Virus record (IMG/VR): IMGVR_UViG_3300017917_000405
Coordinates: 30,729 to 94,728 of that record
Origin: a virus
Direction: 5' to 3' (one strand)
Length of the DNA stretch: 64,000 nucleotides
Notes under the pieces: model-generated
What the model was told of the DNA's origin: nothing
What the model saw: the letters and a program-made list of their open reading frames with translations, nothing else
Database searches by the model: none
Position numbers and translations under genes: made by a program
Part shown: positions 1-64,000 of the stretch, in pieces
How positions within the stretch are numbered: position 1 is the first letter of the stretch
Layout of the letters: every line of letters begins with the position of its first letter

Positions 1-2391
1 AACTCTTGGGCCAGACTCTTTAACAAAGTTTATATATTCTGCCTCAGAGAAGATCCATCTCTTTTGAGTTGTTGTTGCTCCAGTAGAGTCTACCGCTACC
101 TTTTGGTACTCTATTCCATTATATTGAATAACCTCGTTATCTATTTTAAGAAATCCATTATATGGTCTAAGAGTTGCAGCAGCAATAAAACCAATACGAA
201 TAAACTTTACTTTTCCATCAATCGCGTTATTTGAAAGAACAACGCTTGAAAGATAGTTGTTTAGACTTGCGTAGCCAGAAGATCCGAATGCAGATCCAGT
301 TGTTGACGCAGAGTATGAAGTAAGCCTAGTTTCATAGATGTCTTGTAGATATACTCCACCAGCCAAAACCTTTTCATTAGAGTCTTGATTACCACTTCTG
401 TCAATGCTCCATACAGATTGAACAGCCAATGGGGATGAGAATCTTACTAGATCCTCTGGATTTATTACGCCACTTTGTTGTTTAAGAACAGCAATTGCTG
501 GTGAGTCTGGAGCAACATCCCTCTTCCTAATTGACTTTACTTTATATGAAACCTCGCCGTCATTTACTGGCTCAGTTACGTCTTTTGATACCGCCATAAT
601 ATTGGATAGATATGATGGTTCGGAGTACGAGTATGATGAGTCTTCTGGTGAAGATGATCTTGTAACCTCTGTTACTTCTCCAGTTGAGGTGTTAACATTA
701 ATATCTTCTGTGGTGAGCCACCATGAAACTGTTGGATCTGTTCTATTAATAATTTTGTCTTTAGTTGCAATAACTAAATATCCAAATGCGTCTATGTACA
801 TAGCGCTTTGAGTTGCCTCACAAATCTTATCAAGTACCTCTGCAGCGGTCTTTCCTTCTCCTGCATAAAAATACTGAATTGTTTCGTTATCTGTTCCTGC
901 GTCCTTAAATTTAATATTTGTGTATCCAAGTGCGTGCATTACTGTTTGAACAGCAAACGATACTGGAGAGTCTGTAAATGTCTGATGAACTAGGAATGGT
1001 GGAATTGTTTGTGATTGCAACACCTTCATAAAGTCATATAGGTCTGCGGTAACGGTATATTCTCTATCCTCATTCCAGTTTTCTGTATACATTTTCTTAA
1101 TTGGAATCTGATAATTTCTTTCAGATGGTAGCCCTTCATCAAGTAGGAATGTTTGATAGGCAGAGATTTCTATTCCCTTGCCAATTGCCCCATAAAGCAT
1201 TGATAGCGGATTGTCATTAAAGAATCCACCGTCTGTATTTGATAGAGTAATTGAACCAGTACCCATAACGGTGTTTGCAGTTGGCAAGCCAGTAGTTTGA
1301 TCTCCAATAGTAGTTGAAGCATTATAACTTTCTACATAATCAGTAAGGTCTACTGCAAGCCGTGGAGATAGTTCAATGAGTTCAAATGGTATCCCAGAGG
1401 CAGTCATTGTGTCTACTCTAAGACGAATTCCAATAATTTTATCTGCTTCCTGTTGGAATTCAGATAGTGAACTTTCACCAGTTGCCTTGTCAAACTTGGT
1501 TTGTCCTTCTACCAAGAAGTCTGCTAGTTGTGTTGGGTATTCATATCCCTCCAGCACACTCCATGAACCAACGCCGCTTGAGTTTGGAGATCCAGTCTGA
1601 CGGTAAATCCTTAGTTCTCCATCACTATTCTTTGCTGGAATATTTGTTTTTCCTGTGCTGTCAAAAATGTTTATCCAGTTATATGCTGTTCCATTCTTTT
1701 TTAGAACATCAATATAGAATCTTGATGGAACGCCAAGGTGTGTTTGATATTTAACTGTAATGACATTACACCAAAATTCTTGAGAGTATACGGCGAATGG
1801 GTACGGCCTTCCAATAGTTGCACCATTTATGTCTGTGGTGATAAAACTATTATCTGATGCCGTTGTACCTGGCACTACCCCATTTACTTCGCCGTATGTC
1901 GCAGAACACCAATATTTATAAACCATATCCTCGCCAGCAAGATATGGCTTAACCGTAGGTGATGCGGAGCCTCCAGGAATATTGTCAAGTTCGTTGACAC
2001 TAGGAAGATAATCTACAATATTTCCGTTGCCTCCAGAGAATAAATATGCAACACCTGCAGTTGGTCTAAATTGGCTAAAGCAATCGTATAAAGAGTAATA
2101 CTTATCTATAGTTAAGTTACTCTTTTCAAGAGTTTGAATGTCTGTTGGAGCAGCAAACTCATCGTCAATAACGGTGTCATAAAATACTTTATTTCTTCCA
2201 TCGACATAGTTGTTGTCTTTTATGTACGTCGGAGAACTTGATCTATAAACACCAAATTCTGATATATCTAAAATTGAATTATAATTCCACTCGCCAATAA
2301 TTCTGTGCGATGATTTTACTGAGTATGACTTTTTTAATAAATTATTAAGAGTTGTTGTATCTCCAGAAACAACTTCTGCAATTTCAATCAT
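1..2391 (-). CDS. Large minor tail/baseplate-hub protein (3' end runs off window; absent from ORF track)
   Basis: ATG at 2391 overlaps the TGA of the upstream gene (ATGA). Reads MIEIAEVVSGDTTTLNNLLKKSYSVKSSHRIIGEWNYN...; position two genes after the tape measure. Only the 5' part was translated by hand. Confidence 0.7.
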   Translation of the reverse strand, partial: MIEIAEVVSGDTTTLNNLLKKSYSVKSSHRIIGEWNYNSILDISEFGVYRSSSPTYIKDNNYVDGRNKVFYDTVIDDEFAAPTDIQTLEKSNLTIDKYYSLYDCFSQFRPTAGVAYLFSGGNGNIVDYLPSVNELDNIPGGSASPTVKPYLAGEDMVYKYWCSATYGEVNGVVPGTTASDNSFITTDINGATIGRPYPFAVYSQEFWCNVITVKYQTHLGVPSRFYIDVLKKNGTAYNWINIFDSTGKTNIPAKNSDGELRIYRQTGSPNSSGVGSWSVLEGYEYPTQLADFLVEGQTKFDKATGESSLSEFQQEADKIIGIRLRVDTMTASGIPFELIELSPRLAVDLTDYVESYNASTTIGDQTTGLPTANTVMGTGSITLSNTDGGFFNDNPLSMLYGAIGKGIEISAYQTFLLDEGLPSERNYQIPIKKMYTENWNEDREYTVTADLYDFMKVLQSQTIPPFLVHQTFTDSPVSFAVQTVMHALGYTNIKFKDAGTDNETIQYFYAGEGKTAAEVLDKICEATQSAMYIDAFGYLVIATKDKIINRTDPTVSWWLTTEDINVNTSTGEVTEVTRSSSPEDSSYSYSEPSYLSNIMAVSKDVTEPVNDGEVSYKVKSIRKRDVAPDSPAIAVLKQQSGVINPEDLVRFSSPLAVQSVWSIDRSGNQDSNEKVLAGGVYLQDIYETRLTSYSASTTGSAFGSSGYASLNNYLSSVVLSNNAIDGKVKFIRIGFIAAATLRPYNGFLKIDNEVIQYNGIEYQKVAVDSTGATTTQKRWIFSEAEYINFVKESGPRV

Positions 2392-2951
2392 GCTTCCACC
2401 AACGACATTGATACTGACCAGAGATCATTATACTGACCGCGCTTAATTACTGAATATGAAAAGTCCTGAAAGAATACTGGAACAACTTCCGATGCTCTTG
2501 TGAGTTTCTGATATCTATCATTACCAGTTCCCATTGCGTGAACGCGGTCGTAACAAAGAATAAGGTAGAACTCTCCAGTATGATCTTCATACCATTCAAG
2601 CATGTCATCTGCTGCTAAGTAGTTTGGATTAACCTCTGTTGATCCGTTATAGTATCTTTCTGAAATAAAGTCTAGTGATGTTGTGTTTGGATTAATGGCC
2701 CTTGATGGAATGCTTGACCAATCTAGTGAATATGTATTCTTATCTGCAATATGATAAGAACGCATTCTTCCATTAATCATTCTTTGACGATACTCAATTC
2801 TTTCTGGACTAATCTCAATAGGCGATCTGTTGTCGTCGGTGAGATATTTAAAATCTCCTGTTAAGTCTGTACCACTCAAAACTGGTGGCTCTGCACAAAA
2901 TGCGGCTATTGCTGGACGAATATACTTCTTCTCTGCACCATAATTAGCCAT
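2388..2951 (-). CDS. Minor tail protein (distal tail-like)
   Basis: 187 aa, directly downstream of and coupled to the tape measure gene. Confidence 0.6.
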   Translation of the reverse strand: MANYGAEKKYIRPAIAAFCAEPPVLSGTDLTGDFKYLTDDNRSPIEISPERIEYRQRMINGRMRSYHIADKNTYSLDWSSIPSRAINPNTTSLDFISERYYNGSTEVNPNYLAADDMLEWYEDHTGEFYLILCYDRVHAMGTGNDRYQKLTRASEVVPVFFQDFSYSVIKRGQYNDLWSVSMSLVEA

Positions 2952-5900
2952 TATCTCTTCAAACTCCTAGCGTTTTCGCGTTGGCGAGCCTTTGCAAAAA
3001 CCTTATTAGCAATTTCGTCTGCGCCTGCATTTGTACCATTGACAGTAACATTAATATTATACACCGCGCCAGAGCCTGATCCAGAAACATTTGCGCTTGG
3101 AGCAGATGGAGCAGTAAATGCTGGTCCGATCTGACCGCCCATTGCAAATCCTGGCATTTTTCCACGCTGATTCATGTAGTCAAGTGTATTTGTTCCTAAT
3201 GACGCGGCGCTTGAAGCCTTAATGACATACTCGCCATTTGAAAGCATTGCTGGAATCGAATCTGAGGTTCCGCTACCGCGACCAGAAACCCTTCCTCCAA
3301 CTGCAAATCCGATAGAGAATGGACTTCCTTGCCCTGGCGCATCTCCTCCTTCGCCACCACCAGTAATTGGAAGATATGCTGGAATGTCTTTTCCTGCCAT
3401 GGGCCAATTTGGACGGCGTGCTCCTAGGTAGTACTTCTTATACCAACCGTCTGTCCAAGGGGAAACTTGAACGCCTCCACCAGTTGAGTGAAGAATTCTA
3501 TTGTTTCCATAGTAGAATCCAACGTGGTTAGGTTGTCCAGGTGAACGTGCTAGTCTTCCACTAAGGGTTGGATCTCCCCAGAAAAGAAGGTCTCCAACCT
3601 GTAGTTGTTGTCCAGGCTTAATAGTTCCAAATTTAGAGTCTGCCATTTGTGATGGAGAGTATGCTGCAGTTTTAATTCCAGCCTTTGAAAGTACATATGA
3701 TGTAAATCCAGAGCAGTCAAATCCTTTTAGTGGGTCGCTACTGCCTGCAATATATGGAAGTGGATCAAGTTTATCAAACATTGACTTAAGGAATGATGAA
3801 ATTGATGAGGCTCCTTCTTTACCAAGTATTGGGAAGTTTGCCTCTATTCCCTTTGCATCAATATTAGACCTATTGATTCTTCTTGCAAAGTTGCCTGCAG
3901 CAGACCCAAAGAATGAATAGAATGGGTTGCTAGTTGCAAGGCCACCGTTTGCGAATCTTGGCATTCTACTATTTGGAGTAATCATTCCACTTTGGAATGG
4001 TTGGAAATATTCTGGACCTCTTTCTCCAACTATATATCCTTGACCTCTTGCAACATATCCACCAGATGCTCTTGCTCCATAACGATTTGCAAGCATTCTT
4101 TCTTCTTCTTTGCTATAGGCATTCATTGTTTGTGCTGAAGAAATTCTTCTAAATTCACTTCGTAATACACGCTCTGCCACGTCTTTATCAATTCCTAGCG
4201 TGTCTGCCATTTGTTGGAATATCGCATCAAGGAGTTTTCCATATTCTGTTGTGAGAGAGTTTCCTACTGTTTGCATAGCAGACGCAAGTTGAGTCTTAAG
4301 ACTATCAAATCCTGGTCCAAGGGCATCTCCTGCTTTAATCAAAGCGTCTTGAATTGACTTAGAGAATTGTTTTTGTTCTTCTTCTGTAATCATGCCGTCT
4401 TGCATAATCTGATCAAAGAGTTTTTGTGGTCCAGAAAGAATGTCGTTAATTTGAGCCTTTCTTCTTTCTAGATTAAAGATTTGCTTTTCAATTGCTTTCT
4501 GTGATGCCTTAACGCCATCTTGAATTGACTGTGAAAGTTTATCATTTGCATCGATCTGATCCTGAATAGCCTTGACCCGAGCGTCTGACTCTTCTTGAAT
4601 TGCTTTCTTTCTATCTTCTAGAGCCTGAATTGCAAGGTCTTTATTTCTCTGCTCAGACTCTGCAGCCATTTGTGATTGAGCAGTAATGAATCCTGCAATA
4701 TCGCCTTGAGCAAGAGCGCTTAGCGCTCCAATTCCTCTTTGACGTTGCTGCTCATCAAAACTTGCCTGTTCTTTTGCCTTTTGTAATGATTCAATTTGTT
4801 TATCAATAAGTTTAGTGCGAGCGTCTGTATTCTCCTGAATATCTTTTTGCTGTTCTTGAAGGGCATCATTTTCTTTAGCAATAGCATCTGCAGATTCTTG
4901 TGCATTCTCTTGGACAGCCTTTGATTGCTCATTTAGTTTAGTAATTCTACTATCTATACCTTGAGTTACCATGCCCTGAACTTGCTGTAATTCTTGAAGT
5001 TCTGTTTTTGCAAGTTGTCCATAAGCATTTGCTAGATTAGATATTTCTAATGCAGCCATGTTTGAAGCAGTAGCATTCTTAATAATGAAAAGTTCTGTTT
5101 CACTTAATCCGTCTGCTGCCATTTTTGCAATTCCAGGAACGCTCATTAGAGTTGCATTAAAGACAGTCATTGCTTGTTCTGCTGTTTCAGACTTTGAAGC
5201 AAGGTTTGTAAATACTTGAATAGTTGCTGGATCTGCACCAATTGAAACTAGTTGTGCTTGCATCTCTGTTGATGCTGCCTGAAGTTTTCTGAATCGCTCA
5301 TCATTATCTGTAACAGCAACAATTGAATCTACTAGAGAATTCATTCCCTGAATAGCAAGAGATGGATCTGTGGCAAATGCACCCATAATATTTTTAATTG
5401 CTGGAGCAATAAGTTCTTCTGAATATGTTGCAGACTTTCTTAAAGAATTCATTTCTTGTGTCAGTCTTTCTGACTGATTTGCAAGATCGCCATATACTTT
5501 TACATCTTGTGCAAACTGATCTGTTGGAAGACCTTCTTTAACTGCTTTTCTATATTCTTCTGCAGCAGTTGTAAATCCAAAGATATCAAAGCCCTCTTTG
5601 CCCTTGATAATTTCCTGCATCTTGCTGCTAACTTGACTTTCTTGTTTTTGAAGTTCTCCAATAATATTTGGAATGTTAGCCTGCGCTTTAATATATTCTT
5701 CCTGGGCCTTCATTGCTTGTTCTGGAGTATTTATTCCAGTAAGTTCTGCCTTGATTGATAGAACAACCTCAGTTTTTTGTGCTTGACGAGCAATCTCTTC
5801 AACAATTGCCTTTGCCTGATCTGGTCCAAAACCTCTCATAATCATTGATGAATATGCAGCAACTAATTCATTTCCAGCGGTTTCTGTTCCCAGAACTTTA

Positions 5901-8900
5901 AGTTTTTCAATAAGCGTTTGATAGTCTTCTGTTACCTGAGACTTCATTTGATCGGATAGCGTTACAGCATTCTGAACCGAGGTATCTCCTCTTAAGGCAT
6001 CAAGCGATGCCTTTATTCTATCTACACCTTCTGCTGCACTCTTTGCCTCTATGCCAAATGATTCTGCAAGTTTTTGTGATGTTTCTAGAGCAGCCCTAGT
6101 TGAAGCCTTGGCATTTTCAACGGACTCTTGATATTTACCCCACGCAATAACTGCTGCTGTAATTCCTAGGCCTACTGCAATACCGACTGGACCGCCAAGC
6201 ATACTGATGAATCTTCCTCCAGTAAGCAATGCTGAAGATCCTACCCTTGCCCCAAGACCAATCCTAGATGCATTTGCAGCAGTTTTAGATGCTGCTAATG
6301 CTTGTGTTGGATTCATTATTCCATATTGTGAAGATCTTGCTGCTAGTCCTGCAGCAGCAGCCTTAGACTGACCACTAAGAAAAACGTTTCTTCCGCCTCT
6401 TTGAAGTGCATTTCCTGCTGCTTTAAGGCCAAGGAAGCCTCTTCCAGCGCCCCCAAGTCTCGGCATTCCACTCATGAGTTGCATTGCCATGCCAGCCATA
6501 GAAGCAGCGGCAGCGAGCATTGTAAGTTTATCTGTTGCCTCTGCCATTCCATCATTCATCTGACCAAGCATTGGAAGTGCCATCATAGCCATGAATCCAG
6601 CATTCATCATTGTTCCGCTACGGCGCATCATTCCTTGCTTTAGAGATGAAACTCTTCCATTTTTATCAACATATGCTCCATTGTCTGCAAGATATGCCTG
6701 AGGAATCATTGTCTCTGCTGTTCCTCGTCCGACTGCTATTGGAGTAGTTCCCTCTGGAATTCCTGCTAGTTTTTTTCTAGTCTTTCGATCTAAAACATCC
6801 ATTCCAGTAATACTTCCAGTTGTTGCATGAAGAGGAACCGCTGGATTTCTTACTCCTGCACTTGAAGATGTTTCTTTTGAAACTCCATATTCAATAAGTG
6901 GCCTGTCACCGACTATTGTTGTCCTTGCTCTTTCATATAGAGCATCCCTTATTGCCCCTGGATCTTTTGCAGCATATATTCTTTGAAAAATATCTTCTGC
7001 AGCAGCGCGAGCATACTTTTCTTTATCATATACTGATCCAAATAGAGAATTTGGTAATAATGTAAGTTCTGTTAGTGCTGCTCTTTGTGCAAGCCTTCTT
7101 TGATATGTAGCATTTCTTCCTTCTTTATTTGGTGTTTGTTGTACAACAGCCTTAATTTCTCTTTTAAGATATTCTGCTGCTGGACCTGGCTTTACTTTCT
7201 TTTCTGCGGCATCATCTAGCATTTTTCTATATGCGCCTGTTAGTTCATCAAAGGTTACTGGTCCTTTTATTCCAAGTGTTTTATACATTTGGTTAAGATC
7301 TTGTGACTCTGCCTGTGAAATTCCAGCAAATGGTTTTCTTTCTCCTAATTTAAAGTCTGGTCCAGCAAAGTGGGAGCGTGCCCAATAATCTTCTTTTGCA
7401 CCAGGAATTGTGCGTGGATCAAAAAATAGATCTTTAGAAAATCCAAGTCTATTTGGATCAAATGGCGTAACAAAATCTCCATCTACATATCCACGAACAC
7501 TACCACTATTTATTGATCGTAGAAGAGGCGCATATTTCTTTGCTTGTTCTTTCCTAACAACAAACTCGCCTGGTTCAAGTAGTGCTGGAACAATATCTCC
7601 GCCACCGTATCCAGAAATTCCACCGCCGTTAGCCTTTTTAATTCTTGGAACTGGTGGAATTGTTGCGCCCTTTGTAATAAAGTTTGGATTTTGTGCAGCA
7701 ATTTGACCAAGCCTTCTTTGATATTGAGCAAGAAGGGTATTAAGTTCTGACAATGAAGTCTTTTGTCTATCAAAACTATTTGATAGAATATCTGTTGCTT
7801 GAGCAGCAGCAACCTGCTCTGCGTCAAGTAGTTCAAATTTTTCTGTTGGTAGGCCGAGTATTTTTCTTGAAAGGTTAACTATTCCCATGACACCCTTTTG
7901 AGTATATCCAAGGAAGTTACCCATAATACCAGCCATCATAATAAGTGGACCAGCGACTGCTACTAGCGTCCCTATAAGTTTAATTCCGCTTTTAAGTCCT
8001 TCTGGCATATTATTAAAAGCATCTGTAATTGTAGTTATTGCATCTGCGCCTTTTTGAAGAACTGGAATAAGCATATTAGTTAGAATTTCTCCAACTGGAA
8101 GCAAGGCAACCTTAATGCTTTCCATTGCTCTTTGCCATCTCATTGATGCAGACTCTGTAAGAGTCTTAATTTCGCTATTTGCAATGTCAGCAAGGTCTTT
8201 TGACGACTTGCCCATGAGTTCAAAAACTTTTTCTGTTTGAGATCCAGACTTTCCAATATTATCGAATAGGGCAGAGATTCTTGCAAACTGGTATTTGCCA
8301 AAAATTTCTTCAATAATTTGTGCTCTGCCAAATGAATCAATCTTTTCTAAAGCACCTTGTAGGCTTTGTAGCGTTGGCATAAGTTGTCCACGATTAGCAG
8401 CAACAATTCCTTCTAGGTCTACTCCAAACTTCTTGGCAACATCAGAGGCCTTCTGTGTTGGGTTAATCATTGATGCCAGACCAGACTTAATTGCGTTTGC
8501 TGCTTCTGCTGCAGGAATACCACCCTCGCGCATAGCGGTAAGCATTGCTGCAAGATCTTTAATATCTCCGCCAAGTGCGCGTACTACTGGTCCAGCCTTT
8601 GGAATTGCTGTTGTAAGGTCATCAAGGCTGGTTGTAGTTTGGTTTTCTACTGCGTTAAGGAAGTTAATTGAGTCAGCGAGTTCTTCTGTGTTTAGTTTAA
8701 ATGCTGATTGAATAGATAGTGTTGCTTGCATTGCCTGTTGGCGATCAACTTCACCAAGAACTGCAAGCCTTGTTGTCTGTGATACGGAATCAATTAATTT
8801 CTGACCCTCTAGGCCAGTTGCAGCCAAATCTGCTGCAAGTGCTGCCGTTTCTTTAGCAGCAATTCCGTAGTTCTGTGCAAAAGCAGTTGCAACTTCTTCT

Positions 8901-9613
8901 ACCTGCTGTCTAATCTTTGCAGTAGCCTGTGCATTTGATGTAACAAGATCTGATCCATAAACCTTTTGAAGCCTAGTAAGTTCTTTATCAACATCGCGGA
9001 AGGCCTTTGATGCAGTTGCAGCAAAAATTGTAAGTGGAACAGTAAGACCAACAGTTAACTGACGACCAGCCCATTGAGTATTTTTACCCCAGTCAATAAG
9101 TTTCTGTGCTCCACCCTGCACAAGAGCATTAAAAATTGACCATTGCTTTGAGGCCAATTGCATTTTTGTTGTAACGTTATCATCAATCCACTTTGGAGTG
9201 ATAACCATTCCCTGACCTCTGCCACCCTGACCACCAAGACCGATAGTAGTAGACTGCATAAGTTTAACTTGCTCATAAGCCAGTCTCTTAGCCAAAGATG
9301 CTTGTTTGGTATATGCTCTTCCTGCTTCTCTGTAATATTCTCTAAGAGTAAGTTTATTTCTAGCGAGTGCTTTACCAAATTGATCTGTTGCAGTAGCAAG
9401 TTCTACAAACGATGTTCTATATCCACCAATTGTTCCTAAAGATGCAACAAAATCTTTTGTTGCCGCCATTTTTGCACGTTGAGCAGCAACGCTCATGCTA
9501 TTAAATGCAGCAGCAGTTAGATTAACATTTTTTGATAATACTCTTAGTGATGAGTTAGCATTAGTAAAGTCTGCATCTAGCGAAAGCCTAGTCTTAATAT
9601 TTGCGTCTGCCAT
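2951..9613 (-). CDS. Tape measure protein with C-terminal NlpC/P60 peptidoglycan peptidase domain
   Basis: 2220 aa, Ala/Gln-rich helical core. NlpC/P60 motifs GFDCSGFTSYV...GDLLFW...NHVGFYYGNNRILHS. Follows the tail chaperones. Confidence 0.95.
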   Translation of the reverse strand: MADANIKTRLSLDADFTNANSSLRVLSKNVNLTAAAFNSMSVAAQRAKMAATKDFVASLGTIGGYRTSFVELATATDQFGKALARNKLTLREYYREAGRAYTKQASLAKRLAYEQVKLMQSTTIGLGGQGGRGQGMVITPKWIDDNVTTKMQLASKQWSIFNALVQGGAQKLIDWGKNTQWAGRQLTVGLTVPLTIFAATASKAFRDVDKELTRLQKVYGSDLVTSNAQATAKIRQQVEEVATAFAQNYGIAAKETAALAADLAATGLEGQKLIDSVSQTTRLAVLGEVDRQQAMQATLSIQSAFKLNTEELADSINFLNAVENQTTTSLDDLTTAIPKAGPVVRALGGDIKDLAAMLTAMREGGIPAAEAANAIKSGLASMINPTQKASDVAKKFGVDLEGIVAANRGQLMPTLQSLQGALEKIDSFGRAQIIEEIFGKYQFARISALFDNIGKSGSQTEKVFELMGKSSKDLADIANSEIKTLTESASMRWQRAMESIKVALLPVGEILTNMLIPVLQKGADAITTITDAFNNMPEGLKSGIKLIGTLVAVAGPLIMMAGIMGNFLGYTQKGVMGIVNLSRKILGLPTEKFELLDAEQVAAAQATDILSNSFDRQKTSLSELNTLLAQYQRRLGQIAAQNPNFITKGATIPPVPRIKKANGGGISGYGGGDIVPALLEPGEFVVRKEQAKKYAPLLRSINSGSVRGYVDGDFVTPFDPNRLGFSKDLFFDPRTIPGAKEDYWARSHFAGPDFKLGERKPFAGISQAESQDLNQMYKTLGIKGPVTFDELTGAYRKMLDDAAEKKVKPGPAAEYLKREIKAVVQQTPNKEGRNATYQRRLAQRAALTELTLLPNSLFGSVYDKEKYARAAAEDIFQRIYAAKDPGAIRDALYERARTTIVGDRPLIEYGVSKETSSSAGVRNPAVPLHATTGSITGMDVLDRKTRKKLAGIPEGTTPIAVGRGTAETMIPQAYLADNGAYVDKNGRVSSLKQGMMRRSGTMMNAGFMAMMALPMLGQMNDGMAEATDKLTMLAAAASMAGMAMQLMSGMPRLGGAGRGFLGLKAAGNALQRGGRNVFLSGQSKAAAAGLAARSSQYGIMNPTQALAASKTAANASRIGLGARVGSSALLTGGRFISMLGGPVGIAVGLGITAAVIAWGKYQESVENAKASTRAALETSQKLAESFGIEAKSAAEGVDRIKASLDALRGDTSVQNAVTLSDQMKSQVTEDYQTLIEKLKVLGTETAGNELVAAYSSMIMRGFGPDQAKAIVEEIARQAQKTEVVLSIKAELTGINTPEQAMKAQEEYIKAQANIPNIIGELQKQESQVSSKMQEIIKGKEGFDIFGFTTAAEEYRKAVKEGLPTDQFAQDVKVYGDLANQSERLTQEMNSLRKSATYSEELIAPAIKNIMGAFATDPSLAIQGMNSLVDSIVAVTDNDERFRKLQAASTEMQAQLVSIGADPATIQVFTNLASKSETAEQAMTVFNATLMSVPGIAKMAADGLSETELFIIKNATASNMAALEISNLANAYGQLAKTELQELQQVQGMVTQGIDSRITKLNEQSKAVQENAQESADAIAKENDALQEQQKDIQENTDARTKLIDKQIESLQKAKEQASFDEQQRQRGIGALSALAQGDIAGFITAQSQMAAESEQRNKDLAIQALEDRKKAIQEESDARVKAIQDQIDANDKLSQSIQDGVKASQKAIEKQIFNLERRKAQINDILSGPQKLFDQIMQDGMITEEEQKQFSKSIQDALIKAGDALGPGFDSLKTQLASAMQTVGNSLTTEYGKLLDAIFQQMADTLGIDKDVAERVLRSEFRRISSAQTMNAYSKEEERMLANRYGARASGGYVARGQGYIVGERGPEYFQPFQSGMITPNSRMPRFANGGLATSNPFYSFFGSAAGNFARRINRSNIDAKGIEANFPILGKEGASSISSFLKSMFDKLDPLPYIAGSSDPLKGFDCSGFTSYVLSKAGIKTAAYSPSQMADSKFGTIKPGQQLQVGDLLFWGDPTLSGRLARSPGQPNHVGFYYGNNRILHSTGGGVQVSPWTDGWYKKYYLGARRPNWPMAGKDIPAYLPITGGGEGGDAPGQGSPFSIGFAVGGRVSGRGSGTSDSIPAMLSNGEYVIKASSAASLGTNTLDYMNQRGKMPGFAMGGQIGPAFTAPSAPSANVSGSGSGAVYNINVTVNGTNAGADEIANKVFAKARQRENARSLKR

Positions 9614-9978
9614 TACTCACCACCCACAATTTCATAACCAAGTCCAAGTTGAGCCATTTCAATAGACTCTGAGGATACGTTTTTACCACTTGCGCGTGCG
9701 GCAACACGAGCATAAATATCATTTAGTGTGGCTGGCGCTTGGTCATTTTCTTCTGGTGCGTTATCAAGGTCTACGCCTTGCATGGCAGCAGAAAATCTAT
9801 TATGTCGCTCTTCGCGCTTATAAATTGCATTGAGGGTGGTCGTTAATTCTTGCATTGATAGACTTGATTCAAGTTCTTCGTAGTCTCTCCAATGACCCAG
9901 AAGAAAAACTTCTGCTTCGTATGCGGCTAGGTCTAGATCTGACCAACTAGTTCCGTCACCGCCGCTTGAAGATTTGGG
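9613..9978 (-). CDS. Tail assembly chaperone, -1 frameshift extension (gpT part of gpGT)
   Basis: The -1 frame after slippery C CCA AAT is open (KSSSGGDGTSWSDLDLAAYEAEVFLLGHWRDYEELESSLSMQELTT...) and is continuous with ORF 9613..9855. Confidence 0.85.
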   Translation of the reverse strand, partial: PKSSSGGDGTSWSDLDLAAYEAEVFLLGHWRDYEELESSLSMQELTTTLNAIYKREERHNRFSAAMQGVDLDNAPEENDQAPATLNDIYARVAARASGKNVSSESIEMAQLGLGYEIVGGE

Positions 9979-10268
9979 TCATTCAACTTGATATCAGCAG
10001 CCACCTCCAGTACTTTATACATTGTTTGAAGATCAATAGCGTCTTCAAAAACATCTTTATTTTCTGCTAAGTCTGGGGCAAATTGACGGAATGCAATTCT
10101 CGCACACTCAGATACTACGTCAAGGAATGCGATTTCATTCTCTGCTTCCTGGGCCTTTTCCCAGACCTTCATCAGTTCACGCAAGTTCTTAATGCTGAGT
10201 GGCTTAATTGTAATGTTTCTGCCATCTAGTAATTCGATTTCGATTGTTTCATAAATTTTTGTTGCCAA
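9933..10268 (-). CDS. Tail assembly chaperone (gpG)
   Basis: Lies between major tail and tape measure genes; AGGAGG RBS; contains the slippery heptamer near its 3' end. Confidence 0.85.
   Translation of the reverse strand: MATKIYETIEIELLDGRNITIKPLSIKNLRELMKVWEKAQEAENEIAFLDVVSECARIAFRQFAPDLAENKDVFEDAIDLQTMYKVLEVAADIKLNDPNLQAAVTELVGQI
9972..9978 (-). promoter_or_regulatory. Programmed -1 ribosomal frameshift site CCCAAAT
   Basis: X XXY YYZ heptamer in frame (GAC CCA AAT); a -1 shift joins the two chaperone ORFs. Confidence 0.85.
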
Positions 10269-10314
10269 GATTATCCTCCTAGTGTCTGTAATAATTATAT
10301 ACTAATAACATGCA

Positions 10315-10343
10315 TAATGGCAGGGCTAAAAGCCCTGCCATTA
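10315..10343 (-). terminator. Hairpin/terminator after major tail gene
   Basis: Perfect inverted repeat TAATGGCAGGGCT-AAA-AGCCCTGCCATTA. Confidence 0.75.
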
Positions 10344-10363
10344 CACAAAACAATATTTAATTA

Positions 10364-11050
10364 TTAAGCATAAACTCTGTCGATGATCTTTCCATATGTT
10401 GCTGAAACGCCATCGGCTGCTACCTTTGTGCTGTCTGGAAGTAGACGGAAGTTAACTGGGAATACAGTTGCCTCATTTCTACGAATACCAACTTCAACGG
10501 TTTCCATAGAAAGAGCACGGTATCCAATGTAAACTCTTTCTGCCTTTGTCTTACCAGATACAACTGTCTTAAGGCTATCTGGGGCTGGACCAACGATTGC
10601 AATGGAACGCTCAATTGGTGAGTAACCAAGTGAACCACCGTTAACAATCATTTCCTGGCTGTTTGTACCAGATGCTACTGCGCTACCCAAGTCCTCATCT
10701 ACACCACCAAGGGTAATGAGAAGGTTCTCTAGGGTTGCCTCTGTGAGAGTTGTTGCTACCATAACTTGCTGACCCTGCTTGAAGATCTTAGCAACGTCAA
10801 GCAACTGGTCTACCTGTACTTCACCATAGTCTGGGGTAAAGGTAATTGATGCACCATCGCTGGTGTATCCAACGTTTCTCCACTTTGTATCGTCAACGTT
10901 GTCTGGGTCTTGGAATGTACCAGAAGCATCGAATGTTGTTGGTGACTTTGGAAGATCTGTTTCATCATATACTGATGTCTGTGATGTACCAATGTAAAGT
11001 ACACCAGCACCTACAACGATGTTCTTAGCGTTATTCTGAACTGCTGCCAT
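10364..11050 (-). CDS. Major tail (tube) protein
   Basis: NIVVGAGVLY...WRNVGYTSDG...VDQLLD...TLTEATLENL motifs typical of actinophage major tail proteins; strong AAGGAGGT RBS. Confidence 0.9.
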   Translation of the reverse strand: MAAVQNNAKNIVVGAGVLYIGTSQTSVYDETDLPKSPTTFDASGTFQDPDNVDDTKWRNVGYTSDGASITFTPDYGEVQVDQLLDVAKIFKQGQQVMVATTLTEATLENLLITLGGVDEDLGSAVASGTNSQEMIVNGGSLGYSPIERSIAIVGPAPDSLKTVVSGKTKAERVYIGYRALSMETVEVGIRRNEATVFPVNFRLLPDSTKVAADGVSATYGKIIDRVYA

Positions 11051-11120
11051 GTTTTATTTTGCACCTCCTTTTTCTTTTAAAATAGGGTGCTTCCTCATGA
11101 TAATTTTATCATGCAGATGC

Positions 11121-11711
11121 TTATGATTTAGCGTATTCATACATCAGAACGATAGATGATGAGTTTCTAGTGTAATCATAGCCTTCATTATCGCTGATAT
11201 ATGATCCTTGAACACATTTTATGCTTTTAAATGAGATACCTACAAGTTCATCTACGCCACCAGTATTTATACCGTTAGCAATCCACTCGTTTACACGCTC
11301 TGCGGTAGTATCAAATCTATTGAGCAAATCAAAAACAAAGTTCTTGATTTCATTAATTCGATATGTCTCTCCAATAATCTCAAGTTTGCCCTGCTCTTTT
11401 GTAATAGGCCAAAACGTTCCAGATGTTTGCGAGAATATATAATCATATACTACATATGCTGGACCTGTTGGATTAGTTGTTGGGCTATACCAACCAGTAG
11501 AATCTGTCTGCACCTTAGCAAAGAATGGACAGTCGTCAAAAGTTGGAGATGCTATTCCCCAAAGAGTTGCCTTGTCTTGTCTTAATGCCTCTGCCCACAC
11601 ATACTGAGAAATAATATAAATTGGAATATATTCTAAATCCCATATTCTAGAAGATGTTTCTCCACGAATAACACCGTCATATCTTGTGTCTATCCAATTG
11701 TTATAACTCAT
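11121..11711 (-). CDS. Putative tail terminator/completion protein
   Basis: Synteny only (immediately upstream of the major tail gene). Confidence 0.5.
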   Translation of the reverse strand: MSYNNWIDTRYDGVIRGETSSRIWDLEYIPIYIISQYVWAEALRQDKATLWGIASPTFDDCPFFAKVQTDSTGWYSPTTNPTGPAYVVYDYIFSQTSGTFWPITKEQGKLEIIGETYRINEIKNFVFDLLNRFDTTAERVNEWIANGINTGGVDELVGISFKSIKCVQGSYISDNEGYDYTRNSSSIVLMYEYAKS

Positions 11712-12445
11712 ACGTCAATCCTTTCTACTGACTTTACAATATCTTCTGCTGCTCTTGAAGCATCTCCTAGAACACCTGAAATATTTTTCTTTGTTACTCG
11801 TGGAACGATAACTCTTGATTTTCTTTCCATTCCTTTAGTAATCTTATCAAAGAATCCTAAAGTAGTTAGAGATTTTGTAAAGTGATACTGCATAAAGTTT
11901 GATGTCTCATTTTCAAATGATCCTGCAACGTAGTCGCCACCAGGGTTTGGAACGAAACTTGGCTTGCTAGTAAAGACAGTATTTCCTTTATATTGATATT
12001 TTAGTTTTTGTACATTTTTTGGATAAATAGTTACAGGCTCTCCAATTTCCATTACGAAAGCCTTATTGTAAAACATATATCCATCTCTATTTGGCTCTGT
12101 AGATTGTAAAAGATTAAAATTAATGGTTACTGGATCTGTGTCAGACAGGCTGTATTCAAAGAGTCTTGCATTTGGATCTCCAGTTTTATCCCATTCATAA
12201 ATATGATGAAAACTTTTGTGATCTGATCTCGCCTTAGCGTCTAGCATTTTAAAATAGTATTCTGTAGCGCCTCGCGCACCTGACCTTAAAATTCTTCTTC
12301 TTAAGTTTCCCTGTGTAAGTTGATTTACCATTTCGGCGTCAAATGCCACAACGTTTCTAATTTTATTTACTAGACCACCAGTATTAAAGGATAACAGTTG
12401 TGTTTTGCCGTTTATTCTAGTTATTGGGGAGGTATTTAGTCTCAT
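11708..12445 (-). CDS. Putative neck/tail completion protein
   Basis: Synteny in the head-tail joining block; coupled start/stop. Confidence 0.45.
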   Translation of the reverse strand: MRLNTSPITRINGKTQLLSFNTGGLVNKIRNVVAFDAEMVNQLTQGNLRRRILRSGARGATEYYFKMLDAKARSDHKSFHHIYEWDKTGDPNARLFEYSLSDTDPVTINFNLLQSTEPNRDGYMFYNKAFVMEIGEPVTIYPKNVQKLKYQYKGNTVFTSKPSFVPNPGGDYVAGSFENETSNFMQYHFTKSLTTLGFFDKITKGMERKSRVIVPRVTKKNISGVLGDASRAAEDIVKSVERIDV

Positions 12446-12894
12446 ACCTCTTCATCCAATACAAGAGATTGAATATCTTGTCTTTTAAGTATTGTTTCGT
12501 ATCCAAGAACAGTTCCATCAAAGTCTACTAGTGGTGTAGATCCATTGACCTCAAAAATGGTTGCTCCAGCAATCCCAGCAGAAGTATTTTCTTCTTTCCA
12601 TACAAGTATGCTGCTTGAGTTTCTAATATTTGATACGCGATATGTTGATGGAATTGGATCTGATGACCTTAGTTTAACTTCTTCTTTAGTAAGAATAATT
12701 GATTGATTTGATGATACTTCTGTTGAGTTTGTCCCACTAGACTTTGTTACATATCCTTTTGCAAGACAGTCGATAGTATCTACCACAGACCACTTCTTCT
12801 CTATCTCACCATTTTTCATATTATTTACAGTAGAAGTAACATCGTATAAATCTGCTTTCATTGAATACATCGAAGATGTTGTACATCTAAACAT
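12442..12894 (-). CDS. Putative head closure (stopper) protein
   Basis: 150 aa, beta-rich, in the head-tail joining position. Confidence 0.5.
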   Translation of the reverse strand: MFRCTTSSMYSMKADLYDVTSTVNNMKNGEIEKKWSVVDTIDCLAKGYVTKSSGTNSTEVSSNQSIILTKEEVKLRSSDPIPSTYRVSNIRNSSSILVWKEENTSAGIAGATIFEVNGSTPLVDFDGTVLGYETILKRQDIQSLVLDEEV

Positions 12895-13787
12895 TAGATT
12901 GCCCTAAAGTTAAACTTCTTATATTGAGCAAGCAATGAATCAACGAAGATGTTTCCACTACCAAGACTAATTGAGTCTGCAAACGATAGGCTGAATGCAT
13001 CATTTGAAATAGACTTAATACCCTTTGAGCGATACCCAAAGTCTTGACAAAGAAATTGTTCTACTAGAAGTACGGTTGCAAGATATACGTTATGCGGAAC
13101 AAATTTTTCTCCAAATTCTCCATAAAACATATATCTTGAACCCTTTTTAAATATTGGAGATGATCCAATTACCGTAGTCTCTGCCCATTCTAGAATATCT
13201 TCACCTTCATTAGCAAAGCGCAATTGATATCCACTTGGAGAGATTGCTAAAACCCTGTCCCAATAGTTTAGAGTTGGATCTGCGGTAGTGTCATATAGAA
13301 GTTCATCGTTCTGATAAATTTTTGATACTGATACTACTTTATCGTTTAGATTAATTGCATCAGATCCTTGACCAAATGACTCAGACTTTGTATTCTTAAA
13401 AGCAAATGATGCAATATTACTGTCTATCCATGATCTTGCCATTCTTTCTAAATCTATAATTTTTGCATCTGGGTATTCAGTTGAGTCTAGTGATAGTTCT
13501 GATCTGATCTGAGAAGCAGTTGCGTATGGCCTTACAATGGCAATCTCATAGTTTGTAGATGCTCCTCCATTATAAGAAACAGAAAGAATTGCATGTCTGT
13601 CATATGCCGCCTGAGCCTTTGTAAGAACAATATTAAACGTTGTTCCAGATACTAGCGTTCCGTTTCCACTAGCAAATTGAGATCCTGTGTCAATATCCGT
13701 GAGAGTATACGCAAGCGTTGTTGTTCCAGATGGAGCAATTATGGATATTGTTAGTGTAGAGTCATACTCTCTTAGATATTCTTTCAT
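12894..13787 (-). CDS. Head-tail adaptor/connector protein
   Basis: PYAT...VPHNVYLATVLLV...FVDSLLAQY pattern of gp6/gp15-like adaptors; synteny. Confidence 0.65.
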   Translation of the reverse strand: MKEYLREYDSTLTISIIAPSGTTTLAYTLTDIDTGSQFASGNGTLVSGTTFNIVLTKAQAAYDRHAILSVSYNGGASTNYEIAIVRPYATASQIRSELSLDSTEYPDAKIIDLERMARSWIDSNIASFAFKNTKSESFGQGSDAINLNDKVVSVSKIYQNDELLYDTTADPTLNYWDRVLAISPSGYQLRFANEGEDILEWAETTVIGSSPIFKKGSRYMFYGEFGEKFVPHNVYLATVLLVEQFLCQDFGYRSKGIKSISNDAFSLSFADSISLGSGNIFVDSLLAQYKKFNFRAI

Positions 13788-14185
13788 TATTCACCGCTAT
13801 AAAAAGCGGAGACCTCCTTTGGCGTTGCTTCTCTAATACGATGACTAGATCTGCTAAGTATTTCTTCTGCAATTTGTCTATCTACTACTTTATATGGCTC
13901 ATCCTTTGTAAAAAGAATTCCTTTTACTAGGTACGCCGCCTGTGGATATATTGTTGTTAAGATTACCTCTGATTTAGTGTGATCTGTTACTTTTATTGAA
14001 TCTTCTTTCTTTTCAACATTTCCACCGTCAATTGAATTAATACTGTTTAAATAATCTTGTTCTGTAAAATTATTATCTTTAAATATTTTTAATATTTCTG
14101 CTTTCTTTTTAGCGTCACCAATATCAATTCCGCTAATTCTAGCAATCTTCTTTAGTTCTGCAACTGTTTTATCTGAAAAAGACAT
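13787..14185 (-). CDS. Hypothetical virion-associated protein with Rho-N/HeH-like N-terminus
   Basis: KTVAELKKIARISGI...KKKAEIL motif; directly after the capsid gene. Confidence 0.5.
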   Translation of the reverse strand: MSFSDKTVAELKKIARISGIDIGDAKKKAEILKIFKDNNFTEQDYLNSINSIDGGNVEKKEDSIKVTDHTKSEVILTTIYPQAAYLVKGILFTKDEPYKVVDRQIAEEILSRSSHRIREATPKEVSAFYSGE

Positions 14186-14225
14186 TATTCCTCCTTTTTA
14201 TATTTTACTATAAAAAAATGATGAA

Positions 14226-14247
14226 GCCCCGCCATTTCTGACGGGGC
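14226..14247 (-). terminator. Rho-independent terminator after capsid gene
   Basis: GCCCCG...CGGGGC stem followed by a T-rich tract on the minus strand. Confidence 0.7.
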
Positions 14248-14267
14248 AACATCTATGTTTAGAACAA

Positions 14268-15299
14268 TTATGCCTGCTCTGCGTATGCAACTGCTGACTT
14301 CTCTTCAACCATAACGCCGAAACGAACGTATACGGTGTACTCAATCGTGTCCTTCTTTGGCTTAAACTCGCGGTGTACTGTAACATCGCGCTGGAAGCCC
14401 CAAACACGGTTGCTTGGAAGAGTGATATCTGCGTAGTTGTCTGGGTAGAGAGGAACCTCAAGAACTGGAATGCCGAAGACGCGGTATTGTGCGCCTGAAG
14501 CACCGCCGAGGCGGGGAACCTGTCCGTCAATTACACGGACTGCTACTTCCTCAGGTACAGAACCCAACTTGCGTAGGTCTGCAACTAGTTCTGTGATGTG
14601 CTTGCTATTGGTGTAGAACTTAAGACCATCACGACGCGCCTTGAACTTACGGGGAAGTGCGTTGTAAAGAGCCTCAAGTGCGTCTAGGCCAAACTTCTCT
14701 GTTGAAGCAGAAGCGTTGTCCCAGATACCAGCCATATCAGCAATCGCTGCTGCTGCCTCATGACCCTCATCTGAAGTGTCACGAATCTGCTTAACGAAGC
14801 CGTTTAGTGTGTTCTGGTAGTAACCTGATGTTGAACCAGATGCACCATTGATAGCAATATCTTCAAGGTCATTACCAAACTGAGCAGCCATCAAGCGTAC
14901 AACGTGATCCTCAAGAGCATCACCCTCAATGTTATCCTCAAGGGACTCTGTTGAGAGTTCGTAGTCTAGACGGAACTTGGTTGTTGTGATTTCCAACTTG
15001 GTGAACTGTGCAGTTGAGTTAGTGCCTGTGTTATCTGCCTGAGTTGCCTTTGCAACTAGACGAGTACCAACTCTTACCTTATCAATTTCTGCTGTGTTGC
15101 CGCGCATGGTAATTCTACGACCATCTTGTGCGAGTACCATCTCATCGAACATGTAGTCGATGAACTGACGGGACTGCTCTGGGCTAAGAACACCGCCAGT
15201 ATCGCCTGCAGGTGCATTGGCTGTTGTCATTGCGCCTGGTGATTCTAGTGGTGAAATAAAAGTACCTGAAGCGGCAGCCTTATTGATTACATCACTCAT
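14268..15299 (-). CDS. Major capsid protein (HK97 fold)
   Basis: GGVLSPEQSRQFID...ELSTESLEDNIEG...FGNDLEDIAING motifs. Likely start MSDVINK at 15299 after AGGTAGGTG. Confidence 0.92.
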   Translation of the reverse strand: MSDVINKAAASGTFISPLESPGAMTTANAPAGDTGGVLSPEQSRQFIDYMFDEMVLAQDGRRITMRGNTAEIDKVRVGTRLVAKATQADNTGTNSTAQFTKLEITTTKFRLDYELSTESLEDNIEGDALEDHVVRLMAAQFGNDLEDIAINGASGSTSGYYQNTLNGFVKQIRDTSDEGHEAAAAIADMAGIWDNASASTEKFGLDALEALYNALPRKFKARRDGLKFYTNSKHITELVADLRKLGSVPEEVAVRVIDGQVPRLGGASGAQYRVFGIPVLEVPLYPDNYADITLPSNRVWGFQRDVTVHREFKPKKDTIEYTVYVRFGVMVEEKSAVAYAEQA

Positions 15300-15327
15300 T
15301 ATTAACTTTTCACCTACCTTTCTTTTA

Positions 15328-16761
15328 TTAGTTAAATAGTTCGGTGGAACCGAGGAAGCGCCCACCCCACTTAGACTTTCGAATAGTGGTTTCTTCTGGA
15401 GCAGTTGTGAACTCTCCAGACTTCTTTACTGCTGAATCATCCTCAAGTGAGTTAACACGAGAGTTAACTTCACCGATAACAGAATTAATATCAGCAAGAG
15501 CCTTTGATAGTTCGTCGTACTTGCCTGTAAGAGCCTTTGTAACGTCTGCTACTGCGGAAGCAAGAGTATTAATTGCTTCTGCTGTGCGCTCGTTATGCTC
15601 TGTAACATTAACGACAAATTCATTGAAAGACTTATTGATTTCGTCAGCCGCCTCACCGTTTTCGGTGGAAGCGTCTGCGGCCTCACCAGCATCAGCCTTT
15701 TCGACTGATTCCTCTTCTGGTGTTGATGTATCGTCAGAAGTCTCAGTCTCGTCGGACTTTTCTACAACTTCTGCTGTCTCATCGACAATATCATCTGTCT
15801 TAGCAACTTCAACATCTTCTACAGTTTCTTCTACTGTTTCGTTTTCAGCCACTTCAACACCTCCTTTTGTAATTTGGTCGGCAACTGACTGACTTTCAAT
15901 TGCCTGTTCTGCTACATCGCTGTGTAGCAAGTCTGATTTTCTAGTGCGCTTTACGCCACTCTTAAACTTTCCCTGCTCAGGGTACTCATCAATAACGTCT
16001 TCACTAGTAATTGTATTTACATTTTCTACTTTTTCGAATGAATCTACTATGATAGAAATTGACTTTGTAAGATCATCTGAGTCAAGAACGTCTATCCAGC
16101 CAATATTTTCAAGTGACTTCTCGCAAAGAAGGCAGTCTTTTGTTTCTGCAATATCTGTAAATGCCATTTGGTCTGTCTCGCACCAAAAAACGTTTTGAAT
16201 GTCTGACTTATTAAAGATACCGTCTGCTATGGCAGTACCAGATTCAGTCTTTTGGATTGAGAAAATATTTGCTAGTTGATTTGCTGGGCTATCTACTAGA
16301 GAAAGTTCTACGAGATCATAATCTTTAATAATTCTAACGTTCTTGTCGATAGACTTATCAAAAACCATTTCTGAGTCCTTAATGTTTCCTCCAATAGAAA
16401 ATCCTGTGAGTGTTCCGTCAAGTACCATTTCCCAGACATTATCTGCGCCCTTTGAAATATATGTATCTACAAATACTCCAGAATATTGCTTGTTATCTTC
16501 TTTATTAAAAAATGATTCCTGTCTAAAGTTAACAACTTTGCCAGCAGGAATTGGCTGATGCATTAGTCTTACATTGCCACGGAAGTTTTCAAAAGCCTTT
16601 CTAGAAGCCTCTGATGTTACTGTATCGCCTTGACGATCAATATTGTCTAATGTAGCAAAGCCAGAAACAATTCTCTTTTCCTTGTCAACCTTTGAGATTG
16701 GCATGGTGAGAGTTACATTGTCGCCGTCGCTTGAGAAGTGTGCTTTTTGAAAATCTACCAT
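15328..16761 (-). CDS. Prohead protease fused to acidic scaffold domain
   Basis: RIVSGFATLDNIDRQGD...RLMH...GFSIGG...ELSLVDSPAN (HK97-type protease) plus acidic coiled-coil C-terminus. Confidence 0.9.
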   Translation of the reverse strand: MVDFQKAHFSSDGDNVTLTMPISKVDKEKRIVSGFATLDNIDRQGDTVTSEASRKAFENFRGNVRLMHQPIPAGKVVNFRQESFFNKEDNKQYSGVFVDTYISKGADNVWEMVLDGTLTGFSIGGNIKDSEMVFDKSIDKNVRIIKDYDLVELSLVDSPANQLANIFSIQKTESGTAIADGIFNKSDIQNVFWCETDQMAFTDIAETKDCLLCEKSLENIGWIDVLDSDDLTKSISIIVDSFEKVENVNTITSEDVIDEYPEQGKFKSGVKRTRKSDLLHSDVAEQAIESQSVADQITKGGVEVAENETVEETVEDVEVAKTDDIVDETAEVVEKSDETETSDDTSTPEEESVEKADAGEAADASTENGEAADEINKSFNEFVVNVTEHNERTAEAINTLASAVADVTKALTGKYDELSKALADINSVIGEVNSRVNSLEDDSAVKKSGEFTTAPEETTIRKSKWGGRFLGSTELFN

Positions 16762-16791
16762 AGCAATATAATTATATAACTTTATTCTTTA

Positions 16792-18345
16792 TTACGCTTG
16801 CTGTCTACCGTCACCTTGTGTTGCGCGACCAGTTTCATTAACATCTGGAGCATTTGATTGACGCTGTTGGTCTCTTAAACGATTTCCATTTGCTTGCGTT
16901 CTTTGCTCTGCTGCTCCTTGTGCTGTAAGTTGAACTGGTTCATCGCCGCCTGGAATACTAGACATACCCATTCTTGTTCTTACTTCATTTGGAACAACAA
17001 CCTTCATTCTTAAGTAAATTTCATCAATCTTACTTTGAGTTGCTTCATCTGTAAGAGTTAATTCATTAAACTCAAGTCTGAATACGTTTGTTTTTTCTGC
17101 AACAATACGATTAATTTTCTTTTCTAATGTATCTTGTGCAGGTCTTGTAACCTGTTCCTTGAATGTTCTGTCTGCTTCACGAGCAGCGGCTAGACCAACA
17201 TTTTCTGTCATTCCAACCTTTGACCCTGGAACGCGGTGTGACATAAGAACTTCTCTATCATTTGCCTTTCTATAGTTTTCAAATGATGAGTCTTGAACCT
17301 TTGTTTCAATTGGCTCCATCTTAACTTCAACTTTATTATTTCCATCATCTGGTGGAAGTGGAACAATAACAGTTCTATGTGATTGACCACGGAGATTGTT
17401 TGAGAAGAATTCAAAAAGTTTTTCTTCTGATTGTGGAGAAATCTTTGCTCCCTTAATCCAAAGAATGTATCTTGGAACAGCCTTATTCTCAAAGTATTCA
17501 AGATTGAACCTTGACGCAAACTCTGTTCCAGCCATTGCATTCTTTGCTGCAACAATTGCTGGTACACCATAATATGTGCTTGTTGGGCTATAGGTCTTTA
17601 GATGAATAATCTCATTTGGCCTTGGGTCATTTCCTATTGGGTTTCCTGTAGATTCGTCCTGATAGTTTTTGAAGAATACTGCTTTGCCATTAACAATTTG
17701 TACAAAGCCGTCGCGCAAACGTCGCACGCGGATTGTTGCTGCAGGTATATGACCGATATAGCCAATTTCTCCAGTTGTTTTACGTCCAATTTCAATGTAC
17801 CCATTTCCAGTTGATTCCTGATCAATTAGTGCCTTTGTTAGAACAGCAACGAATGTCTCTTCATCGTTTCTTGATTCTAGCCACTCAATTGTCTGATTCT
17901 TCATTCTTGCAAGTTTTCTACGAGCGCGAGCAACTTGATCTGGATCTGTCATCTCTTCAAGTGTTTGAATAACATCTAGTGTTGGTTTAAGATCGTATCC
18001 AAGCCCAACAATATTTGCGACCTTTGCATTAATTGCAGAATAGTTTGGAGATGAAATTTCATAAATCTTTGCGAGGGCAGCAAGATTATATGGAGGTTCG
18101 ATAACATCAAAAATTCCATAGCCCATCTTCTCTGGCTGAATTTGTTTTGATGAACTTCCGTCGCCTGACTGCTCGTTATTATCAGCCTTTTCAAGTTTTC
18201 TTTTTGCGGATCGCTTAAAGTTGGTGCTTAGACCAGCAAACTTTAGCAGGTCTTCGCTTTCTAATTTAAAATCATCTTTATCTCCAAAGTTAACCCCAGT
18301 ATTTGAAGTTGCCTTTGATATTTTAACGCCCTCAATTTCTTGCAT
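16792..18345 (-). CDS. Portal protein
   Basis: TGNGYIEI...HIPAATIR...NEIIHLK...YYGVP...FENKAVP...NEVR motifs. Likely start MQEIEG at 18345. Confidence 0.92.
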   Translation of the reverse strand: MQEIEGVKISKATSNTGVNFGDKDDFKLESEDLLKFAGLSTNFKRSAKRKLEKADNNEQSGDGSSSKQIQPEKMGYGIFDVIEPPYNLAALAKIYEISSPNYSAINAKVANIVGLGYDLKPTLDVIQTLEEMTDPDQVARARRKLARMKNQTIEWLESRNDEETFVAVLTKALIDQESTGNGYIEIGRKTTGEIGYIGHIPAATIRVRRLRDGFVQIVNGKAVFFKNYQDESTGNPIGNDPRPNEIIHLKTYSPTSTYYGVPAIVAAKNAMAGTEFASRFNLEYFENKAVPRYILWIKGAKISPQSEEKLFEFFSNNLRGQSHRTVIVPLPPDDGNNKVEVKMEPIETKVQDSSFENYRKANDREVLMSHRVPGSKVGMTENVGLAAAREADRTFKEQVTRPAQDTLEKKINRIVAEKTNVFRLEFNELTLTDEATQSKIDEIYLRMKVVVPNEVRTRMGMSSIPGGDEPVQLTAQGAAEQRTQANGNRLRDQQRQSNAPDVNETGRATQGDGRQQA

Positions 18346-18664
18346 TTTTAAAAGTTTCCCTCCATGCGCCAGTATCACCATATGGCGTAAGACCGCTTAA
18401 CATTCTTTCTTTTTCAGACTCAAATTCTGATTCTGTTAGTCTTCCAACACCTGGAAGAAACTTTGCGGTTCCTTCTGGGCATCCCCAATATGCTGCTGCT
18501 TCTGCAATAATTTTCATTTTTTGAATATCATAGTTCCTTGATGGAATATTTAGGGTATTTCCATCATCATCCTGAAATGGATTTCCAGCCTTATCTAGCC
18601 AAATATATACACCAAAGTCTTCTGGATTTTCTACAGGAACAATTTTTTGTTGATGCTTTGACAT
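18332..18664 (-). CDS. Hypothetical protein upstream of portal
   Basis: 110 aa ORF with a leaderless-type promoter (TGGTATTAT-N6-ATG). Confidence 0.6.
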   Translation of the reverse strand: MSKHQQKIVPVENPEDFGVYIWLDKAGNPFQDDDGNTLNIPSRNYDIQKMKIIAEAAAYWGCPEGTAKFLPGVGRLTESEFESEKERMLSGLTPYGDTGAWRETFKNARN

Positions 18665-18703
18665 GACACAATAATACCATTTTAGACATTAAAATGTCAC
18701 TTG

Positions 18704-21208
18704 CTATGCAACAGTTATCCAGTTATCTGCATAAACCTGCACGTTACCTTCAATAATTTGAGGAATATCGTCTTCAGTTATGCTAATAATGTTTTCTCCA
18801 GAGTAAGAGTTTGATATTGCAAGTATTTGATTTGGAGATAATTCTTCTTCTACAATTCCTAAATATTGAATTGATACATTGCTTCCTCCTGTAGAATCTC
18901 CAAAATATATTCTTGGTGACTGTGCTGCTTTTACAATTAGCGGATTATCTAATACGATAGCAATGTGTGTCCAGGTGTCTAGAGGAATATCTATATCTAA
19001 CCAATCAATGCCAGACGAAACGCTGCTAGTTGAATCAAGCACTCCGTTGATATATATGTCAGCAGATGATGGAGGTGTTGTAGACGCTACTGGGGTCCAG
19101 CCAATAATCTTTTTTGATGTATCTGTAGAGTTTCTTTTAATTAACATTGACATGCTTTTAACTCCACGATCCTCATCATTATCAAGTGAGGATACTGAGT
19201 AGTCTATATACCCACCGTTTCCAAAAAACTTTACTCCACTATGGTCTCCAAGATATATAGCACTTATTGTTTCATCTTGTATTGTCATTTTATTATCTGA
19301 TGCAACAATCTGAACATTCTTTAAGTTATCTGATGCAATATATTGAACTGAAGACCCAGATGTAATCATTTTGCCAAATGACATAATTTTAAATTGACCA
19401 ATAATTGGTGGAGTGTATAGACAGTCTTGTGAATCAAAAACTGTAGAAACAATAAACATGTTGTCTGCAATATTTGTTGTGCTGTTTATACTTAAGACAT
19501 TTTCTTTTTCAAGGGACATGGTTTGTGATGCGATTAATGATGTTTCTCCGTAGTGGTTAATCGTTACTTCTGCCTCTGGATTTACAACTTTTGGGTATCC
19601 ATTTTCTACTGTTATTGCACCTATAAACTTTTTATTTAATGAAGATGAGTATGCGTCAAGTGCGAATTGCTCAATTGGCATTATTACATTTAATGTGCCC
19701 TTCTTGTGCATTCGAATATATTGATTATATGTAATAGTAAAGTCTTCATAGAACGTATTAAAAATAGTAGTGCTGTTTGCTGCACCCATTGTTGAGTTAT
19801 ATTTTATGTATGACTTGAATAGAGTAATTCTAGAAAAGTATCCATTGCTAATTGAAAATACATTATCTACTGTTCCAGCAACATCGTCTACTATCTCTCC
19901 GCCAAATGTAATTGTTGAGTCATTTGAAAATATTGTTTTATCTACATTTGTGATGTATGTTCTGTTTCCATTTAAATGAATAACATATCTTTTATTAAGT
20001 TGATCGTATGACATTCCAAATAAGTTTGATGAATCTTCAGTTACTGAGCCAATATTTGTTTCTACATAGTTTACTGTTAGATGAGATAGTGAGTCTTTAT
20101 ACATTCTTACTAAAATATTTGCATTGTCTAAGACAACAGTTATTTTATTTTTTAATGTTTTATATGTTGAAAATAGGACAAACTCGTTTGATGTGTCAAG
20201 TGTAGTAGGAGTAAACGAGAAACCAATTCCAAATGTTTCTGCAAAATACTTTGATGCTTTTCTAATCTTCAAAATATTTGATGAGTTAAATTCAAATCTG
20301 GTGGCTGATGGTGATGGATTAATATATTCGATTAGATCTGAGTTATCAAGTTGGTATCCATATCTTCCATATATAACGTTTTCATATATTGGCTTTGCCT
20401 GAACGTTTTCTGATGGAACTATAAGTTCTAATACCTTGTTGCTTGTATTTCCGCTGAACTTTGTATATGAACCAGACAGGTTATCAAATATTTCTCCAGC
20501 GTAATCATATCCAAGCCCATAAACAATATGTCTTTTTGAATTTACCTCTGTGAGAATATATGGGTATAGAGCAATTGCATCTATTGTAGTTGTACCTAAT
20601 TCATCATTTCCATAAAAATTAAAGTTTGTTGATGATGATGAGTGAGTATATGATGATGGTACGTTTCTGTTTGCCTTTTCATGCCTTATGCCATCTACTA
20701 TAAGGTTAAAGTTTGATTTATAGCATGTAATAACAACATGATGTTGCATATTCCAAGAAGATACTGGTGCGGCAATAAAATAGTCATTATCTATATTTAA
20801 ATAAATATAGTTTTTATAAATATATAACCCAAAAGACTCATCCGATCCAGCATCTAAAACTTTAAATTTTCCAGAAGAATCTGATTGATGTATTTTAATC
20901 CAAAACTCTAAAGACCAGGACTCTCCTATAGTATCTCCAGATAGTGTATTAAGCCTTGGAATAGTAAGTGATGGATTAGATCCATTATCTAAAATGATTG
21001 AAGAGTTTCCTCCACCTAAAACTAGTGGAATTCCAGTATTTATTACTTTCATTCCAGAGTTATATACATACTCTCCGCTATGTTCTCCCGATCCGCTTGT
21101 ATCTAAAAAAGATGAACATGCAACATTCTCTGTAGCACTAGTAAGGTCATCGTCAAGCGTCCATACAGCAACAGGGTAATCTTTTAGTATAAGATCGGAA
21201 TATTTCAT
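18704..21208 (-). CDS. Virion structural protein with LamG/ConA-like domains
   Basis: WSLEFWIK...HHVVIT...LIVDG and WTHIAIV LamG-type motifs; 834 aa. Confidence 0.7.
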   Translation of the reverse strand: MKYSDLILKDYPVAVWTLDDDLTSATENVACSSFLDTSGSGEHSGEYVYNSGMKVINTGIPLVLGGGNSSIILDNGSNPSLTIPRLNTLSGDTIGESWSLEFWIKIHQSDSSGKFKVLDAGSDESFGLYIYKNYIYLNIDNDYFIAAPVSSWNMQHHVVITCYKSNFNLIVDGIRHEKANRNVPSSYTHSSSSTNFNFYGNDELGTTTIDAIALYPYILTEVNSKRHIVYGLGYDYAGEIFDNLSGSYTKFSGNTSNKVLELIVPSENVQAKPIYENVIYGRYGYQLDNSDLIEYINPSPSATRFEFNSSNILKIRKASKYFAETFGIGFSFTPTTLDTSNEFVLFSTYKTLKNKITVVLDNANILVRMYKDSLSHLTVNYVETNIGSVTEDSSNLFGMSYDQLNKRYVIHLNGNRTYITNVDKTIFSNDSTITFGGEIVDDVAGTVDNVFSISNGYFSRITLFKSYIKYNSTMGAANSTTIFNTFYEDFTITYNQYIRMHKKGTLNVIMPIEQFALDAYSSSLNKKFIGAITVENGYPKVVNPEAEVTINHYGETSLIASQTMSLEKENVLSINSTTNIADNMFIVSTVFDSQDCLYTPPIIGQFKIMSFGKMITSGSSVQYIASDNLKNVQIVASDNKMTIQDETISAIYLGDHSGVKFFGNGGYIDYSVSSLDNDEDRGVKSMSMLIKRNSTDTSKKIIGWTPVASTTPPSSADIYINGVLDSTSSVSSGIDWLDIDIPLDTWTHIAIVLDNPLIVKAAQSPRIYFGDSTGGSNVSIQYLGIVEEELSPNQILAISNSYSGENIISITEDDIPQIIEGNVQVYADNWITVA

Positions 21209-21235
21209 GAGGCCTCTTATAAATTATAACGCAAT

Positions 21236-23161
21236 TTAGACAGAGACTATATCACAAGATCCAGCAACACATGCAAGATCCTGAGTTCCAGTAGTTGTAT
21301 CTGATTGCTCATAGTATGAAAGCCATACCCAATCAATTGTTTCTGGAGTTCTTGTTATCAATTCGTTATATTCTGACTCTGTAATTTCTTGGTATGGTGC
21401 TTGCTGATATGTGTGATCTGAGTGTGGAAGAAATGAAATTCCAGAGATTTCGTCCATGTGCTTAAACACCCATGCACCAACATCCATCCATTCATCTTCA
21501 CGAACAGATACTGTAATTGAAGGCTTATGTTCTGCCCAATGTCTTTGATACATCAGCCAGAGTTCTAGATGCTTAATTGCGGTAAGGTCTGATCTTGTAA
21601 GCGCATTAGATGGAGCCTTGATTGGAAACGTAAATACTGTTGTGTCCATTGGCTTCATTACATCTGGTTCTGCAATTACTCCCATGTCTTTGAGCATTGT
21701 TGTAATTGGGTCTTTATTGTCTGCTCTAACTGTGCGAGCATAGAATTCGCTATGCCATGGGTGCATACCGCTTGCGCCATTAACAAGTTGTGAGACAGTA
21801 CCGGAAGGCTTTACACAGGTAATGGCAGTAGCCTGGTTAATACCAATTTTTGAAGCCCACGCCTTATTAATTTCAACTGATTTCTCGCGCATTGCTGTCA
21901 GCCATTCGATTAGTTTTTCTTCACCCTCAGATCCATTAAGAACTGGGTGGCTAAGTTGATTTGTTAGAGATACACCAAGCAATCTTTCTTCTTCTGAGTT
22001 CTTTTGCCAAATTTTTCTAAGGTACTTAAAACGAGTAAACGTTGACTGTACAGTTCCAAGAATTGTTGCTGTCTCTACCTTTTCTAGTAGTTCTTCTAAA
22101 GTATCTGTTTCACGAACTACAACCTCTGTAAGATTACAGAATTGGTATGGTCGCAAAATAATTTCACTACATGGGTTAGTTCCAAATTCATGCTCTGGAT
22201 CTCTTCTACCATTTTTCTTTGCAACATTCTTGGCAGCATCTCTAGAAAAAATACCGCGTTCGCCAGACTTTGAATCGTACAAAGCCTTCCACTCTGCCAT
22301 AAAAACTTCCATTGTTGGAGTTTGTTCGTATACTGCTGAGTTGTTTGCTAGAGCACGCTGACCGTTATATTCCCACCAAGAACCAGACTTTGCGGCTGCC
22401 ATATTTCGATCCTCTAGGTCGGACAGAGAAATCATTGCTGAGCGACGTACACCGCCCACAACAACAACTTCTGCAACCTTACACATAATGTCATGTGCTT
22501 CAAGTGGGGTGATCTTACGTCCTGCAGCGTTTCTAATAAGTTCTACTGAAAACTTAAACAGTCTATCCAATGGTTCTGGGCCAGACGCCCTTCCACCAAA
22601 TGTCTTAAGTCTTTCTCCTGCAGGTCGAACCTTGCTCATGTCCCATGTTGGAATTTGACCTTGCCATAGCAACGCCAAAAGTTCCTTAAATGCTCGTGCC
22701 CAGCCAGCCTTTGAGTCCTCTACAATAATTACGGTAGAAGTCTCCTCAAAGTGCTCGTCTACTCGTGGCAACTGATTTACATAACGTGATTCTACTGAAT
22801 ATCCAACACCTGTTCCACACATAAGAATATACATTGCTTCATCAAATGATCTTAGTGAATCAACTGGTAGGTATGAGCAATTAAAAATACAAGTGTTATC
22901 TCTTTCAAGTGCTGGCCCAGCGGTCATCAAAGCACGCATTGAAGGCATTACCTTTGTAGCAATAATATCTTCACGAATCTTTTCAATGACCTTCTTGTTC
23001 ATCTCAAAATTGCTGTGTTCTTTAAGAGCATTAAAGATGTAATCAACGTACCTATCCACAGTTTCATCCCAGTTTTCTCGGCGGTTTTCTTCTTCTATCC
23101 ACCTTGCGTAACGGGTCTTGTGAATTACCTGCTGATAAGCAGAAGGTAGTTGATATGTCAT
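21236..23161 (-). CDS. nrdJ: Class II (adenosylcobalamin-dependent) ribonucleotide reductase
   Basis: MPSMRALM, FNCSY, GGVRRSA, TNPCSEI, TCVKPSGTVSQL, C-terminal ACVAGSC; no small subunit nearby. Confidence 0.93.
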   Translation of the reverse strand: MTYQLPSAYQQVIHKTRYARWIEEENRRENWDETVDRYVDYIFNALKEHSNFEMNKKVIEKIREDIIATKVMPSMRALMTAGPALERDNTCIFNCSYLPVDSLRSFDEAMYILMCGTGVGYSVESRYVNQLPRVDEHFEETSTVIIVEDSKAGWARAFKELLALLWQGQIPTWDMSKVRPAGERLKTFGGRASGPEPLDRLFKFSVELIRNAAGRKITPLEAHDIMCKVAEVVVVGGVRRSAMISLSDLEDRNMAAAKSGSWWEYNGQRALANNSAVYEQTPTMEVFMAEWKALYDSKSGERGIFSRDAAKNVAKKNGRRDPEHEFGTNPCSEIILRPYQFCNLTEVVVRETDTLEELLEKVETATILGTVQSTFTRFKYLRKIWQKNSEEERLLGVSLTNQLSHPVLNGSEGEEKLIEWLTAMREKSVEINKAWASKIGINQATAITCVKPSGTVSQLVNGASGMHPWHSEFYARTVRADNKDPITTMLKDMGVIAEPDVMKPMDTTVFTFPIKAPSNALTRSDLTAIKHLELWLMYQRHWAEHKPSITVSVREDEWMDVGAWVFKHMDEISGISFLPHSDHTYQQAPYQEITESEYNELITRTPETIDWVWLSYYEQSDTTTGTQDLACVAGSCDIVSV

Positions 23162-23275
23162 ATAAATCTCTCCATAAATTTTATTTTTTATATCTGCCAT
23201 CAGCAGCGTATTTCTCTATTCTACGGCATGATCTATTTAGGAACAAGTTAGTCAGAGAGTGATAAACTTAACAAC

Positions 23276-23485
23276 ATGATAACGATACAAGAATTACATA
23301 AATATTATAAATTAGCAGATCAAGGATTAGTTAAAAAGTTTAATTGTCCATCAGATCATGATCATCCTGATCTTATTCCATCAGTAGATGAAAACGATAA
23401 TCCTATACTTTACTGTTTAGGATGTTCGTCAAGAATTACTTTAGGTGAAAACCTATCTTCTATTATTAAATATTTATTATATTAA
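23276..23485 (+). CDS. Small zinc-ribbon protein
   Basis: CPSDH...CLGC; -10-like TAAACT 7 nt before the ATG. Confidence 0.55.
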   Translation: MITIQELHKYYKLADQGLVKKFNCPSDHDHPDLIPSVDENDNPILYCLGCSSRITLGENLSSIIKYLLY

Positions 23486-23540
23486 ATAAATATATTATAT
23501 ATATTTATAATATTTATATTTTTTATATATATAAAAGAAA
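23460..23540. other. Extremely AT-rich tract between convergent genes
   Basis: About 80 bp almost entirely A/T. Confidence 0.8.
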
Positions 23541-23588
23541 GTGTAGCAGACGTTTTTATGATCACTCTCTAAAAACAACTTGTTGTTA

Positions 23589-24566
23589 CTAATTTGTTAT
23601 CTGATCGTAACGTTCAAGAAATTCTTTTTTCACTAGACTGAAGTGATCTCCAACTTTCTTTTTCCAATTCCATTGATTATGAACTTCTGATGCTCTATCA
23701 TAATAAACATCACACACATCTTGAGGACTATTATCAACAAAATTTTTCATTTTATTAACAACATCTTCATAGTCTGGCCTATACATCTTTCCAGGATGAA
23801 TGTCTTGCCACAGAGAATAGTCTAAGTAACTATTGATTCTATGCTCTGGTAGTAAAAAGTTTGAATAATCCATCCACTTAGTGGTTGATATAACAGGCAT
23901 CCCAGTAGCAAGAGCCTGTAGTGGAAGCAGACCAAACCCCTCGCCCCATGTTGGATAAATAAAACAATGAGCATTAGACATTAGTTTAGACATTTCTGGA
24001 TACATTAAATTTTCTGTAACAACTTTTACGTTTGGCTCGTTGTATGGAATAGCAGATCCACCATATGCCTTAATAATAAGTTCTACGTTTTTATTTCCAG
24101 CAAAGTTTTCCATAAATGCATTAAACGTGTCGTATAGATTTTTGCGATATGCAGGTGCTCCAAAATGAATAAATGTTATTTTGTCATCTACAGTTCTCTT
24201 TGCTGGTTGCCATACATCGTCTATTCCATGACCAAATACCTTAATTGGACCACTAAAATATTCTGTAAATACATCTTTACAAAATTGATTTGGAACCCAT
24301 AGTTCATCTATTTGTTCTAAATACTCATCCCACTTTGGCTTTAGCGACGTTGACTCCCAAGCGGTATATCCAATCTTGTAAGAGCGTTCTCCATAAAATT
24401 TATAAAACTGTGGATGAGCAAACGTTATTTCAATATCTGCTTTTCTATCTCTTACAACGGTATAGTCAAGTTTTGGTAGGGTGCTTAGAATTTTAAATGT
24501 TGCGTGTCCGTACCCAGTCATAACTGCTGAATCACAGTTATTCATGCTTATTTTCATGTTGTCCAA
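23589..24566 (-). CDS. Glycosyltransferase (GT-B/GT4-like)
   Basis: TGYG...YTAWEST...GEGFGLLPLQALATGMPVI motif. Confidence 0.88.
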   Translation of the reverse strand: MDNMKISMNNCDSAVMTGYGHATFKILSTLPKLDYTVVRDRKADIEITFAHPQFYKFYGERSYKIGYTAWESTSLKPKWDEYLEQIDELWVPNQFCKDVFTEYFSGPIKVFGHGIDDVWQPAKRTVDDKITFIHFGAPAYRKNLYDTFNAFMENFAGNKNVELIIKAYGGSAIPYNEPNVKVVTENLMYPEMSKLMSNAHCFIYPTWGEGFGLLPLQALATGMPVISTTKWMDYSNFLLPEHRINSYLDYSLWQDIHPGKMYRPDYEDVVNKMKNFVDNSPQDVCDVYYDRASEVHNQWNWKKKVGDHFSLVKKEFLERYDQITN

Positions 24567-24594
24567 TCTTTCTCACTATTCTACCTTAGAAATG

Positions 24595-24620
24595 AAAAAA
24601 GCCCCACATTATAGTGGGGC
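24595..24620 (-). terminator. Terminator after holin-like gene
   Basis: GCCCCAC-N6-GTGGGGC stem plus T-run on the minus strand. Confidence 0.75.
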
Positions 24621-24635
24621 AATTTTCAATAAGCA

Positions 24636-24857
24636 CTATGACTGCTTCTTTGATCCCTTTCCCCAACGATTATCAGATGGGTCAAGCGCTGTGATGATTA
24701 GTGGTAGTACAGAAGCAAGACCAGCAGCAAGCCAAGTCCTAAGTTCTGTAATATCTACTGAAAATACATCAGCGCCGTCTGCAAGGAATAGTCCAAGTAC
24801 AACTGAAATGAACACCTTGACATAGGACTTTACGATTTCTAGAATCTTGTTATCCAA
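24636..24857 (-). CDS. Holin-like membrane protein
   Basis: TTG start after AAGGAGGT; two hydrophobic segments and a LDPSDNRWGKG tail typical of actinophage holins. Confidence 0.65.
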   Translation of the reverse strand: MDNKILEIVKSYVKVFISVVLGLFLADGADVFSVDITELRTWLAAGLASVLPLIITALDPSDNRWGKGSKKQS

Positions 24858-24947
24858 GGTAAACCTCCTTCTGGAGAAATTATACCCACATTGACTTCTG
24901 CGAATATCCATGATAAGGTAGATAAGTTGCCGCCGCAAGGAGGAAAC

Positions 24948-25544
24948 ATGACGAAAACGAAACTGGTAGGAGGAATTATGGCAATGGGATTTGTTGCAGG
25001 TGCTGTAATGGGAGTTGCTGCTCCCAATTCCTCTCAACAGGCTTATGCTAAGTCTGTACCAACTGCGACGGATGGGCTAACAGAGCCTACCGCCACAAAT
25101 GTAGGACTTGTTCCTGCACAACAGGAGGCTACTGTAAAACGCCTACCAACTCTGCTGAGAGTTAATTCAGCAGATGACGAAAGAGGATTTGAAAAGAGTG
25201 CATATAAGGGGAAGTATTTTCACCGCGCCGATGAAACTCTACGTCGTTGCATTATCACAAGAGAGAGCCATGCGACCTATATGTTAAATGGCGGAGGGGC
25301 TTATCAATTCATGAGTTATGATAGATGGCCTATCTCACTTTCTTGGATGTTAAAGAAAGAAATACGCAAGCACTATGGAAAACGGCTTGCAAATAAGATG
25401 CAGAAAATACTTTCTCATCATGAAGTAAACGAATGGTCCCGTTATTGGCAGGACGCAGCATTCTATACGGTTCTTAATTACAAGGGCCGTCATTCTGGAA
25501 TCAAGCATTGGACTGCGACTGTTCCAGGGACAGACTGCTTTTAA
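24948..25544 (+). CDS. Secreted Rpf/lysozyme-like transglycosylase
   Basis: Signal peptide; CIITRES...GAYQF...W...QDAAF...GIKHW. Promoter TTGACT-N17-TAAGGT at 24891-24919; AAGGAGG RBS. Confidence 0.72.
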   Translation: MTKTKLVGGIMAMGFVAGAVMGVAAPNSSQQAYAKSVPTATDGLTEPTATNVGLVPAQQEATVKRLPTLLRVNSADDERGFEKSAYKGKYFHRADETLRRCIITRESHATYMLNGGGAYQFMSYDRWPISLSWMLKKEIRKHYGKRLANKMQKILSHHEVNEWSRYWQDAAFYTVLNYKGRHSGIKHWTATVPGTDCF

Positions 25545-25623
25545 GTAGTACAATGGTGGGGGTGGTATACCCAATTTATTAGGTGGCAACAACTACCCCC
25601 ACCACACTTATACTAGGAGAATT

Positions 25624-26307
25624 GTGAAAAAGGTTTTAGACCATGGATATGTTCGTCTTGTAAATAACATGGGCAGCGACTTGGACGTAGTAAATGCTGC
25701 TAGGGTTTCGTTTGATAAAGAAGTCGCAAAATTAGAAAACAAAGATGAAAGGCTCATTGAGTTTCTTGTACAACACAAGCATGATTCATGTCTACGACAT
25801 TGTGTAATGACTTTTGAAGTATATGCACCACTTATGGTCGCTAGACAATGGTATAAGCACGTTGTGGCTGCAAGCGCCCTTGACGACCAACTAGGATGGA
25901 ATGAATCTTCTCGTAGATATATTACTGAAAATGAAGAATTCTATGTGCCAGAAGCCTGGAGAAGCGTCCCCGAAAATAGAAAACAAGGCTCTGGAGATAA
26001 CCTAGACTTAAAGACCTCACAAGTACTTTCTGGAGCGTTAGCGCAGCATATAGATACCGCATACACACTTTACAAAAACGCGCTAGAAGTTGGTGTCGCA
26101 CCAGAACAAGCGCGATTGTTTTTGCCAGCATATGCGATGTATGTGCGCTGGCGTTGGACTGCATCCTTAAATGCTGTATTGCACTTTATTGCGTTACGCA
26201 ACGCGACGGAGGCACAGGCAGAGATCCAAGAATACTCCAAAGCCATAGAAACCATTACATACGACTATTATCCAATTACAAGCAAGTATTGGAATAAATA
26301 CCGATGA
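25624..26307 (+). CDS. thyX: FAD-dependent thymidylate synthase
   Basis: VNAARVSF...H...APLMVARQWYKH...NESSRRY...EQARLFLP...AQAEIQEY. Confidence 0.95.
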   Translation: MKKVLDHGYVRLVNNMGSDLDVVNAARVSFDKEVAKLENKDERLIEFLVQHKHDSCLRHCVMTFEVYAPLMVARQWYKHVVAASALDDQLGWNESSRRYITENEEFYVPEAWRSVPENRKQGSGDNLDLKTSQVLSGALAQHIDTAYTLYKNALEVGVAPEQARLFLPAYAMYVRWRWTASLNAVLHFIALRNATEAQAEIQEYSKAIETITYDYYPITSKYWNKYR

Positions 26308-26915
26308 GATATGAACACATTGCTGATCCACCGCTACTCATCGTGCATGACACCTTCACAGATGAAGAACTACGTCGCGTGTGGAAAGAACTAGACTTTC
26401 TTACAGAAGAAGACTATATGCTTCCACCAGAAAGAACTGGAACTGCTACAAATGAGGACGGAAGCCCCAGGAAAAATAACGCAGCAAGGTTTATAGACCC
26501 ATTCTATGCAGAAGGACTATATTCTCCAGTATGTTTATATACTGAAAAACTTATTGGATCTGATGTTCTAGAGCAATTAGAAAAGGTAAGCCCAACAAAC
26601 AAGTTTTTCTCAAAAATTAATCATAGGTCAGTACTGATAAGTTACTATCAGAATTCTGGATACTACCATCCACATGAAGATTCATGTTTTTATACAATAA
26701 CTACTTATCTATTCAAAGAGCCTAAAAGGTTTACTGGAGGAGATATTTCCATAGAATTTCGGGGCGCGAAAATAGAGATCCACATACACAACAATATGTC
26801 TATAATATTCCCATCCTTCTATCTACACGAAGTGTCTGAAATTAGGATGGAAGACAGACCATTCTCAGGTAATGGTAGATATTGTATTTCTCAATTTTTA
26901 GGAAGTAAGTCATGA
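26304..26915 (+). CDS. 2OG-Fe(II) oxygenase (prolyl hydroxylase-like)
   Basis: HED...FTGG...IFPSFYLHEV...R facial triad and 2OG-binding Arg. Confidence 0.88.
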   Translation: MRYEHIADPPLLIVHDTFTDEELRRVWKELDFLTEEDYMLPPERTGTATNEDGSPRKNNAARFIDPFYAEGLYSPVCLYTEKLIGSDVLEQLEKVSPTNKFFSKINHRSVLISYYQNSGYYHPHEDSCFYTITTYLFKEPKRFTGGDISIEFRGAKIEIHIHNNMSIIFPSFYLHEVSEIRMEDRPFSGNGRYCISQFLGSKS

Positions 26916-27097
26916 CCGAAGATACCGATCTTATTCTTTATATTATGCTAGGACGCATATATGATGTATTGATGATTATTGCTGATGAAATGGGAAGAGG
27001 TCAAGATGTACTTGAATTGCGTCAATTGCATGAGTCAGGAGAACTTATCTGTCCCCCGCCGTCTTTAAAACCTAGTCCTGATCCAAATGCCAATTAA
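26912..27097 (+). CDS. Hypothetical protein
   Basis: 61 aa, ATGA-coupled to the previous gene. Confidence 0.6.
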   Translation: MTEDTDLILYIMLGRIYDVLMIIADEMGRGQDVLELRQLHESGELICPPPSLKPSPDPNAN

Positions 27098-27374
27098 TAT
27101 GATCGTCTACTTTATTACGAATATCTTTAATATCTGATGATGCTTCTGCTATATCCTTAGCAAATTGTGATTGATTGTATTCAAGACGATTAATAGCATC
27201 TCTCATTGACCCACCGCCATTTGGATGTAGTTCTTTTTTGATATCGCAAAGTTCTTCTTTTACGTCTTTGAGTAACCATTTAGAAATAATAGTAACTACA
27301 GCAACAATTGCTATAACTGCACCCGCCATCTGGCCTAAAAATATAATTAAATCGTCAACTTGCGGAGTGTCCAT
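27072..27374 (-). CDS. Membrane protein with coiled-coil (DUF2746-like)
   Basis: One TM segment followed by ELHPNGGGSMRDAINRLE motif. Confidence 0.6.
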   Translation of the reverse strand: MDTPQVDDLIIFLGQMAGAVIAIVAVVTIISKWLLKDVKEELCDIKKELHPNGGGSMRDAINRLEYNQSQFAKDIAEASSDIKDIRNKVDDHINWHLDQD

Positions 27375-27459
27375 ACATTCATAGTTCCTATTTAGTTTTT
27401 TACAGGCCAGCCTGTAAATTAATTTTATCACGAAAAGATTACGATGATATACTTTGCAT

Positions 27460-27612
27460 ATGGAAACAACAGTAACTTGTAAACTATGTGGAACAGAACT
27501 TAACATTACACTAGGTACATCAGAATCAATGAATATAGATGGAACAATGATTACAACAATTATTAGTGCAATGGGTTCAGCAATTCACGATTGCCCCGCG
27601 CTTTCTGCGTAA
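27460..27612 (+). CDS. Small Cys-containing protein (50 aa, not in ORF track)
   Basis: METTVTCKLCG...HDCPALSA; TGATATACT-N6-ATG leaderless promoter. Confidence 0.5.
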   Translation: METTVTCKLCGTELNITLGTSESMNIDGTMITTIISAMGSAIHDCPALSA

Positions 27613-27670
27613 CATTTTGTTATAAAATTTCGTTATAAATTTGTTATATATTGTTATCATTTTGTTATAG
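27609..27670. repeat. Five GTTAT direct repeats at 10-13 bp spacing
   Basis: GTTAT at 27619, 27632, 27643, 27653, 27664. Confidence 0.75.
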
Positions 27671-27891
27671 TTCAAATTGAGAAAAATGTTAATAATATTT
27701 TATTTTGTATGATGTTGATATTTGTGTCCAAAATGTCCGTTTTGAGTAGTGCGCCCATAAATGTTCCTTACGACCCCTATGTCCGTTTTGTGAGTTTTGT
27801 CATGGCGAATGGAATGCAGGCCCGTAGAATGGCGAAAGGACGGGAGGGTAGTTTCCTACCCCGCCGCCCTCTCGTGCCGCCTAGCGTCCCG

Positions 27892-28317
27892 CTAGATATC
27901 CTCGCCGCAGGTGTGGCAGTAGATCGCTGCCACTTGCTGGTCCCCGTTGTGATCTTCCTCCATGATCGCGCTGGTGAAATGATCTAGGTGTAGTGCCTTC
28001 CGTAGCCCGCGTGCCCATTCTGCGAACTCCATACCCTTGCGCTGCGCGTCGTGGGTCCATGCACCGTGGCAGGTGGCGCATAGCACCTGGCACTTAGACA
28101 GTTCCGCAAGCAGAGTGCGCGTGGAGTATCGGCGCACCATGTTCGCAGGGTGAACTACCTCGCCAGAGGCGTTGCGGTATTTGTTCGATGGATCTAGGTG
28201 GTCGAGCACTAGGCCCGCCGCGCTCGTGCGATATCCGCAGACTGTGCAACCGTGGGACAGTTTGTGCGCGTCAACTATGGCGCGATTGCGCTCCTGTGCC
28301 TGTCGTGAGATAGCCAT
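27892..28317 (-). CDS. HNH endonuclease
   Basis: CTVCG...LDHLDP...KCQVLCATCH. Likely start MAISRQ at 28317 (TGATG coupling). Confidence 0.8.
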   Translation of the reverse strand: MAISRQAQERNRAIVDAHKLSHGCTVCGYRTSAAGLVLDHLDPSNKYRNASGEVVHPANMVRRYSTRTLLAELSKCQVLCATCHGAWTHDAQRKGMEFAEWARGLRKALHLDHFTSAIMEEDHNGDQQVAAIYCHTCGEDI

Positions 28318-28469
28318 CACGCACACTCCTCGCACCCGTAGGCCTGCAGGCAGTATTGGCACGCGCTGGCCTCGCAAGCCTCGCATGAGGCAAGCGGCGT
28401 CACGTTGTCGCACATATCGCAGGCGAACAGGTCGAAGTCCGAAAGGGAAAGGTGTTCTAGTTCTTGCAT
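28317..28469 (-). CDS. 50-aa protein with four CxxC pairs (not in ORF track)
   Basis: MQELEHLSLSDFDLFACDMCDNVTPLASCEACEASACQYCLQAYGCEECA; GGAGG RBS. Confidence 0.65.
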   Translation of the reverse strand: MQELEHLSLSDFDLFACDMCDNVTPLASCEACEASACQYCLQAYGCEECA

Positions 28470-28728
28470 GACTGCCTCCAAGCGTTGTGAGGGGCAACGT
28501 CACAGACTGCACAACGCCGTCCCTCCTCCATAAAAATGATGTTGTGACTAGCGGCGTTAGCCTCTCGCACACTCGGCTCCATCGCGTTGACCGCGTGGCC
28601 TAGTTCGACCATCGTGTCCATTGTCCTTGCCTTTCGTGAGGTGTTTGTTCCCATGCCTTGATCCAAGCACCTTTCGATCATGTTGTCACGCCCAAACGGG
28701 AGCTTTTTTATCTTTTTTTTCAGAATGT

Positions 28729-28772
28729 TTATCCACAACCTTATCCACAGATTGTGCATAACCTGTGGAAAA
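28729..28772. promoter_or_regulatory. Cluster of four DnaA boxes
   Basis: TTATCCACA at 28729 and 28741; inverted TGTGCATAA at 28753 and TGTGGAAAA at 28764. Confidence 0.75.
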
Positions 28773-28785
28773 CCTGCAGTATCCC

Positions 28786-28884
28786 AAATGTCCGATTTGT
28801 CCATTGTGTCCGATTTGTCTCAAATGTCCGTTTTGCCCTAGTTTGTCCTAGAATGTCCGAATTGCCCTAGATTGTCCGATTTTG
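28786..28884. repeat. Iteron-like 9-10 bp tandem repeats (consensus WWWTGTCCG)
   Basis: About ten degenerate units, e.g. aaatgtccg-atttgtcca-ttgtgtccg-atttgtctc-aaatgtccg. Dispersed copies near 27733, 27780, 29764, 30871 (inverted) and 30992. Confidence 0.8.
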
Positions 28885-29059
28885 TTGTTTTTGTAACCTA
28901 TTTACGAAAAGCCCGAAATATCACGAAAGTTCCTGGTGCTTTTGATCTAATTACGATAGGGGAAAATATCACGGAAAGTTTATCGTTTTGTTATCAAATA
29001 GGCTTGACTTTCATGGTTATGTATGGTTAGATATTAGTAATACAAAGAAAGGTAAGGAA

Positions 29060-30837
29060 ATGCCAAAGGAATTCAAGATCGCCATCGTTCCCGCCGTTGC
29101 ATTGTTCGCGCTTTGCACCTACATCTGTATGTCAGCCCTGCGTGCTATCTTTGCTTTCTAGGAGGAAATCATGATGCACATCTACTACTTAGGCCGCTAC
29201 AAGAACAGCGAGCAAGACTACGACCGCGCTAGTGCGTGGGTAGCCAATGAGGTTGCGTCTAGTGGCGCGTCCTTTGCAGACTTTGAGATTGTGGAGGCAT
29301 AATGAAACTCACTCATCGTGGCGAGGTTGCGATTGTCCTTGCTTTCATCGCTGGTTTTGCCTTTCTCTGTCATGTCTTTGGCGAGGGGGGATTCTAAATG
29401 ATGTACCATATCGTTCACCCATTAGCACATGGCGTTAGTGTCATCACTAAGAAAGAAGTGCCCATTGCTATGGCTACCGCAGATACTTGCGAGATTGCAT
29501 TCTTTGACCAAGATGGTGAATGGGTTACTGATATCGTTTCAGAGTTTGTAGAGTATGCAGATAGCGTAGAAGGTGGCACGCTTGTCTATGGCTATGTGCC
29601 AAATGAAGATGTCGAAAACTTTTTAGAAAAATATTCGTAATAGACTTGACAAACCCATTGATTTGGGTCCGGCCCCGAAATGTCCTATTTACGAAGTATG
29701 TACTTTTTCACAGAAAATATAACAGGTTTATAACAATATTGTTTATCATTTCGTTATAAATCAATGTCCGTTTTGTCATATCTACTCGTCAGTAAATGTC
29801 AGACCCCTCTGATAGTTTGTTTCTAGTAGAAAGGATTCACTTATGTTCATGTACATCATCTCCCTTGATTGTTCCCCCTGGAATGTCCCCGTCGTCTGCG
29901 ATGAAATGTCAGACCCCTCGGATAGACTTCACCCATCAATGATGAATCACATTGTCGATATCGAAACGATTGGATTGGTAGCATGAGTACCCCCACCCTT
30001 CACCTTGCTGTCTGCCCGCGCTGTGCAGAAAACTTCCTCTCAACCTTTGAGGCAATCGACGATTGGGAAGATGTTTGCGAGAAGTGCTACGAGGACTTCC
30101 TGCTTGACCTCTACCCCGACCTTGACTGGCAAGCCGAATACCACCACCTTTAGGAGAAACATGACTTACACATTCACTACCCCATTCCTCCGCATTGATT
30201 GGCAGGAGGGTTCTCATACTGCTAACGTCACCACCGTTCGTGGAGATATGGACGTTTTCACGTTCGCATGGCACAAAGACTATCCCGATGTTGTGGACTT
30301 CACCGAAGCCCTTGCATCATGGGTCAACTACTCGCTCACCGTGGAGGACGCTAATGTCTAACTATCTTGACTACCTTCCCGAAGATGGCAACTTCACCGA
30401 AGATGAACTTTGGGACGCGATTGCAGAATCATTAGACGTTGATCCAGATGAGATCAGCGATGGAGATTTGGTGGACTACCTGTGAGCGATTACTTTATCT
30501 ATCACCCAGGATCAGGAACAATGATCGCATTGTCAGATACTGTCTATGTCATTGACGCAACCTCTTTGACTGAACTAGAACTAGATGAATCAGAGGCAGG
30601 AGTGTTAGATATCTATCGCGTGATGGATATTGGTGTTCGCCTTGATAATGAATATTGGGACGAAGTACAAGATGCAATGGAGGCAATGTAATGAAAACTA
30701 ATAGAGAACTCAATCCAACAGAGTTTGAGATTGCATTCCAACTAAAGAATGCGTTAAACGAGTTGAGAAACTATCAAGATATTCCCGCTGCTATTGAGCA
30801 TATCGAATCAGCACTTACAAATCTGTATGAGTGGTGA
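29060..30837 (+). CDS. Run of tiny, mostly acidic early-type ORFs (e.g. 29060-29161, 29171-29302, 29398-29640, ~30161-30361, ~30354-30485, 30482-30691, ~30691-30837)
   Basis: Strong RBSs, coupled start/stop codons, D/E-rich; functions not recognisable. Confidence 0.6.
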
Positions 30838-31072
30838 CTTGACAAACTGAGATCTCGGGGCCGGACGGAACAAATCGGACATTTACGACAACCTAAAAAA
30901 GTCACGGAAATGTAACAATTTTTATTTTTATCGGCGTGTCAACTTGACAGACATATCGGACATATCTCCGTTATCAAACCGTAATAAAACCTGTCCGTTT
31001 TGTATGTTTTTAGAATTAGGTAATGTCAGACCCCTAGTGTAGAGTGAGGGTACTAGTTAGAAAGGCTACAAA

Positions 31073-31342
31073 ATGATTCACGGTATTTACACTCCAATTT
31101 CAATGACTGCCGCCGATATTATTGGCGAGGAAACTATCATGGGAAGTGGCGGTGCGCCTGTCGTTATCCGTCGCGTGTCTAATGATTCTAAGACTGTCAC
31201 TTTCATGGACGTGTACCGTGGAAAATTGTTCCGATTCCGCAAAGATCAAGCGGTCACAGTCCTTATCCGAGAGGACGAAAATGACCCTATCGTGCAAGCG
31301 GAATTGGCTTGTGCATTAGCAGATAAGGGGGTACAATTCTAA
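31073..31342 (+). CDS. Hypothetical protein
   Basis: AGAAAGG RBS downstream of the promoter at 31024. Confidence 0.65.
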   Translation: MIHGIYTPISMTAADIIGEETIMGSGGAPVVIRRVSNDSKTVTFMDVYRGKLFRFRKDQAVTVLIREDENDPIVQAELACALADKGVQF

Positions 31343-31343
31343 T

Positions 31344-31481
31344 ATGATAAAGAATCGTAAGCGTACCCGTGAGGAAATTACCCGCGTGCAGGAATTGCGT
31401 CGTAGTAATGCTGCCATGCCTCACAAGAACAAGTCACGTTACACCCGCAAGGTGAAGCATAAGGGGCAAGCGTATGCTTGA
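31344..31481 (+). CDS. Small basic peptide (45 aa)
   Basis: MIKNRKRTREEITRVQELRRSNAAMPHKNKSRYTRKVKHKGQAYA. Confidence 0.6.
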   Translation: MIKNRKRTREEITRVQELRRSNAAMPHKNKSRYTRKVKHKGQAYA

Positions 31482-31550
31482 GTTTATTCTAATCCTCGCC
31501 TGCTCTATTATCGGTGCTATCATTCTCGCCCTAGAACTCTAAGGAATAAA

Positions 31551-31655
31551 ATGAAAATTGATCTAGACTATGACGCGCAATGCTATTGCGTAGATTGCTG
31601 CCCCGAAGGGTGTTGCCCTTGTGAGGACTGTAATGAGCCTTGCGACTGTCCATAA
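31551..31655 (+). CDS. 34-aa Cys-rich metallothionein-like peptide
   Basis: MKIDLDYDAQCYCVDCCPEGCCPCEDCNEPCDCP; AAGGA RBS. Confidence 0.55.
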   Translation: MKIDLDYDAQCYCVDCCPEGCCPCEDCNEPCDCP

Positions 31656-31760
31656 CCTAATTCCATTCTATTGCGAACCCTGCCAGGAAATAGAGTTTTT
31701 CTGTGATACCTGCGGGGAAAACCTAATCGACTTGTCAGACCCCCATGCTAAGGTGAACCC

Positions 31761-32312
31761 ATGATTAAAGAAATTATCGCTGCCAATACTGTCACCCTCT
31801 ACACGGAACGCTTTCGCTTCCTCGCCCTTCAAGCCACTATGTCACAGATTGAGTCTGCTGCAACGTGGTACTATGACGCGCAGGAGGTTGCGGAGGACGT
31901 TGCGGAAAACTTAGGCGTATCGCTTGAGATCGGTGCTTCCATCGTTGCCGCATTCTCACCTCGTGAGCGTTGGGCAAGCAATGTTGCTAAGGCTCTCGCA
32001 TTCTCATTAGGCAAGCCCGTTGCAGGATTGCAGAATAACTACCGTATGGCAGAACGTTCGATGGAATTGGGCTTTGACGCGCTCAACGGACTAAAGACTA
32101 ATGCGTTCGCTCGTGCTATTGCAGGCGATAATGACGCGGTAGTTATTGACGTATGGATGTGCCGCGCTGCTGCTATTGGCACAGATTCACCTAACAAAAC
32201 ACAGTACAACGATCTGTCGCAAGCGGTTCGCAATGTTGCGGAAGAAATGGGAGTAACACCGCGCACCATGCAAGCACTAATTTGGATTATCATTAGAGGG
32301 AGTGCAAACTAA
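31761..32312 (+). CDS. Helix-hairpin-helix DNA glycosylase-like protein
   Basis: AAFSPRERW...GLKTNAF...VVIDVWMCRAA...MQALIW. Leaderless from the promoter at 31733. Confidence 0.55.
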   Translation: MIKEIIAANTVTLYTERFRFLALQATMSQIESAATWYYDAQEVAEDVAENLGVSLEIGASIVAAFSPRERWASNVAKALAFSLGKPVAGLQNNYRMAERSMELGFDALNGLKTNAFARAIAGDNDAVVIDVWMCRAAAIGTDSPNKTQYNDLSQAVRNVAEEMGVTPRTMQALIWIIIRGSAN

Positions 32313-32855
32313 TGCCTAAAGTAAAATTGCCCAGGGGAGAATGGGAAAGTATTCTCGTCACGTTAGAACTCGCACAACAACATAATATCGTTGCTTATTT
32401 AGATCCACTTATCAAAGAAATAGAAGATCAAGTCTACGCGCAGGAGTACTAAAAATGCTAGATGATATCGCCGTCATGTTCATCACCGTGTTCGGTGTAA
32501 TTATTTTATTTTTTTGGATTGCATCGCTAATTTTTTAGTGCGTTGCACTTGACAAATGCGATAAGCGGGGCCGGATCGGTTGTTACCTAACTGTTACGAA
32601 ACTAACTTGATTTTCACAGAAATTTTTGCTAGGCTTTAGCCATCAACCACTAGGAGGACTCATGGACCCGATTTTCGAATTCTCAGACGGCTTTGACGCT
32701 GTTGGCTGGTACACGGAGCAGTTGTCCAAGCGCGACCACGACGACTATGGCTGGGACTACATAGAAGAATACCCCTACTAGAAAGGGGCCGGACTTTTCT
32801 AAACCTCTTTTACGATAGTGCTTGACTTTCACAGGAATTATGGTAAGTTTGACTT

Positions 32856-33080
32856 ATGAGCGAATCTACTGAAACCATCGAAACCGCATATCAACTCAAT
32901 GCAAATGATAGGTGTGATAAGTGTCAAGCACAAGCATATTTCTGGGTGAATGGAGTAGCAGGGGATCTTCTTTTCTGCCGCCATCATTTCTTGGAAAATG
33001 AAGAAAAAATTCGTGCTTATGCCTTTGAAATTGTAGATGAATCTGATAAGATCAACGAAAGGTCTGAATCAAGTGCTTAG
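32856..33080 (+). CDS. Small zinc-binding protein
   Basis: DRCDKCQAQA...LLFCRHH. Confidence 0.65.
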   Translation: MSESTETIETAYQLNANDRCDKCQAQAYFWVNGVAGDLLFCRHHFLENEEKIRAYAFEIVDESDKINERSESSA

Positions 33081-33196
33081 GTCAAAGAAGAACGTTGGCA
33101 AGAACCACATGCGCTGCCCCTACGGTTGCTGCACAGGAATGAGCAAGAAGCAGGAAAAGCGTATCATCAAGCGCAAGGAAACGAGGGAGTGGAAGA

Positions 33197-33684
33197 ATGA
33201 CAACTGATTCATGTCACCCAATGTCATTGGAAGTAGGAGATCAAGTCCTAATAAATGGAGAGACATTTACTCTCATTGAGGTAGATGATGAGGTTGATCA
33301 TGGATACCGCCTCGTTTTGTCAGACCGCTATGATATGATCAAGTCGTTGATCTTAGGTGATGACCAATATGTAACCCTGGTAGTGGAGGCAGAATAATGT
33401 TCGATGATCTTCATATTCGTACTATCACAAAGGGTGAAGACACCTACATTCACGCCCTTGACTTTGCACAGCACCTTATCTATGTAGCAATGGATTTGCA
33501 GAATACCCTTCCTCCAACAGATGATAAAGATGTGAAGATGATGGACTATGCTGCTTTTGCTACCCTCCGCATGGTTGCCCAACTTATTCTTAGGGGAGAA
33601 GATGTGGAATACATGAGAAACAATCTTGAAACATATGAGGACTTTTTAGCCCTCGCAGATATTGACAATCCAGAAGATCTCTGA
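33197..33684 (+). CDS. Two hypothetical proteins (33197-33397, 33397-33684)
   Basis: Coupled ORFs with RBSs. Confidence 0.6.
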
Positions 33685-33717
33685 TAGACTCTCAACACCC
33701 TAAGGAAAGGAAACATC

Positions 33718-34227
33718 ATGGGGTTGGATATGTATCTCTATGCTCGTAAGTACATCAGCAAGTTTGACTACTCAACTACCTATGAGGATAGGAAGCCTAC
33801 TGAGGAGTTCAACAGTATTCTTTCATATGCCCCCGCAGGTATTGACAAGTATGGCGACTTTGGCGGTGCTTCTGTCAATATTACTGTCGCATACTGGCGC
33901 AAGGCCAATGCTATTCACCAATGGTTCGTAGACAATATCCAAGAAGGTATTGACGACTGCCGTGAGGCATATGTTACCCGTGAGCGACTGGTGGAGTTGC
34001 GAGATCTCGTTGCACAAGTTTGCCAGGTACTGCCTAATGGTGCTCGTGATGAACTCTATGCAGAGGAAGTCCTGCCACCACAAGAAGGATTCTTCTTTGG
34101 CTCATATGAGATTGACGACTGGTATTGGTCAGATCTTGACCATACCTTGGAAATACTCAACCACGTTCTTGCTATTATTCCTGAGGACGATTGGACTTGG
34201 AACTTCTACTACCAATCCTCTTGGTAA
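33718..34227 (+). CDS. Conserved phage hypothetical protein
   Basis: MGLDMYL...AYWRKANAIHQWFV...GFFFGS...YYQSSW, a widespread phage family. Confidence 0.75.
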   Translation: MGLDMYLYARKYISKFDYSTTYEDRKPTEEFNSILSYAPAGIDKYGDFGGASVNITVAYWRKANAIHQWFVDNIQEGIDDCREAYVTRERLVELRDLVAQVCQVLPNGARDELYAEEVLPPQEGFFFGSYEIDDWYWSDLDHTLEILNHVLAIIPEDDWTWNFYYQSSW

Positions 34228-34313
34228 CAGTTTCATAACGGTGGGGGTATATGACTTGACTCTGTGCCCCCACCCATGATAAGATCAAACCACAAACAAC
34301 GAAAGGAAATAAT

Positions 34314-34445
34314 ATGCCAGTCATCGGTTCAGAGTTCACTTCTCAGAAGTCCAAGCACACGGGTATCGTGGCAGAGGTCATTGAGAACAAGAATGGTTCC
34401 TACCGTGTTCGTTTTGAGGACGGACGTTGGACTACTGTTTCGTAG
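34314..34445 (+). CDS. Small SH3-like beta protein (43 aa)
   Basis: MPVIGSEFTSQKSKHTGIVAEVIENKNGSYRVRFEDGRWTTVS; GAAAGGA RBS. Confidence 0.6.
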   Translation: MPVIGSEFTSQKSKHTGIVAEVIENKNGSYRVRFEDGRWTTVS

Positions 34446-34476
34446 TCTGCTAAAATAAATAAAAAAATAGTGGCTT

Positions 34477-34685
34477 GGAATGGGTTGTAGTATAAGGCAG
34501 GAAGTACAGGATTTATCCAAGTGTGAGGTTCAAATCCCACCTACTCGTTCCCCGTGGTTCCTGGAAGGTATCTGTACAAATATCGAAGACTGTCGCCACG
34601 GTATCAAAGGGCAAAAGCGCAATAGGAATAATGCCCTCTCTAATCTGGGAGGGGCTGGCACGTCTTTACTGTCAGCCCTTTCCTC
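34477..34685 (+). ncRNA. Candidate structured RNA: anticodon-less tRNA-like domain followed by three hairpins
   Basis: Closing stem 34477-34487/34541-34551; D-like arm; T-arm GTGAG-TTCAAAT-CCCAC; anticodon arm reduced to GGAT-TT-ATCC. Confidence 0.5.
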
Positions 34686-34813
34686 ACGTCCGGCCCTTTT
34701 TACCCCTACTTTACGATAGATCAAAAAATCACAGGAATTTTTACCAAAATCTATTGACATTTGTCAGACCTAGGCTGTATTCTTGTCTTACAAATCAACG
34801 AAAGGAAATAAAT

Positions 34814-35809
34814 ATGTCGCACATGCTCGAAACCTATGGTGATATGGCTACCTTTGCCTCCCTCCGCGAACCCGCGTGGCATGGCCTGGGAACTGTCTTT
34901 GACCAAGAGGTGACGACGAGCGAAATGCTGTCGCTTGCACACCTTGATGGTTGGAACGTTCGCTTGGAAGATATCAACCTTCCTGGTCGTTCACATCGTG
35001 ATTACTTTGCGGTTGTTCGCACTAACCCGTTTGATGGTGGTGTGGATTCGCTTGGTGTTGTAGGCGAGCGTTACAAGGTTCTCCAGAACGAAGAACTGTT
35101 CCAGTTTGGTGACAACATTGGTGACGGTGCTCGCTGGGAGACTGCTGGTTCTATCAAGAATGGAACTGTTGTCTTTGGCTCCCTCGCCATTGACCGTGAA
35201 AGTGTTATTGACGCGAAGGGCGTGAATGACGTTATCCGTTCTTATCTTCTGGTTCATACCTCGCATGATGGTTCGCTTGCAATCCAGGCTTCCATCACTC
35301 CCGTTCGCGTTGTGTGCCAGAACACGCTGAACATGGCAGTTGGTCCTCGTGGCAAGGGTGCAAAGCAATCATTCCGTATCCGTCACACTCAGACTGTGCA
35401 GGGTAAGGTGCAGGCAGCGCGTGAGGCTCTTGGTCTTGCTCACACCTACCTTGATTCATTCGATGAAATGGCAAAGACTCTGTTTGAGCAAAAGGTAACT
35501 GATGAGAAGTTCTTTGATATCATCACGACTGCATACCCCAAGCCTGAGAAGGACGCAAAGGGTGCATTCACCAAGTGGGATAATAAGGTGCAGACCATCT
35601 CTGATATCTACAACTCTGATACCTGCGTTGGAATCCGTGGTACTGCATGGGGAACGCTGAACGCGATGACTGAGCGCATTGACTGGTTCCGCAATCCTCG
35701 TGGCGGTAATGCTGAAAGCGTTCTTGCTGCTGCTAGTGGCTTTGACGCTGCTACCAATGCAGAGAAGAATCGCCTTACCTCCATTGTGAAGGAACTGGCG
35801 TTCGCATAA
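34814..35809 (+). CDS. DUF932 family (phage/plasmid TIGR03299-like) protein
   Basis: REPAWHGLG...YKVLQNEE...WETAGSI...SHDGS...TPVRVVCQNTL...RHT...GTAWG. True start 34814 after GAAAGGA. Confidence 0.88.
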   Translation: MSHMLETYGDMATFASLREPAWHGLGTVFDQEVTTSEMLSLAHLDGWNVRLEDINLPGRSHRDYFAVVRTNPFDGGVDSLGVVGERYKVLQNEELFQFGDNIGDGARWETAGSIKNGTVVFGSLAIDRESVIDAKGVNDVIRSYLLVHTSHDGSLAIQASITPVRVVCQNTLNMAVGPRGKGAKQSFRIRHTQTVQGKVQAAREALGLAHTYLDSFDEMAKTLFEQKVTDEKFFDIITTAYPKPEKDAKGAFTKWDNKVQTISDIYNSDTCVGIRGTAWGTLNAMTERIDWFRNPRGGNAESVLAAASGFDAATNAEKNRLTSIVKELAFA

Positions 35810-35998
35810 TCAAACTATCCTGGGCATGATATAAAACTGCCTAGCCCTAGGGCTTGACAAATCAAAACTTTCGGGGCCGGACGGTCGGCCCAAACCTTTT
35901 ACGAATCTTTACGATATTTCACAGAAATCACAGAAAATCCTTGACAAGTGTCAGACCCTTCATGTAAGATATGGCTATAACAAACCCTAAGGAGAGAA

Positions 35999-36448
35999 AT
36001 GGATTCCTACACCCGTACCGCGCTTGATAACGCAGCACAAGCAATTGCAGACAAGTATCTTTCATCTGATGCCTATGATGAAGAGGTTTTGCGTAGCCGT
36101 TTACAAGACCTTGAGGCAGAAGCAGGATCATTGCGTAAGTTGCTCAATGAGGCCAATGCAAAACTTGACACCCTATCTGGTTGGGTTATGGAAGCAGCAG
36201 ATCAGGAGTATCTTTCTACTGATACCTTGCAGGAATTGGCAGACATTCTTGAGATTGACCTCCGCAAACTTGTGACTAAGACGTTCCAGGCTACCATCGA
36301 AATTTCATACTATCAGGTGCTTGGCAGGGAAGAGCCATCGTTTGAGGAATTTGACCTTGAGATTCGTGATGGCTACTGTGACAGCATTGACGAAGTAGAA
36401 GATTGGACTGTCATTACTAGTCATGAAGTAAATGATTCCCGATACTAA
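35999..36448 (+). CDS. Acidic coiled-coil hypothetical protein
   Basis: AAGGAG RBS downstream of the promoter at 35941-35970. Confidence 0.7.
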   Translation: MDSYTRTALDNAAQAIADKYLSSDAYDEEVLRSRLQDLEAEAGSLRKLLNEANAKLDTLSGWVMEAADQEYLSTDTLQELADILEIDLRKLVTKTFQATIEISYYQVLGREEPSFEEFDLEIRDGYCDSIDEVEDWTVITSHEVNDSRY

Positions 36449-36807
36449 TTGTTATCTTTTGTCTGTCCCGCCCTTGACTTCTAAGGGTGGGCAGACTAAG
36501 ATATGGTGTGTAACCCACAAGAAATGGAGTTGTAATGACTAAAGACGAAATGCTTGCTGAGTTTAGTGTTCATTCTTTTATTGCCCCGCAGGTTATCGTT
36601 ACCCGTAAGGCAGATGGTGTGATGGGTACACTTGACTTTACCCATGAACCTCGTATATACTCAAACTTCCAACCACTCTAAGGAGATACTAATGCACAAT
36701 GATCCGAGGGTAGAAGAATGGGCAAACTTTCTGGAATCTGCCCCATGGACAAACATGGAAGAACTCGCTACAATAATTGTTGCTGAACTTGATTCTTTGG
36801 AGGACTA

Positions 36808-37038
36808 ATGCAGTACCACTATGTTGTAATGTATGACACAGAATTTGATGAGTGGCGTGTAGATATGGACGCTACTGAGTATCTAGATGGAAACATCTTT
36901 GATCCTGATGCCGCGATTGGTAAAGGCTGGTCTTGGGCAGAGGAAGGTAGCCCCGAGGATTTGCTTGACGGAACCCTTATTCGACTGCTACAATCTGTCA
37001 TGGGAAGCATTCCTACCCCTCCCCGAATTGAGGCATGA
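36808..37038 (+). CDS. Hypothetical protein
   Basis: 76 aa acidic ORF with GGAGG RBS. Confidence 0.6.
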   Translation: MQYHYVVMYDTEFDEWRVDMDATEYLDGNIFDPDAAIGKGWSWAEEGSPEDLLDGTLIRLLQSVMGSIPTPPRIEA

Positions 37039-37079
37039 TGGTTTGACTTATGATATAATTATGTCGAAAGGACGTAACT

Positions 37080-37505
37080 ATGGATAAAAGTCAAACACAC
37101 AGATTTTGGGATCGTGTAAATAAAACTGAGGATTGTTGGCTATGGACGGGTAGCAAAACATCCGCTGGATATGGAAATGTCTATCTTGGATCAAATGAGA
37201 ATGGTAAATGGATTAGAATGTATGCTCATAGATATTCATTTGAGTTAGAGAATGGATATCTTCCAGATGTTGTAATGCATATGTGTGATAATCCTATTTG
37301 TGTCAGACCATCTCACCTTGCACCAGGAAACTGGGATACCAATAACAAAGATATGGTTTCCAAAGGTAGACACGGACACCAAAAACGTATAGAATGTAAA
37401 AATGGTCACCTCTACATAGATGGGAGTTATTACTTATATGGACGACGAAGATTGTGCAAGCAATGTATCACAGACAGAAAACGACGAACAACTAACCCTT
37501 CTTGA
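37080..37505 (+). CDS. HNH homing endonuclease
   Basis: CWLWTG...YAHRYSF...VMHMCDNPICVRPSHL...N and C-terminal CKNGH...CKQC. Confidence 0.9.
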   Translation: MDKSQTHRFWDRVNKTEDCWLWTGSKTSAGYGNVYLGSNENGKWIRMYAHRYSFELENGYLPDVVMHMCDNPICVRPSHLAPGNWDTNNKDMVSKGRHGHQKRIECKNGHLYIDGSYYLYGRRRLCKQCITDRKRRTTNPS

Positions 37506-37534
37506 CTACTCCGAATCGAAATGGCGGTACTACA

Positions 37535-38607
37535 ATGACTAAGTATCTTATCTCATGGACCGAGGAAATCTGGCAGAATGTTGTCATTGACGCAGACTCT
37601 GAGCAGGAAGCAATGGATAAGTTCTGGAGTGTGAACTTTGATACTGAATCTGTCAAAATTTTTGGTGGCGAGGTTCAGGAAGGCGTAGACGTTGAGGAGG
37701 TAGCAGATGACTACTGCAACACAAACTAATTCATATCAGGTAACATTTGTATTTGAGTATGCCACCATCTCTACTTATGTCTTTGCAATGCATGAGGACG
37801 CTGCTCCAGATCTTGCTGCGCTTTTTATTGCAGATGAACTGGGAATTGGTGTAGAATTGCTAGACCAAGCACAAGACATTTCTGTCGAACTAATAGATGA
37901 GGACGTACTGTGACCGTGCTAACCGCATATGAGATTGAGTCTGGGCATGGAGATTCCTACTGGGAGATCTATGATAACGACTACCCTCACAACCCTCCCG
38001 TGACCACGGTAGAGGGAGAAGATTTCGGTGATTATGTTGCCGAACTATTGACAAAGGAATATGTAGATGATATTCTTGTCAATACATATGAGTCCTGGCT
38101 AGACGAGCAAGGGCTTATGGATCATAACGAATATCTGTAATTATCTAGATAAAGGAGAAAGATATGGCAAGCAAGAGCAAGCGCACCTACTCATACTTGG
38201 AGTCGTGGGACACGCGATTTGGCAAGTCCGAGCGAGTGGTGATTCGTGATGAGAATGGTAAGTTTGTAGATAATGTCTCACTTACCGCACTAAAGAAGGC
38301 TCCTACCATCAAGCGGTAGTTCCTTAGGGTAGAGAGGGGGGCAGGCTTGACACCTGTCCCCCTTTCGTGTATGATCGGAGGCATGATGAACGAAGAACAG
38401 ATTGGCAAGAAGTTATGCGATATGTTTTCAGACGAACGTATCAGCCCTATTGGTATTGCACACTACACCTTTGAGCATATGGGGCTTGGTGCTGAAATGC
38501 GAGTGCGTGAATGGCTTGATGAACATGACACGTTTTGCAGGGTAGCAGCAGGTGACGCTTCCTCCATACAACTAGAGTTTGACTTTGATGATATCCCACC
38601 TTTCTGA
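37535..38607 (+). CDS. Run of small hypothetical ORFs (~37535-37729, 37707-37913, 37910-38140, 38164-38319, ~38383-38607)
   Basis: Coupled short, mostly acidic ORFs with RBSs. Confidence 0.6.
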
Positions 38608-39780
38608 TATCGTTTAAATAACAATGATGCCCCAGGACTTGCGCTCTGCAAGTTTCTGGGGCCGGACATAATCCTATAAAACATATTACGAACGACCTAA
38701 AAATATCACAGGAATTTTGGTATCGGTCACATTGCCTAAAATAGTATTACGAACGCATCAAAAAAATCACAGAAAGTTTTGTTATATTGTGTTATATATA
38801 GATATATATGTCAACGGCGGGTGAATGTTGATCCCCCTTACCTATAGAATATACATTACGAACAAAAGAAAAATATCATGGAAATCCCCCATTTTTTATC
38901 AAAATCTATATAGTTTCATGCATTTTGGGGCAATTTTAGGGCGTTTTCTGGCATATTTCTATAGGTTTTTCCTATGGGAAATTAGATAACGATATGATAA
39001 CGCTTTCACAATTACACAATATAACACAAAAAATAAGATGTATAGAATTCATATAATACTATCTTAGGGTTTATTCATAGGTTTTTCCTATATCAAGACG
39101 GTATAGGATATGTTTTATGTCAGAACATATGATGTTATTATTGTCTATACTTTCTTATATCTATAGGGGATATCTTTCTATAGGGAGTAATGTTCTTATC
39201 TGCTAACCCGCCGCCGAATTCTTCCTCTTCATCATCTTCAAATAACCATTCCCATGGATCTAATGGTTCACCCGTGTTCCAGTCATATGTGATAAAGAAG
39301 TCCATTGTTCCTCCTGCGATTTGGGAGAATTCCCTACTCCTAGTATATATTGCGAACGCTATTAATTGCGTCCAGAATTGCCAGATATGCGACCGTATTT
39401 CCTTGCCCCTTTTGGGCATGGGCGAGCCAGTCTAGTTCGCTCAAAACGCGCTCCCTATACATATTGGTAGTATTTTCTAACTCCATATTACAGTTCCAGC
39501 ACTTAGTCATTTTGCTTCCCATCTCACAAAGGCATACGGTAGTGGCTCATAAAGAATGTAGTTCTTTACTGAGATAACCTCAACTCCTGTGTGATTATAT
39601 TTTTGATCAATCATTCTTATCACCGCTTTTCCCATGTCACAGCACCACAATTACAATCCCAATCACCATTACAGCAAGGACAAAAAGCATTGCAGTCCTT
39701 TAAATGATTCTTCCATATGCTTTTGGTCCAACCACTTGCATAGGTAAATGTTTCTTTTGGTTTCTTATTCTTTACGAAAC

Positions 39781-40895
39781 TCATTCCTCTTCCCCTTCCA
39801 GTAGGGAACTCAGGGCGGTGACTACTTGAACTACAGGCACAGTCGCAGCAGGATGCACACCATCGTCACCCTCAATAAACTCCATTGTTACTGCGATGCA
39901 GTCTTTGATTGCTTGCTCACGCGCCTGCTTGATAAGTTCGCAACGGCATGTAACCCAACCCTGAACATATGTGGCTGTTCCGTGTGAATGCTTAATTGGT
40001 TGTGGATCATCACAAGGACATAACGGATCATGCTTCATCTTTTCCTCCAATTTTTAGCAAGGGTCTAATAAGATCTCCTATATCTGGAACAATGGCACAC
40101 CAATCACATTGTGGATTATCTTCATCAAGACATTCATCATGTACTGATCTATTAATAATGTCAAGGGTATCTAGAATACCCATCTGATACCCCACATCAT
40201 ATGAACGTGCCCTCATTTTTTCTTCATAAGTAGGAGGAGGATCTTCTTCGCAGGTACATGAAACACATCTATCTGTTTCTGCACTAATTAAAAAGCATCC
40301 TCGTTCGTCTGCATTATTGCAAGGACATTCGGGTTTGTGTGTCATTCCTTATCCCTAATATATACTCTGTCACCTTTTTCAGCAAAGGCTTCCATCCAAA
40401 ATCCTAGATCCTCAGGAGGGGTAAATCCAATAAAGCACATCATTCTATCATCGTTATATCTTACCCATATGTCATAGCCTTCTTGTCCCGTCGCTGTCAT
40501 ACCCTGCGAGGAATGAGTGCTACATTCTGTATAGGTAAAAATGATATCAGCCATCGCGTTTCTCCATTTTGGTTATTTCCTTTAAATGTGCTGCCATCTT
40601 TTCTCCAGCAACGATACCTTCTTTATAGCCCTGTCCCCAAGATTCTTTGCGTGCCAAAGCAATCTCATGGCAGCAACAGGCATACCTTGGATCTTCTTTA
40701 GTCATACAGAATCTATCGTGCTTCATTCTTGATCTTTTTTAACCTTTTCTTGAATTTAGCCTTGTACTTTATCTTTGCATCATTATATCCGATAACATAC
40801 GACTTTTCATGCTGATTATTTCTAATCTTTTTAATCATTGCACAGTCACATACTCCAAATGCAATAGATCCCATACAAAGTTCATCGTGTGTCAT
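39781..40895 (-). CDS. Small hypothetical proteins, three with an M(T/K)HxxxC...CxC motif (39781-40050, 40028-40345, 40713-40895), plus 40342-40554
   Basis: MKHDPLCPC..CRC, MTHKPECPC..CTC, MTHDELC..CDC. Confidence 0.6.
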
Positions 40896-41106
40896 CGGTA
40901 CTTCTTCCGCAACTGCCGTCGCAGTCCAGCCTTAACAAGTTGCTGATAAGCCTGACCATAGAGTTTTTCAACTCCCTCGCCACCTTTACCAGAAACAATA
41001 CGCTTTAGGTTTCCAGAGGCAGCATCCATGTCTCGCTCTAGGCGATCCTTTTCTTCCTGTGTCATAACACTCCTTTTTGTATCTCAGGGTTTTGTCGGTT
41101 TCCGCG

Positions 41107-41179
41107 CTGGAACGGCAGGATTCGAACCTGCGACTTAGGGATTAACAATCCCCCACTCTGCCAACTGAGTTACGTTCCA
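41107..41179 (-). tRNA. tRNA-Asn(GTT)
   Basis: Canonical cloverleaf TGGAACG...TTGTTAA...GGTTCGAATCC...CGTTCCA. Confidence 0.92.
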
Positions 41180-41315
41180 TTGTTACATTTGCAAAGGGTA
41201 TCTGGATGATAGTTTCTGAACAATCCATCAAGATGTTCTCCACAACCAGACCAAGTATATTTATTGCAAGTCTGACATACGACTACGCTACACATAGCAT
41301 AATTGTATATCATAG

Positions 41316-41386
41316 AGCCACTAGAAGGTATCGCGCCCTCTTCACCGCTTTACAAGAACGGTGCATTACTTTTATGCTATAGTGGC
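41316..41386 (-). tRNA. tRNA-Thr(TGT), atypical D and T loops
   Basis: Acceptor GCCACTA/TAGTGGC; anticodon loop CTTGTAA; T loop CGCGATA. Confidence 0.75.
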
Positions 41387-41814
41387 AAATCTAGTCTCCA
41401 ACTGCCAAACTCTTTTGCTGTTCTTCTTCTGTGGCAGTTAACACACACAGTATCACATTTATCTAATTCTTCAATTAATTCTTCTATTGGAACTTTTATT
41501 CTTCTCAAACTTGAAATAGTATATTTTTTTTCTTTACTATTTCTATGATCAAGTTCCATTACTACTGGATCTTTTTCACCGCAATCCATACACCCAGTAA
41601 CAATTTTTTGTGCAATATATGCGTCTACCTTTGCTGTCCATATATTATCGTTATTTTTTACATATACGTCTTTATGCTTATTATATTTTTCTGGATTATT
41701 TTTATAATATTGCCTCATATATGCCGCGTAGCATGGTTTACACCTTGACCTACTTCCAGAAACTAAATTTTCTTTCGTAAGTTTTTGATTACACGATATA
41801 CAGTAATTTCTCAT
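41377..41814 (-). CDS. HNH endonuclease
   Basis: CISC..CKPC..CMDCG...LDH...KCDTVCVNCHRRRT. Leaderless start 41814; stop lies inside tRNA-Thr. Confidence 0.88.
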   Translation of the reverse strand: MRNYCISCNQKLTKENLVSGSRSRCKPCYAAYMRQYYKNNPEKYNKHKDVYVKNNDNIWTAKVDAYIAQKIVTGCMDCGEKDPVVMELDHRNSKEKKYTISSLRRIKVPIEELIEELDKCDTVCVNCHRRRTAKEFGSWRLDLPL

Positions 41815-41839
41815 GTTATAAGTATAACATAACTTATAG

Positions 41840-41913
41840 TACGCAGCCAGGGAATTGAACCCTGCTCTAAGTTGCTTATAAGACGACTTCTGACCACCAG
41901 CCAGCCGCTGCGC
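41840..41913 (-). tRNA. tRNA-Ile(TAT)
   Basis: Acceptor GCGCAGC/GCTGCGT; anticodon loop CTTATAA; T arm CAGGG-TTCAATT-CCCTG. Confidence 0.8.
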
Positions 41914-41953
41914 CAAGCAGTTTTATATGCTTATTATATGTCCTACAACTAGG

Positions 41954-42208
41954 CTATGTCAAGCCCAACTTCTGATAGAAATCATTCTTAGGAAATGCAC
42001 CAACAATATTTGCTAGAACCTCTCCATTATTTTCAAGAATGAATGTTGGTACGCCAGAGACACCGCTGACCTTTGCCATATCTGGATTCTGGTCAATGTC
42101 GATCATTTCATATTCAATTTCTGGGTGCTCTTCAATTACCTGCTTGATGATAGGCTTCATCATCTTGCATGGCTGACACCATTCTGCTGTGAAATGCTTT
42201 AATTTCAT
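41954..42208 (-). CDS. Thioredoxin
   Basis: FTAEWCQPCKMMKP...GVPTF. Confidence 0.9.
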   Translation of the reverse strand: MKLKHFTAEWCQPCKMMKPIIKQVIEEHPEIEYEMIDIDQNPDMAKVSGVSGVPTFILENNGEVLANIVGAFPKNDFYQKLGLT

Positions 42209-42232
42209 ATTTCTCCTTTATTAGTATTGCCG

Positions 42233-42305
42233 CGCCCCTGGTAGGAATCGAACCTACGACTAATGGATTAGAAGTCCACTACTCTATCCGCTGAGTTACA
42301 GAGGC
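42233..42305 (-). tRNA. tRNA-Arg(TCT)
   Basis: Canonical cloverleaf; anticodon loop CTTCTAA; GGTTCGATTCC. Confidence 0.93.
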
Positions 42306-42333
42306 AAGCGACAAAACATCAACTTCCCAAGCG

Positions 42334-42404
42334 AGCGACAGACGGGTAACGCTCCCGCGTATCCAGTTTGGAAGACTGGCGCATTGCTTTTATGCTACTG
42401 TCGC
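42334..42404 (-). tRNA. tRNA-Gly(TCC), atypical D and T loops
   Basis: Acceptor GCGACAG/CTGTCGC; anticodon loop CTTCCAA; T loop AGCGTTA. Confidence 0.75.
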
Positions 42405-42913
42405 GTATTTTTTAAATAGTTTGCAAGATTTATTGCACTATTATAATTATCATCTAAAAGACCAATAGCGCGATTGCATTTATCACACAAAAGACCTCTA
42501 ACACATTTACCACAAGATCCCTTTTCTTTATTACAACAAGAATGGTCATGATCTACAGATAAATTTTTCCCACTATTTTCTTTTTTTGTTCTTCCACAAA
42601 TATAACATCCACCACTATTTTTGTCAAGCATTTTTGTATATTCTTCAATACTAATGCCATAGTGTTGCTGTAAATATAACTCTCTTTTAACAATAGATTG
42701 ACAATCAAGACACCTTGATTTATGCGTCCATTTTTGTATATCTTCAATACTAAATATTTTTTTACAGCGAGAACACATTTTTTGTTTATCATTATTTATT
42801 TGCCAACCAAGATTTCTTCTTTTTGGAGGAAGTTTTCCTCTTTTAACACAATTGCTGCACATCCCATGAGACTTTGCACCTTCTCTAATGCATCCATTAA
42901 TACATTTGGTCAT
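42395..42913 (-). CDS. Endonuclease VII-family (His-Me) homing endonuclease
   Basis: YGISIEEY...CYICG...LSVDHDH...VRGLLCDKCNRAIG; stop lies inside tRNA-Gly. Confidence 0.9.
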   Translation of the reverse strand: MTKCINGCIREGAKSHGMCSNCVKRGKLPPKRRNLGWQINNDKQKMCSRCKKIFSIEDIQKWTHKSRCLDCQSIVKRELYLQQHYGISIEEYTKMLDKNSGGCYICGRTKKENSGKNLSVDHDHSCCNKEKGSCGKCVRGLLCDKCNRAIGLLDDNYNSAINLANYLKNTRQ

Positions 42914-42934
42914 ATTTAATTGTACCACAAATAA

Positions 42935-43438
42935 TTAAATATATGCCCAGTCTGGGTCTGGAGTATAGTCCTTTGCGTGTCCAGCAACAGGCCAAAAGTA
43001 ATTACATTTTTCACAACATGATACTTTTTGTTTTGTTCCTTCATACCAGAAGTCAGCGTAGAACCACATATCTTTAAGATACAGGTTTTGACGATGTGAG
43101 TTATGTACCCTCATGTCGCCCAACCATGGCGGCATTACGATACCATTGCCACGAAACCAGTTAGCATCATGCATCTGCTCAATTGCAGTCCAGTTCTTTT
43201 CTACACTTATGCCACGAGCAATGCATTCATTTTTAATAGCAGTAAGGTATAGATACAAAGCATTATCATAGTTGCGCCACATCTTTACTGCTGGATGGTT
43301 TACCCAAGCACCAGATGTTCTATTCGACGAAATGATCTGATAAATTTGCCTACCTTCAAGTAGTTGTTTGTTTAACCTGCGGTTATCAAGTGATTGTGCA
43401 GATTTATTAAAGTTTTTGAACGGAACAAAGGTTTGCAT
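42935..43438 (-). CDS. Pyrimidine-dimer DNA glycosylase (DenV/Pyr_excise-like)
   Basis: MQTFVP...LDNRRLNKQLLEGRQI...HPAVKMWR...PPWLG..HNSHRQNL. Confidence 0.8.
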   Translation of the reverse strand: MQTFVPFKNFNKSAQSLDNRRLNKQLLEGRQIYQIISSNRTSGAWVNHPAVKMWRNYDNALYLYLTAIKNECIARGISVEKNWTAIEQMHDANWFRGNGIVMPPWLGDMRVHNSHRQNLYLKDMWFYADFWYEGTKQKVSCCEKCNYFWPVAGHAKDYTPDPDWAYI

Positions 43439-43526
43439 TATTGCCTTTCTGTTGTAGCAATTGTATCAGCGTTTGGTAGATATTGCAATAGAAATGAATA
43501 AAATTATAAATGAAATAATAATTAAA

Positions 43527-43802
43527 CTAAATACTAGATTTAGACTCACGTTCTTCATTCTTTTCAATAATTAAAAGCATATTTTCTTCATTATCAAGAA
43601 TTAAATTTCTGTCAACGTGTGAGGGAATATGATCTCCGATAGACCGATGATATTCAATATGTCGTAGCATCTCGCTTGTTGAATACGCCTTAAATGATCC
43701 TAAATCACTTCTAGCAGAACATCCACAACAACAAAGATAGCCATCAACATCCATATAAATATATGCATCGCTACCTTCCCAGCCGAACCTACAATAACTC
43801 AT
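43527..43802 (-). CDS. Hypothetical protein
   Basis: MSYCRF...CCGC...H motif, 91 aa. Confidence 0.6.
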   Translation of the reverse strand: MSYCRFGWEGSDAYIYMDVDGYLCCCGCSARSDLGSFKAYSTSEMLRHIEYHRSIGDHIPSHVDRNLILDNEENMLLIIEKNEERESKSSI

Positions 43803-44556
43803 TTTTATCTCCTATACTATTTGGCTTCTGGTGATTATTAAATTTATTTCCATATATATCTGTTCCAGAATAATATGTTCTATCAAAAATTTCACCAATG
43901 TTTATTAAATTTTGCCTTACGCTATTATGATCCTTAGTTGCTGATATATTATTTTTTATAAAATCATCAGACATTACTTCGTTAGCATTAATTATAGAAT
44001 ACTCTTGAAACGCCCCTCTTTCAAATGGTATTAGGCAGGCTATTGGGTGTCCAGGAGCAACAACTACTTTTAAGTTTTCAATATTTAAAATAATATTTAT
44101 CGTAAACGTATGTTTGAGGTTATCTGTTTCAACAACCCCGCACATAGTAGTCATGTTTGGATTAACATAATTTGGTGGGTTCATTGTCATTAAATTTATA
44201 TTTTTAGGTGTTTTTAATATAAATGGTAATTCAATTGTAATAATTCCATATCCAAAATGAGAAGTTACAGTAACATTTGACCGATCTACAATATCTTCAT
44301 AGTCATCGAAAAACGTTACTATGGTATCAGATGGCAGATCTCCTCCGTTCCACACGGCCTCAAATCCATACGGAACAGACACCGAAAATCCCTGCTGATT
44401 TCCAATTATAAGAGGAAGGCATCTATAAAAATCTGTTGTAAACCAATTTCTACGAATCACACCATTGAAAGGAGCAATTATGTCTGGCAGTTTGCTCATA
44501 TCAAATGTGGTCGCTGGAATCGCAACAATAGTTTTATCTGGAACTTCATCAAACAT
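43789..44556 (-). CDS. DUF6065-like protein
   Basis: RNWF...YRCLPLIIGNQQG...SHFGYGIIT...PPN...GVVETD...IPF. Confidence 0.65.
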   Translation of the reverse strand: MFDEVPDKTIVAIPATTFDMSKLPDIIAPFNGVIRRNWFTTDFYRCLPLIIGNQQGFSVSVPYGFEAVWNGGDLPSDTIVTFFDDYEDIVDRSNVTVTSHFGYGIITIELPFILKTPKNINLMTMNPPNYVNPNMTTMCGVVETDNLKHTFTINIILNIENLKVVVAPGHPIACLIPFERGAFQEYSIINANEVMSDDFIKNNISATKDHNSVRQNLINIGEIFDRTYYSGTDIYGNKFNNHQKPNSIGDKNELL

Positions 44557-44697
44557 TAGTTATTCTTTAACAATCTATTTAATTCTTCTTCAATATTTTC
44601 TAATTTTTCTTTTACTAAAGGAAGAACAGTTTCGCAAGACCTACATAAATCGTTTGTTTTAATAAACTTATATGCTGGTCCACCACAAAATGCACAG

Positions 44698-44955
44698 TTA
44701 TAGATTGACACGACCATGCTTCCATTCTGAGTAACCCAACTCTTCAGGCTCGGCGTTCTTGCGAACAATCTTTTGCTGTAATTGGTCCATAGACATTGCA
44801 ATTGCCTGCCCTATTTGCTCCATAGCAATAAAGATATCTTCTGGGTGATACTTCTCGCCCTCTTTAAAATACTTTGATTCATAAAGGACTCCGATAACAA
44901 GGTCAGCGAACTCGTCTGGAGTCATGTAGGTAATCCTATTTAGTTCTTGTGACAT
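44698..44955 (-). CDS. Hypothetical protein
   Basis: 85 aa within a dense minus-strand operon. Confidence 0.55.
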   Translation of the reverse strand: MSQELNRITYMTPDEFADLVIGVLYESKYFKEGEKYHPEDIFIAMEQIGQAIAMSMDQLQQKIVRKNAEPEELGYSEWKHGRVNL

Positions 44956-45090
44956 TTACAACCACACTTTCCAAAACTAAACTGATAAGGACAATCCTTA
45001 TCATGTCCCGTCAAGCACCAGCCCGACTTCGTTTCTAATTGTACATCAGGTGTCGGAGGCTTGTCAATAAAATTTTCTAACTTCTTTTTT

Positions 45091-45531
45091 CTAGCCATTC
45101 CAACCCTCCACGGTAGTAGTAGGTATTCCATTCTCTTCCCACAATCTAATTACATTTGGATTATCATCAACTGCATGAACTACAAAATAGTCTTCATTAA
45201 CTAGTTTTAGAATATCTTTTTTAACTTCATAGTCTGGTCGATAATCATTATTATCACGCATATAAAGGTAATCATATGGAACCATAAACTTTGTTAGCCA
45301 TAGTTCTGTCTGCATTCTCCATCTATTATGTCTTGCCGTGACAACAATAATTCTATGTCCTTTCAGCCTTGCCCTTACTGCCATATCTATAACATAGTCG
45401 TGCGCTGGAGCATTGAGAGCACCACTATGAAATGCATCAAAGTCTTTTGGTTTCTTTAAAACATGATGAACAATAGAACTTGTATCCACCAGCGTTCCAT
45501 CAACATCAAAGATGTATGCAGTTGGCTTCAT
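45091..45531 (-). CDS. HAD-family phosphatase (polynucleotide kinase 3'-phosphatase-like)
   Basis: IFDVDGTL...VTAR...MR..D.RPD..VK...VDD. Confidence 0.85.
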   Translation of the reverse strand: MKPTAYIFDVDGTLVDTSSIVHHVLKKPKDFDAFHSGALNAPAHDYVIDMAVRARLKGHRIIVVTARHNRWRMQTELWLTKFMVPYDYLYMRDNNDYRPDYEVKKDILKLVNEDYFVVHAVDDNPNVIRLWEENGIPTTTVEGWNG

Positions 45532-45708
45532 GGCTTCCTATAAAAATATTCTTCTGGAACAATACTATTAATCTTTTTTATTGTTCTACGCATTGCTGTA
45601 TTCTTTTTAAGACCAATAGAACCAGCATGAACAATGTATGAGTTTGCTGGAGAAGAGATAAGGTACGCCTCGCTCTTCCAAAAGATTCCTTTTTTAAATA
45701 AAATAATC

Positions 45709-45894
45709 TTATACATCGTACTGGGCCAAGTCTAGCGGAGTTGGCGCAGTAATCTTTGTACCACAGTAGGCACATTCAGCGTCTAACAAATACATTCCAA
45801 TCTCGTAATCTTCGTCAAACTTCACCTGAACGGTAAATAGATCAGACGAGCAACTTGGGCATTCTCTAGTAGGAATACCGCGAGCGTCCATCAT
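45709..45894 (-). CDS. Small zinc-ribbon protein
   Basis: CPSC...CAYCG..TAPTP. Confidence 0.65.
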   Translation of the reverse strand: MMDARGIPTRECPSCSSDLFTVQVKFDEDYEIGMYLLDAECAYCGTKITAPTPLDLAQYDV

Positions 45895-46222
45895 TATGCT
45901 CCTTCATAATAAAACATTAAGACTTCTTCGTAGTCGTCATAAAATGACTCATCCACTCCCTAATTGTACAACAGAGAGTGGATGTATGTCAACTATGACT
46001 GACGGGCAAAAATGGCATCTATTTCTGCCTTATGCGATGGTGTCAGCGCGGCATTCCTTAGACGATCCCATTCCTTCTGGATATTTTCTACTTCGCTTGT
46101 GGCTCTGTCTTGAAAAAGTCCAGCAAAAATTGAATATGCTTTCATTATTCCTCCTTGTGGGTTGATATATCTATCATAACAATGAAAGCGTTTCCAGTCA
46201 ACCGCTAAGACTGTGAGACTGA

Positions 46223-46603
46223 TCACGAACCATGTGATTTTGCTGCACTTTGTTGCTGTTGTTGCTGAGATGCCTGTTGTGCTGCCGCTGCTGCGTCTGC
46301 TGCTGCCTGGGCTGCTGCTTGCTTTGCTGCTTTCTTTGCAGCCTTTGCCTTTGCCTGTACTACATTCATATCTGCAGAATTTGCAGAAGCAACTTTAGGA
46401 GCATTTACTGGAGGCTGTGGCATAGCAACATCAGTTGTTGTGTCCTGTCCCTGATCCTGCTCAGTTCCTGCAATGCTTGCTCCTGCTAGTCCAGCAGTAA
46501 CGGCTCCTGTTGCAGCAACAGACCCAATAAGAATTGCTGCTGTAGTAGACTTAACAGTCTTTAATCCCTTATTTCTTCTTGCTATTTGTTTTTCTAATGA
46601 CAT
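46223..46603 (-). CDS. Membrane-anchored Ala/Gln-rich protein
   Basis: Basic N-terminus, TM segment, low-complexity stalk, C-terminal KSHGS. Confidence 0.65.
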   Translation of the reverse strand: MSLEKQIARRNKGLKTVKSTTAAILIGSVAATGAVTAGLAGASIAGTEQDQGQDTTTDVAMPQPPVNAPKVASANSADMNVVQAKAKAAKKAAKQAAAQAAADAAAAAQQASQQQQQQSAAKSHGS

Positions 46604-46702
46604 AAGTAAAACCACTCCTTTTAGGTTATATATTTATATTACCCAAAAAGAGTGGCCCTACCTACGTTTTATGCTTGAAAAGCGCTGTGAGAACTCTGTG
46701 AG

Positions 46703-47323
46703 TTATCGTGTGCGGGTTAGCCAAGCAGCACGACTCTTGCGTAGCCAGTATCTCCAACTATACAATGTGTCATTTTTTCTGGCTGGTGCGTAATCCTTGT
46801 GATTAAGAATGCGATACTTAAATCCATTCCATCCACATGCCTCACGCAAAGCAACATTTAGTTTTGCCATTGCCTTCTTTTGTGCCTTAGTTAGATCCTT
46901 CTTTGTTCCCTTAGAAACAATTTCTGTGCCAAAAAATGCGACATTTCCCATGTTTTGCTTTACTGGTAGTGAAGACCAATGTGATCCAGAAACTGTTCCG
47001 AGACCTGCGTGCCATTGTGCCTTGGCCCCAACAATATAAATGGTTCCATCTCTATCACAAACGGCATTGCACCATCCATGTGATTGTCCTGGTGCGATAC
47101 ACCAATTTACTACACCAGCATTATCTCCAGTCTGGTTTCCCTTTGCTGCTGGATCTGTGCTAGATGTTGCAGCACCAGCGGTATGGTGATGCATGGAAGC
47201 AACTGGACGACCATTTGGTGTCTGCCAGTTATCTCCACGAGTACGCCAACCCTTTGCAAACTTTACCTGCTCCTTTGGAAAATGCTTTCTTAGCGCGGCC
47301 TTAAGGTCATCATCAAATGCCAT
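46703..47323 (-). CDS. Endolysin, N-acetylmuramoyl-L-alanine amidase (Amidase_2)
   Basis: HHTAG...WHAG...GTEI...NHKDYAPARKND zinc amidase motifs. Confidence 0.85.
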   Translation of the reverse strand: MAFDDDLKAALRKHFPKEQVKFAKGWRTRGDNWQTPNGRPVASMHHHTAGAATSSTDPAAKGNQTGDNAGVVNWCIAPGQSHGWCNAVCDRDGTIYIVGAKAQWHAGLGTVSGSHWSSLPVKQNMGNVAFFGTEIVSKGTKKDLTKAQKKAMAKLNVALREACGWNGFKYRILNHKDYAPARKNDTLYSWRYWLRKSRAAWLTRTR

Positions 47324-47448
47324 TAATCCTCATCCTCCAAGTCTACAACGCCAAATTCAGCCTCTCCCTTAAAACCAGGATTCTCCTCTGGCATTGCGTT
47401 TTCTCCATATGGTGATTTCATATTTCCTCCTTTGCTAATTATATCTAA

Positions 47449-48153
47449 TCAGCCTGTTAAATGCTTGCCGAAGACGCTATCTACATATCGGCCCTTCTGC
47501 AACTTAATCAAATCTCCTACTGTTCGCATCTCAGCCATCTTCAATGAGATAAGACTATTAAGTTGGTTTATGATCAACAGTAGTGCGGCTACTGAAAACC
47601 ACTCAAACCATGACTCGTTTCCTGTAATTAGCAAGAATGCTGCATAAATAAAAATAAACATAATTAACAATGCAATAATGATTGCAAAGATTGCTTTAAA
47701 TACCTTCATACTATTCCTCTGATTCGTAAGTAATACCAAGTTCATCAATTGTAATGAACCCATCGTTTTCTATAATTTCTTCATGAATAATTCCATCAAC
47801 CTCATATTTGACTGTTGAGTAGAATGCACCGTACTTGATAATTTCTCCAAGACAGTTCTCTTCAATGAGCCATACTGGGTGATGACGATACAAGGTCATC
47901 TCGTACCTCTAGGTGGATCGCCAACAGCACCATCAAAATAACAACGCTCTCCAAATGCCTCAATTATGTTTCTTAGTTTTTGTAGATACTCCATGATGAC
48001 AACACGCCTTTCATCTGAGAAAGACATAATTTGATTTTCATACACACGAATACCAATATACCCATTCATCTCTACGAAATCAACTACCAGACCGTGGTAC
48101 GGTGGAGGCATCTTATGAACTGCCTCTGACATTTGCTTAGTAAACTTAGCCAT
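47449..48153 (-). CDS. Three small proteins (2-TM protein ~47449-47709; 47711-47899; 47896-48153)
   Basis: Coupled ORFs; the first has two hydrophobic helices and lies near the endolysin. Confidence 0.55.
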
Positions 48154-48421
48154 TGATATTTTCTAGCACCTGCTTCCATATCTCTTGTGACTTATGAGAG
48201 TTTCTAGAGTTATCTGGTTTACCATCTACCAAGAATACTCCACCCCATACGCCCCAAGAATCTGTTTCTGCTCCGTAGTCAAAGCATTCCTTTGCTACTG
48301 GGCAGTCCAAACAAATATTATCTATTGCGGTTGCCATGCCAGCATCATATTCGTACTTTTCAAAGAAGGTATCCGTATCCATGCCAAGACATTCTGCATC
48401 TTTATACCAGTCGTTCAGCAT
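48146..48421 (-). CDS. whiB: WhiB-family transcription factor
   Basis: W...AEC...FF...CLDCPVAKEC...WGVWGG. Confidence 0.92.
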   Translation of the reverse strand: MLNDWYKDAECLGMDTDTFFEKYEYDAGMATAIDNICLDCPVAKECFDYGAETDSWGVWGGVFLVDGKPDNSRNSHKSQEIWKQVLENING

Positions 48422-48623
48422 ATTTGTTTGGCACACTCCATCCGATACCGTTTGGCTCGTACCTCTTTGCTATACCCCACCTACCATTACGAAACATTCC
48501 ATTCTTCTTATAGAATGCTTCATCATTTGGGGTCCAGTCAATAATGGTCCAGCCTTCCCAAAATAGATTCTTGCGTGACGTTACGAGTCGATGTGCTGAA
48601 TCGTAATCAATAGTTATACTCAT
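48402..48623 (-). CDS. Hypothetical protein
   Basis: Trp-rich 73 aa ORF upstream of whiB. Confidence 0.6.
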   Translation of the reverse strand: MSITIDYDSAHRLVTSRKNLFWEGWTIIDWTPNDEAFYKKNGMFRNGRWGIAKRYEPNGIGWSVPNKYAERLV

Positions 48624-49000
48624 CCTGTATAAACCACTTTCTTTATTCCCGATCTTTTTATTTGTTTGTAACAGCGATCACAAGGCCTACTCATTATAGG
48701 GTCACCGCTGCGGTTTGAACGTGCAACATAAATAGTAGCACCTTTAACTTTCTTTGCACGACGCAAAGCATTTACTTCTGCATGAACAGAGCAATGTGTC
48801 TTAATATGTTCTTCAGACACCTGTTCTGGCCTGTTACGTTCAGTATTTACTGCGGTAGCAATTACTCTGCCACCCTTAACAATAACAGCACCGTGTTTCA
48901 TTCGACAGTCTGACTGAGAAGCAACGTAGGTAGCAAAAGATAAGTATGCTCTGTCAGTCTTGGACCACGAATCAATTGTTTCCGTGGAAATTACTCTCAT
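48620..49000 (-). CDS. Zinc-dependent cytidine/dCMP deaminase family protein
   Basis: HGAVIV...HAEVNAL...PCDRC. Confidence 0.88.
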   Translation of the reverse strand: MRVISTETIDSWSKTDRAYLSFATYVASQSDCRMKHGAVIVKGGRVIATAVNTERNRPEQVSEEHIKTHCSVHAEVNALRRAKKVKGATIYVARSNRSGDPIMSRPCDRCYKQIKRSGIKKVVYTG

Positions 49001-49001
49001 A

Positions 49002-49361
49002 TTACAACCTATAAATGCTTACTGGAATCTTCTGCTCTTCTGCAGAAGAAAGGACGGTATCAAACGGCTTGTTAGCCTCATTCTTTGTAGAGAAATATAG
49101 TACAGCATCAATATTGTAGTTGTCAAAGTCTTGTGCTACATCAGCGTATCGGATGCGACGGAAGGAAGGCCTTACGCCCTTCTGCCTAAGAAATCCTTCT
49201 GATCTATTGACAAACTCTGCCGAATATGCGTTAATCTTATGTGGGCCAGCAGAAAGAATTTCTAATCTATCCATACCTGGCTGATCCATAGCAACAACTA
49301 CACCACGCATAAATGTGGCATAGTCAGCAAACTTTTCTGATCCATATACTAAAATTTTCAT
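49002..49361 (-). CDS. Hypothetical Rossmann-like (SLOG/YspA-like) protein
   Basis: MKILVYGSEKFADY N-terminus. Confidence 0.45.
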   Translation of the reverse strand: MKILVYGSEKFADYATFMRGVVVAMDQPGMDRLEILSAGPHKINAYSAEFVNRSEGFLRQKGVRPSFRRIRYADVAQDFDNYNIDAVLYFSTKNEANKPFDTVLSSAEEQKIPVSIYRL

Positions 49362-49373
49362 AGATAGATTGTA

Positions 49374-50255
49374 TCAAATCAATTCTTGCCTGTCAAGGCG
49401 TATGGAGTTTGCAAAACTTTTCCAGTCATTCATACGGGTTTCCCAAGAATATAGACTGCTATATGAATTTGCAATAAGTAGTTTATTATATCTATTAAAC
49501 TTTATGTCTAATATGGCTTTATTGATTAGTTCAGATAGTTTCTTAGCGTGTGTTTTATTATCATTTATAGGCCCATAAACTACTGCATGTCCATTAGATG
49601 TTTCTCTCAAAGCGCCTGTATCACTAACAATTGAGTAAAGGCCACAAGAAAGAGCCTCTATTAGACATAGTGACGATGTTTCTGGAATCATTGCTGGGTA
49701 GGCAAATATATCGTATTGTTTAATTTCTTGTAGGATCTTTTCATGAGATACCCTACCATGATTTATAATATTATCTTTAATCATTGAATGAATATTAGTC
49801 ATTCTGCTGTCATATAAATCTGAATAAATATGTAATTCTGCGTCTTTCACATAATTCATAGCATCCAACAAGACAGTTGACGTTCTATAGATATCTGAAT
49901 GATTAACAATTTTAATTTTTGAATTAAAAATATCTACCCCATGAACATCTGTTGCATTTTTAATAACAAAACATTTGTTTGGATCTAATTTAAATCTTTT
50001 AATAAAATTATTTTTTTGATACTCAGAAACAAATATTAAATAATTAATGTTCGGGTGAGTTATCCACTCTAAATTATTTTCGTGATCGCCTATATGTATC
50101 CAAGCAATATTATTTTCTTTTATATTAATTTTTCCTGGAACAACAATCCAATTAAAGTAAGAAAAAATTGGAAAGTTTGGATATATTTTTTCAAGCCATT
50201 GCTTCGATATTATTTCTGTGCCACCATCGGCGTCATTAAGATCTAGTACTGATGA
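49374..50255 (-). CDS. Glycosyltransferase (GT-B/GT4-like)
   Basis: GGTE...FVSEYQK...ETSSLCLIEALSCG...GALRET. Confidence 0.85.
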   Translation of the reverse strand, partial: SSVLDLNDADGGTEIISKQWLEKIYPNFPIFSYFNWIVVPGKINIKENNIAWIHIGDHENNLEWITHPNINYLIFVSEYQKNNFIKRFKLDPNKCFVIKNATDVHGVDIFNSKIKIVNHSDIYRTSTVLLDAMNYVKDAELHIYSDLYDSRMTNIHSMIKDNIINHGRVSHEKILQEIKQYDIFAYPAMIPETSSLCLIEALSCGLYSIVSDTGALRETSNGHAVVYGPINDNKTHAKKLSELINKAILDIKFNRYNKLLIANSYSSLYSWETRMNDWKSFANSIRLDRQELI

Positions 50256-50883
50256 CATATGATTTGAAGTCTCCACGATACTTCTCTTTTCCTATATGAT
50301 TACATGTCATTTCTGGATTAATCATAATCTTGTATCCAAGATTTCTTAGCCTTTCACAAACAACATAATCTTCTGAGTATAAATGAAAATCTTTAACTTC
50401 AGTATAGAAAGCATTCTTAATGCCTTCATTGTTATGCTCATACTGTTCAGATGCAGTCCACAAGTCTATACAGGCATTTCTGCTCATCTTTAAGAACCCC
50501 ATGCCACAACCAGCAACCTCAATAAACCCATCCTTCTGTATATCTGTATTTAATAGTTTTACTGGATATTCATTTTCATGATTTTTTATTGGATATATTC
50601 CACCAGCAACGTCATGTCTACTTAAAACAAGTTCAATTGCCCACGCTGGATTCCATTGAATATCTGAATCTATCCATATAATTGAGTCCTGTGCATACTT
50701 ATGATGCGATGCAAATAAAATGTTCCTGGCGTGAGAAATTATGCTTTCGTTTGTTAGAAAGTTATAAGAAAAATCTATATTGTATTTCTTTCCATGTTCT
50801 ATAGTTTTTACTAAAGAATTTACATACTCAGCATATAGTTTCCCATCATATGTTGGGGTAAGAATCATGCTTTTGTGCGGCAT
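50236..50883 (-). CDS. Glycosyltransferase-like protein (GT-A fold)
   Basis: TPTY...ESIISHARN...WIDSDI...GMGFL...SEDYVVC...CNHIG. Confidence 0.8.
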   Translation of the reverse strand: MPHKSMILTPTYDGKLYAEYVNSLVKTIEHGKKYNIDFSYNFLTNESIISHARNILFASHHKYAQDSIIWIDSDIQWNPAWAIELVLSRHDVAGGIYPIKNHENEYPVKLLNTDIQKDGFIEVAGCGMGFLKMSRNACIDLWTASEQYEHNNEGIKNAFYTEVKDFHLYSEDYVVCERLRNLGYKIMINPEMTCNHIGKEKYRGDFKSYVISTRS

Positions 50884-50884
50884 T

Positions 50885-51232
50885 TTATTCTGCTGACATT
50901 TCTCTTGCGTGCCATTCTTTTACTGCATTTAGTAACTGGGTTGTATTGTTAAAGTGAGTAGTATTTAGACCTTCTGTGTTTAGTAGGCTATGGTGAAATG
51001 CGACCCCATGAATAAAAGGATCTCCATTGTTATGTTGGATTGCTTCTGGAATAGAACTAATTGTTATAACCATTAACCCATCGTCAAGTTGTAGTGATTC
51101 GTAGTCAAGACCCAGCCTTGCATTGCGATGATCATGTATTTCTTTTAGAAGATTATGAATTTCAATAATATTATCGTTGTTTACGATGCTCACAAAAACT
51201 CCTTCTTCTTCCAAATATTTTCTCTGTACCAT
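50885..51232 (-). CDS. Hypothetical protein
   Basis: ORF in operon; start uncertain. Confidence 0.5.
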   Translation of the reverse strand: MVQRKYLEEEGVFVSIVNNDNIIEIHNLLKEIHDHRNARLGLDYESLQLDDGLMVITISSIPEAIQHNNGDPFIHGVAFHHSLLNTEGLNTTHFNNTTQLLNAVKEWHAREMSAE

Positions 51233-52637
51233 CCAAATAACTTATCTCTAGCAGCGTATTGATACTTATTTGGAAACGGTGTTTCTATTATTGTACTATA
51301 CCAACTATCTCTCTTAAATGGAATCATTTGAACCATTGGGGTTCCTTTTGGAATAACTCCAGAAAATCCATCCTTCAGAGCAAACGGAATTCCACCAGGC
51401 CCAAGATAATCATCGGCATCAATGATCCCAGCGGTTGAATATGTAGGAAGATCAAATCTGTTAAATGGTTGAGTGATTAAAACACTATATCCCTTTGGAA
51501 GATGGAAGCCATATCTAAGTTCCCATGCCTGTAAAAACCTGCTATATCCAGAAAGAGGAGGGATTTGATCTGCTACATGCGCTGGACGAGAACTAAGCGG
51601 TGGAATAGTTGAGGTCCATTGCATACCAAAAGCCTCTTTGTTATGATCATCCCTAGTCACTAAAATATCACAATGAGTTACAAAGATATAGCCAGTAAGA
51701 AATATATCAAGAAATGACGTACAGGCTTTTACACCAAGGTTAGTTGCTCCATTCTCAGATATCACTAACTTATTACCGCCATCTGCATACCTTGGTATTT
51801 TCTTATACCATTCAGCAACTAACTTGTTGGCAGGAATTGGTGGTGAAACAAGCCCTTCTGCGTCATCATTTAGGGGCCAAAACTCTATGCTCTTTTTATT
51901 AATCTTTTTAAACATTATTTCCAAACCTTAGTAGATCTAAAGAAGGTCTTATACCTATTCATTGTTTTCTTTTTAGCAAACTGCCACATTTTTTCAGATG
52001 TGCCGTCTTCATCAAACGATACTGTGTGCGTCCAATCGTCACGTTTAAATGGAATTACCTGTGCAATTGGAGTGTCGTATTCAATAATTCCTTCAAAATC
52101 TTTTCTAATAAAAAATGGAAAATTAATTGCTACTGGATGTTTATCGGTATCAACAATTCCTGGGAGAATTTGAAATGGTAGATCGTCCCTGAAGAGTGGT
52201 TGTGTAATCAATGTTGAATACCCTGGAGGAGTTTTGATAATCCATGGGTTAATAAATTTAAACGCGCCACGATAATATTCATCAGATACATTAAAACTAT
52301 CATATTGTTCTACAGCATGGCTTTCAATTGGCGAACGCACATCTGTTGACCAACTAGTTTTTTTAAATCCATTTTGTTCATTTGAAAAAACCACATCTGC
52401 TGGCATAAGAATATAATATCCAGCAGTCATTGCATCAAACGCTGGCATACACGCCTTAACCGTTCTTGGCATGTTCCCGTGCTGATCAAGCGTCCTTGAT
52501 CCGATATACATGGCTTGATTCTTATACCAATCTGGTATAAGGCTATTAGCCGCTACGGGCGGGGAATATGCTACATGATCTTCTTTTGTTAGTGCTATAA
52601 ATTCAATTAGTTTATTCTTGGAATTCTTTTTCTTCAA
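51190..52637 (-). CDS. Two tandem paralogous proteins (51190-51915, 51915-52637), DUF6065-related
   Basis: Shared P.PA....WYK...VKAC..F.D....GY...P.GYS.LITQP..R.DLP....GI.D.D...TP..Q.IPFKRD.W. Confidence 0.75.
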
Positions 52638-52968
52638 TTTGTCTAATTCTCTCTAGTTCTTCCGCTTCTTGCTTCTTAATGTCGTGATCTACCTTTTTAA
52701 AAGAACATACTGCTTGAAGAAGTCTAGCATAAAGTGTTGATCGACTTCTAGTAATAATGTTTACATTTTCAGGATCGTTTAGTACAGCGAGTTCTTCATT
52801 AACAGACTCTATAAGTTTTTCATTAATTAAATCTACAAGCATCTGATAGTTCTCCGATGAATGCTCTACTAGTTGTTTAATTTTAAAATAATCTGTTAGT
52901 TCAAAATAAACATCGTCTGAGATGAAGAAGATCATTGTCTCTCCGTGCTCCATTGCCTTAAAACCCAT
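52612..52968 (-). CDS. Hypothetical protein (possible fibre chaperone)
   Basis: Directly downstream of the three tail-collar genes. Confidence 0.4.
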   Translation of the reverse strand: MGFKAMEHGETMIFFISDDVYFELTDYFKIKQLVEHSSENYQMLVDLINEKLIESVNEELAVLNDPENVNIITRSRSTLYARLLQAVCSFKKVDHDIKKQEAEELERIRQIEEKEFQE

Positions 52969-52978
52969 TTAATCCTCC

Positions 52979-53743
52979 TTAAAGTTTAATAAAAAATAAT
53001 CCTACGGTATATGGTATCAGATTGTTTGCTGAAGATAGATTTGCAGATGCTGTAATTTGGTGAGTATGCCCTGTGTTTCCTGCGCCTGCTGCGTTTCCAC
53101 TACCATAATGACCATGACTACTAGGATCATTTGCCACATATGCTCCAGGGAAAGGAAGTGCGTGACCATGACCATTACCAGCAGTTGATTGACCACCATC
53201 ATTTTTTTGAGCACTATTTCCTGGAGCATTAGTATTGACATATACGCCATTAATATTATGACCATGACTTCCCATATTACTATTGTTTATACTTACTCCA
53301 ATACCATGGTTATGGTCTAACGTTGCACTATCTGTTGTTATATATCCAGTTCCAGCATGTGTATGTGATCTAGAAGACGTATCTTTTGACCCTACCGTAC
53401 TTGCTGAATTTGCAGCACCAATCATAAAGAATGGATCTCCGTTAGTACCTGTTGATAAATCTGGAACATTAAAAGTAGTAGAGACTCCATAAATATTTGT
53501 TACCCCATCTGAGTATGCAGTACCACCATATATATTGCTAATTATTGCATGTAGGTTTCTATAGGTATATGTATTTAATGATCTTCCGTCACATGGACAA
53601 AATCCAAGACTATCAATAGATTGAGATGTATATGTAGAATAGTCATTACCACCAATTGATATTATTGCTCCAGTAGGAATACCAATATTAATAGAAGTAT
53701 TAAGGTCTACCCCATTTGAAATATTTAAGTTTTTTGTAGTCAT
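52979..53743 (-). CDS. Tail-collar domain fibre protein with HxH repeats (3)
   Basis: IPTGAII...GFCPCDGRSL...YRNLHAII...FNVPDL; six HxH motifs; ends FFIKL. Confidence 0.8.
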   Translation of the reverse strand: MTTKNLNISNGVDLNTSINIGIPTGAIISIGGNDYSTYTSQSIDSLGFCPCDGRSLNTYTYRNLHAIISNIYGGTAYSDGVTNIYGVSTTFNVPDLSTGTNGDPFFMIGAANSASTVGSKDTSSRSHTHAGTGYITTDSATLDHNHGIGVSINNSNMGSHGHNINGVYVNTNAPGNSAQKNDGGQSTAGNGHGHALPFPGAYVANDPSSHGHYGSGNAAGAGNTGHTHQITASANLSSANNLIPYTVGLFFIKL

Positions 53744-53745
53744 AA

Positions 53746-54474
53746 TTATACCTTTATTATATATTTTACCCTATAAACTAACGGTGTAAGATTAATGTCT
53801 GCTGGAGCAACATAAGAATAGGCGTTTGCTGATGCTGGATGGGTGTGCCCAAGATAAGTACCATTAAGCAAATCTCCCGCAGCATGTCCATGATTATGCT
53901 GAGAGTTTTGTGCGTTTGAATATCCATATGAGTTATTTGAATAATGTGAATGACCTGGACCAGCAACCTGATCGTTTACGTTGCCAGTTCTATTTGCTAA
54001 TGTATATGGCCCAGTACCTCCTCCTCCACCAGATCCGCCTCCGCCATGATCATGTGATGTGTAGGCCTGATCATATGAATAACTCCAGTTTGTAGCAGCG
54101 TGGTTTGGTCCCTGTTGATTTGGCGTATTTGCAGAGCCAGAACCAGCAGTATGAGAGTGATAGGAGTTGCTATTTGTAGCAGCAGGTACTGTTCCTACTG
54201 GAGCAGGAACTAATTGTGAATATCTGCTGTGTAAGTTTGGTACTCTAAAATGGGATGTTCCAGCCCCTCCAGACCCATTTGTTTCTCCATAAACAGTTCC
54301 AATTGCAGTATATAAATTCTCATAAGACGTTTTTGAGTACTCACTTCCGTCACACAATGCCCATCCGTCTGGAACAAGGCCTGTAATTGGTATCATTATA
54401 ATAGATCCGCTACGAAATATTGATCCAGAAAAATTATTTACTTCGATATCATTTTTTATTTCTAGATTTGTCAT
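53746..54474 (-). CDS. Tail-collar domain fibre protein with HxH repeats (2)
   Basis: VPDGWALCDGS...YENLYTAIGTVYG...FRVPNL; HxH motifs; ends YIIKV. Confidence 0.85.
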   Translation of the reverse strand: MTNLEIKNDIEVNNFSGSIFRSGSIIMIPITGLVPDGWALCDGSEYSKTSYENLYTAIGTVYGETNGSGGAGTSHFRVPNLHSRYSQLVPAPVGTVPAATNSNSYHSHTAGSGSANTPNQQGPNHAATNWSYSYDQAYTSHDHGGGGSGGGGGTGPYTLANRTGNVNDQVAGPGHSHYSNNSYGYSNAQNSQHNHGHAAGDLLNGTYLGHTHPASANAYSYVAPADINLTPLVYRVKYIIKV

Positions 54475-55193
54475 TATAACGCCCTTATTATAAAATTAAA
54501 ACTAATATTTTTTACGCTGTTCGTTTTTTGATCTGTTAAAAGAGTAGACTGACCAGTAACAGTATGACTATGTGCAGATGGGTTTGTTTGCCCAGTCCAA
54601 GCAGCAGTAACATTATGTCCATGTGTAGCATTTCCAGCATTAGTATACGATGCTCCACCACCATAATGAACGTGCTGAATCCAAACTACGTTTGCTCCAG
54701 CAGTACCATTTCCTCTGTTTACTGAACCAGCGCCATTATTTGACGCACCATTTACATATGCTCCATGATCGTGATACCATCCAGATTGTTGCGGCTGATT
54801 ATTCATTGTCAAGTTATGCCCGTGTGTTAAATCTGTGGCATTTGAACTTGTTGTAAAATTTCCAGCAAGAATGTTGTGAACATGAACATTTGTTCCAGCA
54901 TATGGAGTAATGTCTCCAGATGTAAACCCGACAGGATATCTTCCAGTAATTAATGGCAAACTCGTAGTGTTTAGAACAGCATAAAGTAATGGATAGTTAG
55001 CATAAAGAAAACTATTTCCGTTGCAAAGTAACCAACCAGATGGCGCGGTAGTTGTAATTGCTCCGCCAGCAGAACTCTGTGTAATTTGACCAGCGAAAGG
55101 AAGAATTGTGCCAACTGCTGGAAGATACTGTCCATAGTTTTCAATTAGTTCAGAAGATAGGGACTCTGCTACGGCAAAGTTTTTTACTGGCAT
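54474..55193 (-). CDS. Tail-collar domain fibre protein with HxH repeats (1)
   Basis: VGTILPFAG...APSGWLLCNG...YPLLYAVL; six HxH motifs; ends FIIRAL. Confidence 0.85.
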   Translation of the reverse strand: MPVKNFAVAESLSSELIENYGQYLPAVGTILPFAGQITQSSAGGAITTTAPSGWLLCNGNSFLYANYPLLYAVLNTTSLPLITGRYPVGFTSGDITPYAGTNVHVHNILAGNFTTSSNATDLTHGHNLTMNNQPQQSGWYHDHGAYVNGASNNGAGSVNRGNGTAGANVVWIQHVHYGGGASYTNAGNATHGHNVTAAWTGQTNPSAHSHTVTGQSTLLTDQKTNSVKNISFNFIIRAL

Positions 55194-55978
55194 TATGCAG
55201 TCACCGTCATCCTTACAATTTTTGCAGTAACATTTGTAGTTGCTGCATTTGTAATCGTAGCATTGAGTTGTGCAGTACCACTACTTATTGATGTTGTAAA
55301 AGTAACTGGAATAGTTGTTCCAAATGATAAAATACCGTATTCTGTATGGCTTACTGAAGTTCCATCTGATAGCATAATAACTTTACATGTTCTATATGAA
55401 GTTCCTTGTTTTAACTGTATTAAAAATTCTGCAGAACTATATGTTGCTGTGCTATAAGAACTAATAACATTTGCGGTATTTGTAGTAATAGAGACAGTAG
55501 AACTTGCTAGATTAGACATATAGTTAGTGCTAAATTCTGTACTTGATCCTACCCATTGGCTTCCGTCCCAGTATGCAATAGTGTCTGTTGAATCGTCAAT
55601 CCAAATGTCTCCAGTAGTTGCCGCAGACGGTTCTGTAGAAGTAAGATATACATACTGTCTGCCATTTTCTTCATATACCCCATTAACAGAAAAACATATG
55701 TTTGCGCTTGACGATCTTACATATATAACGTCATCTTTTTCTACAGCAAACCTAAAAGTTTCCATTGAGTTATTTGCTGGAATTACTACATCATACGATT
55801 GATATACATATTCCGACGGTCCAGTTGATCCAAGTGGCTGTACCCAGATTCTTACTGTTGCTGCTGTTGTAGCCTTATTAGTAGCAATTACTGACACAAG
55901 AGCCTCGCGGGTTACGGTATGAATGCTTGTGTCTGTATTGGCTGCTGGGGTATTCAAAGCGAAACGAGTAATAGCCAT
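55193..55978 (-). CDS. Virion fibre/adaptor protein
   Basis: N-terminal domain paralogous to 59858..61138; PSAATTGDIWID fibre motif. Confidence 0.7.
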   Translation of the reverse strand: MAITRFALNTPAANTDTSIHTVTREALVSVIATNKATTAATVRIWVQPLGSTGPSEYVYQSYDVVIPANNSMETFRFAVEKDDVIYVRSSSANICFSVNGVYEENGRQYVYLTSTEPSAATTGDIWIDDSTDTIAYWDGSQWVGSSTEFSTNYMSNLASSTVSITTNTANVISSYSTATYSSAEFLIQLKQGTSYRTCKVIMLSDGTSVSHTEYGILSFGTTIPVTFTTSISSGTAQLNATITNAATTNVTAKIVRMTVTA

Positions 55979-55994
55979 ATGTTGATTATACCAT

Positions 55995-56345
55995 TCAGGA
56001 AATGCGGTTTACATAGCCAGAAATATTAATTACGCTACCCGTTCCAGCAAATGCACGAACCACGTTTCCGTTATTTAGAAGTAGGCCAGGAATGACAAGA
56101 GTAAGACCAGACTCACCAGTTAATGTTAATTCTATATGGTCATTTGGAGCAGTTACCCCACCATATTCAATAGTTAACTTTACAGAAGATGTTGAAGAGT
56201 TAACTGCATAGATCCAAACTTCATCTAGTCCAGAAGTTCCAGAAATGGCGGTATGAATCGTAGTTCCTGGAGTTCCTGTTGCTGTAACAAGAATTTGTTT
56301 ACCATTTGTAGATCCACTTAAAAGTTGCTTTGAATAGGTCGCCAT
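55995..56345 (-). CDS. Small beta-sandwich virion protein
   Basis: MATYSKQLLSGSTNGK...DEVWIYAVN...ISGYVNRIS. Confidence 0.65.
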   Translation of the reverse strand: MATYSKQLLSGSTNGKQILVTATGTPGTTIHTAISGTSGLDEVWIYAVNSSTSSVKLTIEYGGVTAPNDHIELTLTGESGLTLVIPGLLLNNGNVVRAFAGTGSVINISGYVNRIS

Positions 56346-56360
56346 TTTTTAATTATACCA

Positions 56361-58067
56361 TCACAGACCGTAAGTTTTTCTAAAAGCATCATAAACTTGA
56401 GAAATTTCTGTTGCGCTAAGTTTTCTATTGTAAACCATAAATAATCCAATAGATCCCCAGAATTGATCTGTGGAAGTCAGCGGGTCTGTGCTACCTCCAT
56501 GGTATGCCCCAATTGATCCAAAGCCTCTTGTAAAAGCGGCGTTTGCGTTCGTAATAGATCCAGCCGCCGAATTATTATTAACAAAAAATTCATATTGTGG
56601 GGCCAAAGAGGACATTCTCCAAGTTAGCATATTCCAACTCGTGGTTAAATTTCTTGAACTAGCATTTGTAACGTTTACTCCTGAAGAAATAAACCCTGCT
56701 CCGTCATTGTCATACATTCCAAGCGCGTTATCTGACTGAATAATAATTTGATGATCGTTAGAGTATCCTCTGGTTCCAGTTCTCCAGTTTGCAGTAGATG
56801 TAGATATTTGAGAAAACATTATTATTGTTGCGTTATTACTTGAAGCAAAGTTTACATCTGCACCGTTTTTTGCACAACCATACCCACCTCCAAAATTCAT
56901 ATATTTAAAAGTAGAGCCTTGATATGCAGAAGCAGCAATATTAAAATTGTTTCCGTTTCCAGAAAGATCATACCAAACAGTTCCAGAACCAGGATAACTT
57001 GATGGATTATTTGCATCAAGTAGTAATGTTAGTCCATTTGTTGGATATATTGGTAGCGGCTGTTCTAATGGATATCTTACAACAACAATTCCAGATCCTC
57101 CGTCACCGCCTCTGTTTCCAATATTATAGTGGTGTCCACCGCCACCACCGCCACCAGTATTTGCACCAGCATCTCCACCACGAGTATTTGCTTGTACGTT
57201 ATTTGCTCCTCCTAAACCTGGCATACCAGGATTATATCCAGCACCTCCAGTACTTGTTCCACAAGCACCTCCACCGCCTCCGCCAATGCCGCCGTTGCCG
57301 CCGTTGCCAGCAGAGTATGCAGAGCCACCTCCGCCACCACCCCAATATAGTTCGTATCCTAGGATGTCACAAAGGATTCCTGGACCTCCATTTGGTTGTG
57401 CAGTAGAACTAGTTCCTGGTCCACCTGCTCCACCACCGCCACCAGAATAATATTGTCCTCCGCCATTACCTCCAGCGTATCCCTGACCAGCAGTTCCAGT
57501 TCCTCCAGCCCTTGTGCCTCCATCGCTATATCCACTTGGTCCTCCTCCAGACCCGCCACTTCCTGGATATCCATAATTTGGAGTGTATCCATAATAAGAA
57601 CTTGCACCATACCCGCCACCGATTGCCGTTAATGATCCAAAAACAGAGTTTCCTCCATTTGTTGCGCTTACAGTAAATTGATGTGCGCTAGGTTGTGGAC
57701 CAGTTCCGTCTGTTCGGTATCCACCACTTCCAGATGGCCCACCATATCCACCAGCACCTACAGTAATAGAAATATTATCTAATGAGTTTACAGAATATCT
57801 TCCCATAAGAACACCACCGCCGCCACCGCCGCCGCCCATGTCCATTCCGCCACCTCCGCCGCCTGCTACAACAAGATACTCAACGGCTTTATCAGATCCA
57901 GCATCGTAGATATATAGAGAATCGTTTCCTACAGTAGTAAAAACGTGAAGTTTATATGTAATCCCTTTATATGTTATTATCGACTCAGTTCCACCTTTAG
58001 CAACTACTGGTCTAAATCCAGCATAAGAGGAAACTTTTTTCGAAGGTTGTATTCTAGATATTTCCAT
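56361..58067 (-). CDS. Glycine-rich adhesin with C-terminal LamG-like domain
   Basis: YLVVAGGGGGG...GGSGIVVVRY poly-Gly domain, then LLLDANNPSSYPGSGTVWYDLSGNGN...YNRKLSATEI. Confidence 0.8.
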   Translation of the reverse strand: MEISRIQPSKKVSSYAGFRPVVAKGGTESIITYKGITYKLHVFTTVGNDSLYIYDAGSDKAVEYLVVAGGGGGGMDMGGGGGGGGVLMGRYSVNSLDNISITVGAGGYGGPSGSGGYRTDGTGPQPSAHQFTVSATNGGNSVFGSLTAIGGGYGASSYYGYTPNYGYPGSGGSGGGPSGYSDGGTRAGGTGTAGQGYAGGNGGGQYYSGGGGGAGGPGTSSTAQPNGGPGILCDILGYELYWGGGGGGSAYSAGNGGNGGIGGGGGGACGTSTGGAGYNPGMPGLGGANNVQANTRGGDAGANTGGGGGGGHHYNIGNRGGDGGSGIVVVRYPLEQPLPIYPTNGLTLLLDANNPSSYPGSGTVWYDLSGNGNNFNIAASAYQGSTFKYMNFGGGYGCAKNGADVNFASSNNATIIMFSQISTSTANWRTGTRGYSNDHQIIIQSDNALGMYDNDGAGFISSGVNVTNASSRNLTTSWNMLTWRMSSLAPQYEFFVNNNSAAGSITNANAAFTRGFGSIGAYHGGSTDPLTSTDQFWGSIGLFMVYNRKLSATEISQVYDAFRKTYGL

Positions 58068-58672
58068 TAGTAAGATATTCCATTCCATGCCTTTTTAATT
58101 ACTCTAATGTTAGTAAATCCTCCAAAAACTGCAGAAACACGGTTGAATGATGAATCAACATAAACTGTTTGCCCTGCTCCATAGTTTACGCTATACATTA
58201 AAGTAGAGCCATTATAATGATAAAGCATTCCATTAATATCGTAAACTAAATAAAATTTATTAAGTCTTGACCAGTTTCTAACTGGAGGAGTTATATATGA
58301 TCCATTATGGTATACCTCATAAAGTGTTTCTGCATATGGATATGCTGCATAGTCAAGAGTATTATAACTAGCATTTGCTGTTGGATCTGTGTTCCACCCG
58401 ATCATTGCATAAGATAAATCATTGTCTCTGTTTCCACTAATTTTATTAAACTCAAGTGTTACTGGTGCGGTGAATCCAACGGAAGTATATGCTTGGGCAT
58501 CCCAGTCCCATGCGCCAGAAGATTTAAATATAGATACGCAGTCTGTTCCATTTCCACGAACACTTAATGTTCCAGTTGCAGTAAAGGTTAAAGGTTCATA
58601 GTATTCTTTAAAAGAATTATTTGGAACCCATGATGAAACCGACTTTGATACTAAAGATCTTGATATGTCCAT
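58067..58672 (-). CDS. Putative lectin-like virion protein
   Basis: Aromatic/beta-rich; N-terminus similar to that of the downstream adhesin. Confidence 0.55.
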   Translation of the reverse strand: MDISRSLVSKSVSSWVPNNSFKEYYEPLTFTATGTLSVRGNGTDCVSIFKSSGAWDWDAQAYTSVGFTAPVTLEFNKISGNRDNDLSYAMIGWNTDPTANASYNTLDYAAYPYAETLYEVYHNGSYITPPVRNWSRLNKFYLVYDINGMLYHYNGSTLMYSVNYGAGQTVYVDSSFNRVSAVFGGFTNIRVIKKAWNGISY

Positions 58673-58676
58673 TTAA

Positions 58677-58841
58677 TTACCTAAATACCTGATTAAATAT
58701 TACAAGATCTGCATCTTCTTTAAATATTTTTTCAGACTCTAGTTCTGTAATAGCATCCTGTACTGTGGTAGAAGAAAGGTTTCCACTAGGAGTAAAAACT
58801 ATTGAACCTGAAATTTCTGGTGGGTTTGCATATCCTGGCAT
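58677..58841 (-). CDS. 54-aa fibre-linker peptide (not in ORF track)
   Basis: MPGYANPPEISGSIVFTPSGNLSSTTVQDAITELESEK...; paralogous to the N-terminus of 58858..59568; has its own leaderless promoter. Confidence 0.65.
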   Translation of the reverse strand: MPGYANPPEISGSIVFTPSGNLSSTTVQDAITELESEKIFKEDADLVIFNQVFR

Positions 58842-58857
58842 ACTTTAATTATAACAT

Positions 58858-59568
58858 TTACGCAGCATATTCTGTAACGGTAAATATACTTCTTCCTTGT
58901 GTAGAATAGTTTTGAGAAGCATTATTTGCTTCCGATCTATTAATATAAAATGTTCCAGTTCTATTCTTTAGTCTTAGGCTATAAATTCTTGAAGTTAATG
59001 TTGTGTTTGTGTCTACCCAATGACCAGAAAAAGTGTTAATCATATTGGAGTCCGTCTGTCCTCCAGTTCCATAACTCATTTTCCATGCATCTCCAACATT
59101 ATATCCAGAAACCATTCCAGTAGACTCGCCAGTATATAAACTATTTGAGTCTTTATATGGAGCACACCAAGCAACAATGTCTCCGCCATTTTCTATTCCC
59201 TGCAACTGCCATTCTAGTTTAAAATATGAATTATTTGATTTTGGAGTAACTGTAATTGACATTGCAGTAGTTCCATCTGTAATTACAGTAAATCCAGATG
59301 TTGTACTCATTGTTCCAGTACTTGTTAACTTTACTGTTTGAATCTGCAAAACTGCGCCAGCATCTACGGCATCTGAAACGCTATATCCATTAATAGTTGT
59401 ATTAGTTGGAAGTATAACTGGTCCAGTAAAGGTCGCACCTGAAAGTGCGGCTTTTTCTGAGTCAAGTTCATTGATTGCATCTGGTACTGTTACAGATGTT
59501 ATATTACCAGAAGGTGTTATACCAACTGAAGATATTGGAGATATTCCACTTACTAAATATCCTGGCAT
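58858..59568 (-). CDS. Tail fibre protein
   Basis: AALSGATFTG...GAVLQIQ...SITVTPKS..S...SIFTVTEYAA fibre-tip family pattern. Confidence 0.7.
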   Translation of the reverse strand: MPGYLVSGISPISSVGITPSGNITSVTVPDAINELDSEKAALSGATFTGPVILPTNTTINGYSVSDAVDAGAVLQIQTVKLTSTGTMSTTSGFTVITDGTTAMSITVTPKSNNSYFKLEWQLQGIENGGDIVAWCAPYKDSNSLYTGESTGMVSGYNVGDAWKMSYGTGGQTDSNMINTFSGHWVDTNTTLTSRIYSLRLKNRTGTFYINRSEANNASQNYSTQGRSIFTVTEYAA

Positions 59569-59585
59569 ATCTTGATTATATCATT

Positions 59586-59843
59586 TTATAGACTAGATTC
59601 AAGTTCTGCTTGTTGCTCTGCTATAGACTTAATGTTTGCTGCTAAAACTACTGCCTCGCGGTCAGCGGGTATTTCAGTAATTTCTGGGTCAGCGATCATT
59701 CGTTGAACTTCTGACTGAAAAATTTCTTCCATTGCAATACGGGCGCGAACGGTTGCCGCATTTTGAATCCATTCTTGTGGATCTAATGCAATATATGCAA
59801 ATGCTTTTTCTTCTGCCTCTGTAAGAATTATTGTATATTCCAT
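59586..59843 (-). CDS. Hypothetical protein (fibre-associated)
   Basis: 85 aa; leaderless promoter. Confidence 0.6.
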   Translation of the reverse strand: MEYTIILTEAEEKAFAYIALDPQEWIQNAATVRARIAMEEIFQSEVQRMIADPEITEIPADREAVVLAANIKSIAEQQAELESSL

Positions 59844-59857
59844 TTTTTTATTATACC

Positions 59858-61138
59858 CTAACCTATTAAATGACCGCTATAAACATTGTGAGATGCATCT
59901 CCGTGAAGTGAATTGCTTGCTCCAAAAGCGACTATTTCTACATAGTCATTTGCTGCCAGATTAATAATTCCAACAACTCCACCATTTTTATATGAAGCAT
60001 TTGCAGCGCCAGAATATGATCCTCCAAAGTTTGTACTTCCATTTTTTCTAAGACGAACATCAAATGTTGCTGCAGAATCTGGAGTAAGATATGTTAAAGA
60101 AAAAAAATAGTTTCCTGATACTGGTGCTGTAAATCTTCCATTTGCAGTTGAATAGCATGATCCAACATTTATATGTGTCGTTGTACTAAAAACTACAATT
60201 TGATTACTTGTCCACGTTCCACCATTTTGATTAATACAAAATGCTGGTTGATTTGGAATTGTTATTCTTCCAGAACCATCAATAGTCATTCTTGTTGCCG
60301 CTGCAGTATTATCAACAAATCTTAGTGATGGAGTGCTAGTGCTACCATAAACATCCATTGACCAAGAAGAAGCATTATCTGTTGACCTAGCAAGTTTAAC
60401 CTCTCCTCCTTCTTGTGTAGCATCTGTTCTACCGATGAATAATGATCCATCATTTGCTACAGCAGTTCTTAAATTATTTGATGAATCTTTTACTTCAAAA
60501 TAATTATCTGATTGACCACTTGCGCCTTTGATAATAAGCGGAGTAGTTGTAGCATTTGCAGCAGTAATTGTCTGATCTACTGATGGATTTTTAATAATTG
60601 GTTCTGTTGACCACGATGTTACTGTTCCATCAGTAGTTAAAAATTCTCCATTATTTCCAGTTTGTGTAGGAATGCCAGTAGCGGTAGTTAGTGCAGAAAG
60701 ATTCCAGTCAGCACCGTCGTAAACATACATTTGATCATTGTCTGAATCTACCCAAATCATTCCCTGAACAGGATTTGATGGAGCAGTAGATTGATATGAA
60801 CTTATTCCAACTCCAAGATTAATATCATATTGTACTAGACCATATGCCGCGACAGAAATATCCGCAGTTGACACACGAACCTTAACAACATCATTCTGAT
60901 TTACTGCAAATCTAAAAGTTTCATATGAGTTATTACCATCTAGTGGTACATCATAAATAATATAAGCATACTGCGAAGAACTTGAGGAACCAGAAGGCTC
61001 TACCCAAACTCTCATAGTTGCTGAAGAAGAAGATTTATTAGTCAGAATTACTGACATGAGATACTGATCTGTAGCGGTATAAACAGTTGTATCTGTATTT
61101 GCTGAAGGAGCAGCAACTGCTAGTCTTTGAAGTCCCAT
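59858..61138 (-). CDS. Tail fibre protein with C-terminal C1q-like domain
   Basis: PAF...GRFTAPVSGNYFFS...INLAANDYVE...YSGHLIG. Confidence 0.8.
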   Translation of the reverse strand: MGLQRLAVAAPSANTDTTVYTATDQYLMSVILTNKSSSSATMRVWVEPSGSSSSSQYAYIIYDVPLDGNNSYETFRFAVNQNDVVKVRVSTADISVAAYGLVQYDINLGVGISSYQSTAPSNPVQGMIWVDSDNDQMYVYDGADWNLSALTTATGIPTQTGNNGEFLTTDGTVTSWSTEPIIKNPSVDQTITAANATTTPLIIKGASGQSDNYFEVKDSSNNLRTAVANDGSLFIGRTDATQEGGEVKLARSTDNASSWSMDVYGSTSTPSLRFVDNTAAATRMTIDGSGRITIPNQPAFCINQNGGTWTSNQIVVFSTTTHINVGSCYSTANGRFTAPVSGNYFFSLTYLTPDSAATFDVRLRKNGSTNFGGSYSGAANASYKNGGVVGIINLAANDYVEIVAFGASNSLHGDASHNVYSGHLIG

Positions 61139-61145
61139 CGCTTTA

Positions 61146-63722
61146 TTATACCCCTAGCCACCATGAATTTGAAAGAACGGTTTGTGTTTGAACAGATCCT
61201 CCACCACCACCGCCTGAGCCAATCTCATTATATGTGGTCCCATCATTTGTATATTCCCATGCATCTGTTGCTTCATTCCATCTAATTGCAACATTGTCAT
61301 CTGTGCCACGTTCTACTTCTAAAACAGCATTTGATGATGCTGCTCCAGATGTAAGCGAATTAAAAGTAATAGTTGTTCCAGTAGATTCAATTTTTCCAAC
61401 AACAAATGTGTCATAGATTGCCTGAGCAAAATTAATAACTGTAGTTGGTTCATCCTCAACACTTGAGAAGAGTTTCCACTTTCCGTCTGTTGCATCACGA
61501 ACAAGGCCAGAATGTTGATATGCTCCATTATTAAAACTTGCAACAAATCCAAGGTCGACGGAGTTTGCGCTATTGCCTTCTCCAATATAAATAAGTGGGT
61601 CACTAATTACAAGTTCGTTTGCATAAGTAATGTTTCCAAGCACATCTAGATCATTGGTTACTGTAAGATTATTAGCAATTGTTACATCATTTGTTAGGCC
61701 AAATGAAAATGTATTTAGTGAATCGTCATGGCTAAATGTAATATTAGACTGTGTTCCTGCGGCAATTGCGGCTGCAATAGCATCTCTAGCATCCTCGTCT
61801 GAATATCCTGGGCTTGCTGTAAATGCAAGCAGGCCAGTACTATCATTATAGTCAACGCTGATGTTGGTATGAGTTGCACCAGTAATCATGCCTGCCGCAA
61901 CATCTTGAATCTCTTCTGTTAAACTTGTGATATCGGATACCGCATGGTTGTGAGAAGATGCCGCTTTTCCATCTAATTGAGACTGAATTCCAGATGTTAC
62001 TCCATTTACATATCCTATTTCTGTAGACGAGACATCACCAATTGACGTATTACTTGGAAGATTTACAGTAGTATCAAACTGTACTGTTACTGCACCAGTA
62101 GATGATGGAGTAACAACAATCTCATTAGATGTTCCAGAGAGCGATCTTACACCATCGTTTGTTACATTAATCTTATTTGTTGCGTCATTATATTCTATAG
62201 TTACGCCATTATGAGTACCATTTTGAAATAATTGATATGCTGCATCTTGTGCTCTTTCATCTGTAAAGTATAGGTTTGTAGACCCCTCTGTAACAGCATC
62301 TGTATCAAGGGTTACTTCTACTGGCCTACCGCTATCGCCTTTCCATACCTTCCCAGTTGATAGGTTTGGAAGGGTGTCAATTGATGACCAAAAGGTATTT
62401 CCAAAAACAAAAATAGATCCATTGTCTACAGACAATACTTTTGCAAAAGGTTGAATGATATTTGTTCCAGTAGGCCTTACTGTAGTAAACCCTCCACCAG
62501 ATGCAACATATAGTAAATCTCCAGCAGTATATCCAGTTAAGGTTAGTCCTCGTATTGGACCAAATGTAATAACCCTTACTGTTGCGTCACTAGCGACTGA
62601 CGCTGTAGTAATTCCATATGCTGGCATAAGAGCAGCAGACGATGCATCTGCTTTAGTAAAGTTTAGTTGCTCATACCCCAATGTTTCTGTGTTAATGACA
62701 ATTGGGGTAAAGGCATTAATAGTTGATCCGCTTGCATTTCTTGCAGTTACTGAATATGCACTAGCATTTTTCCATAAACTTGTTGCCTCATCATATAAAA
62801 TAGTTTGATCTGTTTTTGCAGATGAGATTAGTATGTTGTGTAGTTCATTAAGTTCGTATCCGTTTTGAATCTTAACAAAGATTTCTCCAGATGAAGCATG
62901 ACTACGAATACAATATCCAATAAATACTCCGTGGTTTGGAGGTGTTGGCATAGTTGTTGTAAACTGTCCAGCGGTGGCAGATAGCCAAAGAGCAGCGCCC
63001 TCAGTATATGCAAGAGTGTCTATTCCTCTTAAAACACCAAATGTAAGAACAAATCCTTCTGCCCCATCTGCAATTGATTCTAGAACAACTCCAAATGTTT
63101 TTGAAGATGTAGATTCAGAAGATGCTGATGCTTTGGCTAGTGCTGGTCTTTGTCCCTGTGCTCCAGTTACATAAACAACCGTACCTTTCGATAGTGCTGC
63201 TCCAGTACCGTTATAACAAAGAGCAACCTCTTGCTGACCAATTTTAAGGTTGATATTGCCACCCTTTAATCCAAGGTCAAGGGTTCCATCTCCGTCGTTC
63301 CAGACAAGTTCTCCAACTCCTCCAGCATTGTCTGGAGTAAGATCAAATCCAAGATTATCAATGTTTGTGATATCGTAACTAGCCGCATCAAGGTTGCCTC
63401 CCAAAGTTGGGCTAGTATCTTCTTCAACATTGAATATTCCTCCAGAAATAACTCCTGTTACTTCTACCCAGAATGATCCGTCGTAAATATAAAATGCACC
63501 AGTTGTATTGTCAAACCATGCATTTCCAACTACTGGATTTGCTGGCGCGGTATCTCCAACTGTGATGGTTCCAGAACCTACTTCTACCCACGCAGAACCG
63601 TCATAAAACTTTAAAACGTCGCGGGTGGTATTGTAATAAAAATCACCCTGCGCTCCAGAGGCAGGGTCATCTGATAAATTAAGCAGGTTTATAGGTTGTA
63701 AAAATTTTCTGGAGGCCACCAT
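61146..63722 (-). CDS. Long tail fibre/structural protein
   Basis: 858 aa with repeated fibre motifs (APANPVVGNAWFD, TEGSTNLYFTDERAQDA). Confidence 0.8.
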   Translation of the reverse strand: MVASRKFLQPINLLNLSDDPASGAQGDFYYNTTRDVLKFYDGSAWVEVGSGTITVGDTAPANPVVGNAWFDNTTGAFYIYDGSFWVEVTGVISGGIFNVEEDTSPTLGGNLDAASYDITNIDNLGFDLTPDNAGGVGELVWNDGDGTLDLGLKGGNINLKIGQQEVALCYNGTGAALSKGTVVYVTGAQGQRPALAKASASSESTSSKTFGVVLESIADGAEGFVLTFGVLRGIDTLAYTEGAALWLSATAGQFTTTMPTPPNHGVFIGYCIRSHASSGEIFVKIQNGYELNELHNILISSAKTDQTILYDEATSLWKNASAYSVTARNASGSTINAFTPIVINTETLGYEQLNFTKADASSAALMPAYGITTASVASDATVRVITFGPIRGLTLTGYTAGDLLYVASGGGFTTVRPTGTNIIQPFAKVLSVDNGSIFVFGNTFWSSIDTLPNLSTGKVWKGDSGRPVEVTLDTDAVTEGSTNLYFTDERAQDAAYQLFQNGTHNGVTIEYNDATNKINVTNDGVRSLSGTSNEIVVTPSSTGAVTVQFDTTVNLPSNTSIGDVSSTEIGYVNGVTSGIQSQLDGKAASSHNHAVSDITSLTEEIQDVAAGMITGATHTNISVDYNDSTGLLAFTASPGYSDEDARDAIAAAIAAGTQSNITFSHDDSLNTFSFGLTNDVTIANNLTVTNDLDVLGNITYANELVISDPLIYIGEGNSANSVDLGFVASFNNGAYQHSGLVRDATDGKWKLFSSVEDEPTTVINFAQAIYDTFVVGKIESTGTTITFNSLTSGAASSNAVLEVERGTDDNVAIRWNEATDAWEYTNDGTTYNEIGSGGGGGGSVQTQTVLSNSWWLGV

Positions 63723-63787
63723 ATTTAAATTATATCACCGATTTTGGAGTGTTTTGATAGTGAATAATATAATAGATTGATAAATTA

Positions 63788-64000
63788 TTATGCTATGTCT
63801 CCACCTAATAATAAAACTTTAGGAGAGTTGCTAGTTCCACTCCAGTTTGGGAACGATCCACAAGTTAATATTTTCCCATCTGGTCTCACAATTACACCGT
63901 TTACTTGACCAGAGTGAGAGTTTCCAGTATTTGTAGTAAAGTTAACATCCCTCGTACCATCTGAATTTAATCGAATGATATTTTTTACAGTTGGGCTTGA
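63788..64000 (-). CDS. C-terminus of delta-60-repeat beta-propeller protein (5' part outside window)
   Basis: IIRLNSDGTRDVNF...VIVRPDGKILTCGSF. Confidence 0.7.
   Translation of the reverse strand, partial: SSPTVKNIIRLNSDGTRDVNFTTNTGNSHSGQVNGVIVRPDGKILTCGSFPNWSGTSNSPKVLLLGGDIA

Follow-up and report, generated by a model that had tools for sequence, protein, structure and literature searches.

Results

Location and composition of the A–B sites

The window (the whole 64,000-nucleotide stretch of DNA that was analysed) belongs to the 94,728-bp (94.7 kb) genome of an uncultured actinophage, which carries a WhiB-like gene and encodes a portal protein 54% identical to that of Streptomyces Stanwilliamsviridae. 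At about 24.9 kb in the window the ORF maps place the start of a GC-richer block of small + strand genes, which may be termed an ‘early region’ if the terminal-repeat region of Streptomyces phage Karimac is taken as a guide; a comparable block is absent from the BK-cluster phage BillNye, and one of the block proteins has 1425 metagenomic homologues. Between 28902 and 38884 the block contains repeated copies of a bipartite unit, the A–B site, composed of an A box (TTACGA), 12–14 nt and a B box (TCACRGRAA), of which we found no description in the literature searched. The sites and the elements associated with them are listed below in window coordinates.

28902..28929, +: A–B site 1, left-end pair, weak B box
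28951..28977, +: A–B site 2, left-end pair; a TTGACT-17-TAGATA promoter is next, at 29004
29689..29716, +: A–B site 3; TGTC element 108 bp downstream, at 29797
30838..30866, +: upstream module, CTTGACAAA-N10-GGGGCCGGA(C); other copies at 29645, 32548 and 35853
30883..30910, +: A–B site 4, heads the DUF7178 cassette
32594..32622, +: A–B site 5, straddles the -35 TTGATT; B box in the -26 slot, 16 nt before TAGGCT
32810..32837, +: A–B site 6, straddles the -35 TTGACT; B box in the -26 slot, 15 nt before TAAGTT
34711..34737, +: A–B site 7, heads the DUF932 cassette; TGTC element 51 bp downstream, at 34762
34762..34783, +: PafBC-type promoter, TGTC element with TAnnnT 16 nt from the element start (geometry as in PMC8635444)
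Starts at 29797, 29907, 31024, 31733, 33318 and 35949: further copies of the PafBC-type promoter
35899..35936, +: A–B sites 8 and 9, interleaved as A-A-B-B; TGTC element at 35949, 40 bp past the second A box
38686..38714, +: A–B site 10, right-end array
38747..38775, +: A–B site 11, right-end array; TATATT at +16 from the B box
38856..38884, +: A–B site 12, right-end array; B box is TCATGG

The first-pass annotation had described twelve TTACGA-led bipartite sites, and a scan of the window for the A box followed at 11–15 nt by TCAYRR returns exactly the same 12, as compared with a mean of 0.19 and a maximum of 1 in shuffled sequences. The rest of the genome holds a single loose match, at genome position 7585, so that the motif is confined to the block rather than scattered at similar density throughout. 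TTACGA alone occurs 38 times (22.8 expected), with 12 copies on the + strand and three on the - strand within 28902–38861. As had been claimed, the ORF maps place each of the 12 sites between genes, and each is on the + strand. The site at 34711 is counted as intergenic although ORF 34523–35809 overlaps it, since this ORF extends upstream past the ATG of the DUF932 gene, which lies with its ribosome-binding site at 34835. The multiplication noted at the block ends amounts to two copies on the left and three on the right, the latter facing convergent genes.

The B box proposed initially, TCAC(A/G)(G/A)(A/G)A, is extended by a 39-site logo to TCAC-N-G-R-A-A-T-n-T with an A-tract just before it, and the copy at 28902 is weaker. 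The spacer is free in sequence and fixed in length, as predicted for a protein site, with the half-site centres about two helical turns apart. At 35899/35909, where interleaving by about one turn had been noticed, the A boxes are offset by 10 and the B boxes by 9, and in the interleaved A-A-B-B pairs of five phages the two offsets agree to within 1 bp; from these offsets the A–B site behaves as one rigid unit. The reported straddling of TTGAYT is borne out at two sites. At 32594 the hexamer TTGATT occupies 32607–32612, with TAGGCT 17 nt beyond it; at 32810 TTGACT occupies 32822–32827, with TAAGTT 16 nt beyond it and, 6 nt later at 32856, the ATG of an apparently leaderless gene.

Two other identities for the motif were considered and rejected. 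The left half of the CRP/GlxR/Rex-type palindrome TGTGA-N6-TCACA is missing from 12/12 window sites, which excludes a CRP-like site here, and an inverted B half (TGTGA-N6-TCAC) is present in eight of the approximately 62 type-1 sites of relatives. An RNA element is contradicted by an Rfam search of the sites, which gave no match, and by the absence of a shared fold among seven modules; the two halves are not complementary.

Conservation and lineage specificity

About 25 metagenomic relatives share the A box without change, and in them the sites are likewise co-oriented on one strand. The B box, by contrast, differs from lineage to lineage while keeping the same N13–14 distance; the types found are TCACNGRAA, TTTCCCAGAATT, YCCTGGAA, TTTTCCCCRAA and AATCGCC. 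Block proteins are only 40–75% identical among relatives, yet the orthologous DUF932 and DUF7178 cassettes keep their leading site. In the orthologous modules at 32810 of the window and 14618 of relative L148, the A box and the embedded -35 are kept and the B box is swapped. B type tracks the core-genome clade and not the ancestry of the adjoining gene cassette, and comparisons between clades show less divergence in block genes than in the core. Families of block proteins were also examined as correlates of B type and set aside, as that association is confounded by near-identical phage pairs, and the core comparison showed clade only.

Cassette order is shuffled between relatives, each cassette retaining its module, and block genes cross clade boundaries; both features would suit recombination sites or homology patches bounding exchangeable cassettes, a function put forward in the first-pass annotation. 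B boxes that differ between lineages would, however, make poor shared crossover sites, only RecA and RuvC-like proteins and no site-specific recombinase were recognised among about 90 ORFs, and the promoter phasing described below is neither predicted nor explained. Exchange is more likely a by-product of the repeated modules, which may favour homologous exchange (cf. the PeSL elements of T4), and we regard a recombination function as very improbable.

Relationship of the sites to promoters

PafBC-type promoters have the -26/-10 consensus tGTC(g/a)g, N10, tAnnnT (PMC8635444). The TGTC promoters beside the sites fit this consensus, with 16 nt from the TGTC start to TA in seven window copies; the A–B site itself does not. 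In a few promoters the B box lies exactly in the -26 slot, 15–16 nt before TAnnnT, and the B box (T-C-A-C-A-G) and the PafBC -26 element (T-G-T-C-A-G) share a T..CAG pattern. The B box was nonetheless rejected as a general -26 element, as TAnnnT is found at +15 to +17 in only about 6/62 B boxes; unlike the -26 element, moreover, it requires an A box 13–14 nt upstream, and the phage lacks a WYL protein.

The distance from the A box to the next TGTC element (TGTC..N..TAnnnT) is quantised at approximately 29, 40, 51, 63 and 74 bp (n=49, 20 phages), forming clusters at 27–32, 37–43, 48–53, 61–64 and 74 with empty gaps between them. The period is about 11.3 bp (P<1e-9; Rayleigh R 0.71 at 11.5 bp and 0.64 at 11.0 bp), although the 49 distances are partly non-independent, as orthologous modules contribute some of them. 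In the window alone the distances are 19/20, 40, 51 and 108.

On the upstream side, the sites follow a terminator-like hairpin and precede the next promoter. The upstream module stands at a fixed distance, the A box falling 43–45 nt after TTGACA; a GC box without the rest of the module is present at 32785 and 38658, and in inverted form at 29668 and 34688. Many internal promoters and gene junctions carry no site, and for the most part no promoter can be recognised downstream of the right-end array (38686–38856) or of similar arrays of three to nine sites in relatives.

These arrangements bear on three further readings. In one, the A–B site would be a promoter in its own right, its A box acting as -35 and its B box as -10 for an alternative sigma-like factor or one that the phage encodes. 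Group-3 sigma promoters are bipartite with a fixed spacer of 12–15 nt, and the sites resemble them in being bipartite, oriented with the genes and fixed in spacing, even in overlapping duplicates; in relatives G002 (at 1026) and L102 an ATG lacking a ribosome-binding site lies 10 nt past the B box, and a B box that tracks lineage could mean sigma variants. A further complete promoter, however, lies between nearly every site and its gene, and helical phasing to this second promoter would be unexpected. There is no conservation downstream of B, and in three orthologues a GGAG ribosome-binding site begins 3–4 nt past the B box, leaving no room for a transcript start. Since, in addition, the six phage frames contain no sigma domain and no host regulon was found in 201 genomes of one family, we consider such a promoter distinctly unlikely.

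A second reading is that of a stoperator, roadblock or insulator, in which a bound protein would halt elongating polymerase at unit ends, reinforcing terminators that lack U-tracts and sealing the ends of the block. Hairpins or GC boxes do precede the sites, the GC box-to-A distance in the window is fixed at 25–28 nt, arrays occur at both block ends with the right one facing convergent genes, and the sites are asymmetric and co-oriented, as are the stoperators of phage L5. Across phages, however, the distance from hairpin to A box ranges from 9 to 34 nt, whereas the spacing to the next promoter falls in steps of a helical turn, for which a roadblock has no need. Neither a repressor nor an integrase was found among the ORFs scanned, and the sites are absent from many internal promoters and junctions; we therefore judge this reading unlikely. 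Thus, of the shut-off system suggested initially, the link to transcription of the small-gene block stands, with two copies overlapping a -35, but a stoperator is disfavoured by sites that precede promoters in phase with them.

Thirdly, replication initiation, partition, packaging or DNA entry could depend on the sites, as iterons or as end-region sites, with the dispersed copies being secondary. Three to nine sites are grouped beside DnaA boxes within about 1 kb of AT-rich DNA in each phage; pairs of DnaA boxes abut an A box in relatives G001, G002 and G003, and the inverted B half in 8/~62 type-1 sites is reminiscent of Rep proteins, whose monomers occupy iterons and whose dimers occupy inverted repeats. 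This reading has a slim chance of being right: the array spacing is irregular (35 to 300 bp), copies are mostly single, head cassettes and are promoter-phased, the ‘terminal’ sites of relatives G002 and L012 lie directly before genes, and no replication initiator or partition gene was recognised among the ORFs scanned. Nor would polar signals for DNA entry or packaging, as had been proposed, predict phasing to promoters.

Search for a cognate factor

Pfam scans of about 90 ORFs, many of them without assignment, revealed no DNA-binding regulator besides the WhiB-like protein, and neither an HTH immunity repressor nor an integrase. Six-frame searches of the phage with WYL, Sigma70_r2, Sigma70_r4_2 and HTH_3 gave no match, as did a scan of genome contigs with DUF7455. 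Two candidates were discarded: the 226-aa ORF at 27892–28572 proved to be an inserted HNH endonuclease gene, which relatives do not keep, and DUF7178, for which the confident AlphaFold model (pLDDT 92.8) is only weakly like HhH-GPD glycosylases, has a similarity pattern that opposes B type. A host transcription-factor or sigma regulon was likewise rejected, as the strict A–B motif is at chance level (six matches against one in the control) in 201 genomes from the family of an Aquiluna MAG, which may not be that of the host; the A box with a PafBC-type promoter gave five matches against one in the control in 51 genomes from the one family sampled.

Discussion

We give an even chance to the reading that the A–B sites serve, as operators or upstream control sites, a factor with two modules that is probably encoded by the phage and acts on one face of the DNA together with the promoter complex heading each cassette. 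Binding of a protein to the sites is predicted from their form, and the factor is most likely encoded by the phage, in the core genome rather than in the block. Each A–B unit would be recognised by two modules of this factor, one conserved and reading the invariant A box, the other evolving and reading, about two helical turns along, the B box specific to the lineage. The bound factor would then lie on the same helix face as the downstream promoter complex, either PafBC-type (-26/-10) or sigma-A (-35/-10), and could switch the first promoter of every small-gene cassette; we slightly prefer timed shut-off to activation as the outcome.

Such control sites have counterparts in known systems. Like class I/II CRP sites and those of phage phi29 p4, A–B sites lie integer helical turns upstream of a core promoter and have an adjoining A-tract, and sites of those types activate or repress according to position. 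Unlike them, the A–B site has two parts and no symmetry, one half being invariant and the other lineage-specific, and it is paired with a PafBC-type (-26/-10) promoter; the palindrome typical of CRP sites occurs in only 8/~62 A–B sites and in none in the window. The halves of lambda CII sites flank the -35 hexamer, as at 32594 and 32810 of the window, 27799 of relative G003 and 14618 of L148, but A–B halves are dissimilar and 12–14 nt apart, and most copies are further upstream. The stoperators of mycobacteriophage L5 and the C1 operators of phage P1 share with A–B sites their asymmetry, their many dispersed copies and their co-orientation with transcription; A–B sites differ in being confined to one 10-kb block, upstream of promoters and phased to them, with no immunity repressor or integrase found among the ORFs scanned. 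The T4-type PeSL, reportedly mobile regulatory cassettes, similarly consist of repeated promoter and hairpin modules that flank small genes in shuffled order within a plastic region, although the modules described here contain an additional dedicated factor site and belong to another phage family with a host of another phylum.

A more specific version, which we consider doubtful, is that a phage-encoded modular adaptor gates promoters of the DNA-damage type that have been hijacked, docking on them in helical register beside the host PafBC–sigma-A complex, with the invariant half as anchor and the lineage half as specificity code. If so, cassettes moving between lineages would need re-addressing, and the adaptor would constitute a second layer over sigma adaptation that is unique to these actinophages.

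This group of phages is very abundant in the environment, and the A–B sites provide a testable handle on its transcription programme, with a natural half-site swap between lineages available for testing. If the partner promoters are truly PafBC-dependent, a virulent actinophage would be adding its own control to host stress-response transcription, and the modules would be compact, orthogonal control parts for Actinobacteria.

Distribution and anatomy of the sites

The pattern TTACGA-N11-15-TCAYRR matches the window at exactly the twelve positions reported in the first-pass annotation, all on the + strand between 28902 and 38884, against the 0.19 matches that shuffling predicts. One extra loose match turns up when all 94,728 bp of the genome are included (the window spans its bases 30729-94728). 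The intergenic placement (12/12), the clustering of copies at the ends of the block of small genes (two at the left, three at the right) and the interleaved pair at 35899/35909 were likewise borne out, as were the two sites whose halves lie on either side of a -35 hexamer; 16-17 nt downstream of each such hexamer stands a -10 hexamer to match. A logo of 39 sites from four phages extends the second half (B box) to TCAC-N-GGAAT-n-T with an A-tract before it, and reveals no further conservation downstream.

Most sites are preceded by CTTGACAAA, 10-13 nt and GGGGCCGGA(C), and the distance from TTGACA to the TTACGA half (A box) is 43-45 nt. The GC box of the upstream module occurs in both orientations and often provides the 3' arm of a hairpin that is strong and lacks a U-tract. 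In relatives, the terminator hairpin is flanked by CTTGACAAA and its inverse TTTGTCAAG (L132 8330-8395 and modules of L135, G002 and G003); this inverse copy adjoins the A box in the same four contigs, and the window retains the upstream copy only.

Scanning IMG/VR with the strict A-B motif recovered multi-copy contigs about 95-107 kb long, in which the copies occupy one strand only and are grouped in one block. Proteins common to these blocks show just 40-75% identity and the cassettes are reordered among relatives, yet orthologous cassettes retain an A-B site in front. Interleaved A-A-B-B pairs are common, and the offset between the two A boxes differs from that between the two B boxes by at most 1 bp, which argues that A and B form a single rigid unit.

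The phage and its block

All genes lie on the - strand except at window 24.9-39.0 kb, and GC content is 43-48% in the site-bearing 28.8-39.0 kb and 35-41% in the flanks. Recognised genes encode portal, protease, capsid, ribonucleotide reductase, ThyX, RecA, primase, a RuvC-like protein and nucleotide-modifying enzymes. The portal is 54% identical to those of Streptomyces phages of the Stanwilliamsviridae, which, together with a WhiB-like gene also found in four relatives, indicates an actinophage of a low-GC host.

31761-32312, +, DUF7178 gene, 1425 metagenomic homologues
48146-48436, -, WhiB-like gene (Pfam Whib, E 1.9e-12; four Cys and a GVWGG turn)
27892-28572, -, HNH endonuclease ORF, GC-rich, HNH forming the C-terminal half

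The HNH ORF at 27892-28572 is not conserved in relatives and adjoins the DnaA-box region; it is probably a homing-endonuclease insertion. Among the block's roughly 35 small ORFs, those for DUF932, DUF7178, DUF7455 and an HNH nuclease are the only recognisable ones. Streptomyces phage Karimac matches the DUF932 gene and the surroundings of ThyX in its 11.6-kb terminal-repeat region, in which, as in the window, each intergenic gap carries a hairpin, GC box, short repeat and promoter; because of this match the block may, by analogy, be an early, first-entering region.

Window 23589-27097 and 43789-52637 encode ThyX, a 2OG-Fe oxygenase, dCMP deaminase, two glycosyltransferases, two DUF6065 proteins and a PNKP-type phosphatase; a further gene, for an FkbM methyltransferase, is located in the part of the genome that precedes the window. 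As a set, these modification genes suggest a hypermodified base. Three tail-collar-domain paralogues of 239-254 aa each stand in tandem at 52979-55193 on the - strand.

Promoters and helical phasing

Complete promoters lie 3' of the sites, being either of TTGACA type or a TGTC element with TAnnnT 16 nt from its start. The latter share the published geometry of PafBC-dependent promoters, tGTCgg-N10-tAnnnT (PMC8635444).

Window starts 29797, 29907, 31024, 31733, 33318, 34762 and 35949, TGTC promoters, seven copies

A six-frame search of the phage for WYL proteins was negative; two WYL ORFs stand in tandem in a candidate-host MAG labelled Aquiluna, one contig of which carries a phage-type reductase that is 60% identical. 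A second class of upstream motif, direct repeats of a GTTATC-like sequence spaced by about 11 bp, precedes TGTC promoters (window 28975-28995, 29715-29760 and 30965; relatives L134 and L144), and in L144 a palindromic GC box directly adjoins the TGTC element in at least 20 one-gene cassettes.

Spacing between the A box and the TGTC element that follows (n=49, 20 phages)
Distance (bp), number
27-32, 8
37-43, 19
48-53, 10
61-64, 6
74, 2
108-112, 3
130, 1

The classes are narrow with empty gaps between them, and their periodicity is strong (Rayleigh R 0.71 at 11.5 bp and 0.64 at 11.0 bp; p<1e-9); in vivo, DNA usually has a helical repeat close to 11.2 bp. The window alone gives 19/20, 40, 51 and 108. 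Distances from B to TGTC follow the same pattern in phages that carry the window's B box, and the 11-bp slots that separate these two elements are taken up by a second B box or a -35 hexamer. The -35-flanking sites occupy slot zero of this series, with B 15-16 nt before TAnnnT, exactly the position that the TGTC element would take. Such phasing is predicted by face-specific contact with the promoter complex; readings of the sites as roadblocks, packaging signals or recombination sites do not need it.

A lineage-specific B box

Most of 18 additional relatives retrieved via DUF7178 lack a strict A-B site, yet are rich in TGTC promoters (168 on the gene strand versus 11 on the opposite strand). 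They possess the A box, often with a TGTCAAG prefix, and a different B box at the same distance, uniform inside each phage. In the orthologous modules at 32810 of the window and 14618 of relative L148, the A box and embedded -35 hexamer are kept and the B boxes differ. Comparison of core genes in eight complete or near-complete genomes (this phage, G001-G003 and G207-G210) gave two clades: the window's has TCACNGRAA in 4/4 members, the second has other types. Between-clade identity in the same eight genomes is 10-15 points higher for DUF7178, DUF932 and DUF7455 than for core genes, which argues that cassettes are exchanged horizontally between clades. Since the B box nevertheless follows the resident lineage, its putative reader would be a core-genome product. 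In line with this, the candidate host family shows the strict motif no more often than chance would give (6 matches versus 1 in the control; 201 genomes), and there the A box is also uncoupled from PafBC-type promoters (5 versus 1; 51 genomes).

A search for such a reader, by Pfam scans of about 90 ORFs together with six-frame searches with WYL, HTH_3 and two sigma domains, turned up only the WhiB-like protein. The AlphaFold model of DUF7178 is confident (pLDDT 92.8) and all-helical, and its best PDB matches, all HhH-GPD DNA glycosylases, are weak (E 0.07-1).

Function of the element

The upstream phased positions suggest activation; the near-perfect consensus, -35 overlap, lineage specificity and promoter-less arrays speak for a repressor that binds with high affinity. 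In phage phi29, a single factor, p4, both activates and represses. A replication or end-related role is kept alive as a rival by the right-end array and by AT-rich arrays of 3-9 sites that adjoin DnaA boxes in relatives. The stretch after the last site (38900-39137) is AT-rich and non-coding, with a roughly 15-nt repeat present twice, near 38960 and 39078; a short piece that contains TGGCATAT recurs in G002 and G003, close to their terminal arrays.

In summary, the A-B element is a real, conserved cis-regulatory element of an abundant actinophage group, and is apparently undescribed. It is of the same kind as known phage operators and upstream control sites, but differs from them in that one half is invariant and the other lineage-specific, and in keeping a strict helical register relative to PafBC-type promoters. 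The preferred reading is a phased, putative two-module factor site controlling the promoters at cassette heads.

Follow-up and report, generated by a model that had tools for sequence, protein, structure and literature searches.

An uncultured phage (record of 94.7 kb, 39% GC) carries seven same-strand copies of a box and -10 pair with the sequence and spacing of the actinobacterial PafBC motif, all within one block of small genes, and judging from these sites it probably plugs this block into the DNA-damage switch of its host. The published motif, tGTCgg(N10)tA(N3)T, consists of a -26 element and a SigA -10 (PMC8635444); the sites match this consensus, so that the first-pass annotation was right to equate TGTCRG-N10-TANNNT with the PafBC motif. 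Host PafBC acting by "sigma adaptation" is the best reading of the sites, and is favoured with moderate confidence. All coordinates refer to the window, which is the whole 64-kb stretch of DNA that was analysed.

Box array and promoter geometry

The pattern TGTCAG-N10-TANNNT was enriched over shuffled controls, with 9 matches in the 64-kb window vs. 0.77 ± 0.89 expected from 100 dinucleotide shuffles (largest count, 4). The whole 94.7-kb record contains 8 forward matches and 1 reverse match, and none when the pattern is read backwards. The seven exact copies listed at first pass (boxes starting at 29797, 29907, 31024, 31733, 33318, 34762 and 35949) are all present on the plus strand in the form TGTCAGACC(CC)-N-TANNNT. 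The block, the sites and two of the target genes are:

28900..38650, plus strand: block of about 35 small genes, which holds all box promoters
29130..29151, plus strand: weaker candidate for an eighth promoter, TGTCAGCCC with -10 TATCTT, inside the small ORF 29060-29161
29797..29818, plus strand: P1, predicted PafBC-type promoter, TGTCAGACCCC with -10 TAGTTT, no -35; predicted +1 is the A at 29825
29907..29928, plus strand: P2, predicted PafBC-type promoter, TGTCAGACCCC with -10 TAGACT, inside the 3' part of gene 29843-29986 (frame M-S-D-P)
31024..31045, plus strand: P3, predicted PafBC-type promoter, TGTCAGACCCC with -10 TAGAGT, no -35; target gene 31073-31342
31733..31754, plus strand: P4, predicted PafBC-type promoter, TGTCAGACCCC with -10 TAAGGT, inside ORF 31621-31764
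31761..32312, plus strand: DUF7178 gene, predicted target of P4 (Pfam E 6e-34)
33318..33339, plus strand: P5, predicted PafBC-type promoter, TGTCAGACCGC with -10 TATGAT, inside ORF 33197-33397 (frame L-S-D-R)
34754..34783, plus strand: P6, predicted hybrid promoter, TTGACA, 2 nt, TGTCAGACC, -10 TATTCT; -35/-10 spacer of 18 nt
34814..35809, plus strand: DUF932 gene, predicted target of P6 (Pfam E 1e-51; phrog_1221, function unknown)
35941..35970, plus strand: P7, predicted hybrid promoter, TTGACA, 2 nt, TGTCAGACCC, -10 TAAGAT; -35/-10 spacer of 18 nt; target gene 35999-36448
48131-48110, minus strand: lone minus-strand match, TGTCAGAGGCAG with -10 TAAGAT, among the first codons of 47896-48153, the gene that follows whiB

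The sites share more sequence than first described. TGTCAG, including the invariant GTC triplet of the -26 element TGTCRG, is kept in 7/7 sites and is followed by ACC in each, i.e., TGTCAGACC is common to all and ACCCC is found in 4/7; the base before the box is A in 4/7. The distance from the box to the SigA-type -10 (TANNNT) is exactly 10 nt throughout, which bears out the invariant spacer. For one further copy of TGTCAGACC, at 37301 inside an HNH gene, no -10 was found. No LexA box was found near the phage sites. The candidate at 29130 is possibly an eighth promoter with a short gap to its gene, the ATG at 29171 lying 19 nt after the -10; its frame (M-S-A) is that of the embedded sites, and its CCC variant occurs in 9 of the sites of the phage family. 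A promoter function of the minus-strand match is doubtful.

Each of the seven sites precedes a gene start, as had been annotated. The end of the -10 is separated from the start codon by 24, 54 (or 10 to a 15-codon ORF), 27, 6, 57, 30 and 28 nt for P1 to P7, respectively. The predicted target of P1 is a 47-aa gene (29843-29986), and P2 would serve 29983-30153 and the genes downstream. Since the -10 of P4 ends 6 nt upstream of the ATG of 31761-32312, with this ATG exactly at the predicted +1, a leaderless mRNA is predicted. P5 is the least typical of the seven, owing to the 57-nt gap to the next gene (33397-33684). Seven nt downstream of the -10, six sites have A and one has G. Three sites (P2, P4 and P5) are embedded in the preceding ORF in the frame M/L-S-D-P/R; this was correctly noted, and the common frame is not significant because -10 sequences beginning with TAG or TAA forbid one of the three frames. 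A perfect TTGACA, also reported earlier, is found 18 nt before the -10 at 34754 (P6) and 35941 (P7), whereas P1 to P5 have at most 2/6 matches to it at the -35 position.

Besides the boxes, the block holds other repeated intergenic elements and SigA-type promoters (TTGACN-N16-18-TANNNT at 32607, 32822, 33662, 34256, 38347 and others). The 80 kb around the block are transcribed from the opposite strand. Promoters of the minus-strand genes are of the TATAAT or extended -10 type and lack a box.

Relatives and host-type genomes

The box is conserved among relatives of the phage. Related loci of up to 13 kb were fetched, 33 of the 35 carrying 3-16 same-strand boxes each. In eight near-complete relatives (100-115 kb), they occupy a single ~10-kb block and share one strand, with 8-16 copies vs. 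0-2 for the reversed pattern. The logo of 242 unique family sites reads AAW-TGTCRG-W-S-S-C, followed by an extended -10 TG, TAtAAT and an A peak at +1, and the 10-nt spacing between box and -10 is retained. The distance from the -10 to the first ORF start is bimodal, either 6-7 nt (23/250 sites) or about 25-35 nt, and the 27 nt of P3 fall within the latter mode. Individual promoters recur as well: box, -10 and 6-nt gap to the ATG of P4 are found at L011:1515 and L012:2470, a P1 counterpart with the same MF.Y-type small gene is present in both loci, and the module of two promoters formed by P1 and P2 (box, small gene, box) occurs in L011 (585/781 and 975/1181) and L012 (1811/2007).

The phage is classed as an actinophage on two grounds: its record encodes WhiB (96 aa, 48146..48436, minus strand; profile Whib PF02467, E 1.9e-12, passing the curated cut-off), and its TerL shares 61% identity with TerLs of Streptomyces phages. 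Among the control genomes, Corynebacterium was the sole match for the PF02467 profile. A whiB gene is present in the phage and in 8/9 relatives checked; the ninth, a 33%-complete fragment, had no match. Sigma region 4 might alternatively pair with the phage WhiB. WhiB and TerL thus uphold the actinobacterial setting in which the first-pass annotation placed the sites, but M. smegmatis, the species it named, could only be a surrogate because of the phage GC of 39%. The phages with the box array probably infect low-GC freshwater actinobacteria. These are among the most abundant bacteria of lakes, and there is almost no experimental biology of their phages.

The array is not a property of every relative. 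G308, which is complete and has two whiB genes, lacks it, as does the cultured Streptomyces phage Gilson (1 motif match vs. 3 for the reversed control). Gilson shares a related packaging gene and an actinobacterial host with the phage, but has SigA-type promoters and no box array; the array therefore appears to be a trait of the freshwater low-GC clade and not of the wider lineage.

An HTH_PafC match was obtained in 193/201 genomes sampled from the class and in 9/10 used genomes of 1.3-1.5 Mb; the sampled 1.5-Mb genome G075 had none. The gene order in G107 is pafB-pafC-tatC-helicase. In the likely-host-type genomes (1.3-1.5 Mb), one box with the same 10-nt spacing precedes recA in 10/10, followed by an actinobacterial LexA box in 9/10, and further boxes lie upstream of carD, a gene for a DnaQ-like exonuclease, DUF6504 and a LexA-boxed gene. 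The leaderless geometry of 6-7 nt is also found at host-type boxes. In one host-type genome, 8 or 9 of 13 box matches are located in a single 48-kb region, which includes genes for a type II methylase and a CAAX-protease-like protein.

Host and phage boxes differ in the bases after TGTCRG. In the ten recA boxes these are TGG (7), AGG (2) or TGC (1), never ACC, and T precedes the box; the ACC variant is rare in host-type genomes. The TG(G) extension after TGTCRG is absent from the published ChIP consensus (PMC8635444). In the phage family, sites of the x-CC class have TGTCAG in 94/98 cases, whereas a third of the T-G class have TGTCGG. There may therefore be two box classes with different readers, of which the phage has only the non-canonical one. 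The DUF932 gene has a box ~50 nt upstream in most relatives, usually as TAGACA-a-TGTCAGTGCC, and in L013 as TTGACA-tt-TGTCAGACCCC. These orthologous promoters switch between TGG/TGC and ACC among phages, and across four genomes the orthologues of one host promoter, which has a perfect LexA box, show AGC, TCC, CCC or AGG after TGTCAG; the box reader therefore appears to tolerate C at these positions.

Reader of the box

In the favoured reading, the seven sites would be promoters for host RNA polymerase with SigA once it has been adapted by PafBC. The HTH domain of PafB would read the GTC within TGTCAG, which lies at about -28 to -23, PafC would bridge to sigma region 4 and thereby replace the -35 contact, and TANNNT would be read by sigma region 2, with the start 7 nt later at a purine. 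PafBC is switched on by single-stranded DNA, so that the genes of the block would fire when it appears in the infected cell, be it from injected or processed phage DNA, from phage replication or from breakdown of host DNA, and would do so without LexA control. P6 and P7, having TTGACA, could fire without PafBC, which would then act as a booster. The earlier proposal had left the choice between the host sensor and a phage mimic encoded outside the window. Neither a WYL domain nor a sigma-70 region 4 was found anywhere in the 94.7-kb record, and no WYL domain was found in five relatives; the host factor is therefore the simpler reader.

PafBC-dependent promoters (RecA-NDp, recA P1-type) are read by "sigma adaptation" in Mycobacterium and other Actinobacteria (PMC8635444; PMC11804915). 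The phage sites resemble them in TGTCRG at -28 to -23 with its GTC triplet, the 10 nt to TANNNT, the lack of a -35 in 5/7 and the leaderless or short-leader transcripts predicted here. Unlike them, they are phage-borne, seven lie within 6 kb before small genes of unknown function and no LexA box is nearby; compared with recA-type promoters, they have ACC(CC) instead of TG(G), mostly A instead of T before the box and, in two cases, a full TTGACA. To our knowledge, "sigma adaptation" by PafBC has been described solely as a DNA-damage circuit of bacteria, and a literature search returned no paper describing PafBC-type promoter arrays on phages.

A phage-encoded factor might instead read the box and redirect host RNA polymerase, either in the manner of MotA/AsiA of T4 or as a WhiB adaptor on sigma region 4. 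The factor would then first be made from SigA-type promoters, with the box promoters following as a second temporal class. T4 middle promoters combine a MotA box at -30 with a sigma-70 -10 and are read via MotA/AsiA "sigma appropriation". They, too, are a -35-less phage class that retains a normal -10 and in which a box near -30 stands in for the -35 contact, but T4 encodes both activator and co-activator, whereas no candidate was recognised in this phage and the box is the site of a host activator. Separate SigA-type promoters do exist in the block, the phage uses only the ACC variant that host-type genomes rarely have, whiB is widespread among the relatives, and most small proteins of the block are without a known family, as most phage proteins are without a known function. 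Against this, the record yielded no recognisable WYL domain or sigma-70 region 4, whiB is encoded on the opposite strand and away from the block, G308 has two whiB genes yet no array, orthologous promoters alternate between canonical TGG and ACC forms, and the factor would need to imitate the host recA-type box in its sequence as well as in its exact spacing of 10 nt. A phage factor is thus considered rather unlikely.

It is improbable that SigA alone fires the promoters by extended -10 or TTGACA elements, the boxes being repressor operators or decoys which soak up PafBC as the phage genome replicates and so blunt the damage and defence response of the host. Many family sites have the extended -10 TG (G in 83% of sites), which could work without an activator, two window sites have a full TTGACA, and the box-rich 48-kb host region implies that titrating PafBC could pay off for the phage. 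However, the window promoters look activator-dependent because of their weak -10s (TAGTTT, TAGACT, TAGAGT and TAAGGT), an extended TG in only 3/7 and the absence of a -35 in 5/7, and decoys would need neither a fixed 10-nt distance to a -10, nor a single strand, nor a set distance to start codons. It is highly improbable that a repeated or mobile cassette without regulatory role gave rise to the sites by copying: the same box, TAAGGT -10 and leaderless ATG precede unrelated genes in the phage and in L011/L012, which suggests a movable promoter cassette, but the flanks beyond the 22-nt motif differ among sites, the invariant positions coincide exactly with those that are functional in a known promoter class and the distance to start codons is tightly constrained.

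Returning to host PafBC as the reader, the sites have a further parallel in the WYL-domain regulators DriD, CapW and BrxR, sensors of single-stranded DNA that regulate genes for damage response or defence (PMC9186387, PMC11662680, PMC9122601). Single-stranded DNA as an alarm that activates transcription would apply to the phage sites, too, but those regulators belong to host or defence-island circuits with their own operators, whereas here the phage appears to carry the target sites. If phages carry PafBC promoter arrays, the single-stranded-DNA alarm of the host would double as a phage gene switch; a virus would thus have a new way to time its genes without encoding its own regulator, and might in addition interfere with host genes that are induced by damage. 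We also consider, as a quite unlikely extension, that a clade of abundant lake actinophages dropped -35 recognition for one block and made PafBC its start signal, that the many boxes on replicating phage DNA divert PafBC from those damage and island genes of the host that share the box, and that the ACC(CC) version found in the subclade of this phage tunes this competition.

Genes under the box promoters

For most small proteins of the block, no known family was matched, and none of the genes has a known function; the block may be early and its genes may serve counter-defence or takeover, as put forward at first pass. Both genes singled out in the first-pass annotation are recovered. Pfam confirms the DUF932 gene at 34814 as a gene behind a box. 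The HhH-glycosylase-like gene corresponds to the DUF7178 gene at 31761, the product of which is predicted to have an HhH-GPD glycosylase-like fold. Its predicted structure (pLDDT 92) aligns with M. jannaschii Ogg over 158 residues (VIA-align Z 11.6, rmsd 3.6), where Z below ~13 can be non-specific for helical proteins, and the Foldseek E-values are only 0.1-0.7. The top rows for this model are all Ogg, EndoIII or MutY and cover residues 16-181.

The box-bearing block of the phage genome

The virus record (IMG/VR; 94,728 bp, 39% GC, 99-bp terminal repeat), of which the window comprises bases 30729-94728, carries nearly all of its genes on the minus strand, including those for DnaE, primase, DnaB-type helicase, SSB, RecA, RuvC, terminase, portal, capsid and tail proteins and five tRNAs. 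Plus-strand transcription is confined to one island of the window (24.9-39 kb), with about 35 small genes within 28.9-38.65 kb. As a WhiB protein is encoded and the large terminase is 61% identical to Streptomyces phage terminases, the virus was assigned to the phages of actinobacteria; the first-pass annotation had been worded as if for a mycobacteriophage, but this is an actinophage of low GC and not a mycobacteriophage. Positions 29000-37000 had no match among cultured phages (megablast). A search with the tail-fibre-like protein led only to aquatic phages whose hosts are mixed and gave no pointer to the host. Streptomyces phage Gilson, the closest cultured relative by large terminase, lacks the box array.

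The seven plus-strand copies of TGTCAG-N10-TANNNT which had been proposed as promoters were all present as described (P1-P7; whiB is listed with them):

29797, plus strand: P1
29907, plus strand: P2
31024, plus strand: P3
31733, plus strand: P4, serving the DUF7178 gene (31761-32312)
33318, plus strand: P5
34754-34783, plus strand: P6, serving the DUF932 gene (34814-35809)
35941-35970, plus strand: P7
48146-48436, minus strand: whiB, encoding the WhiB protein of the phage

The pattern occurs nine times in the window versus 0.77 ± 0.89 times in shuffled sequences. The whole record contains eight forward matches and one reverse match, and none to the pattern read backwards. The conserved core of the sites is TGTCAGACC, often extended to TGTCAGACCCC. 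Position 29130 (TGTCAGCCC) is a possible eighth promoter. The minus-strand match at 48131 is probably non-functional, as is a copy of TGTCAGACC at 37301, which was ruled out as a promoter for having no -10. The common reading frame of the embedded sites was not taken as meaningful, since one frame is barred by the stop codons within the -10.

DUF7178 had been labeled HhH-glycosylase-like, and this label has tentative support at the level of the predicted fold: the model (pLDDT 92) has HhH-GPD glycosylases as all of its best structural matches (top match: Z 11.6, rmsd 3.6, 158 aligned residues). A sequence search against the PDB gave no match. The invariant G-x-K-T-N-A ... I-D-V-W segment of DUF7178 presumably resembles the catalytic Lys/Asp pair of EndoIII, with the same 18-residue spacing. 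None of the box-driven genes received a functional assignment; the terms "early", "takeover" and "counter-defence" for them are guesses.

Promoter geometry and its conservation

A -35-like hexamer is absent at five of the seven sites, and P6 and P7 have TTGACA 18 nt ahead of the -10. Seven nt past the -10, six sites have A and one has G; the predicted transcription starts are at 29825, 29935, 31052, 31761, 33346, 34790 and 35977. At P4, the ATG of the DUF7178 gene begins 6 nt after the end of the -10 (TAAGGT), a spacing which, judged from sequence, is characteristic of leaderless mRNAs, a common type in actinobacteria. Genes on the minus strand have a TATAAT or an extended -10 and no box. A reading by an alternative sigma factor was dismissed, the box being too near, at 10 nt from the -10, for a -35 and the -10 being of the housekeeping type.

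Using the DUF932 protein as query against IMG/VR, 35 related loci of up to 13 kb each were obtained, of which 33 contain 3-16 boxes per locus, all on the gene strand except in one locus with divergent genes (L013). In eight near-complete relatives (100-115 kb), the boxes are limited to one block of ~10 kb (8-16 copies versus 0-2 for the reversed control). The 242 unique sites give the logo AAW-TGTC(A/G)G-(T/A)-S-S-C ... T-G-n-TA(t)AAT, with an A peak exactly 7 nt past the -10. This peak is followed by an A-rich leader that includes a purine-rich stretch for ribosome binding. In 23 of 250 sites, 6-7 nt separate the -10 from the first start codon that opens an ORF; in most others the distance is ~25-35 nt. 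Two related loci (L011 and L012) keep the P4 box, -10 and leaderless start ahead of a different gene, and both also contain the module of P1, small gene and P2. Taken together, the features of the window and of the family are hard to explain except as those of working promoters.

The promoter of the gene at 33718-34227 is of the plain SigA type (33662-33690, plus strand; TTGACA-17-TAGACT), whereas TTGACA-aa-TGTCAG hybrids precede its orthologs in L011 and L012; orthologous promoters have thus gained and lost boxes.

Candidate readers of the box

For the host WYL-domain activator PafBC, ChIP-seq in M. smegmatis gave the motif tGTCgg(N10)tA(N3)T; PafB recognizes the GTC triplet (positions -28 to -23) through its HTH domain, PafC bridges to SigA domain 4, and the promoters have an ordinary SigA -10 without a -35 (PMC8635444). 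By their sequence, the window sites satisfy this motif definition exactly. PafBC is activated by single-stranded DNA (PMC11804915). The phage encodes RecA (Pfam E 3.5e-36) and SSB (phrog_9721) on the minus strand (genome 12691-13716 and 17423-18085, locus L064); both act on single-stranded DNA, the PafBC-activating signal.

A ribonucleotide reductase search of genome contigs returned five phage-like contigs in unrelated MAGs (Patescibacteria, Aquiluna, Bacteroidia and others). These were discarded as host evidence, given the unrelated MAGs and, for the Aquiluna contig, 40% GC versus 53% at the pafC locus of that MAG, and served only as a handle on the bacterial class around which the host-side sample was drawn. 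The Aquiluna contig (L047, CAZKLA010000013.1; 27.8 kb), whose phage-type ribonucleotide reductase is 60% identical to that of the window phage, is probably a misbinned phage contig or else a weak host hint.

An HTH_PafC match was found in 193 of 201 sampled genomes of the class (the unpublished genomes G007, G022, G027, G030 and G036 enter only this tally). Ten genomes of 1.3-1.5 Mb, a size typical of freshwater planktonic actinobacteria, have exactly one box each upstream of recA, followed in nine by an actinobacterial LexA box. One host-type genome (G107) encodes a tandem of pafB-like (WYL + WCX) and pafC (HTH_PafC + WYL) genes adjoining tatC and a DEAD/DSHCT helicase gene, an arrangement shared with mycobacteria. 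Further conserved boxes in host-type genomes lie ahead of carD, of a leaderless RNase_T/DnaQ-like exonuclease gene and of a DUF6504 gene; several host-type boxes have the 6-7-nt leaderless geometry seen in the phage. In likely host-type genomes, the box therefore marks a DNA-damage regulon. LexA boxes occur in the phage at chance level only, none near promoters, and the phage promoters appear to copy the damage-regulon box of host-type genomes minus the LexA operators.

In the 1.5-Mb genome G107, eight or nine of 13 box matches fall within 48 kb (C1:462000-510000; L066-L068), which may be a box-controlled island. Downstream of them are genes for a type II C5 methylase, CAAX-protease-like, TPR and small unknown proteins, several leaderless; box matches cluster similarly in the other small host-type genomes.

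TGTCAG is followed by ACC(CC) in all seven window sites, compared with TGG (7), AGG (2) or TGC (1) at the ten host-type recA boxes. Two classes exist in the phage family, T-G (123 sites, one third TGTCGG) and x-CC (98 sites, 96% TGTCAG), which are alike in their other features; individual phages lie anywhere between purely T-G and purely x-CC. The window phage, like L011-L013, its closest relatives, has x-CC sites only, with weak -10s of the TAGnnT type; it is the ACC-only version with seven promoters and two -35 hybrids. G202 and G203 are likewise ACC-only, and G205, G206, G310 and G311 are mixed or TGG-rich. Orthologous DUF932 promoters have TGG or TGC in some phages and ACC in others, and the orthologous DUF6504 promoter of four host-type genomes (L072-L075), a PafBC-type box with a perfect LexA box (TCGAACATCTGTTCGA) directly past the -10, has AGC, TCC, CCC and AGG after TGTCAG. 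These switches argue for a common reader of both classes. We consider it somewhat probable that host PafBC reads the window promoters; our reserve is mainly due to the x-CC class, which might have a separate reader.

A phage-encoded activator, or the phage WhiB acting as adaptor, is a less likely reader than host PafBC. A whiB gene is present in the window phage and in eight of nine relatives checked, but the array is absent from a complete relative that has two whiB genes. The phage mimic suggested as an alternative outside the window did not emerge, as neither a WYL domain nor sigma-70 region 4 was found across the whole record; five relatives likewise yielded no WYL domain. That the boxes are operators, or PafBC decoys, on promoters firing without an activator is improbable in view of the weak -10s, missing -35s and fixed spacing. 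A non-functional repeat is hardly credible.

Full-text literature searches retrieved no paper describing phage promoters of the PafBC/RecA-NDp type; a 2025 paper cited in PMC12848934 deals with PafBC in phage resistance rather than with promoters of phages.

Further elements around the block

27890-28700, minus strand: high-GC island (~60%) in the 39% GC genome, with a 226-aa ORF
34240-34290, plus strand: SigA-type promoter TTGACT-18-TAAGAT, -35 within a G/C-rich hairpin (GGTGGGGG...CCCCCACC)
34481-34548, plus strand: tRNA-like element between gene 34314-34445 and P6 (Rfam tRNA 22.6 bits, cut-off 29; no call by ARAGORN)
38330-38375, plus strand: SigA-type promoter TTGACA-17-TATGAT, -35 within a G/C-rich hairpin (GGGGGGCAGG...CCTGTCCCCC)

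The two SigA-type promoters are predicted terminator-promoter composites, and the tRNA-like element is possibly a degenerate tRNA or else a small RNA. No Pfam family was found for the 226-aa ORF, and the island DNA (27850-28720) matched none of 301 actinobacterial genomes of the sampled class. Repeats of the TTGTTATA type and TGTCCG repeats flank the island.

TGTCCGWWTTG repeats, which share TGTC with the PafBC box, are found at 27720-28880 (the array adjoining the high-GC island), 29765, 30871 (inverted) and 30992, with single copies ~20-25 nt upstream of the P1 and P3 boxes. In relatives, too, this element (TCGGACA, TCCGATTTG) is found upstream of the boxes.

Oriented sites of bipartite form (TTACGA-N12-14-(A/T)TCACRGRAA), about twelve in number, are distributed over 28951-38884 (plus strand), usually after a GGGGCCGGA element and at operon starts. 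Their distance upstream of P1, P3, P6 and P7 is 30-100 nt, and in two cases (32607, 32822) the TCACAG half is inside the spacer of a SigA-type promoter. Upstream of DUF932, the window phage has TCACAG half-sites only, whereas many of the related loci L025-L045 show a perfect palindrome of the CRP type (TGTGAGATTACTCACA) upstream of the box promoter, ~80-95 nt ahead of the start of DUF932.

Follow-up and report, generated by a model that had tools for sequence, protein, structure and literature searches.

SegB, a GIY-YIG homing endonuclease, is encoded inside the tRNA gene cluster of phage T4. It is transcribed within the tRNA precursor, cuts within tRNA genes and drives the preferred inheritance of the tRNA region (PMC2330249). 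The removal of a nuclease stop codon by tRNA maturation was proposed in 2008, both for T4 segB with tRNA-Arg and for the nucleases of the phage T5 tRNA region; maturation of tRNA-Arg would cut the stop codon off from the last sense codon of the mRNA, limiting the enzyme (Brok-Volchanskaya et al. 2008, PMC2330249). A bacterial tRNA operon system reported in 2021 is similar in that an HNH gene is coupled, in location and in regulation, to a tRNA operon that moves horizontally; its authors suggest that the nuclease aids the spread of the array (PMC8421152).

The locus described here lies in the window, a 64,000-nt stretch of viral DNA (positions 30,729 to 94,728 of IMG/VR record IMGVR_UViG_3300017917_000405). 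As in the SegB system, free-standing homing nuclease genes are found in a tRNA gene cluster. There are two, one of the EndoVII family and one HNH, and the preferred reading, to which we assign a probability of about 0.7, is that each forms a mobile cassette with its downstream tRNA in the phage tRNA cluster. The bare overlap of nuclease and tRNA genes is not a discovery, because homing nucleases of tRNA clusters and the idea of a curb by tRNA maturation are already known. The phage, which is uncultured, appears to be related to the Stanwilliamsviridae actinophages. Its portal is 54% identical to that of BillNye and others (Streptomyces phages), and when the DNA of the region was searched against cultured phages, it gave tRNA-sized matches only and no close cultured relative.

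Two nuclease genes that end inside tRNA genes

All features of the region are on the minus strand (Table 1). The EndoVII-family ORF ends ...ACG CGA CAG TAG, with the TAG (42395-42397) at positions 8-10 of tRNA-Gly(UCC), and the HNH ORF ends ...TTG CCA CTA TAG, with the TAG (41377-41379) at positions 8-10 of tRNA-Thr(UGU). The last two codons and the stop, CGA CAG TAG in one and CCA CUA TAG in the other, are tRNA positions 2-10, and the overlap is exactly 10 nt in both. The initial annotation had placed both stops on U8-A9-G10 with overlaps of this length, and the ORF coordinates agree with it when combined with tRNA placement by ARAGORN and Rfam RF00005. There is a third stop of this kind in the cluster, the TAA of a putative 47-aa ORF, which coincides with U8-A9-A10 of tRNA-Asn. 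Local tblastn and a 5.8-billion protein collection yielded zero homologues of this ORF, and it was not counted as a gene.

Table 1. Features of the nuclease/tRNA region, in minus-strand order (positions in the window)
Feature	Position	Strand	Basis or remark
denV-like pyrimidine-dimer glycosylase gene	42935..43438	-	PF03013 E 9e-17; conserved left anchor
Extended -10 promoter-like box TGGTACAAT	42919..42927	-	5 nt before EndoVII ATG; consensus only
EndoVII-family (His-Me finger) free-standing homing endonuclease gene, 172 aa	42395..42913	-	PF02945 E 1e-18; PHROG endonuclease VII E 4e-25
Sigma-70-like site (TTGACA-17-TATATT with TG), inside EndoVII ORF	42599..42627	-	consensus scan, 11/12 matches
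tRNA-Gly(UCC), rewired-elbow class	42334..42404	-	ARAGORN; Rfam RF00005 53.7 bits; model R1 82.2 bits
21-nt spacer CGCTTGGGAAGTTGATGTTTT, directly 3' of tRNA-Gly	42313..42333	-	right-hand border of swapped cassette
Canonical tRNA-Arg(UCU), outside any cassette	42233..42305	-	Rfam 69.3 bits; T loop UUCGAUU
Perfect sigma-70 consensus (TTGACA-18-TATAAT)	41933..41962	-	12/12 matches; upstream of tRNA-Ile candidate
Candidate tRNA-Ile(UAU), status uncertain	41839..41913	-	ARAGORN only
Extended -10 promoter-like box TGTTATACT	41821..41829	-	6 nt before HNH ATG; consensus
HNH (His-Me finger) free-standing homing endonuclease gene, 145 aa	41377..41814	-	PHROG 2255 HNH endonuclease E 3e-26
tRNA-Thr(UGU), rewired-elbow class	41316..41386	-	ARAGORN; Rfam RF00005 51.0 bits; model R1 81.4 bits
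Orphan Cys-rich putative ORF, 47 aa	41170..41313	-	ORF list; stop TAA in tRNA-Asn
Canonical tRNA-Asn(GUU)	41107..41179	-	Rfam 69.5 bits

A nuclease domain of a known homing family is present in both ORFs (HNH; EndoVII His-Me finger). The Pfam HNH match of the HNH ORF is weak (E 3e-3, under the Pfam cut-off), and the motifs CxxC...DH...CxxCH are visible in its translation. Its closest match among the fetched loci (in part designated by L numbers below) is the HNH protein of Rhodococcus phage Francesca, which is 37% identical and also ends on tRNA positions 8-10. The base composition of the nuclease genes is foreign, with a GC content of 0.31 versus 0.39 for core genes; it is 0.27-0.31 in the EndoVII-family gene versus about 0.40 in its neighbours, and about 0.29-0.31 in the HNH gene.

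The extended -10 boxes before the two ATGs look real and would imply leaderless nuclease transcripts that start at the ATG. Box and spacing as before the EndoVII ATG also precede 61%-identical homologues in L004 and L005, and the geometry seen at the HNH gene recurs before the homologous HNH genes of L090, L005, L138, L143 and phage Francesca. Of the homologous nuclease genes examined, nearly all have a TGnTAnAAT motif 5-7 nt upstream of the start codon. The motif is 10-fold enriched in this genome (9 sites versus 0.9 expected) and precedes 18 ORFs genome-wide, including long ORFs of the structural-gene region; leaderless promoters are therefore the general style of the phage, and a speciality of nuclease genes was rejected. 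The earlier claim that each nuclease has a leaderless promoter of its own stands as to consensus and recurrence before homologues, not as to specificity.

Two further predicted promoters bear on the transcription units. The sigma-70-like site within the EndoVII ORF could give a separate transcript for the tRNAs; such sites are not enriched across the region (12 found versus 9.6 expected). The perfect consensus farther downstream is the likely promoter of a unit composed of tRNA-Ile, HNH, tRNA-Thr, the 47-aa ORF and tRNA-Asn. The tRNA-Ile candidate itself has a G8, a 6-bp D stem, a 3-nt D loop, a canonical T arm and a weak fold z-score of -1.6; it is not in the Rfam results at E<=1, and no relatives of it were found among the fetched loci. 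A terminator scan gave zero minus-strand terminator-like sites in the short stretches between ORFs and tRNAs, including those from the tRNA-Ile to the tRNA-Asn gene. Each nuclease ORF is presumably co-transcribed with the tRNA downstream of it.

In the proposed cassette, an extended -10 promoter with transcription expected to start at the ATG would be followed by a minimal nuclease ORF without a stop codon of its own, and then by a complete tRNA whose 5' end would provide the last two codons and the stop.

The rewired-elbow tRNAs

tRNA-Gly and tRNA-Thr of the window share a D arm, UAGCAUAAAAG(C/U)AAUGC, with D loops AAAAGCA and AAAAGUA, respectively. Their T loops, AGCGUUA (Gly) and CGCGAUA (Thr), replace UUCRANY. 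Both lack the canonical signatures, G18-G19 (D loop) and T54-psi55-C56 (T loop), and CCA is encoded in neither. tRNA-Gly has a variable loop of 4 nt, and its cloverleaf is the minimum-free-energy fold. With a cloverleaf and a seven-base anticodon loop, both tRNAs exceed the Rfam RF00005 gathering score of 29. The shared D arm and the non-canonical T loops had been noticed in the initial annotation; sequence and Rfam confirm them, and the cluster's tRNA-Arg and tRNA-Asn have the canonical form. The tRNA-Gly is 90% identical to the L146 allele, with stem differences that, judged by eye, look compensatory. Alleles much like tRNA-Thr are found in L089, L108 and L084 without an upstream nuclease ORF.

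These tRNAs fit a class, here called rewired-elbow, whose members have the T loop N-G-C-R-N-U-A, a D loop of 7 nt with one G and a variable loop of 4 nt, and come with many anticodons. The class can also be described by a T loop N-G-C-R-N-N-N and a D loop without GG, found in phage tRNA arrays. Both window tRNAs score 81-82 bits with the class covariance model R1. The cloverleaf of 19 class members shows 99.2% pairing and scores 0.84 for covariation, versus 0.18 for shuffles; all four stems are kept at 99% pairing, and three show heavy covariation. Judged by their anticodons, class members are assigned to at least seven amino acids, and CCA is encoded in many of them. At least 53 members were found in IMG/VR loci versus 3 among the 80 bacterial-genome loci listed for the D-arm 17-mer; all three are on contigs of 0.8-6.3 kb, and the bacterial matches of the 17-mer are mostly chance. 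Most members stand in tRNA arrays without any nuclease, and the class appears to be phage-specific, widespread and able to exist without nucleases. An ARAGORN-based census found 19 of 81 atypical tRNAs; ARAGORN overlooks about two thirds of the class and undercounted so badly that the covariance model was used in its place. Because many rewired-elbow tRNAs escape standard tRNA finders, inventories of phage tRNAs come out too low.

The two atypical tRNAs most likely function as tRNAs. No other gene of this phage has the UCC or the UGU anticodon, and these match the GGA and ACA codons that its core genes prefer. That the two are instead tRNA-like elements at the 3' ends of nuclease mRNAs, acting as signals for processing or stability, is very improbable. 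The missing elbow signatures, the unencoded CCA and the poor detection of the class by ARAGORN would fit such elements, but the near-complete pairing and covariation of the stems, the range of specificities, the encoded CCA of many members and their presence in nuclease-free arrays do not, and neither does the match of the sole UCC and UGU genes to preferred codons.

A layout in which the nuclease splits a tRNA and supplies a substitute 5' end was rejected as a poor fit. The denV stop and the EndoVII start are just 21 nt apart, no stranded 5' tRNA fragment is evident upstream of either nuclease gene, and the shared D arm is found with two nuclease families and many nuclease-free tRNAs.

Presence, absence and exchange among relatives

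Relatives were collected with denV as the anchor, and 80 related loci were kept from 597 matches. The interval between denV and tRNA-Gly is empty in some and holds an EndoVII or an HNH gene in others. For example, denV is followed directly by tRNA-Gly in L124, by an EndoVII gene, a 274-aa ORF and tRNA-Gly in L126, and by an HNH gene and tRNA-Gly in L146. In L132 a 64-aa ORF precedes tRNA-Gly, and in its close relative L138 an HNH gene stands between the two. The exchange in this pair extends beyond the nuclease gene: a -10 box, the HNH gene and a whole tRNA-Gly in L138 take the place of a -10 box and a canonical tRNA-Gly in L132, and the flanks are conserved. The left flank is 83% identical with the -35 box kept, the tRNA-Gly genes are only 53% identical, and the 21-nt spacer after the tRNA is identical. 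The swapped tract in L138 ends exactly at the tRNA 3' end, and the tRNA allele changes along with the nuclease gene, as seen in this comparison of end states. The spacer is also identical in L127, L130 and L133, despite differing tRNA-Gly alleles, and a similar likeness to the resident type is seen in the adjoining tRNA-Arg or spacer of the window and of L146. The initial annotation had taken nuclease plus tRNA as one unit and had called for a comparison with nuclease-free alleles. L124 and L132 provide such alleles, and promoter, nuclease and whole tRNA-Gly are swapped together between L132 and L138, as the claim had it.

By the cassette reading, the Gly-UCC and Thr-UGU tRNAs of the window would have arrived with the nuclease genes, displacing the canonical isoacceptor genes of nuclease-free relatives. 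The EndoVII/tRNA-Gly fusion could have a different history. The left junction of the window EndoVII gene is shared by homologues of 61% identity in L004 and L126, but its tRNA fusion is not, so that the fusion could be a secondary deletion rather than the original cassette.

In the 80 loci and the window, a nuclease ORF ends inside four of the five rewired-elbow tRNAs, whereas 5 of about 115 canonical tRNAs abut a nuclease gene (p = 7e-5; with related phages among them, the counts are not fully independent). L146 has one rewired-elbow tRNA without an adjoining nuclease gene, most class members outside this lineage have no nuclease next to them, and about half of the nuclease-abutted tRNAs elsewhere are canonical. 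This association raises the possibility, which we regard as rather doubtful, that the rewired-elbow tRNA serves the cassette as its immunity allele: the nucleases would target canonical D-/T-arm DNA in the tRNA-Gly and tRNA-Thr genes of rivals, and the altered elbow would protect the carrier. The right-hand border of the swapped tract and the resident-type neighbours fit a cut inside the tRNA gene, and SegB recognises a T-psi-C stem-loop motif, GGTTCRANTCC (PMC2330249), that is missing from the rewired T arm (GGGAGCGTTACCC). An equal association is predicted, however, if a donor-lineage tRNA simply hitch-hikes with the nuclease gene. Many nuclease-abutted tRNAs are canonical (tRNA-Phe of Francesca, tRNA-Met of Streptomyces phage Jada, tRNA-Pro of L126, tRNA-Ile of L012 and L028), and the canonical Arg, Asn and Ile genes of the cluster would be exposed if a generic T-arm motif were the target. 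The suggestion in the initial annotation of homing modules with a cleavage-resistant tRNA allele holds insofar as a foreign, atypical tRNA is carried; the design of this tRNA is that of a widespread phage class with mostly nuclease-free members.

A wider form of the immunity reading, improbable in our judgement, makes homing endonucleases that recognise tRNA-gene D-/T-arm DNA, as SegB does with GGTTCRANTCC, the selective force behind the rewired-elbow design of phages. G55 for U55 with the matching D-loop change would abolish the target, the cassette of nuclease and immune tRNA would replace the canonical tRNA genes of rivals, and the odd tRNA would outlast the decayed nuclease. If true, this decay would explain why most class members stand alone.

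The exact position of the two stops, to which the initial annotation had given special meaning, turned out to be a matter of frame statistics and was rejected as meaningful. A stop triplet is present at positions 8-10 in 54% of 482 phage tRNAs (TAG in 42%), and of the entries of an ORF into a tRNA in that frame, 52% end at this triplet; positions 8-10 are the modal first stop for ORFs reading into a tRNA. The cassette stops would fall on U8-A9-G10 because this near-invariant triplet is the first stop met in that frame. Two ORFs both ending at 8-10 need only the same frame twice, about 1 in 9, since the stop is so common.

Overlap as such is a different matter. The survey that had been called for, of nuclease ORFs with a stop at tRNA positions 8-10, found further cases in L068, L059, L107 and Francesca, and nuclease stops are also found at positions 5-7 (L146), 13-15 (L012, L028, L122, L138) and 19-21 (L126). 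Even in small samples, nuclease ORFs already lean toward overlapping tRNA 5' ends more often. In an unbiased set of relatives, ORFs run into tRNAs in 5/9 of nuclease cases versus 5/39 of others (Fisher p = 0.012; related phages are included, so that these counts too are not fully independent), an overlap more frequent than chance. The annotated overlap in Jada is 13 nt, and its HNH gene is the only CDS in the annotation table to overlap a tRNA 5' end among about 30 CDS-to-tRNA junctions.

General compaction contributes, since non-nuclease ORFs also overlap tRNA 5' ends (L130, L138/L142, L157, L160). It is nonetheless unlikely that nothing more specific is involved, the overlaps being coincidences of frame in a phage whose ORFs often enter tRNAs. 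To this would point the 10 of 48 ORF-to-tRNA junctions that overlap in the relatives, half of them non-nuclease, together with the commonness of the 8-10 stop and the like overlap of the orphan 47-aa ORF. The enrichment of nuclease ORFs among the overlaps, the single case in Jada, and the co-occurrence of atypical tRNA alleles and nuclease genes that are swapped as one unit argue for the cassette reading instead.

Predicted loss of the stop codon and comparison with known systems

RNase P cleaves at tRNA position 1. Given co-transcription, the nuclease mRNA of the cassette would in effect be the 5' leader of the pre-tRNA, and the cut must then remove the stop codon. Control of the SegB type would require a stop at or 3' of the cleavage site; both ORFs of the window have it at tRNA positions 8-10, and a non-stop nuclease mRNA follows from this geometry together with textbook RNase P action. 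Complete translation of the transcript would be possible only before tRNA maturation. Low nuclease output probably results, and may be a by-product of the layout rather than its purpose.

In a stronger form, the overlap would be a selected control device: RNase P would render the nuclease mRNA non-stop, tmRNA or another rescue system would clear it, and a trickle of toxic nuclease would be made. We consider such selection possible, though on the unlikely side. Stop loss is unavoidable once RNase P has cut, nuclease ORFs overlap tRNAs more than others do, and 16 of 22 gathered nuclease-tRNA junctions have a stop at or beyond position -2 and would be destroyed or truncated by RNase P. Similar control has been proposed for T4 segB and the T5 nucleases, and tight down-regulation is established for several T4-type homing endonucleases (PMC2330249). 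The cultured relative Jada encodes tmRNA, but a tmRNA gene is absent from this phage. Against selection of the site, the stop positions (8, 13, 5, 19) track the tRNA sequence in each frame, as expected without it, and close homologues in L004, L126, L013 and L030 use their own stop well upstream of any tRNA.

A comparable dependence of the stop codon on tRNA processing is the tRNA punctuation of mitochondria, in which excision of the tRNA sets where the upstream mRNA ends and whether it has a stop codon. There, excision and polyadenylation create the stop; in the window, excision would destroy it.

The closest layouts are found in two cultured actinophages. In Rhodococcus phage Francesca (PP978770, gene 152/tRNA-Phe) an HNH gene of the same family has the 10-nt overlap with its TAG on tRNA positions 8-10, and its start codon follows an extended -10 box at a distance of 5 nt; in Streptomyces phage Jada (MZ820094, gene 120/tRNA-Met) a gene of this family overlaps the tRNA as described above. 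The two proteins are 31-37% identical to the window HNH; unlike in the window, the tRNAs have canonical T loops. The Jada-type Streptomyces phages are structural relatives of this phage. A literature search found no paper on these two HNH-tRNA overlaps, which are annotated in the records only.

For the T4 SegB system, we know of no description of a whole-tRNA allele swap with an atypical tRNA. T4 differs from the window in the nuclease family (GIY-YIG versus His-Me finger), in its canonical tRNAs, and in the stop of segB, which lies 5 nt upstream of tRNA-Arg in the GenBank record rather than inside the tRNA. Phage T5 is similar to the window in having HNH-family nuclease genes in a phage tRNA cluster, with lowered expression through processing of the primary transcript suggested, according to its citation in PMC2330249. 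The bacterial system differs in that one nuclease stands beside a whole array, in bacterial genomes and plasmids, and an ORF/tRNA overlap is not among the features reported in the part of the paper used here (PMC8421152). To these systems the locus adds a natural series, in which the site of related phages is empty or holds one of two unrelated nuclease families, and in which a tRNA of a deviant, phage-specific class stands in for the resident canonical tRNA-Gly wherever the site is filled. The series makes tRNA-gene cutting, immunity through the elbow and limitation by non-stop mRNA directly testable.

Gene order, tRNA overlaps and promoters

The IMG/VR virus record that contains the window is 94.7 kb long and carries direct terminal repeats. 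The encoded portal protein shares 54% identity with its counterparts in BillNye and other Streptomyces phages (relatives of Jada, Stanwilliamsviridae), which places the phage among the uncultured relatives of the large actinophages, probably with a low-GC host. The ten-element locus that includes the two nuclease genes is listed in the table with the other features mentioned in the text.

Features of the nuclease-tRNA locus, of the rest of the window and of related loci (window positions unless a locus is named)
Feature	Position	Strand	Remark
Whole locus	43438 to 41107	minus	elements 1-10 in order
1 denV-like glycosylase gene		minus
2 EndoVII-family ORF	42395-42913	minus
3 tRNA-Gly(UCC)	42334-42404	minus
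Spacer CGCTTGGGAAGTTGATGTTTT	42313-42333	minus	21 nt
4 tRNA-Arg(UCU)		minus
5 thioredoxin gene		minus
Promoter TTGACA-18-TATAAT	41933-41962	minus	perfect, upstream of element 6
6 tRNA-Ile(UAU), doubtful	41839-41913	minus	ARAGORN call, no Rfam call
7 HNH ORF	41377-41814	minus
8 tRNA-Thr(UGU)	41316-41386	minus
9 47-aa ORF	41170-41313	minus	Cys-rich orphan
10 tRNA-Asn(GUU)		minus
TGnTAYAAT sites 5-7 nt before ATG, examples	63722, 59568, 58841, 56345, 55978, 49361	minus
Weak second HNH-like match	~28054-28269 (G000:C1:58782-58997)	minus	E 5e-4; within 235-aa open frame, not near any tRNA
2220-aa ORF	2951-9613	minus
tRNA-Glu(UUC) of L146	L146:6473-6544		altered elbow
Altered-elbow class examples (IMG/VR)	L117:7765-10172, L107:6479-7029, L108:8100-8170
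EndoVII homologues	L012:2977-3445, L028:2818-3310		stop TAG at positions 13-15 of tRNA-Ile(UAU)
Jada (L329)	MZ820094 62000-100000		own tmRNA, tag ANSNFALAA

The EndoVII ORF terminates in ACG CGA CAG TAG and the HNH ORF in TTG CCA CTA TAG. The TAG corresponds to positions 8-10 of tRNA-Gly and tRNA-Thr, respectively, and each overlap is exactly 10 nt; comparison of ORF ends with tRNA coordinates confirmed the initial annotation on all points. Between tRNA-Thr and tRNA-Asn, the gap is occupied by the 47-aa ORF, which starts 2 nt past the former and stops on U8-A9-A10 of the latter; a search for homologues across the available sequence and protein collections found none. The two nuclease-overlapped tRNAs are the genome's sole Gly(UCC) and Thr(UGU) genes, the core genes favour GGA and ACA, and both tRNAs are very probably functional. 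The candidate tRNA-Ile(UAU) shows G8 and a D stem of 6 bp, and might be either an AUA decoder of unusual type or a decayed gene.

Each nuclease gene had also been credited with its own leaderless promoter. Extended -10 boxes lie 5 nt ahead of the EndoVII ATG (TGGTACAAT) and 6 nt ahead of the HNH ATG (TGTTATACT). A Shine-Dalgarno sequence precedes each of the adjacent thioredoxin and denV genes, but neither nuclease ORF. The match to consensus, and the same geometry ahead of almost all homologous nuclease genes examined, support the assignment, but the arrangement is not specific to nucleases. In the whole genome there are nine TGnTAYAAT-N5-7-ATG sites vs 0.9 expected, and 18 ORFs of at least 40 aa, among them long ORFs of the structural-gene region, follow a relaxed version of the motif. 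Because of this genome-wide recurrence, leaderless starts appear to be the phage's normal style, pointing to widespread leaderless transcription in which the nuclease genes merely share; this agrees with how often leaderless mRNAs occur in Actinobacteria. The tRNAs may be reached by other transcripts too, since upstream of the tRNA-Ile candidate there is a perfect match to the sigma-70 consensus, and an 11/12 match lies within the EndoVII ORF near 42599-42627.

Nuclease ORFs at tRNA 5' ends

The exact stop position, to which special meaning had been attached, has none. A stop triplet occupies positions 8-10 in 54% of the 482 phage tRNAs collected in this analysis (TAG in 42%), and an ORF that reads in on the matching frame terminates at that point 52% of the time; for the next frame, position 13 is the commonest first stop. 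Among ORFs of at least 60 aa ending inside a tRNA in a survey of 387 tRNAs, seven stop at position 8 and four at position 13, and stops in other phages were found at positions 5, 8, 13 and 19. Stop positions are what the tRNA sequence offers, and no preferred site was seen.

Running into the tRNA at all is partly meaningful. In 80 loci collected through the neighbouring denV gene, a sample blind to nucleases and to tRNA type, 10 of 48 ORF-to-tRNA junctions overlap; these involve 5/9 nuclease ORFs vs 5/39 other ORFs (p = 0.012). Cultured phages provide further examples. Rhodococcus phage Francesca (PP978770) carries an HNH gene from this family (37% identity) that shares 10 nt with tRNA-Phe, its TAG falling on positions 8-10. 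In Streptomyces phage Jada (MZ820094), an HNH gene overlaps tRNA-Met by 13 nt and, by our reading of the annotation table, is the only CDS to overlap a tRNA 5' end among ~30 CDS-to-tRNA junctions. In three EndoVII genes (window, L012 and L028), the tRNA starts 0-2 nt from the end of the nuclease domain, just past a conserved YLK/N motif, a spacing that is kept even though the tRNAs differ. The tRNA-Ile(UAU) of both L012 and L028 has an unusually long D loop.

Homing nuclease genes of Jada are flanked by duplicate isoacceptors (tRNA-Met / HNH / tRNA-Met; tRNA-Glu / LAGLIDADG / tRNA-Glu / tRNA-Glu), as if nuclease-plus-tRNA cassettes had been inserted next to a resident copy.

Rewired-elbow tRNAs and the exchange of cassettes

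The two overlapped tRNAs belong to a class with a rewired elbow: U8-A9, a GCAU/AUGC D stem, an AAAAGNA D loop, a 4-nt variable loop, and an N-G-C-R-N-U-A T loop whose positions 54 and 58 apparently covary. The 17-mer of the D arm occurs 84 times in IMG/VR. In the 19 such sequences from which a covariance model was built, the cloverleaf is 99.2% paired and the covariation score is 0.84 vs 0.18 for shuffles. The model recognized at least 53 class members in 81 pattern hits (IMG/VR loci L040-L119), of which ARAGORN recovers only 19, about a third. Their anticodons include Gly, Thr, Gln, His, Phe, Asn and Cys, and several more by our own reading of the anticodon loops. Merely three of the 80 pattern hits listed for bacterial genomes are class tRNAs, all on 0.8-6.3 kb contigs, and the rewired elbow is thus a phage-specific tRNA design. 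The majority of class members have no adjoining nuclease gene.

Among denV-anchored relatives, every tRNA-Gly(UCC) without an adjoining nuclease is of the canonical type (L124, L127, L128, L130-L135, L137, L139, L140 and L143; also L126, where an EndoVII gene lies 870 nt away). It is rewired in all three phages with an abutting nuclease gene: the window (EndoVII), L146 (HNH, terminating at positions 5-7, with a second TAG after it) and L138 (HNH, stop at positions 13-15; tRNA missed by ARAGORN). Counting these three, the window tRNA-Thr and the tRNA-Glu(UUC) of L146, a nuclease ORF ends inside 4/5 rewired tRNAs vs an abutting nuclease gene at 5/~115 canonical tRNAs (p = 7e-5). The sole exception is the L146 tRNA-Glu, because no nuclease gene adjoins it; it has T loop GGCAGUA, follows immediately after a canonical tRNA-Thr and is missed by ARAGORN. 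The tRNA-Gly alleles of the window and L146 are 90% identical, their stem differences look compensatory, and the adjoining nucleases are unrelated.

The close relatives L132 and L138 provide the comparison with a nuclease-free allele. Their left flanks are 83% identical, -35 box included. L138 then has a -10 box, the HNH gene and a tRNA-Gly (53% identical) in place of the -10 box and canonical tRNA-Gly of L132, and identity returns in the 21-nt spacer immediately 3' of tRNA-Gly. The nuclease gene thus sits between the promoter of the tRNA operon and the tRNA, and the entire tRNA is in the swapped unit. The earlier proposal that nuclease and tRNA form one unit is therefore supported; with the significance of positions 8-10 discarded, the initial interpretation is partly supported. 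The spacer is identical in six phages (window, L127, L130, L132, L133 and L138) with strongly divergent tRNA-Gly and tRNA-Arg alleles, and could serve either as a border for recombination or as a processing signal.

Proposed mechanism and known precedents

Both nucleases are of the His-Me type; their genes have a foreign composition, are polymorphic in presence at fixed sites, and are each physically fused to a complete tRNA gene from a foreign class. The nucleases would be homing endonucleases that spread via double-strand-break repair and, by likeness to T4 SegB and the T4 tRNA region (PMC2330249), take the adjacent tRNA along. Transcription would begin at the ATG and continue into the tRNA, so that the nuclease mRNA would form the leader of the pre-tRNA. 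By cutting at position 1, RNase P would then take away the stop and the two sense codons before it. A ribosome trailing the polymerase closely could still terminate if it got there before the tRNA was fully made and folded; those arriving later would reach a non-stop end, capping nuclease yield. Such a cap may be either selected or incidental. Homologues in L004, L126, L013 and L030 have their own stops, which shows that the nuclease genes can do without the overlap.

Searches of open-access text found no paper that deals with nuclease ORFs whose ends lie within tRNAs, or with phage tRNAs that have a rewired elbow. Parts of the mechanism have published precedents. Phage tRNA clusters are known to harbour genes for homing nucleases; SegB, a T4 homing endonuclease encoded in such a cluster, recognizes the T-psi-C motif in tRNA genes, and maturation of the tRNA has been proposed to sever the stop codon from segB (PMC2330249). 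New here is a cassette in which a nuclease gene and a structurally deviant tRNA together oust the canonical tRNA gene. The T4 record places the stop of segB 5 nt upstream of tRNA-Arg, whereas in the window the stop lies inside the tRNA, a more extreme form of the T4 arrangement.
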